From NCBI RefSeq assembly GCF_003334255.1, contig NZ_QOWU01000010.1: DNA of 64,000 nucleotides; one strand, given 5' to 3'. The position numbers and the translations under genes are program-made. Shown in pieces: positions 1 through 64,000 of this stretch; the stretch's first letter is position 1, and every line of letters starts with the position of its first letter. The notes under the pieces are model-generated. The model was not told where the DNA came from. It did no database searches and saw only the letters and a program-made list of their open reading frames with translations. Origin of the DNA: Escherichia coli (GTDB taxonomy: Bacteria > Pseudomonadota > Gammaproteobacteria > Enterobacterales > Enterobacteriaceae).

Positions 1-333
1 GAAGGTTTACAGGCGGCAAAACGTATTACCGAATGCCTGTTCAGCGGTTCTTTGAGTGCGCTGAGTGAAGCGGACTTCGAACAGCTGGCGCAGGACGGCG
101 TACCGATGGTTGAGATGGAAAAGGGCGCAGACCTGATGCAGGCACTGGTCGATTCTGAACTGCAACCTTCCCGTGGTCAGGCACGTAAAACTATCGCCTC
201 CAATGCCATCACCATTAACGGTGAAAAACAGTCCGATCCTGAATACTTCTTTAAAGAAGAAGATCGTCTGTTTGGTCGTTTTACCTTACTGCGTCGCGGT
301 AAAAAGAATTACTGTCTGATTTGCTGGAAATAA
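1..333 (+). CDS. tyrS: Tyrosyl-tRNA synthetase, 3' partial (5' end outside window)
   Basis: Frame 1 is open from base 1 to the stop at 331-333. The C-terminus ...[19 protein letters not shown] is recognised as E. coli TyrS, and pdxY follows as in K-12. Confidence 0.9.
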
Positions 334-391
334 TGCATTAAGTGGAAAGGGGGAGTGAGAAATCACTCCCCCTGGTTTTTATACAGGGAAC

Positions 392-1255
392 ATGATGAAA
401 AATATTCTCGCTATCCAGTCTCACGTTGTTTATGGTCATGCGGGTAACAGTGCGGCAGAGTTTCCGATGCGCCGCCTGGGCGCGAACGTCTGGCCGCTGA
501 ACACCGTTCAATTTTCTAATCACACCCAATACGGCAAATGGACTGGCTGCGTGATGCCGCCCAGCCATTTAACCGAAATTGTGCAAGGCATTGCCGCCAT
601 TGATAAATTACACACCTGTGATGCCGTATTAAGTGGCTATCTGGGATCGGCGGAGCAGGGTGAACATATCCTCGGTATCGTCCGTCAGGTGAAAGCCGCG
701 AATCCGCAGGCGAAATATTTTTGCGATCCGGTAATGGGTCATCCGGAAAAAGGCTGTATCGTTGCACCGGGTGTCGCAGAGTTTCATGTGCGGCACGGTT
801 TGCCTGCCAGCGATATCATTGCGCCAAATCTGGTTGAGCTGGAAATACTCTGTGAGCATGCGGTAAATAACGTCGAAGAAGCGGTTCTGGCAGCGCGCGA
901 ACTCATTGCGCAAGGGCCACAAATTGTGTTGGTTAAACACCTGGCGCGAGCTGGCTACAGCCGTGACCGTTTTGAAATGCTGCTGGTCACCGCCGATGAA
1001 GCCTGGCATATCAGCCGTCCGCTGGTGGATTTTGGTATGCGCCAGCCGGTAGGTGTTGGTGATGTGACGAGCGGTTTACTGCTGGTGAAACTGCTTCAGG
1101 GGGCAACGCTGCAGGAGGCGCTGGAACATGTGACCGCTGCAGTCTACGAAATCATGGTGACCACCAAAGCAATGCAGGAATATGAGCTGCAAGTGGTGGC
1201 TGCTCAGGATCGTATTGCCAAACCAGAACATTACTTCAGCGCAACAAAGCTCTGA
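392..1255 (+). CDS. pdxY: Pyridoxal kinase 2
   Basis: 287-aa ORF starting [30 protein letters not shown], recognised as K-12 PdxY with the same length. Synteny agrees. Confidence 0.95.
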
Positions 1256-1267
1256 AATATCTCATTT

Positions 1268-1291
1268 CGGCCCACAACGACCTGTGGGCCG
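1268..1291. terminator. Hairpin between convergent pdxY and gstA (bidirectional terminator candidate)
   Basis: CGGCCCACA (1268-1276) pairs with TGTGGGCCG (1283-1291), lying between two convergent stop codons. Confidence 0.6.
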
Positions 1292-1298
1292 ATGGCTA

Positions 1299-1904
1299 TT
1301 ACTTTAAGCCTTCCGCTGACAGCGCGTCTTGTACTTCCGGACGTTCAGCCATACGTTGCATAAATGCTGCAATGTGCTCTAACCCTTCCAGATTCAGTTT
1401 CACCGCGTATGCCCAGCGCAGAACCGTAAACAGATAGGCATCAGCAATTGTAAATCTTTGCCCGCAGATCCAGTGCTCATCCTTCAGTGCCTCGTTCACA
1501 TATTGCAGCTTCTTCTCCAGCTGCGCGCGAACTGTCGGTTTGTACTCTTCCGGTGTATCAGGGCGAAACAGAGGTGTGAAACCTTTATGCAGCTCGGTGG
1601 CGATGTAATTCAGCCATTCGATGGTTTTATAGCGGGAAATACTGTTTACCGGTGCCAGCAACTGGCGGTCGGGGACGCTGTCGGCAAGATACTGCATAAT
1701 CGCTACGCCTTCCGTCAGCAAAGTACCGTCATCCAGCAGCAATGCAGGCACCTGCCCCTTAGGGTTAACGGCAAAGTAATCGTCACCGTTTTCGAGACGT
1801 TTTTTCATTAAATCCACACTGACGAGGGTAAAATCCTTTCCGCTCTCACGCAGGGTGATATGGGAAGCGAGAGAGCAGGCACCCGGTTTGTAGAACAATT
1901 TCAT
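1299..1904 (-). CDS. gstA: Glutathione S-transferase
   Basis: 201-aa ORF starting [32 protein letters not shown], recognised as K-12 GstA. Confidence 0.95.
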
Positions 1905-1953
1905 CGGTAACTCCTTTTGTCTGTGGTTTAAAGTATGGTAGTGCGTTGCTGAA

Positions 1954-1987
1954 CAAAAAAAAAGCCGCTAACGAAAAGTTAGCGGCT
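1954..1987 (-). terminator. Rho-independent terminator downstream of dtpA
   Basis: AGCCGCTAAC (1963-1972) pairs with GTTAGCGGCT (1978-1987). The A-run at 1954-1963 reads as a T-run on the minus strand. Confidence 0.8.
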
Positions 1988-2009
1988 TGTAAAAGAGTTT
2001 CCCTGAATT

Positions 2010-3512
2010 TTACGCTACGGCTGCTTTCGCCGCTTTGTCTGCAGCGTCATCCTGCGTCATGCGGTGCAGTTTCGGCGCGGTCAGCAGCATCAGTACTGCA
2101 ATAACGGCAGTAGCGACACCAATCTGCAAGAATACGCGACCATAGACTTCCAGTGACATCAGCGGATCGGTAACGTTATCCGGCACAGCCATCATACCCG
2201 CAACATAACCACCAATCAGGTTTGCACCGGCAGTGGTCAGGAACCAGCTACCCATAATGAAGCCCATCAGACGCTGCGGAACGAGTTGAGCAACCATTGC
2301 CAGACCCAGACCAGAGATCATCAGTTCCCCGATGCTCTGCAGGCCATAGCTTGCGACCAGCCAGCTTACAGACACGATACCAGCGTCAGACGCGAATTTC
2401 GCACCCAGCGGCAGAATCAGGAACGCACCAGAACACATCACCATGCCGATTGCAAACTTGGTTGGCATCGGCAGGGTATCGCCCATCTTGTTATAGATAG
2501 CGGCCAGAATCGGACTACCGATGATGATCCAGAACGGGTTCAGTGCCTGATACTGCTCAGGTTCTACGGCCAGACCCAGAATGGAGTGCTCAACGTTACG
2601 AATCGCAAAGAAGTTCAGTGACGTTGGCATCTGGCTGTACAGCACGAAGAAGATAATGGCTTCGAGCATCAGGATGAAGGCAACGATCATTTTACGACGC
2701 GCAGCACCTTTCATCGCGAAGGCTTCTTTACCGAAGATAACCACGATACCGAAGGCAACAACGCCCAGCGCCATACGCGCAACTTCCTGATTGTGCAGCA
2801 GCCAGGTGGCGATAGCGATCAGTGCCACAACACCAATAATGGTCAGCAGCAGGTTACGGTAGTTGATAGGCTCGAAGTCTGGTTTTGAACCGTACTGTTT
2901 AACCCAGCGTTGGCAGAAGGCGAAGTTAACGATAGTGATCAGCAGGCCTACAACGCTCAACGCAAACGCAACACTCCAGCCGTATTTCGCGGCCAGCCAC
3001 GGCGTAGCAATCATAGAGAAGAAAGAGCCGATGTTGACGGACATGTAGTACATGGTGAATGCACCGTCCAGACGCGGGTCGTTTTTCTCATAGCATGTAG
3101 AAAGCAGAGAAGACGGGTTAGCTTTAAACAGGCCGTTACCGACCGCAATAGCCGCCATACCCATATAAACGATACCGGCGTCGTGACCAGACCAGGCAAC
3201 CAGAGCATAACCAATCGCCAGCACAATAGCGCCGAGCATAATTACGCGTTTAGTACCCAGTACCTTGTCACCTAACCAGCCGCCGATAGCGACCAGACCA
3301 TAAACCAGGGCACTAAAGGAAGAGAAAAGGGTGATTGAATCCGCTTCAGACATACCCAGTTGTTTAACCAGGTAAACAGCCATAATTCCTTGTAGGCCGT
3401 AATAACCAAAACGTTCCCATAACTCAATCGAGAAGATGAGATAGAACGCCTTCGGTTGTTTGAAAGCGTTCAAACTGACGCTTTCAGTTGGTTTTTGGTT
3501 TGCAGTGGACAC
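2010..3512 (-). CDS. dtpA: Proton-dependent di/tripeptide permease (POT family)
   Basis: 500-aa polytopic ORF starting [39 protein letters not shown] (POT signature), recognised as K-12 DtpA (TppB/YdgR). Confidence 0.95.
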
Positions 3513-4122
3513 TTTTACCTCTTTTTTTACATCCCATATTAACGGGGGTGCTTTCTCGCGTTATGTATAAAAAACATACGCGCAATTGTTATAGTGGGAG
3601 GGGAAACGGCAGGTAATGTTCACTATCTTGCACTTTCAGACAAGTCCTTTGTAATAATCTGTTACATATAACTGAGGCGGGGAATTCAACCATTCCGGGA
3701 AATGTTATCCAGCGTTAAATTTTTCAAAAAACGTAACGGCAGATTTTTTCACTGCACTGAGAGGGGGGTGATGGCTTAACGGCGATATGTTCTGCTATTT
3801 AGCGTTTTTACTAGTGAGATAGTCCAGTTTCTGAAAAATAGCCAGTGTAATGTTTTGTAGGTCAATATTTGTTGCGTGTGTAAATTTAAATGATTTTAAC
3901 CTGATTCTTGCAATGTTTTTACATTGCGACAGCATCGTGATCTTGATCACGAATGAATAGAAAATTTCGCTATTAAAAAAACAATTAACCTGCATTTTTG
4001 GTTATCCGCAAACGGATTACCTGATGATAACGCTAAGCAATGGCATCATTGACGTTAAAAAGATGTTTTAAAAGAGGATAAAGAAAGGTTATCAATGGGG
4101 TAATCGGTGTTACCCCTTTTCT

Positions 4123-4758
4123 TCAGATGTCAACTTTCTCTTTGTATTCACAAAGATCTTCAATAATACAAGAGCCACAGCGGGGCTTGCGGGCAATGCA
4201 GGTATAACGCCCGTGCAGGATCAACCAATGGTGGCAGTCGACTTTAAACTCTGCTGGAACCACTTTCAGTAGCTTTTCTTCTACCTGTTCGACGTTTTTC
4301 CCCGGCGCAAATTGAGTACGATTACAAACGCGGAAAATGTGCGTGTCGACAGCAATAGTCGGCCAGCCGAATGCAGTGTTTAATACGACGTTGGCTGTTT
4401 TACGACCTACGCCGGGCAGGGCTTCAAGCGCAGCACGATCTTCCGGAACCTCGCCATTATGCTGCTCCAGCAAGATACGGCAGGTTTTGATGATATTTTC
4501 TGCTTTGCTGTTATAAAGCCCAATCGTTTTGATATAGGTTTTCACCCCTTCAACGCCCAGTTCAAGCATCGCTGCAGGCGTATTCGCCACCGGGTAGAGT
4601 TTCGCCGTCGCCTTATTAACACTGACATCGGTCGCCTGAGCGGAAAGCAGTACGGCAATCAGCAATTCAAAAGGCGAACTGAAATTAAGCTCGGTGGTGG
4701 GATGAGGATTGTTCTCACGCAGGCGAGTGAGGATCTCCAGGCGTTTTGCTTTATTCAT
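4123..4758 (-). CDS. nth: Endonuclease III (DNA glycosylase/AP lyase)
   Basis: 211-aa ORF with an HhH-GPD region (LPGVGRKTANVVL) and a C-terminal Cys cluster (CIARKPRCGSCIIEDLC). It is the last gene of the rsx-nth operon. Confidence 0.95.
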   Translation of the reverse strand: MNKAKRLEILTRLRENNPHPTTELNFSSPFELLIAVLLSAQATDVSVNKATAKLYPVANTPAAMLELGVEGVKTYIKTIGLYNSKAENIIKTCRILLEQHNGEVPEDRAALEALPGVGRKTANVVLNTAFGWPTIAVDTHIFRVCNRTQFAPGKNVEQVEEKLLKVVPAEFKVDCHHWLILHGRYTCIARKPRCGSCIIEDLCEYKEKVDI

Positions 4759-5453
4759 CAGACATTCCCTGTTTCACCGTTTGGCAATGCACGTTCTGCA
4801 GCTGCTTCAGCACGGCGCTTTTTCATTCTTTCATCAATCAGGTATTTTCCTGCCAGCATCAGTCCCAGGCCAATAAATGCACCTGGTGGCAGCATCGCCA
4901 GCAGGAAAGGGGAGTCGGTGTGGAAAATCTCCACGCGTAATACTTTTGCCCAGCTACCTAACAGCGCATCTGCACCGTCAAACAATGTGCCATTGCCGAT
5001 AATTTCGCGTAGTGAACCCAGCACGAACATGGCGCAGGTTGCGCCCATACCAATTGAAAAGCCGTCCAGTGCCGAAAGCGCCGGACCTTTTTTGGCGGCG
5101 AAGGCTTCAGCGCGGCCCACAACGATACAGTTAGTGACAATCAGCGGAATAAAAATCCCTAATGATTGATACAGGCCAAAGGCGTAGGCGTTGATCAGCA
5201 TCTGTACAGCGCTGACCACCGAGGCGATGATCATCACGTAAATGGGAATGCGGATCTCGGCTGGCGTCCAGTGACGCAGCGTCGAAATGGTCAGGTTGGT
5301 CAGCGTCAGTACCAGCGTAGTCGCAAGTCCTAAACCCAGAGCGTTAGTGGCAGTGGACGTGACCGCCAACAGAGGACAAAGGCCGAGCAACTGGACCAGC
5401 GCAGAGTTGTTTTTCCACAACCCCTGAACAATAACGTCTTTAATTTCGCTCAC
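4758..5453 (-). CDS. rsxE: SoxR-reducing complex / Rnf-type subunit E
   Basis: 231-aa membrane ORF recognised as K-12 RsxE. Its stop abuts the nth start. Confidence 0.93.
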
Positions 5454-5456
5454 GCT

Positions 5457-6077
5457 TTATTCTCCACAGGCAGGAAGTTGAGAAAGTTGTGCCGGTAACG
5501 TCTGAGCGTACAATCCGGCGCGTTTTACCGCATTAACCACCGCGCGGGGAGTAATCGTCGCGCCGGTGAACTGGTCGAAATCACCACCATCTTTCTTCAC
5601 CGCCCAGTGCGCATCATCTGCACCACTGATTTTTTTACCCGCAAAATGGGTGATCCAGTCAGAAAGGCGCAGTTCGATTTTATCGCCAAGCCCTGGCGTT
5701 TCGTGGTGCTCTGTCACGCGCGTGCCAAGTACCGTGCCGTTAAAATCGGCTCCCACCAGCAGCTGAATCGCACCGGAATAGCCATCTGGCGCGGTTGCTT
5801 CCAGAACGGCGGCTACCGGTTTGTCATCCTGTTTGGCGATGTAAACCCGATGCTCACCTTTACCTAACTCTGGCGCAGTTACCAGATAGCAACTCTGTGC
5901 CAGCGCATTGTTATAGCGTTCGGCTGGCAGCACCTGATCAAATAACGCCTTTTGTTGCAGACTGGCCTGTTCAGCAATCGTCGTTTTGGTCATCTGGTTG
6001 ATGGCCGCAGTTAACCCTGTTGAACCCGCTGCAAATAGCGCCAACGTAATGCCGTGTTTTCGGATAGTTTTCAGCAT
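5457..6077 (-). CDS. rsxG: Rnf-type complex subunit G (FMN-binding)
   Basis: 206-aa ORF starting [22 protein letters not shown], recognised as K-12 RsxG. Operon position agrees. Confidence 0.93.
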
Positions 6078-6080
6078 GGT

Positions 6081-7139
6081 TTACCCTTTGCGATGGCCGT
6101 AGACGCGCGGACGCGTGTAGTAATCGATCAGAGGAACCGTGATGTTCGCCAGCAGGACGGCAAAAGCCACGCCGTCAGGATAGCCGCCGAAACTGCGGAT
6201 CAACCAGACTAATAAGCCCGCAAGCGCGCCGAAAATAAGACGACCACGATTGGTCGTAGAAGCGGTAACCGGGTCAGTCAAAATAAAGAATGCGCCGAGC
6301 ATGGTCGCTCCAGACAGCAGATGAATTTGCGGTGCTGCCAGTGTTTCTGGTGAGAACAACCAGCCCAACATTGCGCATAACGCCAGCGTTACTAAGAAGC
6401 TGAGGGGAATATGCCAGCGAATCGCTTTCTGCCATAGCAACCATACGCCGCCAGCCAGCCAGGCGAGATTTACCCATTGCCAACCAGCGCCCGCCAGAAT
6501 ACCGCTGTAGATCGGATATTGCATAATCTGTTCAACCGAATGACCGGCACGGACAGAGGTTTTAAATGTATCCAGCGGTGTCGCCTGACTAATGCCATCA
6601 ATACCTAAGCGTAGTGTGTTCATATCACCACCACTGGCGGTATGACCGCTAAAAATAACCTGGATGGCGTCGATAAAACCAGGGATGTTGACCGCAATTT
6701 CATGTGGCGGTAACCAGCTGGTCATCTGCACGGGGAAGGAGATCAGTAAGACCACATAACCAATCATTGCCGGATTAAACGGGTTTTGTCCCAGACCGCC
6801 ATACAACTGTTTAGCGATGATCACCGCAAACACCGTACCCAGCACGACCATCCACCATGGCGCGAGGGGGGGAATACTTACCGCCAGCAATAAGCCTGTC
6901 AGCAATGCTGAGTTATCTTTCAACGTTGCGGCTACCGACTGCTTGCGTAGTTTGAGTACGAGAGCTTCGGCTAACAGAGCACTAACCGATGCCAACAGGA
7001 TCTGAACGAGAGTACCCCAACCAAAAAACCACAGTTGCGCTGCGATTCCTGGCACGGCTGCGAGCAACACCAACAGCATAATGCGCGATGTCTGGCGCTG
7101 GTTATGGGTATAAGGGGAGCTAGCTATTCTGAATACCAT
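6081..7139 (-). CDS. rsxD: Rnf-type complex subunit D
   Basis: 352-aa polytopic ORF starting [21 protein letters not shown], recognised as K-12 RsxD. Confidence 0.93.
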
Positions 7140-9932
<2,793 letters not shown>

Positions 9933-9933
<1 letters not shown>

Positions 9934-10514
9934 TACAACTTCACCAAACCACTAAAGCCCATAAAGGCCAGAGACATAAGACCTGCGGTAATTAACGCAA
10001 TGGCATTACCGCGAAAAGGTGCCGGGACATCAGCCACAGCAAGGCGTTCGCGGATGGCGGCGAAGAGCACCATCACCAGCGAGAAACCGACAGCGGCGGA
10101 AAAACCGTACAGCGCCGACTGCAAGAAATTGTGCCCGAGATTGATATTCAGCAACGCCACGCCGAGCACTGCACAGTTGGTGGTGATAAGCGGCAAAAAA
10201 ATCCCCAGCAGACGGTAAAGCACCGGGCTGGTTTTGCGCACCACCATCTCGGTGAACTGCACGACCACAGCAATCACCAGAATAAATGCCAGGGTGCGCA
10301 GGTAAATCAGATTAAGTGGGATCAAAATCCACGTATCGATAAGCCAGGCGCAAATAGACGCCAGCGTCATCACAAACGTTGTTGCCAGCCCCATGCCCAT
10401 CGCGGTTTCCAGTTTTTTGGAAACCCCCATAAACGGACAGAGACCGAGAAACTTGACCAGTACAAAGTTATTGACCAGTACAGTTCCGACAAACAGTAAC
10501 AGGTAGTCAGTCAT
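9933..10514 (-). CDS. rsxA: Rnf-type complex subunit A
   Basis: 193-aa membrane ORF starting [30 protein letters not shown], recognised as K-12 RsxA. Confidence 0.93.
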
Positions 10515-10590
10515 TTTTCGGCCTGAAATAAAAAAGCCGCCTATTATCCGTTAATCCAGAGCAGGCGACAACAGGTTAACTGTAAGGTTA

Positions 10591-11031
10591 TTACGGATTC
10601 ACAAACGTCGCTTTTACCCGCGACGAGCGTTTGAAATAGGGGACGATCAATGCGGTTGCCAACAAAGTAAACAGCAACTGGCGAACGGCTATGCCATCTT
10701 CCACGGGTGAAAAAGCGAATGCTTTTACTGCCAGCAATACGGAAATAAGCAGCCAGATAATATAGTGTTTAGGAACACAACGCCGACGTTTAAAGAAAGC
10801 GATGGTCAACCACAGTGTGTAATACCACAAGGCGATAGCGGTAATAAAAGAAACGCCCCATAAGATTTGTGTCGTCAGTGCTTGTCCGCCGAGCGTTTGA
10901 AATGTTTGCGGAGAAGATAACGCAGCGGTATACAGCAACAACGCCAGCGTCGTACTCAACAGAGCGACTAAAAGCCAGGCCAACGGGCCAAGCAACCAGC
11001 CTCCAATACGTTGTGGCGTTGTGGTGGTCAT
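10591..11031 (-). CDS. ydgK: Inner-membrane protein YdgK
   Basis: The ORF-track entry is 154 aa. I trimmed the start to MTTTTPQRIGGWLLGP (146 aa), as I recall for K-12 YdgK. Confidence 0.8.
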   Translation of the reverse strand: MTTTTPQRIGGWLLGPLAWLLVALLSTTLALLLYTAALSSPQTFQTLGGQALTTQILWGVSFITAIALWYYTLWLTIAFFKRRRCVPKHYIIWLLISVLLAVKAFAFSPVEDGIAVRQLLFTLLATALIVPYFKRSSRVKATFVNP

Positions 11032-11116
11032 AGGTTCTCCAGAATAGCGACGCAAACAGGCAAATCTAATTTTAGGGGCGTTATTATAAGGCTTTTATAA
11101 CCGATCGCTACTTTCT

Positions 11117-11332
11117 TTATTGGACATAGTGCCAGACGGACTTCGGTACCTGGCCGAGGTCAAACAAACGCCCGCCAGAAACCAGCTCTGCGCGACGGTG
11201 ATCGGCAGCACGATACATATTGATCAGTTCCTGATCGTCCGTCAGGGTGTAATTAAGATGGTCGTAGAGTTTTTCCAGACTTTCGAGTGAACTGATTTTG
11301 CGAAATTTTAATAAGTAGTCCTGAACAGTCAT
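11117..11332 (-). CDS. cnu: OriC-binding nucleoid-associated protein (Hha paralogue)
   Basis: 71-aa ORF starting [28 protein letters not shown], recognised as K-12 Cnu/YdgT. Confidence 0.92.
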
Positions 11333-11604
11333 AAAAGGTCCATAAAATAATTAATACCAAAGGGGTAGGTATTATTAGTGATGATAAAATTTCACCAAAA
11401 GTGAACGCTTGTGTTATTACAATAATAAGAATGCACTGATGGCAAATATTCAGGGATGAAAAACTGCTCTGAAAAGAGTAACGCGCTTTACTATCCCTGA
11501 CAATCACCAACAACATCGAACAAGATAATAAATTCCTGGTTTAATATCCGACAAGTGAAAACATGCACCCGGACGGGCAGCATGTCGCTCCACAAGTGCA
11601 GAGC

Positions 11605-11730
11605 TTACTTGTGTTGTACCGAAGCACTCTGTTCAGGTGGCTGATAGTTGTCAATGTGACTCGCCACGCCAAGAAGAATGACTGAAACGACAAGAACGAT
11701 CCAACCTGTTAATTCAATAAGACGATTCAT
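11605..11730 (-). CDS. blr: Small membrane protein Blr (41 aa)
   Basis: The internal start MNRLIELTGWIVLVVSVILLGVASHIDNYQPPEQSASVQHK within the 66-aa track ORF matches my memory of K-12 Blr. Confidence 0.7.
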   Translation of the reverse strand: MNRLIELTGWIVLVVSVILLGVASHIDNYQPPEQSASVQHK

Positions 11731-11972
11731 TACAGCCCACATCTCTCTTGATTGATCCATTAACTTCAGGGGGTAAATGTTACTTAGCAATAATAGCTCC
11801 AGCAAGATTTTTACTGAGGTTTTTGCGATATTTAGCTTTTGTCGTTGGAAAATTCGCTATTTTTTTGACTTAAGTTAAACAACATCCCTTATTGCTGGCA
11901 GGTTATTAAACTGTTGAGCGTGGGTAAAGGATAGTGTCAAATAGCCATCATACTTCAATGAGAGGCAATGAC

Positions 11973-13013
11973 ATGAGCGACAACATCCGTGTTGGGTTGA
12001 TTGGGTATGGTTATGCGAGCAAAACCTTCCATGCGCCCCTGATTGCGGGCACGCCCGGGCTGGAACTGGCGGTAATCTCCAGCAGTGATGAAACAAAAGT
12101 AAAAGCCGACTGGCCAACGGTTACGGTTGTCTCTGAGCCGAAGCATCTGTTTAACGATCCCAACATAGACCTGATTGTCATTCCTACACCCAACGATACC
12201 CATTTCCCGTTAGCCAAAGCGGCGCTTGAGGCGGGTAAACATGTGGTCGTTGATAAACCCTTTACCGTGACACTGTCACAAGCGCGAGAGCTGGATGCGC
12301 TGGCAAAAAGCCTGGGGCGTGTGCTGTCTGTATTCCATAACCGTCGCTGGGATAGCGATTTCTTGACGCTAAAAGGTTTACTCGCGGAAGGCGTGCTGGG
12401 TGAAGTTGCTTACTTTGAGTCTCATTTTGACCGCTTCCGTCCGCAGGTGCGCGATCGTTGGCGTGAACAGGGCGGCCCAGGCAGCGGTATCTGGTACGAT
12501 TTAGCACCACATCTTCTTGATCAGGCCATTACGCTTTTTGGTTTACCGGTCAGCATGACGGTAGATTTGGCACAGTTACGGCCCGGAGCGCAGTCGACCG
12601 ATTATTTCCACGCCATCTTGTCCTATCCACAGCGGCGAGTCATTTTACACGGTACCATGCTGGCAGCCGCTGAGTCAGCACGGTATATCGTGCATGGATC
12701 CCTAGGCAGTTATGTGAAATATGGCCTCGATCCACAGGAAGAACGTCTGAAAAATGGCGAGCGTCTACCGCAGGAAGACTGGGGCTACGATATGCGTGAT
12801 GGCGTACTTACCCGCGTGGAAGGTGAGGAACGTGTCGAAGAAACGCTGTTGACGGTGCCTGGGAATTATCCGGCTTACTATGCGGCTATTCGTGATGCGT
12901 TAAATGGCGATGGTGAAAATCCGGTTCCGGCAAGCCAGGCAATCCAGGTAATGGAGTTGATTGAGCTGGGCATCGAATCCGCCAAACATCGCGCGACTTT
13001 GTGCCTTGCATGA
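11973..13013 (+). CDS. ydgJ: Gfo/Idh/MocA-family oxidoreductase
   Basis: Start trimmed to MSDNIRVGLIGYGYASKTFHAPLI (346 aa). An N-terminal Rossmann motif is present, and the protein is recognised as K-12 YdgJ. Confidence 0.88.
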   Translation: MSDNIRVGLIGYGYASKTFHAPLIAGTPGLELAVISSSDETKVKADWPTVTVVSEPKHLFNDPNIDLIVIPTPNDTHFPLAKAALEAGKHVVVDKPFTVTLSQARELDALAKSLGRVLSVFHNRRWDSDFLTLKGLLAEGVLGEVAYFESHFDRFRPQVRDRWREQGGPGSGIWYDLAPHLLDQAITLFGLPVSMTVDLAQLRPGAQSTDYFHAILSYPQRRVILHGTMLAAAESARYIVHGSLGSYVKYGLDPQEERLKNGERLPQEDWGYDMRDGVLTRVEGEERVEETLLTVPGNYPAYYAAIRDALNGDGENPVPASQAIQVMELIELGIESAKHRATLCLA

Positions 13014-13046
13014 AAAATGGATGGTGCATTTGCACCATCCATTTTG

Positions 13047-14048
13047 TTACTTCGCGGCGACTTTTTCTCGCAGTGCGCGTTTTTCCTCAGCGCTGAGGAA
13101 AGCCATTTCCAGACCATTAATCTGTGCCTGGCGGATTTGCTCGCGGGATAACCCAGCAGCTGGCGCGGCAACGGTATATTCGTGAATGATATCCACTCCC
13201 TGTACGCCGGGATCGTCAGTGTTAATGCTGGCACGAATGCCATGCTCAAGGAACGTTTTCAGCGGATGTGCAGCCAGCTCTGCTACGGTGCTGGTCTGAA
13301 TATTGGAGGTCAGACAGGATTCAATACCAATTTGTTGCTCGGCGAGAAAATCCATCAGCGCCCGATCTTCAATGGCTTTTACGCCATGTCCAATACGCTC
13401 CGCACCCAGTTCACGAATCGCCTGCCAGATGCTTTCCGGCCCGGCAGCTTCGCCTGCATGGACGGTAATATGCCAGCCCGCATCACGCGCGCGGTTGAAG
13501 TGAGAAAGGAACAGACTTCCCGGGAAACCAAGTTCATCACCGGCTAAATCAAGTGCGGTAATCTGGTCACGGTGGGCTAAAAAGGCCTCCAGCTCTTGCT
13601 GACAGGCGGCTTCGCCGAAGGTCCGGCTCATAATGCCGATAAGCTTCGCCTGCACACCAAAGGTGCGGCAACCTTCACGTACGCCATCGATCACCGCTTC
13701 GACAACACCCGCTACAGGCAGCTGATGTGCCATTGCCATGTAGCCTGGTGAAAAACGCAGCTCGACATAGTGCAGGCCGTGACGGGCTGCATCTTCAATG
13801 TTTTCAAATGCCACGCGGCGACAGGCATCAAGAGAGGCGAGAACTTTAACGCCCCAGTCAAGTTTGGTCAGAAAGCTCACCAGATCGGGTTCGTTGGCAA
13901 TGACCTGAACGTGGGGAATCAGTGTTTCCAGGGATTGTGCAGGAAGCGAGATATTATACTGGCGGCCAAGTTCAAGAATGGTCTGGGGACGAATGTTGCC
14001 ATCAAGGTGGCGATGGATATCAGTTAATGGCAGGGTGGTATCAATCAT
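13047..14048 (-). CDS. add: Adenosine deaminase
   Basis: 333-aa ORF starting [28 protein letters not shown] (metal-binding HxH motif), recognised as K-12 Add. Confidence 0.95.
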
Positions 14049-14151
14049 GGTCGCACTCTTTTTCTGGATATAAAAGTGCGCACCATTATAAAAACAAAGC
14101 AGGGTAAAAATCCACGATTGCGCAACGATTTTTTACGTTGCGCAATTGGGG

Positions 14152-15324
14152 TTAACGAACAGCGCGGATGGCGTTAATTAATCCAGCCACACCTTTTTCC
14201 AGTTTCGAACGTGGGCAGCCGGCATTGAGACGGACAAAACCACGACCTTCTTCACCGTAGGTATACCCCGGCATGATCGCGACTTTTTCTTGTTCGATAA
14301 GTGCTTTTTGCAACGCGTTGTCGTCAATATTCAACGGACGTAAATCAAGCCATGCCAGATAAGTGGATTGTGGGATCTGCCAGTTGAGTTCAGGAAACGC
14401 GGCGTTCATTTTATCTGCGATATACGTCAGGTTATCTTTCAGATAGATGCGTAAGGCATCCAGCCACGGCGCGCCTTGCTGATAGGCGGCGATATGGGCA
14501 GTTAACGCCAGTACCGAAGGGGAAGAAAGCCCATCACGGCCTTTCAGTGCCGATAAATAGGCATCGCGGCTACTGCTATTTTCTATAATCCCGTAAGCAC
14601 CGGTCAGGGCGGGAATATTGAAACTTTTCGAGCCCGACGTTAGCAACGCCCAGTCTCCGCGAGCCACATTACTCCAGGGAATATGCGGCTGCTCGCCCCA
14701 AACCATATCCATATGGATTTCATCGGAAATAACCCGCACACCATGACGCTCGCACAGGTCAGCCATGATCTCCAGCTCATCGCACGTCCACACTTTCCCG
14801 GTAGGATTCTGTGGGCTACACAGGAGCATAATTTTACATTCTGGTTTCGCCAACACGGCTTCCAACTTGCCCATATCGCAAAACCAACCATCAGCCTGCT
14901 TCTCTAAAGCAACGGGCATTACTGTGCGCTGGTTACCTTCAATGGCCTTGTAAAATGCGTCATAGGCGGGTGTGTGGATCACCACGCCTTCACCTGTTTC
15001 AGACCACTGACGAATCAGTTCTGAAACCATATAGATGACAGAAGGGCCATACACCACCGTCTGAGAATCGATGGCGGTGTAATGCTGGGTGGAAAACCAG
15101 TGGGCAATAGCCGCGAGAAACTCATCGTTTTTCCAGCGGCTGTAGCCAAATACGCCGTGCATCAGGCGCTGATTCAGCGCCTCGATAATGCAGGGGGCAG
15201 TGGCAAAATCCATGTCTGAAATCGTGAACGGTAACAGGTCAGCAGTGCCGAAACGGTCAGCGACATAATCCCACTGTGTACACCATGTGCCATGACGATC
15301 CACGACCTTTGAAAAATCGAACAT
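14152..15324 (-). CDS. malY: PLP-dependent cystathionine beta-lyase / MalT-inhibiting protein
   Basis: 390-aa ORF starting MFDFSKVVDRHGTWCTQWDYVADRFG, recognised as K-12 MalY. Confidence 0.95.
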   Translation of the reverse strand: MFDFSKVVDRHGTWCTQWDYVADRFGTADLLPFTISDMDFATAPCIIEALNQRLMHGVFGYSRWKNDEFLAAIAHWFSTQHYTAIDSQTVVYGPSVIYMVSELIRQWSETGEGVVIHTPAYDAFYKAIEGNQRTVMPVALEKQADGWFCDMGKLEAVLAKPECKIMLLCSPQNPTGKVWTCDELEIMADLCERHGVRVISDEIHMDMVWGEQPHIPWSNVARGDWALLTSGSKSFNIPALTGAYGIIENSSSRDAYLSALKGRDGLSSPSVLALTAHIAAYQQGAPWLDALRIYLKDNLTYIADKMNAAFPELNWQIPQSTYLAWLDLRPLNIDDNALQKALIEQEKVAIMPGYTYGEEGRGFVRLNAGCPRSKLEKGVAGLINAIRAVR

Positions 15325-15333
15325 ATCTTATCC

Positions 15334-18129
<2,796 letters not shown>

Positions 18130-18240
18130 TCCTCTCTTTATCTGCTATACCTGGTAGTGTCCTTTCCTCAAGGTTAATGATAAAAAATGTGGCACACAGG
18201 CGGTGCCTTTTATTTTTACTGAAGTTCACAGGAGGTTTAT

Positions 18241-19008
18241 GTGTTTAATTCTGACAACCTGAGACTCGACGGAAAATGCGCCATCATCACAGGTGCGGGT
18301 GCAGGTATTGGTAAAGAAATCGCCATTACATTCGCGACAGCTGGCGCATCTGTGGTGGTCAGTGATATTAACGCCGACGCAGCTAACCATGTTGTAGACG
18401 AAATTCAACAACTGGGTGGTCAGGCATTTGCCTGCCGTTGTGATATTACTTCCGAACAGGAACTCTCTGCACTGGCAGACTTTGCTATCAGTAAGCTGGG
18501 TAAAGTTGATATTCTGGTTAACAACGCCGGTGGCGGTGGACCTAAACCGTTTGATATGCCAATGGCGGATTTTCGCCGTGCTTATGAACTGAATGTGTTT
18601 TCTTTTTTCCATCTGTCACAACTTGTTGCGCCAGAAATGGAAAAAAATGGCGGTGGCGTTATTCTGACCATCACTTCTATGGCGGCAGAAAATAAAAATA
18701 TAAACATGACTTCCTATGCATCATCTAAAGCTGCGGCCAGTCATCTGGTCAGAAATATGGCGTTTGACCTGGGTGAAAAAAATATTCGGGTAAATGGCAT
18801 TGCGCCGGGGGCAATATTAACCGATGCCCTGAAATCCGTTATTACACCAGAAATTGAACAAAAAATGTTACAGCACACGCCGATCAGACGTCTGGGCCAA
18901 CCGCAAGATATTGCTAACGCAGCGCTGTTCCTTTGCTCGCCTGCTGCGAGCTGGGTAAGCGGACAAATTCTCACCGTCTCCGGTGGTGGGGTACAGGAGC
19001 TCAATTAA
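18241..19008 (+). CDS. hdhA: 7-alpha-hydroxysteroid dehydrogenase (SDR family)
   Basis: 255-aa ORF with a GTG start, the TGAGAGIG cofactor motif and YASSK catalytic motif, recognised as K-12 HdhA. Confidence 0.94.
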   Translation: MFNSDNLRLDGKCAIITGAGAGIGKEIAITFATAGASVVVSDINADAANHVVDEIQQLGGQAFACRCDITSEQELSALADFAISKLGKVDILVNNAGGGGPKPFDMPMADFRRAYELNVFSFFHLSQLVAPEMEKNGGGVILTITSMAAENKNINMTSYASSKAAASHLVRNMAFDLGEKNIRVNGIAPGAILTDALKSVITPEIEQKMLQHTPIRRLGQPQDIANAALFLCSPAASWVSGQILTVSGGGVQELN

Positions 19009-19228
19009 TACACTAACGGACCGGTAAACAACCGTGCGTGTTGTTTACCGGGATAAACTCATCAACGTCTCTGCTAAATAACTGGCAGCCAAATCACGGC
19101 TATTGGTTAACCAATTTCAGAGTGAAAAGTATACGAATAGAGTGTGCCTTCGCACTATTCAACAGCAATGATAGGCGCTCACCTGACAACGCGGTAAACT
19201 AGTTATTCACGCTAACTATAATGGTTTA

Positions 19229-19819
19229 ATGATGGATAACATGCAGACTGAAGCACAACCGACACGGACCCGGATCCTCAATGCTGCCAGAGAGATTTTT
19301 TCAGAAAATGGATTTCACAGTGCCTCGATGAAAGCCATCTGTAAATCTTGCGCCATTAGTCCCGGGACGCTCTATCACCATTTCATCTCCAAAGAAGCCT
19401 TGATTCAGGCGATTATCTTACAGGACCAGGAGAGGGCGCTGGCCCGTTTCCGGGAACCGATTGAAGGGATTCATTTCGTTGACTATATGGTCGAGTCCAT
19501 TGTCTCTCTCACCCATGAAGCCTTTGGACAACGGGCGCTGGTGGTTGAAATTATGGCGGAAGGGATGCGTAACCCACAGGTCGCCGCCATGCTTAAAAAT
19601 AAGCATATGACGATCACGGAATTTGTTGCCCAGCGGATGCGTGATGCCCAGCAAAAAGGCGAGATAAGCCCAGACATCAACACGGCAATGACTTCACGTT
19701 TACTGCTGGATCTGACCTACGGTGTACTGGCCGATATCGAAGCGGAAGACCTGGCGCGTGAAGCGTCGTTTGCTCAGGGATTACGCGCGATGATTGGCGG
19801 TATCTTAACCGCATCCTGA
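19229..19819 (+). CDS. uidR: TetR-family repressor of the uid operon
   Basis: 196-aa ORF starting MMDNMQTEAQPTRTRILNAAREIFSENGFH (TetR HTH), located upstream of uidA. Confidence 0.94.
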   Translation: MMDNMQTEAQPTRTRILNAAREIFSENGFHSASMKAICKSCAISPGTLYHHFISKEALIQAIILQDQERALARFREPIEGIHFVDYMVESIVSLTHEAFGQRALVVEIMAEGMRNPQVAAMLKNKHMTITEFVAQRMRDAQQKGEISPDINTAMTSRLLLDLTYGVLADIEAEDLAREASFAQGLRAMIGGILTAS

Positions 19820-20158
19820 TTCTCTCTCTTTTTCGGCGGGCTGGTGATAACTGTGCCCGCGTTTCATATCGTAATTTCTCTGTGCAAAAATTATCCTTCC
19901 CGGCTTCGGAGAATTCCCCCCAAAATATTCACTGTAGCCATATGTCATGAGAGTTTATCGTTCCCAATACGCTCGAACGAACGTTCGGTTGCTTATTTTA
20001 TGGCTTCTGTCAACGCTGTTTTAAAGATTAATGCGATCTATATCACGCTGTGGGTATTGCAGTTTTTGGTTTTTTGATCGCGGTGTCAGTTCTTTTTATT
20101 TCCATTTCTCTTCCATGGGTTTCTCACAGATAACTGTGTGCAACACAGAATTGGTTAA

Positions 20159-23391
<3,233 letters not shown>

Positions 23392-23429
23392 TATTCAATA
23401 AAAATAATCAGAACATCAAAGGTGCAACT

Positions 23430-24695
23430 ATGAGAAAAATAGTGGCCATGGCCGTTATTTGCCTGACGGCTGCCTCTGGCCTTACCTCTGCTTATGCGGC
23501 GCAACTGGCTGACGATGAAGCGGGACTACGCATCAGACTGAAAAACGAATTGCGCAGGGCGGATAAGCCCAGTGCTGGCGCGGGAAGAGATATTTACGCA
23601 TGGGTACAGGGAGGATTGCTCGATTTCAATAGTGGTTATTATTCCAATATTATTGGCGTTGAAGGCGGGGCGTATTATGTTTATAAATTAGGTGCTCGTG
23701 CTGATATGAGTACCCGGTGGTATCTTGATGGTGATAAAAGTTTTGGCTTTGCCCTGGGGGCAGTAAAAATAAAACCCAGTGAAAATAGCCTGCTTAAATT
23801 AGGTCGCTTCGGGACGGATTATAGTTATGGTAGCTTACCTTATCGTATTCCGTTAATGGCTGGCAGTTCGCAACGTACATTACCGACAGTTTCTGAAGGA
23901 GCATTAGGTTATTGGGCTTTAACACCAAATATTGATCTGTGGGGAATGTGGCGTTCACGAGTATTTTTATGGACTGATTCAACAACCGGTATTCGTGATG
24001 AAGGGGTGTATAACAGCCAGACGGGAAAATACGATAAACATCGCGCACGTTCTTTTTTAGCCGCCAGTTGGCATGATGATACCAGTCGCTATTCTCTGGG
24101 GGCATCGGTACAGAAAGATGTTTCCAATCAGATACAAAGTATTCTCGAGAAAAGCATACCGCTCGACCCGAATTATACGTTGAAAGGGGAGTTGCTCGGC
24201 TTTTACGCGCAGCTCGAAGGTTTAAGTCGTAATACCAGCCAGCCCAATGAAACGGCGTTGGTTAGTGGACAATTGACCTGGAATGCGCCGTGGGGAAGTG
24301 TATTTGGCAGTGGTGGTTATTTGCGCCATGCAATGAATGGTGCCGTGGTGGATACCGACATTGGCTATCCCTTTTCATTAAGTCTTGATCGTAACCGTGA
24401 AGGAATGCAGTCCTGGCAATTGGGCGTCAACTATCGTTTAACGCCGCAATTTACGCTGACATTTGCACCGATTGTGACTCGCGGCTATGAATCCAGTAAA
24501 CGAGATGTGCGGATTGAAGGCACGGGTATCTTAGGTGGTATGAACTATCGGGTCAGCGAAGGGCCGTTACAAGGGATGAATTTCTTTCTTGCTGCCGATA
24601 AAGGGCGGGAAAAGCGCGATGGCAGTACGCTGGGCGATCGCCTGAATTACTGGGATGTGAAAATGAGTATTCAGTATGACTTTATGCTGAAGTAA
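23430..24695 (+). CDS. uidC: Outer-membrane glucuronide porin-like protein
   Basis: 421-aa ORF with a signal peptide (MRKIVAMAVICLTAASGLTSAYA) and a C-terminal ...YDFMLK. It is the third gene of the uid operon. Confidence 0.93.
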   Translation: MRKIVAMAVICLTAASGLTSAYAAQLADDEAGLRIRLKNELRRADKPSAGAGRDIYAWVQGGLLDFNSGYYSNIIGVEGGAYYVYKLGARADMSTRWYLDGDKSFGFALGAVKIKPSENSLLKLGRFGTDYSYGSLPYRIPLMAGSSQRTLPTVSEGALGYWALTPNIDLWGMWRSRVFLWTDSTTGIRDEGVYNSQTGKYDKHRARSFLAASWHDDTSRYSLGASVQKDVSNQIQSILEKSIPLDPNYTLKGELLGFYAQLEGLSRNTSQPNETALVSGQLTWNAPWGSVFGSGGYLRHAMNGAVVDTDIGYPFSLSLDRNREGMQSWQLGVNYRLTPQFTLTFAPIVTRGYESSKRDVRIEGTGILGGMNYRVSEGPLQGMNFFLAADKGREKRDGSTLGDRLNYWDVKMSIQYDFMLK

Positions 24696-24700
24696 AAAAT

Positions 24701-24729
24701 AACGCCGGAGAGAAAAATCTCCGGCGTTT
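24701..24729 (+). terminator. Rho-independent terminator after uidC
   Basis: AACGCCGGAGA-gaaaaa-TCTCCGGCGTT hairpin followed by T residues. Confidence 0.75.
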
Positions 24730-24757
24730 CAGATTGTTGACAAAGTGCGCGTTTTTT

Positions 24758-24857
24758 ATGCCGGATGCGGCGTAAACGCCTTATCCAGCCTACAAAAACT
24801 CATAAATTCAAAGTGTTGCAGGAAAAGGTAGGCCTGATAAGCGTAGCGCATCAGGCA
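24758..24857. repeat. REP/BIME element (two inverted REP units)
   Basis: GCCGGATGCGGCGTAAACGCCTTATCCAGCCTAC and GTAGGCCTGATAAGCGTAGCGCATCAGGC match the canonical E. coli REP consensus. They lie in inverted orientation between convergent genes. Confidence 0.9.
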
Positions 24858-24920
24858 ATCTCTGGTTTGTTTTCAGATGAAAACGCCGGAGTGAAAATTC
24901 TCCGGCGTTTTGGCCGTGAA

Positions 24921-26429
24921 TTACTGCTGCGGAATTGCCGGTACAGCCGGAACGTTAAGAGCTGGCATCGCAAACATGCCAACAAAATCTTCTAACGACA
25001 TTTTCTGCCCATTTAACGTTATCTGACCGTTAGCATATTGCAGGCTGGTGGTGATGGTATTGTCCTGCAAGGTGGTCAGACGGAACATCTGCCCCATTGC
25101 TGATGCACCTTCAACTTGCTGTTTCGCCAGTTTTTTCGCTTGATCTTCCTGATAACCTTCCAGCTTCGCTACCTGAGTCATAAACTCAGTTGCCATATCC
25201 ACCGGAATGGTCAGTTTCGCATCCAGAGATTTAACCGAACGATCTACTTCCTGCGCCAGCGTTTGCGGCGCTTCTTTAGTCGTTGCCGGATCTTTCAGGA
25301 ACAGCGACAGATTCAGGGCACTTTCACCCTGACTGTTTTTCCAGCTTAGCGGCGCGATAGTAATCACCGGATCGCCTTTCAGCATCAGCGGCAGGGCGCT
25401 AAAGAAGGCTTCCGTCACTTTCTCCTGATAAAGTTCGGGGTTGTTGGCAATTTCTGGCTGTGCCAGCAGCGCCTGAGTTTGCGCGTTATATTGCTGGCTA
25501 AACTGATGCCAGGCTTCACCATCAATCTGGCCGACTTTTAAAGTCAGCTTGCCGCTGCCCAGATCCTGATTCTGTACCTTCAGGCTGTTTAGCGAGTAAT
25601 CCAGTTGGCTATTGATCGTTTTACCGTCATTGACCAGATCCGATTTACCGCTGATCTCCATGCCTTCCAGCAGTGCCAGTTCTTTGCCTTCCACTGAAAT
25701 GGTCATTTTTTCCAGTGACAGTTTTTGATTTCCTACACGCTCACCAAAACTTGCCAGCGTGCTGGAACCGTCGGTTTTCAGATTATTAAAGGTCAACTGC
25801 ACTTTCTGGTTGTATTCGTTAACTGCGTCTATCCGACCACTTTGCGCCTCCCCGGAAAGGGAGATGGCTTTGCCGTCTCTGTCAGCATTTAACTGGAACT
25901 CGCCGCCGCTAAAGGCGACTTTTTCATCCTTTTGCTCGTAATTCAGTGGCTTGAGCGAAATATCGGAACTGGAATCACCGCTGTAACCAATGCGCGAGTT
26001 AATCTCAAAAGGCGTTTCACCTTTTGCCATATCAAACAGTGGTTTGCTTACTTCGTTATTAACCAGCGTGGTTTGAATTGATGCCATCGACGGGATCAGG
26101 TTCAGTTTTTTAAGCTGGGCAAGCGGGAAGGGACCATGATCAACCGATTCGTTGAAGATGACGCTCTGACCGCTTTTAATCCACGGATTTTCTTTCCCGG
26201 CAATGGGTTTCACCAACAGTTGCAACTGGCTGCTGAATACGCCGCGATGATAGTTTTGATAACTCACTTCCAGGTTGGATTCAGGAGCTGTCAGTTTGAG
26301 TTGCGCGTTCGCCTGCGCGACCATGTCTTCGAGATGGGTTTCAATCTTCTTGCCTGTATACCATGCGCCGCCTGTCCAGACTACGCCTAGCGCAACAATG
26401 ACGCCTACCGCTACCAGCGATTTATTCAT
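24921..26429 (-). CDS. ydgA: DUF945-family periplasmic/membrane-anchored protein
   Basis: 502-aa ORF starting MNKSLVAVGVIVALGVVWTGGAWYTGKK, recognised as K-12 YdgA. Confidence 0.92.
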   Translation of the reverse strand: MNKSLVAVGVIVALGVVWTGGAWYTGKKIETHLEDMVAQANAQLKLTAPESNLEVSYQNYHRGVFSSQLQLLVKPIAGKENPWIKSGQSVIFNESVDHGPFPLAQLKKLNLIPSMASIQTTLVNNEVSKPLFDMAKGETPFEINSRIGYSGDSSSDISLKPLNYEQKDEKVAFSGGEFQLNADRDGKAISLSGEAQSGRIDAVNEYNQKVQLTFNNLKTDGSSTLASFGERVGNQKLSLEKMTISVEGKELALLEGMEISGKSDLVNDGKTINSQLDYSLNSLKVQNQDLGSGKLTLKVGQIDGEAWHQFSQQYNAQTQALLAQPEIANNPELYQEKVTEAFFSALPLMLKGDPVITIAPLSWKNSQGESALNLSLFLKDPATTKEAPQTLAQEVDRSVKSLDAKLTIPVDMATEFMTQVAKLEGYQEDQAKKLAKQQVEGASAMGQMFRLTTLQDNTITTSLQYANGQITLNGQKMSLEDFVGMFAMPALNVPAVPAIPQQ

Positions 26430-26529
26430 AATGATTATCCATAAAATGAAATCAGGCGGACTGGCCGCCTGAAGGTGTTATAAGCCTTTAATAAGCTTAG
26501 CAAGAGATGTTAATTTTTTCAGTAAGCTC

Positions 26530-27705
26530 TTACAGCTTGTTGTAAACACGCGCTAAACGGCCGTGGCCTTTGACAGTCACCGGTGATTCGTTGGCGGCAA
26601 TAAACGCTGATTCACCCGGTTTAAGCTGTAACTGCTGAGAACCTTTCCACAACGTTGCATCGCCTTCGACGCAGAACAAAATGGCGGCACTCTGCTGGCT
26701 AATGGTGGTTTCTTTATCACTAAGGTCATGCAGCGAGAAGGCAAAATCATCCACTGGAATCGGGAAGTCCAGTTCTGCACCTTGTTTCACCGGCTGGGTC
26801 AACAACTGGTTAGCCGGTTTGGCTTCGAATTTCACATTGGCAACCAGTTCCGGAATATCAATGTATTTAGGCGTCAGACCCGCACGCAGCACGTTATCGG
26901 AGTTTGCCATCACTTCCAGCGCCACGCCTTGCAGGTAAGCGTGCGGTGTTTCAGCGAACAGGAACATCGCTTCGCCAGGGTTCAATTTCACCACATTCAG
27001 CAATAGCGGGGAGAACAGACCGCTGTCTTCCGGGTAAAATTCAGAAATTAAACGAATCGTTTGCCACGGTTCACCCTGCTGGCTATCGAGGGCCGATTTT
27101 AAAATCGCCAGCGCGCGGGATTTTTCTTCACCCTGCATATTCAACAGGCTGGCGAACAGTTCGCTTAAACGTTCGGCATCAGGCTGTTGTAAAAAGTGAG
27201 CAATCGCCGGATGTGCACCTGCGACCGGCTGGAGTAGGGAGACAATCTCGGAAAATTCACGAAACGCGTTCATCGCAAGGAAAGGCGTCAGCGCAAAAAC
27301 CAGCTCCGGCTTGTGGTTAGGATCTTTATAGTTACGCTCGGCGGCATCCATCGGGATACCTGCGGCATTTTCTTTGGCAAAACCGATTTCAGAATTGTGT
27401 TTGTTTGGATGAACCTGAATGGAGAGTGGCTGTGCTGCGCATAATACTTTGAACAGGAAAGGCAGTTCGCCAAAGCGTTTGGCAACGGCCTCTCCGAGCA
27501 GAGTCGATTTATCACTCTCAATCACATCACGCAGTGAAACGATATCTCCGGCGGCATTCTGCACTCGTGAACTGCTTTTCGGATGTGCGCCCATCCACAG
27601 CTCGGCCATCGGCTGGCTGGACGGATTTTCCATACCATAAAGTTCAGTCAACGCCGTTTTGCTGCCCCAGGCATAGTTTTGCACTGAGTTAATGAGTTTT
27701 TGCAT
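26530..27705 (-). CDS. manA: Mannose-6-phosphate isomerase
   Basis: The track ORF is 417 aa. I trimmed it to the ATG at 27705 (MQKLINSVQNYAWGSKTALTELYG, 391 aa); the CAT at 27703-27705 was verified. Confidence 0.95.
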   Translation of the reverse strand: MQKLINSVQNYAWGSKTALTELYGMENPSSQPMAELWMGAHPKSSSRVQNAAGDIVSLRDVIESDKSTLLGEAVAKRFGELPFLFKVLCAAQPLSIQVHPNKHNSEIGFAKENAAGIPMDAAERNYKDPNHKPELVFALTPFLAMNAFREFSEIVSLLQPVAGAHPAIAHFLQQPDAERLSELFASLLNMQGEEKSRALAILKSALDSQQGEPWQTIRLISEFYPEDSGLFSPLLLNVVKLNPGEAMFLFAETPHAYLQGVALEVMANSDNVLRAGLTPKYIDIPELVANVKFEAKPANQLLTQPVKQGAELDFPIPVDDFAFSLHDLSDKETTISQQSAAILFCVEGDATLWKGSQQLQLKPGESAFIAANESPVTVKGHGRLARVYNKL

Positions 27706-27903
27706 GATCAATCCCTGTTTTAATGTGGAAATTAATCCCACTATTAAAGCAAGAATCCTACGGGAAGTAACCTGGAGCCGCAAAAAGTCGTACTAGTCTC
27801 AGTTTTTGTTAAAAAAGTGTGTAGGATATTGTTACTCGCTTTTAACAGGGCAACGGAACACCCGCCCAGAGCATAACCAAACCAGGCAGTAAGTGAGAGA
27901 ACA

Positions 27904-29550
27904 ATGTCAAACAAACCCTTTCATTATCAGGCTCCTTTTCCACTCAAAAAAGATGATACTGAGTATTACCTGCTAACCAGCGAACACGTTAGCGTATCTG
28001 AATTTGAAGGGCAGGAGATTTTGAAAGTCGCACCCGAAGCGTTAACTCTGTTGGCGCGCCAGGCGTTTCATGATGCGTCGTTCATGCTGCGTCCGGCGCA
28101 CCAACAACAGGTGGCCGACATTCTGCGTGACCCGGAGGCCAGCGAAAATGATAAATATGTGGCGCTGCAATTCCTGCGTAACTCCGACATCGCGGCGAAA
28201 GGCGTTCTGCCAACCTGTCAGGATACCGGCACCGCGATTATTGTTGGTAAAAAAGGGCAGCGTGTATGGACCGGTGGTGGTGATGAAGCGGCGCTGGCGC
28301 GCGGTGTCTATAACACTTATATCGAAGATAATCTGCGCTACTCGCAAAACGCGCCGCTGGATATGTATAAAGAAGTGAATACCGGCACCAATCTGCCAGC
28401 GCAGATCGATCTTTATGCCGTTGATGGCGACGAATACAAATTCCTCTGTATCGCCAAAGGTGGTGGTTCGGCAAACAAGACGTATCTCTATCAGGAAACC
28501 AAAGCGTTACTGACGCCGGGGAAACTGAAAAATTACCTGGTTGAGAAGATGCGCACGCTGGGTACGGCGGCCTGTCCTCCGTATCATATTGCGTTCGTTA
28601 TTGGTGGAACTTCTGCAGAAACGAACCTTAAAACGGTGAAACTGGCTTCCGCGAAATACTATGATGAACTGCCAACGGAAGGGAATGAGCACGGTCAGGC
28701 GTTCCGCGATGTGGAACTGGAAAAAGAATTGCTGATCGAAGCGCAAAATCTTGGTCTGGGTGCGCAGTTTGGTGGTAAATACTTCGCTCACGACATCCGC
28801 GTGATTCGCCTGCCACGTCACGGCGCATCCTGCCCGGTCGGTATGGGCGTCTCCTGCTCTGCTGACCGTAATATCAAAGCGAAGATCAACCGTCAGGGGA
28901 TCTGGATCGAAAAACTGGAACATAATCCAGGCAAATATATCCCGGAAGAGCTGCGCAAAGCGGGAGAAGGCGAAGCGGTGCGCGTTGACCTTAACCGTCC
29001 GATGAAAGAGATCCTCGCACAGTTGTCGCAGTATCCCGTTTCTACACGCTTATCGCTTAACGGCACGATTATCGTCGGTCGTGATATTGCTCACGCCAAA
29101 CTGAAAGAGCGGATGGATAACGGTGAAGGGCTGCCGCAGTACATCAAAGATCATCCGATTTACTACGCGGGTCCGGCCAAAACGCCGGAAGGTTATGCCT
29201 CCGGTTCTCTTGGCCCAACGACCGCCGGACGGATGGATTCTTATGTCGATCAACTGCAAGCGCAGGGCGGAAGTATGATCATGCTGGCGAAAGGCAACCG
29301 CAGCCAGCAGGTGACGGATGCCTGTAAAAAACACGGCGGCTTCTACCTTGGCAGTATCGGTGGTCCGGCCGCTGTATTGGCGCAGGGAAGTATTAAGTGC
29401 CTGGAATGTGTTGAATATCCGGAACTGGGAATGGAAGCCATCTGGAAAATTGAAGTGGAAGATTTCCCGGCGTTTATCCTTGTGGATGATAAAGGAAATG
29501 ACTTCTTCCAGCAGATACAACTCACACAATGCACCCGCTGTGTGAAATAA
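27904..29550 (+). CDS. fumA: Class I fumarate hydratase (aerobic, Fe-S)
   Basis: 548-aa ORF starting [30 protein letters not shown], recognised as K-12 FumA. Confidence 0.96.
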
Positions 29551-29556
29551 ACAGAG

Positions 29557-29579
29557 CCGCCCTTCGGGGCGGTTTTTTT
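29557..29579 (+). terminator. Rho-independent terminator after fumA
   Basis: CCGCCC-ttcg-GGGCGG hairpin followed by T7. Confidence 0.85.
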
Positions 29580-29692
29580 ACATGGCACGAAAGACCAAAC
29601 ATTTGTTATCAAATGGTAAATAATAAGTGAGCTAAAAGTTGCTTAACGAAAGCAAAACAGAAAGAAAAAATTAATCAGGTGAGGAGCAGGTC

Positions 29693-32055
<2,363 letters not shown>

Positions 32056-32097
32056 TTATAGCACAGTCGTGGTGACTTGACCATCGTGCGCGTAGTG

Positions 32098-33399
32098 TCA
32101 GGCAGAGGTAAATTGCGGGATGTTATGCCATAACGGCCAGCTAAACGAGAAGCGGGCACCACCCAGTTCGCTGGTGTCACAATTAACCGTACCGCCCATT
32201 GCCAGTGCTATAGAGTGGACAATTGCCAGCCCCAGCCCGCAGCCGCCGGTTGAGCGATCCCGGCTGGGATCGAGGCGAACAAAAGGTTCAAAGATATGTT
32301 CGCGGTTTTCTGGGGCAATCCCTGGGCCATCATCCTCAACAATTAATGTCGCTCTATTCCCCGACAGTAGCAGGCTGGTTTCAACCGTTGAATGGCAGTA
32401 CCGCAGGGCGTTATTGAGCAAATTATCCAGCACGCGCTCCATTAAGCGCATATCCAACGCCGCATAATGGCCTTGCACGAGCGTTTTTATCCGTACCGTT
32501 TTATCGGGCGTTACTGCCTGAATATCTGCCAGATGCGTTGACAGCCACAACGGCAGGTCTGGTTCGCTAAGATGAAGCTCGTTTTGTGGGCGATCGAGTC
32601 GGGCATAAGTCAGCAGCTCTTCAATTAAAGCTTCAAGTTGACTGATATCACGATTCAACGCCTGGGATTCGGCGGCGCTCAGGTTATCGCTCATCTCCAG
32701 TCGATAACGCAGGCGCACTAACGGTGTTCGCAGTTCGTGAGCGATACCGTCAATAAGCTGTTTTTTGCTGGCAATTAAGGCGTTGATATTGTCCGCCATC
32801 TGGTTAAATGCGACGCCAAGTCGTTCAAAGCTCGAACCCTCATCAAAGTGGATACGTTCATTGAGATGCCCATCGCCAAATCGTTGCGCCGCTGCTTCCA
32901 GTTTTAACATATCCTGCCAGTGCGGACGCATCCAGATAAACACCGGAAAGGCGAGGGAAATAGCAATAAAAGCGATCAGGGCGATATCCAGCAATCGCAT
33001 CTGATGGAGATAATAAAGATAAGGAACAGGACCAACTGCCAGCACGTAGTGGCTGCGCGGGATACGCTGCAAAAACGTGTACTGATCGTCCAGGGCGACA
33101 ATTTCGCCGCCACGCAGTCGGTGCATGGAAATATCATCAAGATGGTATTTACTCAGTGGCTCGACACGCAGATCGAAAGAGAGATTTAAATCCATCTCTT
33201 TCAGAGTTTTACCCCAGTCGTGTGGGGGGATCTCACGCAATTCGCTGCGCATCAGATACAGCGAACTGTTCATCAAATCATCCAGCGACTGTTTGCCCGC
33301 GCGTTCGGCGGTAAATTTGTACACCAGCCCAACCAGCAGAGACATCACAAGGAAGCAGACAAACAATAACAGGTAAAACTGGATAAACAGTTTTTTCAT
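32098..33399 (-). CDS. rstB: Sensor histidine kinase
   Basis: 433-aa ORF with an H-box (IAHELRTPL) and G-boxes (DDGPGI, GGCGLGLAIV), located downstream of rstA. Confidence 0.94.
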   Translation of the reverse strand: MKKLFIQFYLLLFVCFLVMSLLVGLVYKFTAERAGKQSLDDLMNSSLYLMRSELREIPPHDWGKTLKEMDLNLSFDLRVEPLSKYHLDDISMHRLRGGEIVALDDQYTFLQRIPRSHYVLAVGPVPYLYYLHQMRLLDIALIAFIAISLAFPVFIWMRPHWQDMLKLEAAAQRFGDGHLNERIHFDEGSSFERLGVAFNQMADNINALIASKKQLIDGIAHELRTPLVRLRYRLEMSDNLSAAESQALNRDISQLEALIEELLTYARLDRPQNELHLSEPDLPLWLSTHLADIQAVTPDKTVRIKTLVQGHYAALDMRLMERVLDNLLNNALRYCHSTVETSLLLSGNRATLIVEDDGPGIAPENREHIFEPFVRLDPSRDRSTGGCGLGLAIVHSIALAMGGTVNCDTSELGGARFSFSWPLWHNIPQFTSA

Positions 33400-33402
33400 C
33401 GC

Positions 33403-34122
33403 TTATTCCCATGCATGAGGCGCAAAAAGATAGCCTTTGTTACGCACAGTTTTAATGCGATAAGGTTCTGCGGCGTTATCGAGCAGTTTTTTTCTTAACC
33501 GCGAAATAGCCACGTCCACGCTACGATCCAGTCCGTCATAACTGACGCCGCGTAAATTTTTCAGCAATGCATCGCGGTCCATGATTTGCCCGGCATGGGT
33601 AGCTAATTCCCACAATAATTCGAAATCAGCTGTCGAGAGCGAGATTTCAGTGTTAGCCAGGGTGACTACGCGGTTGATGGGATCGATGGTCAACGTGCCG
33701 AAATGCAGGGCTTTGTAGGGAGTCAGAGACGTTTCCTGAAGACCTTTGGTCAGTGTGGCTTGCTCATTCTGACGCAAATGCAAACGTAAACGCGCTAGCA
33801 AAACAGCAGGGGGCGTCGTTTTGAGAATATAGTCGCAGGCACCCATTTCCAGTGCCAGGATGTGGTTCATATCGCTATCGAGAGAGGTTAGAAGAACAAT
33901 CGGTCCAGACCACTTTGCGCGTAAATCACGACAAATGGTCATGCCGTCCTTGCCTGGTAGCATGATGTCGAGTAACACCAAATCCGGATTTTCTCGCAAA
34001 ATGGTTTCTTCGGCCTGGTCGCCGCGCGGCTCTACGGTAACCTGCATATCATGTTTTGCCAGGTACGCGGCAATCAGTGAACCGACTTCCGCATCATCTT
34101 CCACAAATACGATAGTGTTCAT
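33403..34122 (-). CDS. rstA: OmpR-family response regulator
   Basis: Trimmed to MNTIVFVEDDAEVGSLIAAYL (239 aa). It has a receiver domain and a winged-helix C-terminus. Confidence 0.92.
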   Translation of the reverse strand: MNTIVFVEDDAEVGSLIAAYLAKHDMQVTVEPRGDQAEETILRENPDLVLLDIMLPGKDGMTICRDLRAKWSGPIVLLTSLDSDMNHILALEMGACDYILKTTPPAVLLARLRLHLRQNEQATLTKGLQETSLTPYKALHFGTLTIDPINRVVTLANTEISLSTADFELLWELATHAGQIMDRDALLKNLRGVSYDGLDRSVDVAISRLRKKLLDNAAEPYRIKTVRNKGYLFAPHAWE

Positions 34123-34250
34123 AACATTCACGGTAGATATAAAAACGTCACAATACACCGCGCTGTTTTTACTTACTATCAATCGTTTCTAAACAAGTTT
34201 TCATCAGGTATTCTACTGATGACTTGTTATGGAAGTGTTAAGGTAAAAAG

Positions 34251-34586
34251 ATGGGGCTGGTAATCAAAGCCGCGCTCGGTGCGCTGGTAGTGCTGTTGAT
34301 TGGTGTTTTAGCAAAAACGAAAAATTATTATATCGCCGGGCTGATTCCACTTTTCCCGACCTTTGCGCTTATCGCGCATTATATTGTTGCCAGCGAACGC
34401 GGCATTGAAGCCTTACGCGCAACCATCATTTTTAGTATGTGGTCGATTATTCCCTATTTTGTTTACCTGGTGTCGCTGTGGTATTTCACCGGAATGATGC
34501 GCTTGCCCGCCGCTTTTGTTGGTTCTGTTGCGTGTTGGGGGATAAGCGCATGGGTGTTGATTATATGCTGGATAAAGCTGCATTAA
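34251..34586 (+). CDS. ydgC: GlpM-family inner-membrane protein
   Basis: 111-aa hydrophobic ORF recognised as K-12 YdgC. Confidence 0.88.
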   Translation: MGLVIKAALGALVVLLIGVLAKTKNYYIAGLIPLFPTFALIAHYIVASERGIEALRATIIFSMWSIIPYFVYLVSLWYFTGMMRLPAAFVGSVACWGISAWVLIICWIKLH

Positions 34587-35305
34587 CGCAGATGACGACC
34601 GCCATCAAGTGGGAAACTGCGTCCGGTGACAAAGCAACTGGTAAGTAAGTAATCGACCAGGTCGATCACTTCTTTCTCGCCAGGCGCGGTTTTCATCAGT
34701 GATTTATTCAGCGCCTGTTGTCGATATTCGGCATCATCATGTTCATTAAACAGGATCAGCGATGGCGCAATAGAATTCACTTTCACTTCCGGTGCCAGCT
34801 TGCGGGCAAACGAGCGGGTCATATTATCCAGTGCCGCTTTGCTTGCAGCATACGCAATATGTTTGTCGCTACCGCGCTCCACCACATAATCGGTAAAGTG
34901 AATGATATCGCTGGCGGCGTGTCCGTGCCCACGCAGTAATCTTTCCAGCGCATGGTTGAGCAGGTATGGGGTATTAACGTGGATCTGCATCATGCAAGCC
35001 AGTACGTCGGCCAGTGGCGCACCCGGTTTTTCCGCCATCCACGCACTGGCGTTATGCAAAATAGCACGCAGACCATGGGTGCTTTTTAGTACTTCATCGG
35101 CAAACGCCATCACACCGTCGTTGGTCGAAAAATCAGCCTGAATACACTGCGCACCTGCATTAATCAGTCCATCAATGGCTGGATAGTGTGTCCGATAGCT
35201 GACAATCACCGGTTGCTTTTGATTAATGAAATGCCATGCGAGGGCGAGGCCGATGCGACGACCTCCGCCAGTAATTAATATTGGCAAGGGCTGGGTTTTA
35301 CCCAT
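34583..35305 (-). CDS. folM: Dihydromonapterin/dihydrofolate reductase (SDR family)
   Basis: 240-aa ORF starting MGKTQPLPILITGGGRRIGLALAWHF, recognised as K-12 FolM (YdgB). Confidence 0.92.
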   Translation of the reverse strand: MGKTQPLPILITGGGRRIGLALAWHFINQKQPVIVSYRTHYPAIDGLINAGAQCIQADFSTNDGVMAFADEVLKSTHGLRAILHNASAWMAEKPGAPLADVLACMMQIHVNTPYLLNHALERLLRGHGHAASDIIHFTDYVVERGSDKHIAYAASKAALDNMTRSFARKLAPEVKVNSIAPSLILFNEHDDAEYRQQALNKSLMKTAPGEKEVIDLVDYLLTSCFVTGRSFPLDGGRHLR

Positions 35306-35341
35306 CGTTATCTCCTTTGCTATCCAACGATGGGATGAACG

Positions 35342-36724
35342 TTATCCCACCAGCATCCAGGTCGCCGGAACTGAGGCAATTAACAGCATGCCAATCAGCA
35401 CCATTTCCTGACGGTTCAGTACATTATCATGGGTATGCGTTTTGCGCGCGTACAGGAAAACCAGCAGCCCCGGTGCATACAGAACAACGGATAACAGCAA
35501 GTGCATTGGACCAGAGGCGTACAATAACCATAAGCCATAAATGCAGGCACCGACACCTACCGCTTTATGCAGTGGACGGGTTGCGATTTTCAGCAAGAAC
35601 GCGCCGACCAGGAAATAGGGCACCAGAATCATTTCTGAGGCGATGGTCAGCAACGTGTTGTAATCGGAACCGGTCAGCCAGATGAGTACCAGACAAATTT
35701 GCACGCAGATGTTGGTCAACCACAGTGAGGCGGATGGCGCAGCTTGTGCGTTCTGGCGCGCAAAAATGCGCGGGAATGCTTTATGAGTGGCGGCCAGGAA
35801 CGGTACTTCTGCTGCCATGATGGTCCAGCTTAAGTACGCGCCGCAAACGGAAACGATCAAACCGGCAGCGATGATGATTTCGCCCCATGGTCCCATCATT
35901 TCCACCATCAGACCGGCCATTGACGGGTTACGAATTTCAGCCAGTTCAGGACGTGCCACCACACCCAGCGAAAGCAGCGTTACCAGCAAGTAAACGCCCA
36001 GAGCGGAGAGAACCGCCAGCAGTGTCGCTTTGCCAACATCACGTTTATTACGCGCACGCGCAGAAACAACCACGGCACCTTCCACACCAATGAAAACCCA
36101 CAGGGTGATCAGCATGGTGTTTTTCACCTGTTCCCAAACGGGTACGCCAAGTGCAAGTCCGGTGAAGTCGAGCTTGAAGGTATCCAGTTTGAACATCATC
36201 ATCGCCAGCACAACAAACAGACCCAGCGGCAACAATTTTGCCAGTGTCGCCACCAGGTTAATGCTGGCAGCGGTTTGCACCCCGCGCAGGATCAAAAAGT
36301 GAACAATCCACAATAAAGCCGATGCACCGACTATCGATTGCCAGGTATTACCATCGCCAAACAGGCGCAATTCCGGCGTGTCCGTAAAAAAGCTTAACGC
36401 GGAAAAAACGATCACCAGATAGGAGACGTTGGCGATGACTGCGCACAGCCAGTATCCCCATGCGGAACAAAAGCCGATTAGCTCGCCAAACCCTTCGCGG
36501 GCATAGGTAAAGATACCGCCGTCAAGTTCGGGACGAATGCGCGTGAGGATCAGCATGGCAAAGGCCAGCAATAAAATGCCAGCGCCAGTAATACCCCAGC
36601 CGATGAGCAGTGCTGCCGGGCTGGCAACTGCCGCCATATTTTGCGGCAGACTGAAAACACCCGCGCCCAGCATTGAGCTTAATACCAGCGCGGTGAGTGC
36701 GCTCAGTCCCAGTTTCTTTTCCAT
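35342..36724 (-). CDS. ydgI: Putative arginine:ornithine antiporter (APC family)
   Basis: 460-aa 12-13 TM ORF starting MEKKLGLSALTALVLSSMLGAGVFSLPQNMA, recognised as K-12 YdgI/ArcD-like. Confidence 0.92.
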   Translation of the reverse strand: MEKKLGLSALTALVLSSMLGAGVFSLPQNMAAVASPAALLIGWGITGAGILLLAFAMLILTRIRPELDGGIFTYAREGFGELIGFCSAWGYWLCAVIANVSYLVIVFSALSFFTDTPELRLFGDGNTWQSIVGASALLWIVHFLILRGVQTAASINLVATLAKLLPLGLFVVLAMMMFKLDTFKLDFTGLALGVPVWEQVKNTMLITLWVFIGVEGAVVVSARARNKRDVGKATLLAVLSALGVYLLVTLLSLGVVARPELAEIRNPSMAGLMVEMMGPWGEIIIAAGLIVSVCGAYLSWTIMAAEVPFLAATHKAFPRIFARQNAQAAPSASLWLTNICVQICLVLIWLTGSDYNTLLTIASEMILVPYFLVGAFLLKIATRPLHKAVGVGACIYGLWLLYASGPMHLLLSVVLYAPGLLVFLYARKTHTHDNVLNRQEMVLIGMLLIASVPATWMLVG

Positions 36725-36909
36725 CGATATCCAGTGATTAAAACGTGATAAGAAGAATAAATATTAGGGCAAAACGCATAAAAATGGAGTTTGCCACTGA
36801 AGCGCGGGATTTTACGAAGAGATGTGTCTGCATGCAATGGTCGCGGGGAAATTTGTGACTAAAAATGCGAAAGGCGGCATCAAGCCGCCTTATAGGAGTA
36901 ACTGAATAG

Positions 36910-37854
36910 TTATTTATACAGATCTGCGCTGACGGTCAGGTTATTACCACGTTCCTGCCACTGGCGGGTGATGTGGTAATACTTAGCACCTTTCTTCGCG
37001 GCACGTTTCGCAACCTGATAGGAGACTTCGGTCATGTTGCCGTAGTTGCCAGAGAATTTGATGCTGTCGAACGGGACCATCATCGCTGCGGTCGCTTTGT
37101 TCAGTTCTTCGACTTTAGTGCCATCCGGGAGCGTGACGGTGTAACGCCCGCCTTTTGATGACTGGGTTTCAAAGAAGCGACCGACTTCAGAACTTGGTGA
37201 TGCGGTAGTCGCAACACCCGGGATCTCAACTTTCTTCGCGGCTTCGCCACCGGCAGCCAGAGCTGCACGTCCTGCTTCGGAATCTGCCGGGATCACATCC
37301 GGGCTCTGGACGATACGTTTCTTAGCATCTTTTTTATAGATGAATGCAGTAATACGCTGGTTGCCGCCCTGGTTGGCATCGATTTGACGAACGATGTAGA
37401 AAGAGTAGGCACCTTTCGCTTTTGCCGCTTTGGTGATGGCATCATTGACTTCTGGCTGGCTACGATAGAAGCCCTGGACGGTGACCGTGTCAAACGGTTC
37501 AATCAGAACAGCCTGATCTTTCGGCAGTTCGACAACACCGTTAATTACGCGATTACTTGTTTCTTCTGCTTTTTCAGCATCGGCTTTATAGAGGTCAGCG
37601 ACCACACGCCAGTTACCGCTGTTACCAAAATCAGAAGTGTCGACAACATAAAAAGAGGCGGCACCTTCTTTATCTGCGCGACGAGAAACGGCTTTCACCG
37701 CTTCGCCAATAGCATTAAAACGACCGGTAACCACTACACGGTCAAAAGGTTTAACCGCTGCCGCTTGCTCCGGTGTCAGTTCTGTTGCTGCGTTAACGGA
37801 GAATGCCGTAGCAGAAAGCAGTGCCGACGCCAGGAGGGTGTTCTTAAGCTTCAT
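36910..37854 (-). CDS. ydgH: Periplasmic DUF1471-repeat protein
   Basis: 314-aa ORF with a signal peptide (MKLKNTLLASALLSATAFSVNA) and three internal YdgH/BhsA-like repeats. Confidence 0.92.
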   Translation of the reverse strand: MKLKNTLLASALLSATAFSVNAATELTPEQAAAVKPFDRVVVTGRFNAIGEAVKAVSRRADKEGAASFYVVDTSDFGNSGNWRVVADLYKADAEKAEETSNRVINGVVELPKDQAVLIEPFDTVTVQGFYRSQPEVNDAITKAAKAKGAYSFYIVRQIDANQGGNQRITAFIYKKDAKKRIVQSPDVIPADSEAGRAALAAGGEAAKKVEIPGVATTASPSSEVGRFFETQSSKGGRYTVTLPDGTKVEELNKATAAMMVPFDSIKFSGNYGNMTEVSYQVAKRAAKKGAKYYHITRQWQERGNNLTVSADLYK

Positions 37855-38314
37855 AAAAATAATCCTTCGCCTTGCGCAAACCAGGTACTGGTATTGTTAT
37901 TAACGAGAAACGTGGCTGATTATTGCATTTAAACGGTGTAACTGTCTGCGTCATTTTTCATATCACATTCCTTAAGCCAATTTTAATCCTGCTCAAATGA
38001 CCGTCTATGCTTAAAAAACAGCCGTATCAGCATCATTACTACTGAAGCAACTGAATTGTATAAGTTAATTTAATGTTAAGTAGTGATTCGTGCCGGGGCG
38101 ATGTCTCGTTTTACCCGACCGTCGAAGACAATTATCAGTCTTTATCCGGCGTTCTAAGGTGTTTATCCCACTATCACGGCTGAATCGTTAATATTTTGCG
38201 AGTTCACGCCGAAATACTGATTTTTGGCGCTAGATCACAGGCATAATTTTCAGTACGTTATAGGGCGTTTGTTACTAATTTATTTTAACGGAGTAACATT
38301 TAGCTCGTACATGA

Positions 38315-39910
<1,596 letters not shown>

Positions 39911-39917
39911 GGGGTAA

Positions 39918-41309
<1,392 letters not shown>

Positions 41310-41312
41310 CCC

Positions 41313-41336
41313 TGACGGCCTCTGCTGAGGCCGTCA
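41313..41336. terminator. Hairpin between convergent pntB and tqsA
   Basis: TGACGGCCTC (41313-41322) pairs with GAGGCCGTCA (41327-41336) around the loop TGCT. Confidence 0.65.
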
Positions 41337-42240
41337 CTCTTTATTGAGATCGCTTAACAGAACGGCGATGCTTTGACCTCCCGCTGTTTGTTCAAGCGCA
41401 ATTTTGACAATAATTGTCAACGGCACGGAAAGCAGCATACCCACCGGTCCTAACAACCATCCCCAAAAAATCAACGACAAAAATACCACCAATGTGGAAA
41501 GCCCCAGCCCACGCCCCATGATACGCGGCTCCAGAATATTGCCGAAGACCAGATTAATCAGCAGATATCCCGCCAGCACCAGCAACGCTTCGTAGAAGCC
41601 ATTAAACACCAGTACCTGAGCGATAGGGGGGATTGCCGCGAGGACTGAACCAATATTCGGGATGTAATTAAGCGCAAAGGCCAGCAATCCCCAGACAAAA
41701 GCGAAGCGAACATCGAGTGCGGCGAGCATCGCCCAGGCGACCAGGCCGGTGATGATGCTGATGGCTGTTTTCAGCACCAGATAATGAGAAACACTGTCAA
41801 TCGCACGTTGAATCGCCGCCATCCCTTCAACCGGACGCGCCATCATTTGCTGAAATTTTCCGGGCAATTGTGGCACTTCGAGCAGCATAAACAGCACCGT
41901 CAGCAGCAATAAAAATATTGATGACATGGCATTAGATAACTGCGTCAATAAGTTGGTGAGCAACGTCATCGCCGCGTTCGGATCAATATAATGCGCCAGC
42001 TGGTCAACTGAGACGTCAATCCCTACGCGTTGCAACAACGGTTCAAGCGCTTGCAGCGGCGTCATAATAGAGTTGCGATATTGCGGTAACGTCCGCGTCA
42101 ACTCGTTGAGCGCGGAACCCAGATAAGCTAATAGCAACACCATCGCCATCACGATGATGGTCATCAAAATCGACACCGCCAGTACACGCGGCACACGCCA
42201 GCGGACCATGTGTTGCACCAGCGGGTTAAGAATAACAGCA
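41334..42240 (-). pseudogene. tqsA: tqsA (AI-2 exporter) 3' fragment, codons about 47-344, severed from its 5' end by the island
   Basis: The minus-strand frame reads ...[26 protein letters not shown]... through to LSDLNKE. Identity to K-12 TqsA stops at 42240, where island sequence begins. No native start codon or promoter remains. Confidence 0.88.
42232..42240 (+). repeat. Left copy of the 9-bp junction direct repeat ATAACAGCA (attL core candidate)
   Basis: The same 9-mer occurs at 57098-57106. Joining chromosome ...GTTAAGAATAACAGCA to ATAAATAATGCG restores an uninterrupted tqsA frame (..[11 protein letters not shown]..). Confidence 0.8.
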
Positions 42241-42325
42241 TTTTATCATTTAGTGTTTTTTGCTGTTTCATAATGTTTCAGGCTGTGCATTATGTTTTTG
42301 ATTATCAACAGATTTGTGATTTTCC

Positions 42326-42395
42326 TTGTTCCAGCTTGTTTCACGTTGTAGCCCTTTGTGCAACGATCGGTGTAGTCACTGGTGTAGTCACTTTT
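42326..42395 (+). promoter_or_regulatory. Left subterminal repeat block: TTGTTCC..GTTGT motif plus tandem GGTGTAGTCAC x2 (candidate Int arm-type / AlpA sites)
   Basis: TTGTTCCAGCTTGTTTCACGTTGTA lies at 42326-42350 and GGTGTAGTCAC-T-GGTGTAGTCAC at 42369-42391. An imperfect direct copy of the whole block lies at 56969-57028. Confidence 0.55.
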
Positions 42396-42415
42396 TCGTA
42401 AAGAGGGGGTAAAAC

Positions 42416-43645
42416 GTGAGCAGAGCAATGAACAAACTGAGCGATACCTTGCTAAGGAAACTTCATGGTAAGCCAGCGGAGAAAAACACGTTTTATAGTG
42501 ATGGCGGAAACCTGAGCGTGAAATATTTAACATCAGGGAAATTGACCTGGTATTTCACATACAGGGCCGGAACGGGAAGGGAGACACGACCCGAACGCAT
42601 TAAGCTGGGAAGTTATCCTGATCTGAGCCTGAAAGCAGCCAGGGAAAAAGCCGCACAGTGTCGCACATGGCTGGCTGAGGGGAAAAATCCACGTCATGAG
42701 ATGAATTACACCGTACAGGAAGCGTTAAAGCCCGTAACGGTTGGCGATGCGCTCACCTACTGGCTTGAGTATTACGTAAAGGAAAACCGCGTGGATTATA
42801 TCGCCCTGAAAAGGCGACTTAATAATCACGTAATACAGCAGATTGGTGCTATGCCGCTGGATAAATGCGAGCTACGGCACTGGCTGGCCTGTTTTGACCA
42901 GGTGGCAAAGCGAACGCCTGTTACTGCCGGATTCGTGCTACAGGCGTGCAAACAGGCGCTTAAGTTCTGCCGTAGGCGGCGCTATGCAATCAGCAACGTT
43001 CTGGACGATCTGAACGTGGCGGACGTTGGGAAAAAACCGGATATAAGCGAACGTGTCTTAAGTAACAAAGAACTTGGCGAATTATTGCAGGCACTGGACA
43101 AAAAAATATTTTCCCCTTACTACGTCGCGTTAATCCGCCTCCTGATTGTCTTCGGAGCCAGGACGGTAGAACTGAGGCTATCGGAGATCGGGGAGTGGGA
43201 TTTTACGGAAATGCTATGGACCGTTCCGAAGGAGCACAGCAAAACGAAGGTCGCAATATTCCGGCCCATACCGGAAGCGATCCTGCCGTTCGTCACGCAG
43301 CTGGTGGAGCAGAACAGGCACACGGGCTTATTGCTGGGGGAAGTGAAACAGGAGGCCAGCGTATCGCAGTATGGAAGATTAGCGCACAGGAGGCTTAATC
43401 ATCCTCACTGGTCACTGCATGACATCCGGCGCACCTTTACAACCATGCTGAACGATTTAGGCGTTGATCCGCATGTCGTGGAGCAGCTTACAGGTCATCA
43501 GATGCCAGGAATGCAGCGAGTTTATAATCATTCCCGTTATCTGGATGCTAAACGCAATGCGCTGGATATGTGGATGGAGCGGTTAGGGATACTGGCGGGA
43601 ACACATGAAAACGTAACCACGCTACCAGTAGCCAGAAGAAAATAA
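42416..43645 (+). CDS. int: Tyrosine recombinase/integrase, P4-type (N-terminal arm-binding domain)
   Basis: 409-aa ORF with a GTG start (alternative ATG at 42428). The N-terminus LSDTLLRKL..KNTFYSDGGNLSVKYLTSGKLTWYFTYR is typical of P4-like integrases. The C-terminus HDIRRTFTTML..LTGHQ..VYNHSRY carries the catalytic R..HxxR..Y set. Confidence 0.9.
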   Translation: MSRAMNKLSDTLLRKLHGKPAEKNTFYSDGGNLSVKYLTSGKLTWYFTYRAGTGRETRPERIKLGSYPDLSLKAAREKAAQCRTWLAEGKNPRHEMNYTVQEALKPVTVGDALTYWLEYYVKENRVDYIALKRRLNNHVIQQIGAMPLDKCELRHWLACFDQVAKRTPVTAGFVLQACKQALKFCRRRRYAISNVLDDLNVADVGKKPDISERVLSNKELGELLQALDKKIFSPYYVALIRLLIVFGARTVELRLSEIGEWDFTEMLWTVPKEHSKTKVAIFRPIPEAILPFVTQLVEQNRHTGLLLGEVKQEASVSQYGRLAHRRLNHPHWSLHDIRRTFTTMLNDLGVDPHVVEQLTGHQMPGMQRVYNHSRYLDAKRNALDMWMERLGILAGTHENVTTLPVARRK

Positions 43646-43694
43646 TTTTTTTCGTGTTTTTTCAGTATGCGCATACTGGATATGCGAACAGATA

Positions 43695-43740
43695 CAACAT
43701 GCAACAATGAGCAACAATGCGGAACAACTACGAACAAGAG
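43695..43740 (-). promoter_or_regulatory. Inverted copy of the TTGTTC(C/G)..GTTGTT motif cluster downstream of int
   Basis: The plus strand reads CAACATGCAACAATGAGCAACAATGCGGAACAACTACGAACAAGAG, the reverse complement of CTCTTGTTCGTAGTTGTTCCGCATTGTTGCTCATTGTTGCATGTTG. Compare 49457-49484. Confidence 0.45.
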
Positions 43741-44019
43741 ACGAAAAAGTGTACGGATTTATAAGTAGCTGATTTTTAATGTGTTACTGGTTTTTTATAC
43801 ACTAGCGAATCACTCTTTAAATAGCGAGAAAAAAGGCATGAAACAATATTTTATGCCTTTGTATTAACATGAATTTAAATGATTTTATCCTGATTATTCC
43901 TGTTTCTGTAAACCATACGACCTCAACATTTGCCAACTCTGAATCATCCTGACACAATCAGACACATCCCAACGCAATAGAACACGAAATAACTCTTTAA
44001 GAAACGAAAGGGGGCAATA

Positions 44020-44208
44020 GTGTTAAGCACTGATCGGTTTATACGTGAAAAAGAATGCGAAAAGCTAACAGGCCTTAGCCGCTCATGCCGCTACCGCCTG
44101 GAAAAGGCCGGACAATTCCCATCACGTCGTAAACTTGGCGGTCGTTCCGTTGGCTGGTCTTTATCCGAGGTTCTGGCCTGGAAGGATAGCTGCAAGGCAG
44201 TTCATTAA
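44020..44208 (+). CDS. alpA: AlpA-family transcriptional regulator / excisionase-like DNA-binding protein
   Basis: 62-aa ORF (GTG start) with REKECEKLTGLSRSCRYRLEKAGQFPSRRKLGGRSVGWSLSEVLAWK. This matches the AlpA/Xis winged-helix pattern (..TGLSRST.YRL...G.FP.P.KLG.RSV.W...EV..W). Confidence 0.85.
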   Translation: MLSTDRFIREKECEKLTGLSRSCRYRLEKAGQFPSRRKLGGRSVGWSLSEVLAWKDSCKAVH

Positions 44209-44353
44209 TCACGCTGGCGGCACACAGCCGCCACACATCAATCATCTGAACACAGAGCTATAACCATGAAGATTGAATATACGCCAGAACGTGGGCGGGG
44301 ATTCGTTCGCCCTGGTGAGACTGGAAAACCACAAAATTGGGGTTTTTCAGGCA

Positions 44354-44383
44354 TAAAAAAAGCGGCCCCGAAATGGAGCCGCC
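44354..44383 (-). terminator. Rho-independent terminator for the leftward (repressor) transcript
   Basis: The minus strand reads GCGGCTCC-atttc-GGGGCCGC followed by T7. Confidence 0.65.
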
Positions 44384-44477
44384 TTTCTGAACAGATAACA
44401 CGCTGCGCCGTTTGTGTGTGTGATCCCAAACATAAGCACGGGGATGATAGCCGCTATCAGGCTGGTGGGCAATGCAA

Positions 44478-44666
44478 TCAGTCTGGTTCAGTTCGTTGCC
44501 ATACCTGCAATGAGCGCTTTTCCCTGTACTCTTTAAGGAATTGCTCAAGGGCAAAAGCACATGGCGCGAATCTTTCTGATTCATGCTCTATCTTTCTGCG
44601 CCGTCTTTTCCGTGCCGGTGATAATGTTTTGGTCAATTCTTTATCGGTCATTGTGTTGTCCTGCAT
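44478..44666 (-). CDS. Hypothetical small basic protein (57-62 aa), second gene of the leftward operon
   Basis: The ORF lies between the RHH gene and the leftward terminator. The alternative start at 44651 (MTDKELTK) has an AGGA 7-8 nt upstream, and an RKRRRRK patch is present. I recognise no homologue. Confidence 0.35.
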   Translation of the reverse strand: MQDNTMTDKELTKTLSPARKRRRRKIEHESERFAPCAFALEQFLKEYREKRSLQVWQRTEPD

Positions 44667-44708
44667 AGCAATGCGCCGTAATACCTCACACCACGGCGCT
44701 GATAGTGA

Positions 44709-45014
44709 TTATTCTGATTCTTTGGCCTTGCGGCGCTGTAGTTCTTCACGAGCGATGGCGATAAGTTGCCCGAGTTCTTCCGTAGCTTTAATACCAATTT
44801 TTTCCACTTGCGCCAATGCATCGAGAGAAGAAATCAGAGGATTTTCACTGCTTCCTTCTGCCTGGCGGCGGGCGATCTCCCCGCGCATGGCGGTTACTAT
44901 GAATCCGGCGTTGCTTTCGCCGTCCAGTTTTACGGATTCCATGCCATCAAAAGCATCATGTGGGATACGAATTGAAATCTGTTTTGATTTGTCGTTGATA
45001 GTGTTTTTTGCCAT
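44709..45014 (-). CDS. Putative ribbon-helix-helix (Arc/CopG-like) repressor of the island
   Basis: Start set at the ATG at 45014, 6 nt from AGGAGA at 45021-45026. The 101-aa protein MAKNTINDKSKQISIRIPHDAFDGMESVKLDGESNAGFIVTAMRGEIARRQ has a beta-strand/helix/helix pattern typical of RHH. It is divergent from the rightward operon. Confidence 0.5.
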   Translation of the reverse strand: MAKNTINDKSKQISIRIPHDAFDGMESVKLDGESNAGFIVTAMRGEIARRQAEGSSENPLISSLDALAQVEKIGIKATEELGQLIAIAREELQRRKAKESE

Positions 45015-45036
45015 GTGCATTCTCCTAAACAAAAGA

Positions 45037-45113
45037 TGTGATTCAGTATACACAAAAAAGAATCACAAAAAACACTTGACCTGTGATTCAGTTGAATTTA
45101 ATTTAAATCACAC
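45037..45113. promoter_or_regulatory. Divergent switch region: two inverted-repeat operators TGTGATT(C)-N15-17-(G)AATCACA flanking a TTGACC(-35)/TAATTT(-10) rightward promoter candidate
   Basis: O1 is TGTGATTC at 45037-45044 paired with GAATCACA at 45060-45067. O2 is TGTGATTC at 45082-45089 paired with AATCACA at 45106-45112. TTGACC at 45076-45081 is spaced 17 bp from TAATTT at 45099-45104. Confidence 0.5.
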
Positions 45114-45201
45114 CTCAGTAAGAGGATGTAAACGACAACGCCCCGAACTGTTTGCGGCAGTAGCGGGGCGTCTAACCAAACCGTTAACAGGAGTAACGAT
45201 T

Positions 45202-45399
45202 ATGGCTGGAACACAGCATACCCCACGTCTGGCGCACACACAAACTGCCTTTGTGTGGCGTTTTCTGGCACTAAGTGCCGGAGAATCTCAAATCATCCAC
45301 GTAACCGCCTGGACGGAACGCGAAGCGCGTAGCCGTTGCCCGTCCGGTTGTGTTGCTGTATTCGCCGCCCGTATTCGTCAGGGGGTGTGCCATGCCTGA
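45202..45399 (+). CDS. Icd-like (P4 host cell-division inhibitor-like) small protein
   Basis: 65-aa ORF preceded by AGGAG. FVWRFLALSAGESQIIHVTAWTEREARSRCPSGCVAVFAARIR fits the Icd-like pattern (F.W.F.A....I.A.SE.EAR......V..FA.R) as I recall it. It is the only plausible part of the 377-aa track ORF. Confidence 0.5.
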   Translation: MAGTQHTPRLAHTQTAFVWRFLALSAGESQIIHVTAWTEREARSRCPSGCVAVFAARIRQGVCHA

Positions 45400-45712
45400 C
45401 ATGACCAATTACCAGTACCTGATTAATCCGCATTTTAACTGTGAGCATGATATTGCTAAAAAGGTTTATTCCGCTGCGGATGGGGCTACTGACAATATAT
45501 CAATGGCTGTTTCGTCAATTGGTAGCCTGATGTGGTATGCGTCAGAAAATAAGGAATATGACGAAAAGGCCATGCGCATTGATATGGGTAATATTGGTTT
45601 GTTACTGGCAATGCTTGGACATTTTGATATTTCGTTACGGTGCACCATTGAAAATGCCACAGATGCATTAAATGCTATAAAGAAAGCGAATACTGATTCA
45701 AATCGGGGATAA
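45392..45712 (+). CDS. Hypothetical protein (106 aa)
   Basis: The ATG at 45392 overlaps the preceding stop, suggesting translational coupling. I recognise no family. Confidence 0.5.
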   Translation: MPDMTNYQYLINPHFNCEHDIAKKVYSAADGATDNISMAVSSIGSLMWYASENKEYDEKAMRIDMGNIGLLLAMLGHFDISLRCTIENATDALNAIKKANTDSNRG

Positions 45713-45718
45713 ATAATC

Positions 45719-46018
45719 ATGAGAACGTATTTATCTGGCTTTACTGCCAGCGGTTATGCACACCCCAAAATTATCCCCGGCGCTATTTATCTGGATAAGA
45801 ACGGTAACAGAGTAACGGTAAAAGAACTGATGTTTGACCGTGTGTATTTTATTCGTGATGGCTATTCATTTCATAGTTCGCTGAACGTGGAGATCTTTAT
45901 TAGCAGATTCCGGCGGGAAATCCCGCTTTCCAGAAATAACCATGTGTCATGTATGGATGTTGATAAAAAACTACAGGAACTGAAAAACATGATTGCCGCG
46001 TGGAGAGAGCAGAAATGA
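45719..46018 (+). CDS. Hypothetical protein, possibly DUF4222-like (99 aa)
   Basis: The core GAIYLDKNGNRVTVKELMFDRVYFIRDGYSF resembles the DUF4222 pattern seen in P4-like islands (recalled from memory). Its stop overlaps the primase start (ATGA). Confidence 0.45.
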   Translation: MRTYLSGFTASGYAHPKIIPGAIYLDKNGNRVTVKELMFDRVYFIRDGYSFHSSLNVEIFISRFRREIPLSRNNHVSCMDVDKKLQELKNMIAAWREQK

Positions 46019-47832
46019 AAAAAGCGCCAAATTTAAAACACCAGCCGCGTGACAAAATGACGGAAGTCATCATTTTTGCGGGTAGTGATGCGTGGGCACA
46101 TGCGAAGCAGTGGCAGGAACAGGACGGGCGACTGGCTGGCGATAACGTGCCACCTGTCTGGCTTGGAGAGCAACAACTTGCCGAACTGGACAACCTGCAA
46201 ATCGTACCGGACGGACGCTATCGCGTGCGTCTCTACCAGGCGGGGTTATTGCGTCCGGGGCTTGTTAATACCATCGGGCAGAAACTGGCAGCGGCAGGTG
46301 TCAGGGATGCTGATTATTACCCTGAAGGAATGCACAGCCAGAAACGGGAGAACTGGCGCGAATATCTGGAACGTGAGCGGGGAGAGCTGGCGGAAAAGAA
46401 AAAGGTAGTTGAACTGCCTGTAAAGAAAAAAGAGCGGGTAAAAGACGATAACGCTTCATCACTGGCGCTTAACCAGATGGGAGCAAGTCAACGCGGCGAA
46501 GTTCTCCTGGCACATTATGGCGGTGAACTGGCGATTCATGCTGACTCTGACACTGTTCACTATTACAACGGCGTTGTATGGGAGCCAGTACAGGATAAAG
46601 AATTACAGCGAGCTATGGCGCAGATTTTCATTGATGCGGAGATCAGCTATTCGCAGAACGCCATTAAATCGGCGGTCGATACCATGAAGTTAAGTTTGCC
46701 TGTAATGGGGAATACAGCCCGTAACCTGATTGGATTCAGTAACGGTGTTTTTGATACCCGGACAGGCGATTTTCGGGAGCATAACAAAAACGACTGGTTG
46801 TTAATTGCCAGTGAATTACCTTTCAGCCCACCAGCAGAGGGGGAAACGCTGGCAACACATGCGCCGAATTTCTGGAAGTGGTTACGCCGTTCGGTGGCTG
46901 AGAATGACCGCAAGGCGGATCGCGTACTGGCTGCATTATTCATGGTGCTGGCGAACCGGTACGACTGGCAGTTATTCATTGAGGTAACAGGTCCAGGGGG
47001 AAGTGGTAAAAGCGTGATGGCGGAGATTTGCACCATGCTGGCGGGTAAGGCCAACACGGTATCGGCAAGCATGAAGGCGCTGGAAGATGCCAGGGAACGC
47101 GCGTTAGTGGTTGGCTTTTCGCTGATTATCATGCCGGATATGACCCGTTACGCTGGTGATGGCGCAGGAATTAAGGCCATTACAGGCGGTGACAAGGTGG
47201 CAATCGACCCGAAGCATAAAGCCCCCTACTCAACACGCATTCAGGCGGTAGTGTTGGCGGTGAACAATAACGCCATGTCATTCAGTGACCGCAGCGGGGG
47301 GATTTCACGTCGTCGGGTGATATTCAATTTTTCGGAGGTTGTACCGGAAAACGAACGCGACCCCATGCTGGCAGAAAAAATAGAAGGAGAGCTGGCGGTT
47401 GTGATTCGCCACCTGCTTACTCGTTTTTCTGACCAGGACGCAGCTAAACGCCTGCTGTATGAGCAGCAGAAATCAGAAGAAGCTCTGGTGATAAAACGCG
47501 AGGGCGATTCGCTGGTGGACTTCTGCGGCTATCTCATGTCGTCGGTAATGTGTGATGGTCTGTTAGTGGGTAATGCCGAAATTATTCCGTTCAGTCCGCG
47601 CAGGTATCTTTATCACGCCTATCTGGCATATATGAGGGCACACGGATTCGGTAAACCTGTAACACTGACGCGCTTCGGTAAAGATATGCCGGGGGCAATG
47701 GCGGAATATGGCAGGGAGTATATGAAACGGAAAACGAAGCACGGTTTGCGTTCAAACGTGACACTGACGGAGGAATCAGAAGACTGGATGCCATCATGTG
47801 TATCGGTCACTAATGACGATAGCAAAAATTAA
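46015..47832 (+). CDS. Replication initiator: primase/helicase of the P4-alpha / D5 NTPase type (PICI pri-rep)
   Basis: About 605 aa with Walker A VTGPGGSGKS and a Walker B-like FSLIIMPDM. The C-terminal half resembles the phage/plasmid primase P4-family domain, and the iteron origin follows immediately. Confidence 0.8.
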   Translation: MKKAPNLKHQPRDKMTEVIIFAGSDAWAHAKQWQEQDGRLAGDNVPPVWLGEQQLAELDNLQIVPDGRYRVRLYQAGLLRPGLVNTIGQKLAAAGVRDADYYPEGMHSQKRENWREYLERERGELAEKKKVVELPVKKKERVKDDNASSLALNQMGASQRGEVLLAHYGGELAIHADSDTVHYYNGVVWEPVQDKELQRAMAQIFIDAEISYSQNAIKSAVDTMKLSLPVMGNTARNLIGFSNGVFDTRTGDFREHNKNDWLLIASELPFSPPAEGETLATHAPNFWKWLRRSVAENDRKADRVLAALFMVLANRYDWQLFIEVTGPGGSGKSVMAEICTMLAGKANTVSASMKALEDARERALVVGFSLIIMPDMTRYAGDGAGIKAITGGDKVAIDPKHKAPYSTRIQAVVLAVNNNAMSFSDRSGGISRRRVIFNFSEVVPENERDPMLAEKIEGELAVVIRHLLTRFSDQDAAKRLLYEQQKSEEALVIKREGDSLVDFCGYLMSSVMCDGLLVGNAEIIPFSPRRYLYHAYLAYMRAHGFGKPVTLTRFGKDMPGAMAEYGREYMKRKTKHGLRSNVTLTEESEDWMPSCVSVTNDDSKN

Positions 47833-47844
47833 ACTTATGGAATA

Positions 47845-48069
47845 ACTGTTCACCACTGTTCACCCTGTCATAAATATCTTTTGTATCAGTATGTTATAGG
47901 GTGAACAGTTATTTATGAACTGTTCACCAAACTATTCACTGTTCACCTTTTTGATTGTTTATTGAGCTTCAAGGGTGAACAGTGGTGAATAGTTGGTGAA
48001 TAGTTTTTGTGAAACTGTTCACCCCTTAACATTATGAATTAAAAGATAAAATATCAAAAGGTGAACAGG
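47845..48069. repeat. Island replication origin: at least 10 copies of the 10-bp iteron ACTGTTCACC in both orientations, plus an AT-rich tract
   Basis: Direct copies start at 47845, 47855, 47919, 47938 and 48014. Inverted copies (GGTGAACAGT/G) start at 47900, 47974 and 48060. Degenerate copies (GGTGAATAGT) start at 47984 and 47995. An AT-rich stretch spans 48030-48058. Confidence 0.8.
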
Positions 48070-48119
48070 TGAAGGGTTAAAACGCAAAAATTTTAATTTA
48101 CTGCTGTGAGATAAAGCCT

Positions 48120-48365
48120 ATGACAGCGAAGCACACAAAAAAATCACAATCGCACGCCCTTGATTTGACGGAACACTGGTTAAGGGTGTCGATAAAAATC
48201 ATCGACCGCAACGCCGGGGAAGGATATGCGAAAGCACATCCCGAACTGATTAGCTCATTCATGACAACGGCAGCTGCAAACTTTGCCACGCTGACAGAAC
48301 GGGAGATTGCCGAAGCGGAACAGGTGACAACCATCAACGTTAAAACCGGAGAGCAGACAGCATGA
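48120..48365 (+). CDS. Hypothetical protein (81 aa)
   Basis: The ORF's stop overlaps the ssb start (ATGA at 48362-48365). I recognise no family. Confidence 0.5.
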   Translation: MTAKHTKKSQSHALDLTEHWLRVSIKIIDRNAGEGYAKAHPELISSFMTTAAANFATLTEREIAEAEQVTTINVKTGEQTA

Positions 48366-48772
48366 CAGCACAGATAGCAGCTTACGGGCGGCTGGTGGAC
48401 GACCCGCAGGTAAAACAGACCAGTAAGGGCACACCGATGACGCTGGCGCGTATGGCGGTATCGTTGCCATGTAGTCAGGCGCAGGATGGGCAGGCGACGT
48501 TATGGCTATCGGTCATCGCATTTGGTAAGCAGGCCGACTTCCTGGCTAAACATCAAAAAGGCGACGTTGCCAGCGTATCCGGCACGATGCAGGTCAGCCA
48601 GTGGACCGGACAGAACGGGGAAACGCGGCAGGGTTATCAGGTTATTGCAGACAGCGTAATCAGTGCCCGTGCGGCACGTCCTGGCGGGAACAGACGCAAA
48701 ACCACAGGCACACAGGGTAATCAGCCACCAGCGGGAGGCGATGACCCTTACGGTGACGGTATTCCGTTCTGA
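48362..48772 (+). CDS. ssb: Single-stranded DNA-binding protein (short, island-encoded)
   Basis: 136 aa with an OB-fold-like N-terminus (AAYGRLVDDPQVKQTSKGTPMTLARMAV), a Gly/Pro/Gln-rich linker and the acidic tip DDPYGDGIPF typical of bacterial and phage SSBs. Confidence 0.75.
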   Translation: MTAQIAAYGRLVDDPQVKQTSKGTPMTLARMAVSLPCSQAQDGQATLWLSVIAFGKQADFLAKHQKGDVASVSGTMQVSQWTGQNGETRQGYQVIADSVISARAARPGGNRRKTTGTQGNQPPAGGDDPYGDGIPF

Positions 48773-48782
48773 GGGGGTGGCG

Positions 48783-49055
48783 ATGGTACATGACCGCATA
48801 GCGGAAGAACTCGAGGCGAAAGGCTTTTACCGGAGGGCGGCGGCGCGATGGGGTGAAGTCATGCTGCTGGTGGAGACAGACAAGGAACGGCATCAGGTTA
48901 CGATGCGACGGCTGGAATGTTCCAGGAAGGCACAGAAGCCACCGGAGCCGCCGGATAACTTCGGAGACCTGAGAAAGGCAGTAGATCGCACTTATGCTGA
49001 AATGGGTATAGATGGTGTAAGCGATGAAATATGGCGTAATTACCCAGACAGCTAA
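48783..49055 (+). CDS. PerC-family transcriptional activator-like protein (90 aa)
   Basis: The internal ATG at 48783 is preceded by GAGGGGG. MVHDRIAEELEAKGFYRRAAARWGEVML matches the PerC/Pch N-terminal pattern (..AE.LE..G.YRRAA.RW..V) as I recall it. Confidence 0.55.
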   Translation: MVHDRIAEELEAKGFYRRAAARWGEVMLLVETDKERHQVTMRRLECSRKAQKPPEPPDNFGDLRKAVDRTYAEMGIDGVSDEIWRNYPDS

Positions 49056-49060
49056 TCAAC

Positions 49061-49085
49061 AGCCGGAGAAATCCGGCTTTTTTTG
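49061..49085 (+). terminator. Rho-independent terminator (copy 1 of a near-identical pair)
   Basis: AGCCGGA-gaaa-TCCGGCT hairpin followed by T8. Confidence 0.85.
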
Positions 49086-49179
49086 CACCAGTTGAAACGG
49101 TATGGCGCATTACCGGGTTTTCGTCACGGTCAGGCATAGTTACTATCTGAAACAAACAGACACAACAGAGGAAAAAACA

Positions 49180-49404
49180 ATGCCGATGAAATTTGATGAG
49201 ATATTAAAACAGCGTGATAAATACCATGCTGACAACATGGAGACGATGAGCATCAATGATTACCGCGCATTCCTGGAGACGGGCGCACTGATTGAAAAGG
49301 ATCAGCATGGTTTTGTGAGATGTGCTCTGTCCGGTGAAATGCTGGCGGTAAATCCTGAACAGATAGATGCATTGATAGAATTTCTGAAAGGGATCAGGGA
49401 CTGA
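49180..49404 (+). CDS. Hypothetical protein (74 aa) in a terminator-bracketed cassette
   Basis: The ATG at 49180 is preceded by GAGGAAAAAA, giving MPMKFDEILKQRDKYHADNMETMSINDYRAF. The gene is flanked by twin terminators. I recognise no family. Confidence 0.5.
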   Translation: MPMKFDEILKQRDKYHADNMETMSINDYRAFLETGALIEKDQHGFVRCALSGEMLAVNPEQIDALIEFLKGIRD

Positions 49405-49414
49405 GCACGCATAC

Positions 49415-49436
49415 AGCCGGAGCAATCCGGCTTTTT
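49415..49436 (+). terminator. Rho-independent terminator (copy 2)
   Basis: AGCCGGA-gcaa-TCCGGCT hairpin followed by T5. It is identical at 23 of 24 positions to the terminator at 49061. Confidence 0.85.
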
Positions 49437-49456
49437 GTCATTTTTTGTAAATTATT

Positions 49457-49484
49457 TGTTCGTGGTTGTTCCACGTTGTTCACT
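49457..49484 (+). promoter_or_regulatory. Internal copy of the island-end motif (TTGTTCGTGGTTGTTCCACGTTGTTCAC) upstream of the capsid operon
   Basis: It shares TTGTTCCACGTTGTT with 56969-56983 and resembles 42326-42350 and, in inverted orientation, 43695-43740. Confidence 0.45.
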
Positions 49485-49558
49485 GACAGGATCGGCATAT
49501 TTTACCCGAACTGAATCATGAGTATTCTCGCCCGTGGTGCCAGGACGCTGGGGCCACT

Positions 49559-49696
49559 TTCCCGCCTGTTAATGTGCTCGCCAATATTCATTACCAGGCG
49601 GGAAAACGATCGGTGCGATTGCTGATTTCCTTATGAAAAACGGTTGAGTTTTTGCCGCGTCCTGGAGTTCCTTACTTAACCCCAGGACTTTTTTTT
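49559..49696 (+). promoter_or_regulatory. Structured leader of the capsid operon: 10-bp stem-loop plus a terminator-like hairpin ending in T8 directly before the capsid ATG
   Basis: TTCCCGCCTG (49559-49568) pairs with CAGGCGGGAA (49595-49604). GTCCTGG (49659-49665) pairs with CCAGGAC (49682-49688) and is followed by T8 (49689-49696). The only SD-like AGGA (49684-49687) lies inside the descending arm. Confidence 0.55.
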
Positions 49697-50854
49697 ATGC
49701 CGAGAATAATCGAATTACGCCAGCAGAAAACCGCCATTAAAAATCAGATGCGCGACATGCTGGAGAACGCGGAAAAAGAAAACCGCAGCCTTAACGATGC
49801 AGAGGGCGCAAAATTTGACGAATTACGCGCTAAAGCTGAATCCCTCGATAAAGACATTTCCCGCCTTGAAGCCATTGCAGACGAAGAGCGCAGCAAGCCA
49901 GGTAAAAGCAGCCAGACCACTGACCCGGCAGAACTCCGCAACTACATCCTGACAGGTGAAACCCGCGCATTAAGTACAGGCGTTCCCGCTGATGGTGGTT
50001 ATACCGTTATCCCCGAACTGAACACCGAAATCATGCGAATGCTGACGGATGAATCCACCATGCGCCGCATCTGTACCGTGAAGAAAATCAGCAGCAACGA
50101 GTTTAAGCAGCTTGTTTCCGCTGGCGGTGCGACCGTTAACCACGGTGAAGAGGGTAAGACACGCGAACAGACCAGCACCCCGCAGATTAACGAGGTGAGC
50201 ATTAAGCTGTATCCGGTCTATGCGTACCCGCGCACCACACAGGAAATCGTGGATTTTTCCGATGTGGACATCCTTTCATGGCTGACGGGTGAGATTGGCG
50301 ACACCTTCACGGAAACCGAAGAAAGCGATCTGGTTGTGGGCGACGGTGACAAAAAAGCAAAAGGTTTTTTATCCGTACCCCGTGCAGAGAAGAACGACAA
50401 AGAGCGTGATTTTGGTACGTTGCAGGTAATTAAACCTTCCGAATCTCTGGCGTGGACATCTGCGGACCCGCTGATCGACCTGAAATTTGCATTACGTAAA
50501 AAATACCGCAAAAACGCGGTCTGGGTGGTTAACTCCACGACGGCGGCAAAACTTCAGAAGGTGAAGAACGCGAACGGTGATTACATCTGGCGCGACCGTT
50601 TACAGGCGGGTGATCCTGATACGTTGCTGGGCCTTCCGGTCGAATATCTGGAGTTTATGCCTGATAACGTTATTGCCCTGGGTGACTTCAAACGCGGTTA
50701 CTACATTGTTGATCACGAAACAGGTGTTCGCACCAGACCGGACAACCTCACAGAGCCGGGCTTCATCAAAATTTTCACGCAGAAATATTTAGGCGGTGGC
50801 GTGGTGGATTCGAACGCGATCAAGATTCTGGAACTGCCACAGGACGACGATTAA
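49697..50854 (+). CDS. Major capsid protein, HK97 fold/family, with an N-terminal coiled-coil (delta/scaffold-like) domain
   Basis: 385 aa from the ATG at 49697 (the track starts at 49652). The N-terminus IELRQQKTAIKNQMRDMLENAEKENRSLNDAEGAKFDELRAKAESLDKDISRLEAI is coiled-coil. The body (..GGYTVIPELNTEI.. YPRTTQEIVDFSDVDILSWL.. GLPVEYLEFMPD..) is typical of HK97-family capsid proteins, and the protease and portal genes are adjacent. Confidence 0.85.
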   Translation: MPRIIELRQQKTAIKNQMRDMLENAEKENRSLNDAEGAKFDELRAKAESLDKDISRLEAIADEERSKPGKSSQTTDPAELRNYILTGETRALSTGVPADGGYTVIPELNTEIMRMLTDESTMRRICTVKKISSNEFKQLVSAGGATVNHGEEGKTREQTSTPQINEVSIKLYPVYAYPRTTQEIVDFSDVDILSWLTGEIGDTFTETEESDLVVGDGDKKAKGFLSVPRAEKNDKERDFGTLQVIKPSESLAWTSADPLIDLKFALRKKYRKNAVWVVNSTTAAKLQKVKNANGDYIWRDRLQAGDPDTLLGLPVEYLEFMPDNVIALGDFKRGYYIVDHETGVRTRPDNLTEPGFIKIFTQKYLGGGVVDSNAIKILELPQDDD

Positions 50855-50864
50855 CAGCATACAG

Positions 50865-50884
50865 AAGGGGCTTAAAAGCCCCTT
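50865..50884 (+). terminator. Hairpin after the capsid gene (attenuator/terminator candidate)
   Basis: AAGGGGC-ttaaaa-GCCCCTT hairpin followed by TAGTGTTTT. Confidence 0.45.
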
Positions 50885-50893
50885 TAGTGTTTT

Positions 50894-51466
50894 ATGGGTG
50901 AAAAAATTATGAAGAGTATGGAAATCCGGTCATCGGAAATCACCACCAGCGCCAGCAACACGCTTACAGGCTACGTTGTTCGCTGGGATAAGCTTTCAGA
51001 GCTGCTATGGGGGGAGTTTTACGAAAAATTCCAGCGGGGAGCGTTTACTGAATGGCTTGCGGCGGGTAATGACGTTCGCGGCCTGTATGAGCATGACCAC
51101 AGCATGTTGCTGGGGCGTACCCGTTCCGGCACGCTGAAACTGGAAGAGGACGAAACAGGGTTACGCTTTGAACTGACCCCACCGGATACCAGTACAGGGC
51201 GCGACGTTATCGAACTGGTTAAGCGTGGGGACATCTCGGGGATGAGCTTTGGCTTTCGCTCCCGTAAGGATGTATGGGATACCACAACAGATCCATGCGT
51301 GCGCACCGTGCTGGTGGCGGAACTGTACGAAATTACCGTTACATCGGTACCGGCTTACCCCGATTCCGGCGTGGAGCTGGCCCGCCGTTCCCTGTATGAG
51401 CAGCACCCCGAAAAAATGCCGCGTGCGGATAATCGCCGCTGGTGGGTGGATTTAGCGGGGGTGTGA
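50894..51466 (+). CDS. Prohead maturation protease, HK97 family
   Basis: 190 aa (alternative start at 50909). The pattern GYVVRWDKLSE..FYEKFQRGAF....DVRGLYEHDHSMLLGRTRSGTLKLEEDETGLRFEL..PDTSTGRDVIELVKRGDISGMSFGF matches HK97 prohead proteases. Confidence 0.85.
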   Translation: MGEKIMKSMEIRSSEITTSASNTLTGYVVRWDKLSELLWGEFYEKFQRGAFTEWLAAGNDVRGLYEHDHSMLLGRTRSGTLKLEEDETGLRFELTPPDTSTGRDVIELVKRGDISGMSFGFRSRKDVWDTTTDPCVRTVLVAELYEITVTSVPAYPDSGVELARRSLYEQHPEKMPRADNRRWWVDLAGV

Positions 51467-51467
51467 T

Positions 51468-52679
51468 ATGTGGCTTTTCAGAAGAAAAAAAGAGCAGCGC
51501 AGCATGACGCTTGATGAATTTATGGCGCTGGCTGGCACATCGAACACGGGGGCGGGTGAGTACGTATCATCGGGGACAGCGGAATCACTGCCCGCCGTCA
51601 TGAACGCCGTGACGGTCATCTCTGAGGCGGTGGCTACCATGCCGTGTTACCTGTACCTGGTACGCAATGAGAAGGGGAAGGAGGCCCGCGAGTGGCTTGA
51701 TTCTCATCCGGTCGATCACATCCTCAACGAGCGCCCGAACGCGTGGCAGACTCCCTACCAGTTTAAGCGAATGATGATCCGCCACTGCCTGTTAAACGGT
51801 AATGCTTATGCGGTGATTCAGTGGGGGCGTGATGGTTTTCCGGTGGCTTTACATCCTTACCCGCCGCAGTCGGTGAACGTGGAGCAGACAGGCGAACACA
51901 ACTGGCGCTACTGCATCACTGACGCCTACACCGGAAACACCCGCAACTATTTACCGTGGGAGGTTCTCCACCTTCGTTACTCCACGGATGACGGTTTTAT
52001 GGGGCGCTCACCTGTAACCATCTGCCGCGAATCGCTGGGGCTTGGGCTGGCCCAACAACGCCACGGCGCGAGCGTGATGCGTGATGGCATGATGGCGGCA
52101 GGGGTTATCACGTCAGGCGAATGGCTGGACGGCGTGAAGGGCAAACAGGCATTAGCCGCACTGGAACGCTACAAAGGGGCCAGAAACGCCGGAAAAACGC
52201 CCATCCTTGAAGGGGGTATGAGCTATCAGCAGCTGGGCATGAGTAATCAGGATGCTGAATGGCTGGCCTCCCGTCGCTTCACCATTGAAGACATCGCCCG
52301 AATGTTCAACGTCTCGCCGATTTTTCTGCAGGAATACAGCAACAGCACCTACAGCAATTTCAGCGAGGCAAGCCGCGCATTTCTCACCATGACAATGCGC
52401 CCGTGGCTGGCGAACTTTGAGCAGCAGATAAAAAACGCCCTGCTGGTGGCCTCGCCTGTACCTGGTATCCGGTATCAGGTGGAGTTTGACAGCGCGGACC
52501 TGTTACGGGCCACACCTGGCGAACGCTTTGCCACCTATGAACGCGGCATCAAATCCGGCGTTATGTGCCCGAACGAAGCCCGCGAACGTGAAGGGCTGTC
52601 CCCGCGTGATGGTGGTGATGAGTTCAGCCAGGCATGGAAACAGGAAGTAAAAATCAGCGAGGGAGAAAAACCGGAATGA
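51468..52679 (+). CDS. Portal protein, HK97 family
   Basis: 403 aa. The conserved core (..NAYAVIQWG..G..L.P..P..V....DDGFMGRSPV....E..GLGLA......S.M..G......)  and the gene's position next to the protease fit HK97-family portals. Confidence 0.85.
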   Translation: MWLFRRKKEQRSMTLDEFMALAGTSNTGAGEYVSSGTAESLPAVMNAVTVISEAVATMPCYLYLVRNEKGKEAREWLDSHPVDHILNERPNAWQTPYQFKRMMIRHCLLNGNAYAVIQWGRDGFPVALHPYPPQSVNVEQTGEHNWRYCITDAYTGNTRNYLPWEVLHLRYSTDDGFMGRSPVTICRESLGLGLAQQRHGASVMRDGMMAAGVITSGEWLDGVKGKQALAALERYKGARNAGKTPILEGGMSYQQLGMSNQDAEWLASRRFTIEDIARMFNVSPIFLQEYSNSTYSNFSEASRAFLTMTMRPWLANFEQQIKNALLVASPVPGIRYQVEFDSADLLRATPGERFATYERGIKSGVMCPNEAREREGLSPRDGGDEFSQAWKQEVKISEGEKPE

Positions 52680-53014
52680 ACATAGGGCGACTGCGTGACA
52701 GGGTAACGATTCAGACCCTGAAACAGACCAGGGATATAACCGGCGAAATACTCGAAACGTGGGAGGACGGTCACACACTCTGGGCAAGCGTGAACATGAT
52801 CAGCAGCAAGGAGGCCATTTCATCGGGTGCAGAGCTGGCGATTGGTACCGTAAGGATCTGGATACGGTACCGGAAGGACATCAATGCCACCAGCCGGATA
52901 AAGGTCAGTACGGGGCCGCTGGCGGGGCGTGTACTGAATATCATCGGGCAGCCGCTGCCGGATGCCGCCAGGACACGCCTTGAAATTCTTTGTCGTGAGG
53001 GCGCGGAAAAATGA
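52676..53014 (+). CDS. Head-tail joining / head-closure protein (SPP1 gp16-like, PF05521-type)
   Basis: 112 aa from the ATG at 52676, which overlaps the portal stop. The RLRDRVTIQ...G.....W.....WA.V...S..E.......A.....I.IRYR.DI pattern is typical of this family. Confidence 0.65.
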   Translation: MNIGRLRDRVTIQTLKQTRDITGEILETWEDGHTLWASVNMISSKEAISSGAELAIGTVRIWIRYRKDINATSRIKVSTGPLAGRVLNIIGQPLPDAARTRLEILCREGAEK

Positions 53015-53307
53015 CAGAAGAACTTATCACCCTGGAAGAAGTGAAACTCCATTGCCGCATCGATGGCGACGAGGAAGACCAGTTAATCAGCGGATACATC
53101 GCCGCATCGCTTGAGGCGTGCCAGATACACATAGGCAGGCGCTTTGATGACGGGCTGGAGTTCACGCCAGCCATAAAGATTGGCTGCATGATGTTTATCG
53201 CTCACCTGTATGAAAATCGCCAGATTGTCGCGGATAACGCAAAAACACGCGTACCCATGACGATTGGTGCACTCTGGACGGCTTACCGTGATGTGGGGGT
53301 GTACTGA
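53011..53307 (+). CDS. gp6-like head-tail connector / DNA-packaging protein
   Basis: 98 aa. The N-terminus ITLEEVKLHCRIDGDEEDQLISGYIAASLEACQIHIGR matches the Phage_connect_1-type signature. The gene is 4-nt coupled to its neighbours. Confidence 0.65.
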   Translation: MTEELITLEEVKLHCRIDGDEEDQLISGYIAASLEACQIHIGRRFDDGLEFTPAIKIGCMMFIAHLYENRQIVADNAKTRVPMTIGALWTAYRDVGVY

Positions 53308-53747
53308 TGCCGTGGCAACCATTAAGACGATGCACAGAACCAGGCTGTAACAGGCGCGTGAAGTCCGGCAAGTGTGAGGAGCACAGGCGGGCGGCATGGC
53401 GTGCAGAGGATGCCAGACGAGGACACCGCCGCGCGCGTGGGTACTCCAGACAGTGGGACAAATACCGCGCCATGTATCTGAGTAAAAACCCGTTATGCGT
53501 GCGATGCCTTGAGAAGGGGATATATACGCCCGCCGTGGTGGTGGATCACATTATCCCGATTAATGGCGGTGATGATGTTCTCTTCTGGCCCGAATGGAAC
53601 CATCAGCCATTGTGCCAGGCGTGCCATAACCAGAAAACGAAATGGCTTGATCCGGCAACAAAAAGCAAGCGTGCCGCAGGTGGATTTCGTGAAGAGGAAG
53701 AACGGGCCGCTAACCGCAATAACTGGATGTATGACGCTGATGAATGA
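53307..53747 (+). CDS. HNH endonuclease (packaging-associated)
   Basis: 146 aa with CxxC..C Zn-finger-like motifs and the HNH core VVDHIIPINGGDDVLFWPEWNHQPLCQACHNQKT. It sits directly upstream of terS/terL, as in HNH-dependent cos phages. Confidence 0.85.
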   Translation: MPWQPLRRCTEPGCNRRVKSGKCEEHRRAAWRAEDARRGHRRARGYSRQWDKYRAMYLSKNPLCVRCLEKGIYTPAVVVDHIIPINGGDDVLFWPEWNHQPLCQACHNQKTKWLDPATKSKRAAGGFREEEERAANRNNWMYDADE

Positions 53748-53913
53748 GCGGGAACAAAACCGCCTTATCCGTGGACTTATAAGGCAGCGTGACGCATGGA
53801 AGACACAGGAAACAGGGCATAAAGATAAAGCGTCAGGACGCGCAGAACGCATCACAGCGAAGCGATTAACCGACCGTGACCGCGAGGTTATGGAATGTTT
53901 CCGCAATCGCTGA
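53731..53913 (+). CDS. Hypothetical small protein (60 aa) between HNH and terS
   Basis: The ATG at 53731 overlaps the HNH 3' end in another frame, giving MTLMNEREQNRLIRGLIRQRDAWK.... I recognise no family, and it could be spurious. Confidence 0.3.
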   Translation: MTLMNEREQNRLIRGLIRQRDAWKTQETGHKDKASGRAERITAKRLTDRDREVMECFRNR

Positions 53914-54035
53914 TGAGGCTGTATGACGGGGTGGGGGGCGTTTTCAGGACAAACCCGACCCCGCCGGGCACCGACCGCCTCCTCAAATTTTTATGCACGG
54001 GAATTTTTTGAAAAATAATCTGACGAAAAATAAGC
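53914..54035 (+). other. Candidate cos region (GC-rich block followed by an A/T tract) upstream of terS
   Basis: The sequence GACGGGGTGGGGGGCG...CCCGACCCCGCCGGGCACCGACCGCCTCC followed by CAAATTTTTATGCACGGGAATTTTTTGAAAAATAATC is non-coding. The position between HNH and terS is where HK97-like phages carry cos. Confidence 0.35.
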
Positions 54036-54392
54036 ATGGCAAGACCACCGAAAGCCCCCGCCTACCTGGATGACATCGCCGTGAAGCAGTGGCGGGAAAA
54101 ATCGCGGCAGCTTGCGGAACGGGGAGACCTGACCCCCGCCGACTGGAGCAATCTGGAACTGTATTGTGTCAACTACTCCATTTACCGGAAAGCCGTCGCA
54201 GACCTTGCGGCGCGCGGGTTCAGCATTGTTAACAGTCAGGGCGGCGAGAGCAGAAACCCCGCATTAAGCGCGAAATCAGACGCTGAAAGGGTGATGATAA
54301 AAATGGCCTCCTTGCTCGGTTTTGACCCGATAAGCCGCCGTAAAAACCCACCGGAAACAGAAGAAGAGGACGAGCTTGACCGCCTGGAATAA
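54036..54392 (+). CDS. terS: Terminase small subunit, P27 family
   Basis: 118 aa. MARPPKAPAYLDDIAVKQWREKSRQLAERGDLTPADWSNLELYCVNYSIYRKA...NPALSA....MIKMASLLGFDPISRRK matches the P27-family TerS pattern. Confidence 0.85.
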   Translation: MARPPKAPAYLDDIAVKQWREKSRQLAERGDLTPADWSNLELYCVNYSIYRKAVADLAARGFSIVNSQGGESRNPALSAKSDAERVMIKMASLLGFDPISRRKNPPETEEEDELDRLE

Positions 54393-56037
54393 GTACGCAG
54401 AAGACGTAAAAACGGGCAAAATTCAGGCCTGTAAACGGTTAAAACAGGCCGTTAAACGGTACTTTTCGGACCTTAAAAGCCCCCTTTACACGTTCGATCG
54501 TGAGGTTGTGGATCGGTTTATTGCCTTTTCCAGGGTGTGCCCGCACGTAAAAGGGCCGATGCGTGGCAGACCCATTGAGCTGGAGCCGTGGCAGCAGTTC
54601 GCCTTTGCGTGCATCCTCGGCTTTAAGGTTAAGGCCACCGGACGGCGCAAATATACGAGCGCCTTTATCGAAGTGCCGCGCAAAAATGCTAAATCAACGA
54701 CCGCCGCGATTCTGGCTAACTGGTTTCTGATTATGGAGAACGGTCAGCAGGATATTTACACCGCAGCGGTGAGCCGTGACCAGGCGAGGATCGTATTTGA
54801 TGATGCGCGTCAGATGTGCATTTTATCCCGACCGTTACGCAGGCGGGTGAATATTCAGGCGCATAAGGTGATACACCCGAAAACCAACAGCCTGTTAAAG
54901 CCGCTGGCAGCAAAAGCGGCAACTATCGAGGGCACAAACCCCAGTCTTTCTATCGTGGACGAATACCACCTACACCCCGACAACGGCGTATATTCTGCGC
55001 TTGAACTGGGGATGGGGGCACGTCCCGAAGGGCTGTTATTTGCCATTACCACATCGGGAAGTAACGTCGTTTCAGCCTGTAAGCAGCATTATGATTATTG
55101 CTGCCAGATCCTGGACGGCGAAGAGGTTAACGAATCGCTTTTTGTGCTGATTTACGAACTGGACGACGAAAACGAGGTTGATGATCCGGAGATGTGGATA
55201 AAGGCGAACCCTAATATCGATGTTTCCGTGGATCGTGAAAAACTGGCCTCAACCATTCAGAAAGCGCGGGGTATTCCGTCGCAATGGGTGGAGATGATGA
55301 CAAAGCGATTTAATATCTGGTGTCAGGGGACTACCCCGTGGATGGGTAATGGTGCATGGGCTGAGTGTGCCGGAACGTTCACGGAGGAAGATTTACACGG
55401 TCAGGAGTGTTACGCGGGGCTGGACTTATCATCAACCAGCGATATTTCCAGCGTGTGCTATGCCTTTCCGGTCGGTAAAACCATTATGATGATTTCCCGT
55501 CATTATCTGCCGGAGTTCCAGCTACAGAACCCCGCCAATAAAAACCGCGCTGTCTATCGTCAGTGGGCTAAAGCAGGCTGGATACGCACAACGCCTGGCG
55601 ACTGCATTGATTACGACCGGATCAGAGATGACATCATGCAGGACGCGGAGAAATTTAATATCAGGCTGGTGGGCTTTGATACGTGGAACGCCACGCATCT
55701 CAGAACGCAATTACAGGGGGCAGGTTTTGAGGTGGAGCCGTTCCCGCAAACCTACCTCAGATTCAGTCCGGCGGCGAAATCGTTCGAAGTTTTTGTTAAC
55801 CGCAGGGTGATTGTGCATCGTGGCGATCCGGTGTTGTCCTGGTCGATGAGTAACGTCGTGATGCAGAGTGACGCGAACGCCAATATCAAGCCGAACAAGA
55901 AAAAATCACCGAACAAGATAGACCCGAGCGTGGCGGCGCTGATGGCGTTTGGTACATTCCAGGCAGAGCATGAGGATTTTGCTTTTGATATAAGCGACAG
56001 CCACCGCCAGAAACTGGAAGAATTTAGCGGGGTGTAA
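54376..56037 (+). CDS. terL: Terminase large subunit (ATPase/nuclease)
   Basis: 553 aa with a TTG start 7 nt after GAGGA, overlapping the terS end. A Walker A-like VPRKNAKST, a DEYH Walker B/coupling motif (SIVDEYH) and a C-terminal nuclease-like region are present. The size and position are typical of TerL. Confidence 0.85.
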   Translation: MTAWNKYAEDVKTGKIQACKRLKQAVKRYFSDLKSPLYTFDREVVDRFIAFSRVCPHVKGPMRGRPIELEPWQQFAFACILGFKVKATGRRKYTSAFIEVPRKNAKSTTAAILANWFLIMENGQQDIYTAAVSRDQARIVFDDARQMCILSRPLRRRVNIQAHKVIHPKTNSLLKPLAAKAATIEGTNPSLSIVDEYHLHPDNGVYSALELGMGARPEGLLFAITTSGSNVVSACKQHYDYCCQILDGEEVNESLFVLIYELDDENEVDDPEMWIKANPNIDVSVDREKLASTIQKARGIPSQWVEMMTKRFNIWCQGTTPWMGNGAWAECAGTFTEEDLHGQECYAGLDLSSTSDISSVCYAFPVGKTIMMISRHYLPEFQLQNPANKNRAVYRQWAKAGWIRTTPGDCIDYDRIRDDIMQDAEKFNIRLVGFDTWNATHLRTQLQGAGFEVEPFPQTYLRFSPAAKSFEVFVNRRVIVHRGDPVLSWSMSNVVMQSDANANIKPNKKKSPNKIDPSVAALMAFGTFQAEHEDFAFDISDSHRQKLEEFSGV

Positions 56038-56050
56038 TGAGGTCAGCAGC

Positions 56051-56332
56051 ATGACAGAAGCCGAAATAACGGGATTAATCCGCCGCGTTGCCGGAATCAG
56101 CCAGCAGGCTGACGAACAGGCCACGCAGCCGGACAGCGTGACAGCCGAAAACTATGCGCGTGTTGTTGCTGAGGTGATGCGCCGTGATGGTATAGAACTT
56201 AATGGCGTGGATATGCGCAACATACGAACCAGAGTTCTTGAGTTGCTGGCCTACCGTCGCCGCGTGGAGATGTATCGGGAGAAGGAGAAAATAACGTACC
56301 ACTGGAAGAAGCCGGAGCGGTTGCGGCGGTAA
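56051..56332 (+). CDS. Hypothetical protein (93 aa) downstream of terL
   Basis: ORF starting MTEAEITGLIRRVAGISQQADEQ with a basic C-terminus. I recognise no family. Confidence 0.45.
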   Translation: MTEAEITGLIRRVAGISQQADEQATQPDSVTAENYARVVAEVMRRDGIELNGVDMRNIRTRVLELLAYRRRVEMYREKEKITYHWKKPERLRR

Positions 56333-56589
56333 CTGGTTGATATTCCCGACGGACCAAAAATGGGTGGCTACATCCCTCGCTTCTGAGGACTGTTAACAAG
56401 CTGCCTGAAAGACAGTCACAAACTACGAAATTTTCGCAGTTTAATTAATGATCAGCTTAATCGCTAACCCGCTGATATTTTCGGAAACCTCAATTTGAGG
56501 AAGTCGGCGCGGTAACTCGCTGAACTTTAAGCAAAGTGCAAAATTGCGCTTGCTGAATAATCATTATGATTACGCAGATGATTAAGGAA

Positions 56590-56890
56590 TGACCGAAGGC
56601 GGAAATTCGCCTGTGGTTAATGGGGGAGTTGCAGATCTGCAACTCGACCATGAAACTACGGAAACTACCCGTAGTTTGGGTAGTAAGAGTAACACCCAGA
56701 TTTTGGGTCTTACTCGTGATACCCAAATTTGGGGTATCAGTGGCAACCATAACGACTTTCGTTACGGTTGATGCTTTTACCCCATTGGGGGAAAGGTATT
56801 ACGATAATCATAACACCTACCGAACAGGTAAAGCCCACCAGCCTGATTAACGTTTAACCGGAAAAAAATTCCGGTAGGTGGGGATCCCCA
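56590..56890. other. Palindrome-dense non-coding segment (at least 8 consecutive perfect or near-perfect hairpins)
   Basis: GGCG/CGCC lies at about 56598-56611. GAGTTGCAGATCTGCAACTC is a perfect 20-bp palindrome at 56626-56645. AAACTACGG (56653-56661) pairs with CCGTAGTTT (56669-56677). Further elements are ACCCAGATTTTGGGT, GATACCCAAATTTGGGGTATC, AACCATAACGA/TCGTTACGGTT, ACCGGAA-aaaaa-TTCCGGT and TGGGGATCCCCA (56878-56889). Confidence 0.6.
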
Positions 56891-56968
56891 TATCGACATT
56901 AACGCCCCTCATGAATTGGTGCGCTTCCCCCTGGAAAGATGATCCGCCTGTATATTTCTTGTGTCTAT

Positions 56969-57028
56969 TTGTTCCACGTTGTTTCATACAGTGCACCGAA
57001 CGGTGTAGTCACTGGTGTAGTCATTTTG
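56969..57028 (+). promoter_or_regulatory. Right subterminal repeat block (TTGTTCCACGTTGTTTCA ... GGTGTAGTCAC-T-GGTGTAGTCAT)
   Basis: This is an imperfect direct copy of 42326-42395. The tandem 11-mers lie at 57002-57012 and 57014-57024. Confidence 0.55.
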
Positions 57029-57097
57029 CGATTTTTGGCACTTTTTGCGGTGAAAATTATTTAATTAAATCAACGTGTTATGTGAAATAAGTTATAT

Positions 57098-57106
57098 ATA
57101 ACAGCA
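57098..57106 (+). repeat. Right copy of the 9-bp junction direct repeat ATAACAGCA (attR core candidate)
   Basis: It is identical to 42232-42240, and the chromosome resumes here in the tqsA frame. Confidence 0.8.
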
Positions 57107-57234
57107 ATAAATAATGCGAGAATAAACGGCACGATGATCTCGGCGGCAAAACGGATACCGCAGAGAATAATGACCAGCATTCCCAACATAATGACGATTT
57201 TTAGGCCATTGAGCGTGATGATCGGCTTTGCCAT
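57098..57234 (-). pseudogene. tqsA: tqsA 5' fragment (codons 1 to about 46), with its native promoter side
   Basis: The minus-strand ATG at 57234 gives [46 protein letters not shown]. The frame then runs into island sequence (YNLFHITR, stop at about 57070). Confidence 0.88.
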
Positions 57235-57645
57235 GCTTGTCCCCGTTTTTTCTTCCTTTGCTAATAATAATGTCTTTTTCGCTCCGTCATCATAACGAAA
57301 ATCAAACCGCTCAGGTAAAGAAGTGAAAATATTTTGAGTTAATTCTTAAGCTATGATACAAATCAGGCGTGTTCAACTACCGAGGACAATTATCATCCGC
57401 GATGACGAGAAGCAACACTGCGGATAATTGTAATATTATGGACAATTTGTTCAGGACGTTATTTTCTACATTTACCCATCTTCGTACCTCATCCACTATC
57501 TTGCTCGTAGGTGAGCAGCACTGGCGCAACGCGCTTTAGTCCTTTCTTCTGCCAAAGCTTGCGCTATGCGCGGGGCTTGACCACTTTACTTTGGTTTCGC
57601 TGAATTAAGCGAAAATTAAAATAATTCTCTTGCAGGAGAAGGACA

Positions 57646-58011
57646 ATGTATATTTATTGGATTTTATTAGGTCTGGCTATTGCTACAGAAATTACCGGTA
57701 CGCTGTCAATGAAATGGGCGAGCGTCAGTGAGGGAAATGGCGGCTTTATTTTAATGCTGGTGATGATTTCTCTGTCGTATATATTTCTCTCTTTCGCCGT
57801 TAAAAAAATCGCCTTAGGCGTAGCTTATGCGCTGTGGGAAGGTATCGGTATTTTATTTATTACCTTGTTTAGCGTTTTGTTATTCGACGAAAGTTTATCG
57901 CTGATGAAAATTGCCGGGTTAACCACCCTGGTCGCCGGGATTGTGTTGATAAAATCAGGTACCCGTAAAGCGCGTAAACCTGAACTGGAGGTGAACCATG
58001 GCGCAGTTTGA
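57646..58011 (+). CDS. mdtJ: Spermidine exporter subunit (SMR family)
   Basis: 121-aa ORF starting [30 protein letters not shown], recognised as K-12 MdtJ. Confidence 0.95.
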
Positions 58012-58327
58012 ATGGGTTCACGCCGCCTGGCTGGCATTGGCAATCGTGCTGGAAATCGTTGCTAACGTCTTTTTGAAATTTTCTGACGGCTTTCGTCGCA
58101 AAATATTTGGCTTGCTCTCCCTGGCGGCGGTGCTGGCTGCCTTTAGTGCGCTTTCTCAAGCCGTTAAAGGGATCGACTTGTCTGTCGCTTATGCATTGTG
58201 GGGCGGGTTTGGTATTGCCGCCACGTTAGCCGCAGGTTGGATCTTGTTTGGTCAACGGTTAAATCGTAAAGGCTGGATTGGCCTGGTCTTGCTGTTGGCT
58301 GGAATGATCATGGTGAAACTTGCCTGA
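57998..58327 (+). CDS. mdtI: Spermidine exporter subunit (SMR family)
   Basis: 109-aa ORF starting [31 protein letters not shown], overlapping the mdtJ end. Confidence 0.95.
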
Positions 58328-58332
58328 TGAAG

Positions 58333-58361
58333 ACGCTGCCCGCGCTGTCGGGCAGCGTTTG
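58333..58361. terminator. Hairpin between convergent mdtI and ydgD
   Basis: ACGCTGCCCG (58333-58342) pairs with CGGGCAGCGT (58349-58358), followed by TTT. Confidence 0.7.
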
Positions 58362-58365
58362 AACA

Positions 58366-59187
58366 TTATTTTTGCGACAGTTGATCCAGCTTGTCGCGAA
58401 AACCGGTAACAGAAATGGCCCGGTTATCGGCGCGCCAGCGATCTTTCGCGGCAGGAGCCGAACTTTGCACCCCAATTAATTGCCAGCCGTCATCGGTATG
58501 CAACATCAGAGGCGAACCGCTGTCACCCGGCAAGGTATCGCACTGATGTGACATCACCGACGTTTGCGCCCAGCCAGTCACTTCACAGTTTTGATGACTG
58601 TACAACGTATCGAGATGATCTTCAGGGTAGCCTGCCTGAGTCACTTTACGACCTGCCGCTTTTAATGCGGCGGTAAGCGCGGCTTTATCTCCCTCAAATA
58701 ACGGCAACGGCGTAATGCCAGAAGGGGGATTACGTAGCACAATCAATCCGAAGTCCCACGGCGCGGCTGCGGGAGGTACAATCCAACCATCCCCATCTGC
58801 TTTTAACCGCTTTCCCAGTGTCGGATCAACGCGGCCTTCTATGTCGTGGATCTCATAGCGCCAAAGACCTTTATTTGACACAAAACGCAGCGCCACTGCT
58901 TTATCGGCTTTACCCTTTGGAGGTGTCAATAAACAGTGTCCTGCCGTTAATGCCAGATTGGGTGCAATCAGCGTCGCCGTACATAAATTGCCGCTGGCCG
59001 TTTCCAGTTGCCCAACCGCATCCCACGGTGATTGGGTCGTGTCATTCACTGGCACACGATCATCATGACCAAAAAACAGGGTGCTGACCTCATCGTTTGC
59101 CGATCTGGCAACGTCTGGTTTATCTGCAAACACAAAAGCAGACGTCAAACTAATTGCACCCAACACTACAGCAATGGTTGTACGCAT
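58366..59187 (-). CDS. ydgD: Secreted trypsin-like serine peptidase (S1 family)
   Basis: 273-aa ORF with a signal peptide, TAGHC (His) and GDSGSP (Ser) catalytic motifs, recognised as K-12 YdgD. Confidence 0.93.
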
Positions 59188-59286
59188 ATCACACTCTGGT
59201 GGGTAATTATGATTATTAAAAGCAAACCCTCATAAATACTATAGACGGGACGGGATGAAAGTGGGAGTAAAATCAGATAACTACAA

Positions 59287-59370
59287 TCAGGAAAGATAAA
59301 AACGGGCGGCAATCAGTGCGCATAAAATAAGGATGATCAGAATGAACTCAAAGCGATAACGGCCCACCAT
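59287..59370 (-). CDS. ydgU: Small hydrophobic protein YdgU (27 aa)
   Basis: The minus strand has GGAGGG, a spacer and an ATG at 59370, giving MVGRYRFEFILIILILCALIAARFYLS. This matches my memory of K-12 ydgU and its position between ydgD and asr. Confidence 0.6.
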   Translation of the reverse strand: MVGRYRFEFILIILILCALIAARFYLS

Positions 59371-59462
59371 ACTACCCTCCGCTAAAGGCGGTGCTAAACG
59401 TTACCCGCTTAGCACCGTAATTTTCAGGCGCGAGGGGGCGCGCCAGCATTACTGTTGAAAAC

Positions 59463-59771
59463 TTACGCTGCGGGTTGTGCAGCAGGTTTTGCCGGTTGCT
59501 GATGGCTGTGTTTCTTGGCGTGTTTCTTCGCTGCCTGCGCTTTTTGTTCAGGGGCTTTCTGTTCAGCTTTCGTATTTTTATGATGCTTTTTAGCCGCCTG
59601 CGCTTTCTGGGCAGGTGCTGCTTTATGCTGTTTTTTATGATGTGTAGTTTTCGCCGGCGCTGCTTTGGTGGTCGTCGCAGTCGGAGCAGGTGTGGTCGTA
59701 GTCTCTGCAGCAAAGGCGGCAGAAGACAGACCCATAGCAGCGGCAACAACCAGAGCTAATACTTTTTTCAT
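59463..59771 (-). CDS. asr: Acid shock protein
   Basis: Trimmed to [21 protein letters not shown] (102 aa). The mature part is Lys/His/Ala/Gln-rich and repetitive, and the protein is recognised as K-12 Asr. Confidence 0.9.
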
Positions 59772-60194
59772 TGTCATACCCTCAATTTGTTTTTTCATTT
59801 AACCCCACTGCGGGGCCGTTGAAATAACTATATCCCTGGGAATGGCAGACTTCCGTGAGTGGTTGGTTTCAGCGTGTAACGATATGTACAAACGCTGAAT
59901 AAATTACAGCGTTGATAATAACGTATTGTGACTTAAGGAAAATTTAGCTACCAATAATAGTAGTCTTGATCGGGTTAACTATTTTACTACTTACAAAGCA
60001 GTAGAATAACTGCGCATCAGTAATAAATGACACACAGCAAAATGAATCCGTTTATTTGGGTACTTATAATCCTGATGACGCTAGACGCGCTGCGGGAATT
60101 GGCTGGCGCTTCGTCTATTTTAGGATGGCTATTAACGTTGGTTTGAGCTGGCAATAAGTCCGGACGGGTATTTACCGCAGTCCGGACTTATTTT

Positions 60195-61448
60195 TCAGGC
60201 GTGCAGACGACGATGCAAACGCGTCCCGACCAGCAGAGCAATGACCAGCATCAGAGCAATAAATGCGCCGACGCCGTTCCAGCCATAGTTATGCCAGAAA
60301 ACACCACCCAGCGTCCCGGCAATACTCGACCCCAGATAGTAACTGAACAGATACAGCGAGGAGGCCTGGCCTTTAGCGCGTTTTGCGCGGGGGCCGATCC
60401 AGCTGCTGGCTACTGAGTGGGCTGCGAAGAATCCTGCTGAGAAGAGTAACATTCCGGCAAAGATCAGCCACAGCGAGCTGAATAAGGTCATCAGTAAACC
60501 AAACAGCATAACCCCCGTCGAAAACAACATCACTGGACCACGCCCATAGCGGGTGGTCATGGTTCCGGCTTTGGGTGAGCTCCATGTACCGGTCAAATAA
60601 GCCAGCGATAATAAGCCAACCACGGCCTGACTGACATGCCAGGGGGAGAGCATCAACCGATAGCCGATGTAATTAAACAGCGTGACGAACGACCCCATCA
60701 GAAAAAAGCCTTCTGCGAACAATAACGGTAATCCCCGGTCACGCCAGTGCAGACGAAAGTTGATAAACAACGTCTTAGGGCGCAGCGAAGTCGGGCGAAA
60801 ATGGCGTGATTCAGGGAGGATTTTCCAGAACATCAACGCCGAGGCCAGCGCGAAACAACCGATTGCCGCCAGAGCAATTCGCCAGTTGAAAAAGTCCGTG
60901 AAGACACCGCTAATTAAGCGTCCGCTCATGCCGCCAATTGAGTTGCCGCTGATATACAACCCCATTGAAAAGGCCACGAAACTGGGATGGATTTCCTCGC
61001 TAAGATAAGTCATGCCAACAGCTGCCACGCCACTTAACGAAAGCCCAATCAAGGCGCGCATAATCAAAATGCCGTGCCAGCTGGTCATCATTGTCGAAAG
61101 TAACGTACAAATGGAGGCCAACAGTAGCGCCGTGACCATCACTGGTTTGCGACCAATGGCATCGGATAGCGGGCCAGTAAACAGCAAACCAATAGCCAAC
61201 ATCGCCGTGGAAATGGACAGTGAAATACTACTGTTCGCGGGGGTTAAGCCAAACTCCTGCGAAAGCACCGGAAGGATAGGCTGCACACAATAGAGAAGTG
61301 CAAATGTTGCCAGTCCGGCAGAGAACAGCGCCAGGGTGACGCGCATAAATTGCGGCGTACCGCGTTTAATAAATTGATTTGGCTGAGAAATGCTTTGCTT
61401 GTCAGTGTCGCTTGCCGGAGCGCCATCAACAGTTGTAGTACGGCTCAC
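60195..61448 (-). CDS. ynfM: MFS transporter
   Basis: 417-aa 12-TM ORF recognised as K-12 YnfM, divergent from ynfL. Confidence 0.92.
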   Translation of the reverse strand: MSRTTTVDGAPASDTDKQSISQPNQFIKRGTPQFMRVTLALFSAGLATFALLYCVQPILPVLSQEFGLTPANSSISLSISTAMLAIGLLFTGPLSDAIGRKPVMVTALLLASICTLLSTMMTSWHGILIMRALIGLSLSGVAAVGMTYLSEEIHPSFVAFSMGLYISGNSIGGMSGRLISGVFTDFFNWRIALAAIGCFALASALMFWKILPESRHFRPTSLRPKTLFINFRLHWRDRGLPLLFAEGFFLMGSFVTLFNYIGYRLMLSPWHVSQAVVGLLSLAYLTGTWSSPKAGTMTTRYGRGPVMLFSTGVMLFGLLMTLFSSLWLIFAGMLLFSAGFFAAHSVASSWIGPRAKRAKGQASSLYLFSYYLGSSIAGTLGGVFWHNYGWNGVGAFIALMLVIALLVGTRLHRRLHA

Positions 61449-61554
61449 TTGAAATCCTTGCTAAATATGCCTGTAGATCAGGCTTATACATAGGGTAGGA
61501 AAATCGAATTGTTCTGTCTAATATATTAATAATCTCAAATAAGATGTTTTAAAT

Positions 61555-62448
61555 ATGAATATTGAACTTCGTCATCTGCGTTACTTTGTTGCTGTTGCGG
61601 AAGAGCTGCATTTCGGGCGCGCCGCTGCCCGCCTGAATATTTCGCAACCGCCGCTAAGTCAGCAGATTCAGGCGCTGGAGCAACAAATTGGTGCCCGACT
61701 GCTGGCACGAACCAATCGCAGTGTATTGCTGACGGCAGCAGGAAAACAGTTTCTTGCAGATAGTCGGCAAATCCTGTCTATGGTGGATGACGCTGCCGCT
61801 CGCGCTGAAAGGCTGCATCAGGGTGAAGCGGGGGAGTTGCGCATTGGTTTTACTTCGTCGGCTCCTTTTATTCGGGCGGTGTCCGATACGTTATCGCTGT
61901 TTCGCCGTGATTATCCTGATGTCCATTTACAAACCCGCGAAATGAACACTCGCGAGCAAATCGCTCCGCTCATTGAAGGAACGCTGGATATGGGATTGCT
62001 GCGTAACACAGCGTTACCGGAGTCGCTTGAACACGCAGTCATCGTCCATGAACCGCTTATGGCGATGATCCCGCACGATCATCCCCTGGCAAATAACCCG
62101 AATGTAACGCTGGCTGAACTGGCGAAAGAACCCTTTGTCTTTTTTGATCCGCACGTCGGGACAGGGCTGTATGACGATATTCTCGGGCTGATGCGACGTT
62201 ACCATTTGACGCCCGTCATCACTCAGGAGGTGGGCGAGGCAATGACCATCATCGGTCTGGTTTCCGCCGGTCTGGGTGTTTCAATTTTGCCTGCGTCATT
62301 TAAACGTGTTCAGCTCAACGAAATGCGCTGGGTGCCGATTGCTGAAGAGGATGCGGTTTCTGAAATGTGGTTGGTCTGGCCGAAACATCATGAACAAAGT
62401 CCGGCTGCGCGTAACTTTCGTATTCATCTGCTGAATGCTCTCAGGTGA
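61555..62448 (+). CDS. ynfL: LysR-family transcriptional regulator
   Basis: 297-aa ORF starting MNIELRHLRYFVAVAEELHFGRAAARLNISQPPLSQQI (LysR HTH). Confidence 0.93.
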   Translation: MNIELRHLRYFVAVAEELHFGRAAARLNISQPPLSQQIQALEQQIGARLLARTNRSVLLTAAGKQFLADSRQILSMVDDAAARAERLHQGEAGELRIGFTSSAPFIRAVSDTLSLFRRDYPDVHLQTREMNTREQIAPLIEGTLDMGLLRNTALPESLEHAVIVHEPLMAMIPHDHPLANNPNVTLAELAKEPFVFFDPHVGTGLYDDILGLMRRYHLTPVITQEVGEAMTIIGLVSAGLGVSILPASFKRVQLNEMRWVPIAEEDAVSEMWLVWPKHHEQSPAARNFRIHLLNALR

Positions 62449-62582
62449 GGGAAATTTCAGCGAAAAAGCCCGAAAAATGTGCTGTTAATCACATGCCTAA
62501 GTAAAAATTTGACGACACGTATTGAAGTGCTTCACCATAGCCTACAGATTATTTCGGAGCGCGAAAATATAGGGAGTATGCG

Positions 62583-63803
62583 GTGGTTGCTGAAAACCAG
62601 CCTGGGCACATTGATCAAATAAAGCAGACCAACGCGGGCGCGGTTTATCGCCTGATTGATCAGCTTGGTCCAGTCTCGCGTATCGATCTTTCCCGTCTGG
62701 CGCAACTGGCTCCTGCCAGTATCACTAAAATTGTCCGTGAGATGCTCGAAGCACACCTGGTGCAAGAGCTGGAAATCAAAGAAGCGGGGAACCGTGGCCG
62801 TCCGGCGGTGGGGCTGGTGGTTGAAACTGAAGCCTGGCACTATCTTTCTCTGCGCATTAGTCGCGGGGAGATTTTCCTTGCTCTGCGCGATCTGAGCAGC
62901 AAACTGGTGGTGGAAGAGTCGCAGGAACTGGCGTTAAAAGATGACTTGCCATTGCTGGATCGTATTATTTTCCATATCGATCAGTTTTTTATCCGCCACC
63001 AGAAAAAACTTGAGCGTCTAACTTCGATTGCCATAACCTTGCCGGGAATTATTGATACGGAAAATGGTATTGTACATCGCATGCCGTTCTACGAGGATGT
63101 AAAAGAGATGCCGCTCGGCGAGGCGCTGGAGCAGCATACCGGCGTTCCGGTTTATATTCAGCATGATATCAGCGCATGGACGATGGCAGAGGCCTTGTTT
63201 GGTGCCTCACGCGGGGCGCGCGATGTGATTCAGGTGGTTATCGATCACAACGTGGGGGCGGGCGTCATTACCGATGGTCATCTGCTACACGCAGGCAGCA
63301 GTAGTCTCGTGGAAATAGGCCACACACAGGTCGACCCGTATGGGAAACGCTGTTATTGCGGGAATCACGGCTGCCTCGAAACCATCGCCAGCGTGGACAG
63401 TATTCTTGAGCTGGCACAGCTGCGTCTTAATCAATCCATGAGCTCGATGTTACATGGACAACCGTTAACCGTGGACTCATTGTGTCAGGCGGCATTGCGC
63501 GGCGATCTACTGGCAAAAGACATCATTACCGGGGTGGGCGCGCATGTCGGGCGCATTCTTGCCATCATGGTGAATTTATTTAACCCACAAAAAATACTGA
63601 TTGGCTCACCGTTAAGTAAAGCGGCAGATATCCTCTTCCCGGTCATCTCAGACAGCATCCGTCAGCAGGCCCTTCCTGCGTATAGTCAGCACATCAGCGT
63701 TGAGAGTACTCAGTTTTCTAACCAGGGCACGATGGCAGGCGCTGCACTGGTAAAAGACGCGATGTATAACGGTTCTTTGTTGATTCGTCTGTTGCAGGGT
63801 TAA
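62583..63803 (+). CDS. mlc: ROK-family global repressor of PTS/sugar genes (Mlc/DgsA)
   Basis: 406-aa ORF with a GTG start, MVAENQPGHIDQIKQTNAGAVYRLIDQLGPVSRIDL and the ROK Zn motif CYCGNHGCLE, recognised as K-12 Mlc. Confidence 0.95.
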   Translation: MVAENQPGHIDQIKQTNAGAVYRLIDQLGPVSRIDLSRLAQLAPASITKIVREMLEAHLVQELEIKEAGNRGRPAVGLVVETEAWHYLSLRISRGEIFLALRDLSSKLVVEESQELALKDDLPLLDRIIFHIDQFFIRHQKKLERLTSIAITLPGIIDTENGIVHRMPFYEDVKEMPLGEALEQHTGVPVYIQHDISAWTMAEALFGASRGARDVIQVVIDHNVGAGVITDGHLLHAGSSSLVEIGHTQVDPYGKRCYCGNHGCLETIASVDSILELAQLRLNQSMSSMLHGQPLTVDSLCQAALRGDLLAKDIITGVGAHVGRILAIMVNLFNPQKILIGSPLSKAADILFPVISDSIRQQALPAYSQHISVESTQFSNQGTMAGAALVKDAMYNGSLLIRLLQG

Positions 63804-63927
63804 CATTTTTTAACTGTTCTACCAAAATTTGCGCTATCTCAATTTGGGCCAGGAAAGCATAACTTAGACTTTCAAGGTTAATTATTTTCCTGGTTTATAT
63901 TTGTGAAGCATAACGGTGGAGTTAGTG

Positions 63928-64000
63928 ATGCTGAAGCGTTTCTTTATTACCGGTACAGACACTTCTGTAGGGAAAACGGTGGTTTCCCGCGCATTGCTAC
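63928..64000 (+). CDS. ynfK: Dethiobiotin synthetase paralogue, 5' partial (runs off the window)
   Basis: The ATG at 63928 gives MLKRFFITGTDTSVGKTVVSRALL, including a P-loop GTDTxVGKT. The position after mlc matches K-12. Confidence 0.8.
   Translation, partial: MLKRFFITGTDTSVGKTVVSRALL

What the first reader, a model, noticed from the sequence alone, without database searches (positions are those of the whole stretch)
56340..57000. About 0.7 kb of palindrome-dense non-coding DNA fills the right arm after terL
Seen in sequence: between the last plausible ORF (ending 56332) and the right subterminal repeats there is no convincing gene. The overlapping ORFs on both strands are stop-free because of sequence symmetry. 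Instead there is a chain of perfect or near-perfect inverted repeats. These include a 20-bp perfect palindrome GAGTTGCAGATCTGCAACTC (56626-56645). A 9-bp stem AAACTACGG/CCGTAGTTT has a loop (AAACTAC) that repeats the stem sequence. Two related palindromes, ACCCAGATTTTGGGT and ACCCAAATTTGGGGT, lie about 30 bp apart. Other elements are AACCATAACGA/TCGTTACGGTT, ACCGGAA(A5)TTCCGGT nested in a 9-bp long-range pair CACCTACCG/CGGTAGGTG, and TGGGGATCCCCA. This density is far above what I see elsewhere in the window. Inference, with competing possibilities: a highly structured ncRNA, an array of dimer-binding sites (for example terminase cosB-like or partition/centromere-like sites), or single-strand DNA hairpins used during replication or packaging. 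None of these is established.
Basis: seen in the sequence. Interest (0 to 1): 0.6.

Follow-up and report, generated by a model that had tools for sequence, protein, structure and literature searches.

The report
Hairpin-rich non-coding end of a phage satellite
The palindrome-dense 0.7 kb is real: it is the gene-free right end of an E. coli phage satellite (a capsid-forming PICI), built from reshuffled stem-loop modules that many related satellites share, but a close, experimentally mobile relative lacks the main hairpin block, so that block is not needed for transfer.

Summary
Observation confirmed. Window 56601-56800 is the second most structured of 1277 windows, and every palindrome listed is at its stated place. 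The region is the non-coding right arm of a ~14.9-kb capsid-forming PICI inserted in tqsA. This is the family's known 3' accessory (defence) hot spot, empty here. It is a mosaic of three parts.

1. Three ~48-nt "stop-codon units": a conserved box, TAAC-N3-YTGA-NNYT, plus a short hairpin. The stem sequence varies between copies and islands, which is genuine covariation.
2. A sharply bounded ~120-nt chain of four hairpins (56620-56738). It occurs in 706 of 5426 complete E. coli genomes, in several PICI types, and in all 112 contexts with the last gene upstream it lies on that gene's strand.
3. An integrase-linked attP arm.

No Rfam family, cos site, origin iteron, promoter or terminator accounts for it. 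The prototype EcCIEDL933 has a 97.8%-identical packaging module and is mobile, yet lacks the hairpin chain.

Best reading (about 0.4): a structured 3' UTR or insulator of the rightward operon, in a recombination-prone zone. Plain recombination debris and a trans-acting RNA remain open. Arrays of dimer-binding sites are disfavoured.

The parts
56051..56332 (+). Last gene of the island: a 93-aa protein of unknown function (PHROG 1561), directly after terL. It is the fixed upstream neighbour of the non-coding modules.
   Evidence: ORF list. phrog_1561 hit at E = 2.9e-56 with no Pfam hit. AlphaFold model is three helices at low confidence, pLDDT 64.6. The family is almost confined to Escherichia/Shigella.
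56330..56367 (+). Repeat unit 1. The box TAACTGGTTGATATT starts with the ORF's stop codon TAA. It is followed by a hairpin, GACCAAAAATGGGT, degraded by one mutation; relatives have GCCCAAAAATGGGT.
   Evidence: Box scan. Comparison of units.
56420..56442 (.). Near-palindrome AAACTACGAAATTTTCGCAGTTT. It has the same arm sequence as hairpin HP2 of the core and is a perfect palindrome in relative L276.
   Evidence: Window sequence. L276 sequence.
56465..56512 (+). Repeat unit 2: box TAACCCGCTGATATT plus hairpin CCTCA-ATT-TGAGG (56488-56500). The box contains one TAACCCGC motif, identical to the origin iteron of DUF927-type PICIs.
   Evidence: (repeat family D1).
56513..56552 (+). Repeat unit 3: box TAACTCGCTGAACTT plus hairpin AAGTGCA-AAAT-TGCGCTT, which has one U.G pair on the + strand.
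   Evidence: (repeat family D1).
56553..56577 (.). Palindrome CTGAATAATCAT-T-ATGATTACGCAG. It recurs in other right ends, sometimes as GGTCATGATGACC.
   Evidence: inverted repeat I7..
56590..56619 (+). Hairpin HP0 (ACCGAAGGCGGAAATTCGCCTGTGGT). It is a homologue of the terminator-like GC hairpin that follows the core in most other PICIs. Here it lies upstream of the core and has no T tail.
   Evidence: Fold. Terminator-like hairpin at L003 12151-12176. Alignment.
56620..56738 (+). Conserved hairpin core: HP1 56620-56651, HP2 56653-56677, HP3 56678-56724, and the alternative HP4' 56718-56738. It is a discrete module with sharp borders and several different flanks on each side.
   Evidence: Found in 706 of 5426 complete E. 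coli genomes at 803 places. Alignments. 93% of cells paired against 30-40% for slid controls. Co-oriented with the ORF in all 112 contexts that have it upstream, out of 119 examined.
56730..56784 (+). Long imperfect hairpin HP4, including AACCATAACGA / TCGTTACGGTT. It is followed by GATGCTTTTACC, a weak terminator-like tail. It belongs to the integrase-linked module, not to the core.
   Evidence: (inverted repeat I2). The right border of the core falls inside it.
56742..56950 (.). Module C, shared at about 90% with islands that have the same integrase family. It holds the nested palindrome 56814-56880, TGGGGATCCCCA at 56879-90, and a minus-strand Chi (CCACCAGC, 56835-42) inside an 18-nt sequence repeated at 55660 and 44456.
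   Evidence: Module map. Integrases. Repeats I6, I17 and D20. Chi positions.
56952..57027 (+). attP P arm: three TTGTKYC repeats at 10-bp phase (56959-56985) and two GGTGTAGTCA repeats (57002-57023). It is mirrored at 76% identity near attL (42319-42394).
   Evidence: repeat families D1, D2..
57098..57106 (.). attR core ATAACAGCA, a direct repeat of 42232-42240, where the two halves of tqsA meet the island.
   Evidence: The minus-strand reading of tqsA resumes at 42239. Its N-terminal part ends near 57095.

Best explanation
The 0.7 kb is the non-coding right arm of a capsid-forming PICI, a phage satellite. It lies between the last gene of the island's rightward operon and attR. Related islands carry accessory or defence genes at this position; here the hot spot is empty.

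Shown: the DNA is a recombination mosaic of three module types.
1. Tandem 'stop-codon units'. Each is a copy of the 3' end of the 93-aa gene, with a conserved box and a short hairpin whose stem sequence is free to vary.
2. A discrete ~120-nt chain of four hairpins.
3. An attP arm that travels with the integrase type.

Inferred mechanism: the hairpins form in the single-stranded transcript that reads out of the operon. Together they act as a structured 3' UTR or insulator. That is, they would block 3'-exonucleases and help to end or confine transcription before attR, or before attP and int in the excised circle. At the DNA level, the repeated units and neighbouring Chi sites would provide the homology by which right-end cassettes are swapped between satellites.

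The hairpin chain is an optional module. It is not part of the machinery for induction, replication, packaging or transfer.
For: Location and identity:
- The island has int, alpA-like, primase, SSB, an HK97-type head module, HNH, terS, terL and the 93-aa ORF, and is inserted in tqsA.
- PICIs are reported to carry immune systems at their 5' or 3' ends (PMC11364771).
- Relative L152 has an Abi_C/AbiJ gene directly after the core.

Mosaic structure:
- Forty distinct right ends share modules in different combinations.
- The core has at least four different left flanks and three different right flanks, with sharp borders.
- Some islands hold two cores 434 bp apart around a partial origin block.
- One island lost the ORF between two Chi-containing sequences.

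Repeat units:
- The first unit overlaps the stop codon.
- One unit in L279 still carries 20 nt of the ORF's 3' end.
- 65% of 97 distinct units have a perfect stem of at least 5 bp at the same place, against 7% after shuffling, with at least 10 unrelated stem sequences.

A transcript-level role is plausible:
- The core is on the ORF's strand in all 112 contexts that have the ORF upstream, out of 119 examined, and never opposite.
- In the common arrangement the core sits between the stop codon and a terminator-like hairpin with 11 pairs and a T-rich tail.
- No promoter is predicted for it.
- One-sided stem changes give G.U on the + strand more often than on the - strand: 8 against 5 types in the core and 20 against 12 in the units.
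- Loop-only changes and 9- and 11-nt loop deletions keep the HP2 stem.
- GATACCC/GGGTATC became GATCCCC/GGGGATC in two backgrounds.

Optional status: EcCIEDL933 lacks the core and is fully mobile.
Against: - No transcript data exist.
- The + strand bias in wobble pairs is not statistically significant.
- Formal covariation in the core is nil. Two pairs change on both sides, no better than shuffles, because the copies are 75-100% identical.
- Stems and linkers of the core are conserved in primary sequence, more than a mere exonuclease barrier would need.
- In this window there is no canonical terminator after the hairpins.
- Unit hairpins are weak (mean -5.9 kcal/mol) and lack U tails on the + strand.
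- About two thirds of right ends that have the ORF lack the core. Any role is therefore dispensable, and the DNA could be neutral.
Confidence: 0.4

Rival explanations
1. Neutral recombination debris. The right end is a scrapyard left by repeated cassette exchange in the accessory hot spot. The hairpins are leftovers of terminators and gene ends, with no present function in this island.
For: - Mosaic structure, ORF-end remnants and a stray origin iteron inside unit 2.
- The unit 1 hairpin is already degraded.
- HP0 is a displaced terminator homologue without its T tail.
- The core is absent from a fully mobile sister island.
- The number of units per island ranges from 0 to 7.
Against: - The core is kept at 90% identity or more in hundreds of genomes, across PICI subfamilies and in Salmonella and Citrobacter, with intact stems.
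- Unit hairpins keep complementarity while their sequence changes, which implies selection on pairing.
- Orientation relative to the ORF is invariant.
Confidence: 0.25
2. A trans-acting structured RNA. In this reading the ~120-nt hairpin chain is a 3'-UTR-derived small RNA processed from the operon transcript. It would regulate host, helper-phage or satellite genes, or act as a decoy.
For: - In most PICIs it lies between a stop codon and a terminator-like hairpin, the usual layout of 3'-UTR-derived sRNAs.
- Primary sequence of the linkers is conserved, for example GTAGTTTGGGTAGTAA, which is invariant even in the 75%-identity variant.
- It folds very stably.
- It is widespread: 13% of complete E. 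coli genomes.
Against: - No Rfam match even at relaxed thresholds.
- No promoter, and in this window no terminator.
- No covariation support.
- No GGA enrichment, so it is not a CsrB-like sponge.
- No report in the PICI or EHEC sRNA literature that was searched.
Confidence: 0.15
3. Single-stranded DNA hairpins used in replication, as priming or single-strand initiation signals, or in concatemer processing.
For: - The islands encode a primase and an SSB.
- Both strands fold equally well.
- In some islands two cores flank a partial origin iteron block.
Against: - The island's origin, with P4-like TGTTCACC iterons, lies 8.6 kb away at 47831-48048, and none of its iterons occurs in the right end.
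- The same core is found with three different replicases: primase, DUF927 and RepA-type.
- Replication of EcCIEDL933, which lacks the core, is normal.
Confidence: 0.08
4. An array of binding sites for dimeric proteins on double-stranded DNA, such as TerS/cosB-like, partition-like, AlpA or repressor operators.
For: - There are perfect palindromes of 14-20 bp.
- The arm sequence AAACTACG / CGTAGTTT occurs twice, at 56420-42 and 56653-77.
- Arm sequences are conserved.
Against: - Five or more unrelated palindromes would need as many proteins.
- Spacing between the HP2 arms is 7 nt here and 2 nt in relatives.
- Unit stems change sequence freely.
- There is no lambda cosN here, and in a relative cosN sits upstream of the terS-like gene.
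- The core is shared by islands with different packaging, replication and integration modules.
Confidence: 0.05

Closest known systems
REP/BIME-type intergenic palindromes and 3'-UTR stem-loop mRNA stabilisers of enterobacteria (comparison from general knowledge)
   Same: Repeated short hairpins placed just after stop codons, co-oriented with the upstream gene. They occur in tandem clusters and are structure-conserved. They plausibly act on the transcript as exonuclease barriers and are also substrates for recombination.
   Different: - The sequence is unrelated to the E. coli REP consensus.
- In the loci examined the elements lie at the right ends of PICI satellites, not dispersed through the chromosome.
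- Each unit carries a conserved non-palindromic box, and the ~120-nt core is a fixed chain of four different hairpins.
PICI 3' accessory / immune hot spot (Fillol-Salom et al., as cited in PMC11364771)
   Same: Same position, between the last packaging gene and attR. A relative carries an Abi_C/AbiJ gene there.
   Different: The hot spot is described for its genes. The conserved non-coding modules that frame it were not mentioned in the papers I could search. In this island the hot spot holds no gene at all.
Integron attC sites
   Same: Arrays of recombination-associated elements whose hairpin structure, not sequence, is conserved, next to a short conserved box. They are associated with cassette turnover.
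   Different: - There is no IntI integrase in the island.
- The box (TAAC-N3-YTGA-NNYT) is not the RYYYAAC / GTTRRRY pair.
- Units often follow one another with no cassette between them.
- Junctions look like homologous or illegitimate exchange, not site-specific exchange.
Phage P4 ori/crr pair
   Same: A satellite with a P4-alpha-like primase and TGTTCACC iterons. Some related PICIs carry a second iteron cluster at the right end.
   Different: This island's right end has no TGTTCACC iteron. The single TAACCCGC in unit 2 belongs to a different replicon type.
Lambda sib retroregulation and other att-proximal RNA hairpins
   Same: A structured RNA element placed next to the attachment site, so that its linkage to int changes between the integrated and excised states.
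   Different: Here the hairpins would lie upstream of int in the circle, not downstream. No RNase III-type long stem is present. This comparison is untested.

Membership tests
Any Rfam 15 RNA family | Covariance-model score at or above the family's gathering threshold | tested here: not met
   No hits in the whole window. Only chance-level hits (E = 3.5-7.4, far below gathering scores) in 56000-57300. Nothing in the right ends of L003, L277, L152 or L279.
Intrinsic (Rho-independent) terminator | GC-rich stem followed at once by a U tract | tested here: not met
   The window scan finds only two weak sites, about the number expected from shuffles. Unit hairpins have 1.3 T in the next 8 nt on the + strand and 3.0 on the - strand, with mean dG of -5.9 kcal/mol. 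The neighbouring GC hairpin in L003 does qualify, but its window homologue HP0 has no T tail.
Lambda-type cos site | cosN GGGCGGCGACCT with flanking cosQ and cosB | tested here: not met
   No match with up to 2 mismatches in 56340-57000. In relative L003 an exact cosN lies at 10725, upstream of the terS-like gene and not in the right end.
P4-type origin / crr | Clustered TGTTCACC iterons bound by the alpha-like primase | tested here: not met
   Iterons cluster at 47831-48048 only. None shares a repeat family with the right end.
CsrB/RsmZ-type protein sponge RNA | Many GGA motifs, enriched and exposed in hairpin loops | tested here: not met
   9 GGA in 468 nt against 7.7 expected (p = 0.38). 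Relatives also show no convincing enrichment: five of six p values are 0.12-0.95 and one short 205-nt stretch (L276) gives p = 0.04.
Protein-coding gene (small ORFs 56589-56771, 56620-56850, 56490-56750) | Reading frame conserved in relatives; family match | tested here: not met
   No significant Pfam or PHROG hit. Indels of 9 and 11 nt and one of 1 nt occur inside the ORFs in relatives. RefSeq leaves the stretch unannotated in most genomes.
PICI 3' accessory hot spot | Lies between the last packaging-module gene and attR of a PICI; relatives carry accessory or defence genes there | tested here: met
   Island anatomy. att core. Abi_C/AbiJ gene at this position in L152. Literature statement.
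Integron attC | R''/R' core sites RYYYAAC / GTTRRRY and an IntI integrase nearby | tested here: not met
   The only recombinase in the island is a tyrosine-type (not IntI) integrase. Unit boxes read GGTAAC..YTGAT. No cleavage or recombination assay was possible.
Structured RNA supported by covariation | Compensatory changes in stems beyond phylogenetic expectation | tested here: inconclusive
   Core: 93% of cells paired, but only 2 pairs with two-sided change, no better than shuffles. Units: clear stem covariation across at least 10 stem types, but the strand cannot be assigned; G.U against A.C is 20:12.

The most novel reading that the evidence does not exclude
The ~120-nt four-hairpin module (56620-56738) may be a previously undescribed satellite-borne functional nucleic-acid element. 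It would most likely be a 3'-UTR-derived structured RNA that acts in trans on the helper phage, the host or competing elements. It would spread as a self-contained cassette among unrelated PICI lineages and across enterobacterial genera.
Probability: 0.15. Interest if true: 0.7.

Novelty: new variant of a known kind. Interest (0 to 1): 0.35.

Why it matters
PICIs and cf-PICIs are major vehicles of gene transfer and anti-phage defence in enterobacteria. Their 3' end is where defence cargo is loaded.

If the conserved stem-loop modules frame and insulate that hot spot, they would help explain two things. One is how cargo is exchanged between satellites. The other is how the late operon is kept from reading into the host chromosome, or into int after excision.

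The modules also give a simple DNA marker for PICI right ends: the box-plus-hairpin unit and the ~120-nt core. This could improve satellite boundary calling.

If instead the core is a trans-acting RNA, it would be among the first non-coding effectors of Gram-negative PICIs. Showing that it is dispensable for mobility narrows the search to accessory or regulatory roles.

Tried and rejected
- Known RNA family: rejected. Rfam gave nothing at gathering or relaxed thresholds, in the window and in four relatives.
- Lambda-like cos site or the PICI cosB recognised by Rpp-TerS: rejected.
- Second origin or crr: rejected for this island.
- CsrA sponge: rejected.
- Tandem array of terminators on either strand: not supported.
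- Esr41 or another EHEC island sRNA: rejected. Esr41 lies in SpLE1, has an Rfam model, and that model does not hit here.
- Hidden small gene: rejected.
- Phage origin: no match in 50,697 phage genomes, even in distant mode.
- Plasmids: only three E. coli records match, and one is a chromosome-sized 4.9-Mb record filed as a plasmid.
- Tandem Repeats Finder does not detect the units because they are too divergent.
- Widening diversity failed. The 93-aa protein family is nearly Escherichia-specific, and the metagenome scan returned only E. coli-like copies. Covariation in the core therefore could not be tested properly.
- Structure of the 93-aa protein: the model confidence was too low to use for a fold search.
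Full report
**Observation**

The last ORF ends at 56332. RefSeq annotates nothing between it and the tqsA fragment in an island whose right end is 100% identical.

The stretch is exceptional within the window:
- 56590-56790 folds at -96.7 kcal/mol (z = -9.6) on the + strand and -91.2 kcal/mol (z = -10.3) on the - strand.
- Of 1277 sliding 200-nt windows, 56601-56800 is the second most structured after GC correction (z = -5.4). Only the island's replication origin ranks higher.
- The bin 56501-57000 has 14 perfect inverted-repeat seeds, against a mean of 1.1 per 500 bp.

**Context**

The window is E. coli chromosome. From about 42241 to 57097 lies a ~14.9-kb island flanked by a 9-bp direct repeat, ATAACAGCA, that splits tqsA.

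Its genes, in order, are: integrase, AlpA-like regulator, Icd-like, DUF4222, P4-alpha-like primase, SSB, PerC, HK97-type capsid, protease, portal, connectors, HNH, P27-type TerS, TerL and a 93-aa protein. This is a capsid-forming PICI (cf-PICI), the satellite family defined on EcCIEDL933 (bioRxiv 10.1101/2022.09.08.507074).

The finding is the non-coding DNA between the last gene and attR. PICIs are reported to carry immune systems at their 5' or 3' ends (PMC11364771). A related island (L152) has an Abi_C/AbiJ abortive-infection gene exactly here. The region is therefore the family's 3' accessory hot spot, empty in this island.

**Anatomy: a mosaic**

I compared 40 distinct right ends fetched through the 93-aa protein. 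The 0.7 kb breaks into modules that assort independently.

*Module A (56330-56560)* holds three copies of a ~48-nt unit.
- Each unit has a conserved box, TAAC-N3-YTGA-NNYT, followed about 8 nt later by a short hairpin.
- The first box starts with the stop codon of the 93-aa gene.
- One unit in a relative still carries 20 nt of the gene's 3' end. The units are therefore serial copies of 'gene end plus hairpin'.
- Islands in this sample have 0 to 7 units; some zero counts reflect loci cut off at the ORF.

*Module C (56742-56950) plus the P arm (56952-57027)* is shared at about 90% with islands that have the same integrase family. It is absent from islands with other integrases.
- The P arm has three TTGTKYC repeats at 10-bp phase and two GGTGTAGTCA repeats.
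- The same set is mirrored beside attL. These are presumably Xis/AlpA-type and integrase arm-type sites (inference).

**The hairpin core**

Distribution:
- The core is present in 706 of 5426 complete E. coli genomes, at 803 places. It is mostly 90-100% identical, with a 75% variant.
- It is also present in Salmonella and Citrobacter PICIs.
- It is absent from 50,697 phage genomes.
- It occurs in cf-PICIs, in DUF1441-type PICIs, in EcCICFT073-like PICIs and in PICIs embedded in prophage late genes.
- In all 112 contexts that have the 93-aa gene upstream, out of 119 distinct contexts examined, the core lies on that gene's strand. It is never on the opposite strand.
- About two thirds of right ends that have the gene lack the core.

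Borders:
- The borders are sharp, at the foot of HP1 and just after GGGTATCRGTGG.
- There are at least four unrelated left flanks and three right flanks.
- In most islands a Chi site (GCTGGTGG) abuts the left border.
- In some islands two cores lie 434 bp apart around a partial copy of the DUF927-type origin iterons.

In the commonest arrangement the core sits between the stop codon and a terminator-like hairpin with 11 pairs and a T-rich tail. That places it inside a 3' UTR. In this window the homologue of that hairpin (HP0) lies upstream of the core and has lost its tail.

**Is the structure selected?**

For the core the answer is inconclusive.
- 93% of cells pair in the proposed helices, against 30-40% for slid controls.
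- Only two pairs change on both sides, no better than shuffles. The copies are too alike.

Suggestive details:
- Changes concentrate in loops.
- HP2 lost 9 or 11 loop-side nucleotides in some lineages yet kept the stem AAACTAC / GTAGTTT.
- GATACCC / GGGTATC became GATCCCC / GGGGATC in two backgrounds, with the single-change form GATACCC / GGGGATC also present among the sequences.
- HP3 is not maintained in the 75% variant.

For the repeat units the evidence is clear.
- 65% of 97 distinct units have a perfect stem of at least 5 bp at the same position, against 7% after shuffling (maximum 15.5% in 200 trials).
- The stems come in at least ten unrelated sequences.
- Pairing in a single-stranded nucleic acid, or cruciform potential, is therefore under selection there.

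The strand cannot be assigned firmly. One-sided changes give G.U more often on the + strand, 8 against 5 types in the core and 20 against 12 in the units. This is not significant.

**What it is not**

- No Rfam family matches.
- There is no lambda-type cosN. In a relative, cosN lies upstream of the terS-like gene. The published PICI cos sites are defined by lambda-like cosN and cosQ sequences with a PICI-specific cosB (PMC6739421, PMC6092414).
- There are no origin iterons. The island's P4-like TGTTCACC iterons are at 47831-48048.
- No promoter is predicted on the + strand, and there is no canonical terminator.
- Unit hairpins are weak and lack U tails.
- GGA motifs are not enriched.
- No conserved reading frame or protein family is present.
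- Arrays of dimer-binding sites are unlikely. The palindromes are all different, arm spacing varies, and stems covary.

**Dispensability**

EDL933 carries one cf-PICI, between roxA and phoQ. Its packaging module is 97.8% identical to this island's over 7.26 kb, and its capsid and TerS proteins are identical. This is EcCIEDL933, which is induced by HK106 and HK446, replicates, forms small capsids and transfers at high frequency.

Its 857-bp right end contains seven units and module C but no hairpin core. The core is not required for induction, replication, packaging or transfer.

**Most likely mechanism**

Shown:
- position after the last gene;
- fixed orientation relative to that gene;
- modular mosaic structure;
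- selected hairpins in the units;
- optional status of the core.

Inferred:
- The hairpins act in the read-through transcript as a structured 3' UTR or insulator. They would block exonucleases and confine transcription before attR, or before attP and int in the excised circle.
- The repeated units and Chi sites act at the DNA level as homology for exchanging right-end cassettes.

I give this reading about 0.4. The rivals are neutral debris (0.25), a trans-acting 3'-UTR-derived RNA (0.15), single-strand DNA signals (0.08) and protein-binding arrays (0.05).

**Comparison with known systems, and novelty**

Functionally the closest analogues are REP/BIME-type palindromes and 3'-UTR stabiliser hairpins. 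In position, the region is the PICI 3' accessory hot spot. Superficially the units recall integron attC sites, but no defining attC feature is met.

I found no description of these non-coding modules in the PICI papers or EHEC sRNA papers that could be searched. I rate it a new variant of a known kind.

It is a useful marker, and a possible cis element of satellite right ends. It is of moderate interest unless an RNA with a trans function is demonstrated.

**Limits**

- No expression data were available.
- The sequences are nearly all from one species complex.
- The single genome-wide scan for the protein returned one locus.
- Covariation in the core therefore remains untestable with the present data.

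Noticed in passing
window 42241-57097 (Chi positions: + strand 43300, 44461, 47511, 48391, 48866, 51310, 51438, 52442, 55665; - strand 46828, 48725, 50943, 52887, 56835): The island holds 14 Chi sites (GCTGGTGG) in about 14.9 kb, against 6 in the 49 kb of flanking chromosome. An extended Chi-containing sequence, ATCAGGCTGGTGGGC(TTT), occurs three times: at 44455 (+), 55659 (+) and 56830-47 (-). This may protect linear or rolling-circle satellite DNA from RecBCD.
   Followed up: partly
window 42326-42350, 49456-49480, 56959-56985: Three direct TTGTKYC repeats at 10-bp phase occur in both att arms. A similar tract, with one strict match at 49466, lies about 220 bp upstream of the capsid gene (repeat family D1). 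They are candidate AlpA/Xis-type binding sites that would link excision and late-operon activation.
   Followed up: partly
window 47831-48048: The replication origin lies directly after the primase gene. It has direct and inverted TGTTCACC iterons, the same octamer as P4 ori/crr (from memory). It is the most structured 200-nt window of the 64 kb.
   Followed up: partly
window 49059-49082 and 49413-49436: Two nearly identical terminator-like hairpins, ACAGCCGGAG(A/C)AATCCGGCTTTTT, lie 354 bp apart, bracketing a small ORF just upstream of the capsid operon (repeat family D8). They are possible regulated termination points for the late operon.
   Followed up: no
L100 rc 7960-8160; also L089, L112, L128: Some PICIs carry a partial second copy of the DUF927-type origin at the right end, between two copies of the hairpin core. 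It has three direct and three inverted GCGGGTTA iterons with an AT-rich spacer. The layout is reminiscent of P4 ori plus crr.
   Followed up: partly
L087 3800-9100; L152 10100-10960: Several core-bearing PICIs are inserted inside prophage late genes: terminase, portal and capsid fragments lie directly after attR. This fits the 'helper-embedded PICI' type described in PMC10111431.
   Followed up: no
L279 3277-3330: In one core-less island the first unit's hairpin is a full intrinsic terminator, AAAACCACGAATCAGTGGTTTTTAC. This shows that the unit hairpin position can serve as the operon terminator in some lineages.
   Followed up: no
L003 15587-15614: An isolated Rfam CRISPR-DR4 match (45.8 bits) lies between clpA and tRNA-Ser in the chromosomal flank of a related locus. 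It is unrelated to the finding.
   Followed up: no
window 42417 versus L001 2251: The reference island in strain G1/2 is 100% identical over the right-end 668 bp, but it is offset by about 166 nt relative to the window at the left end. The two islands therefore differ by an internal indel somewhere between int and the right arm.
   Followed up: no
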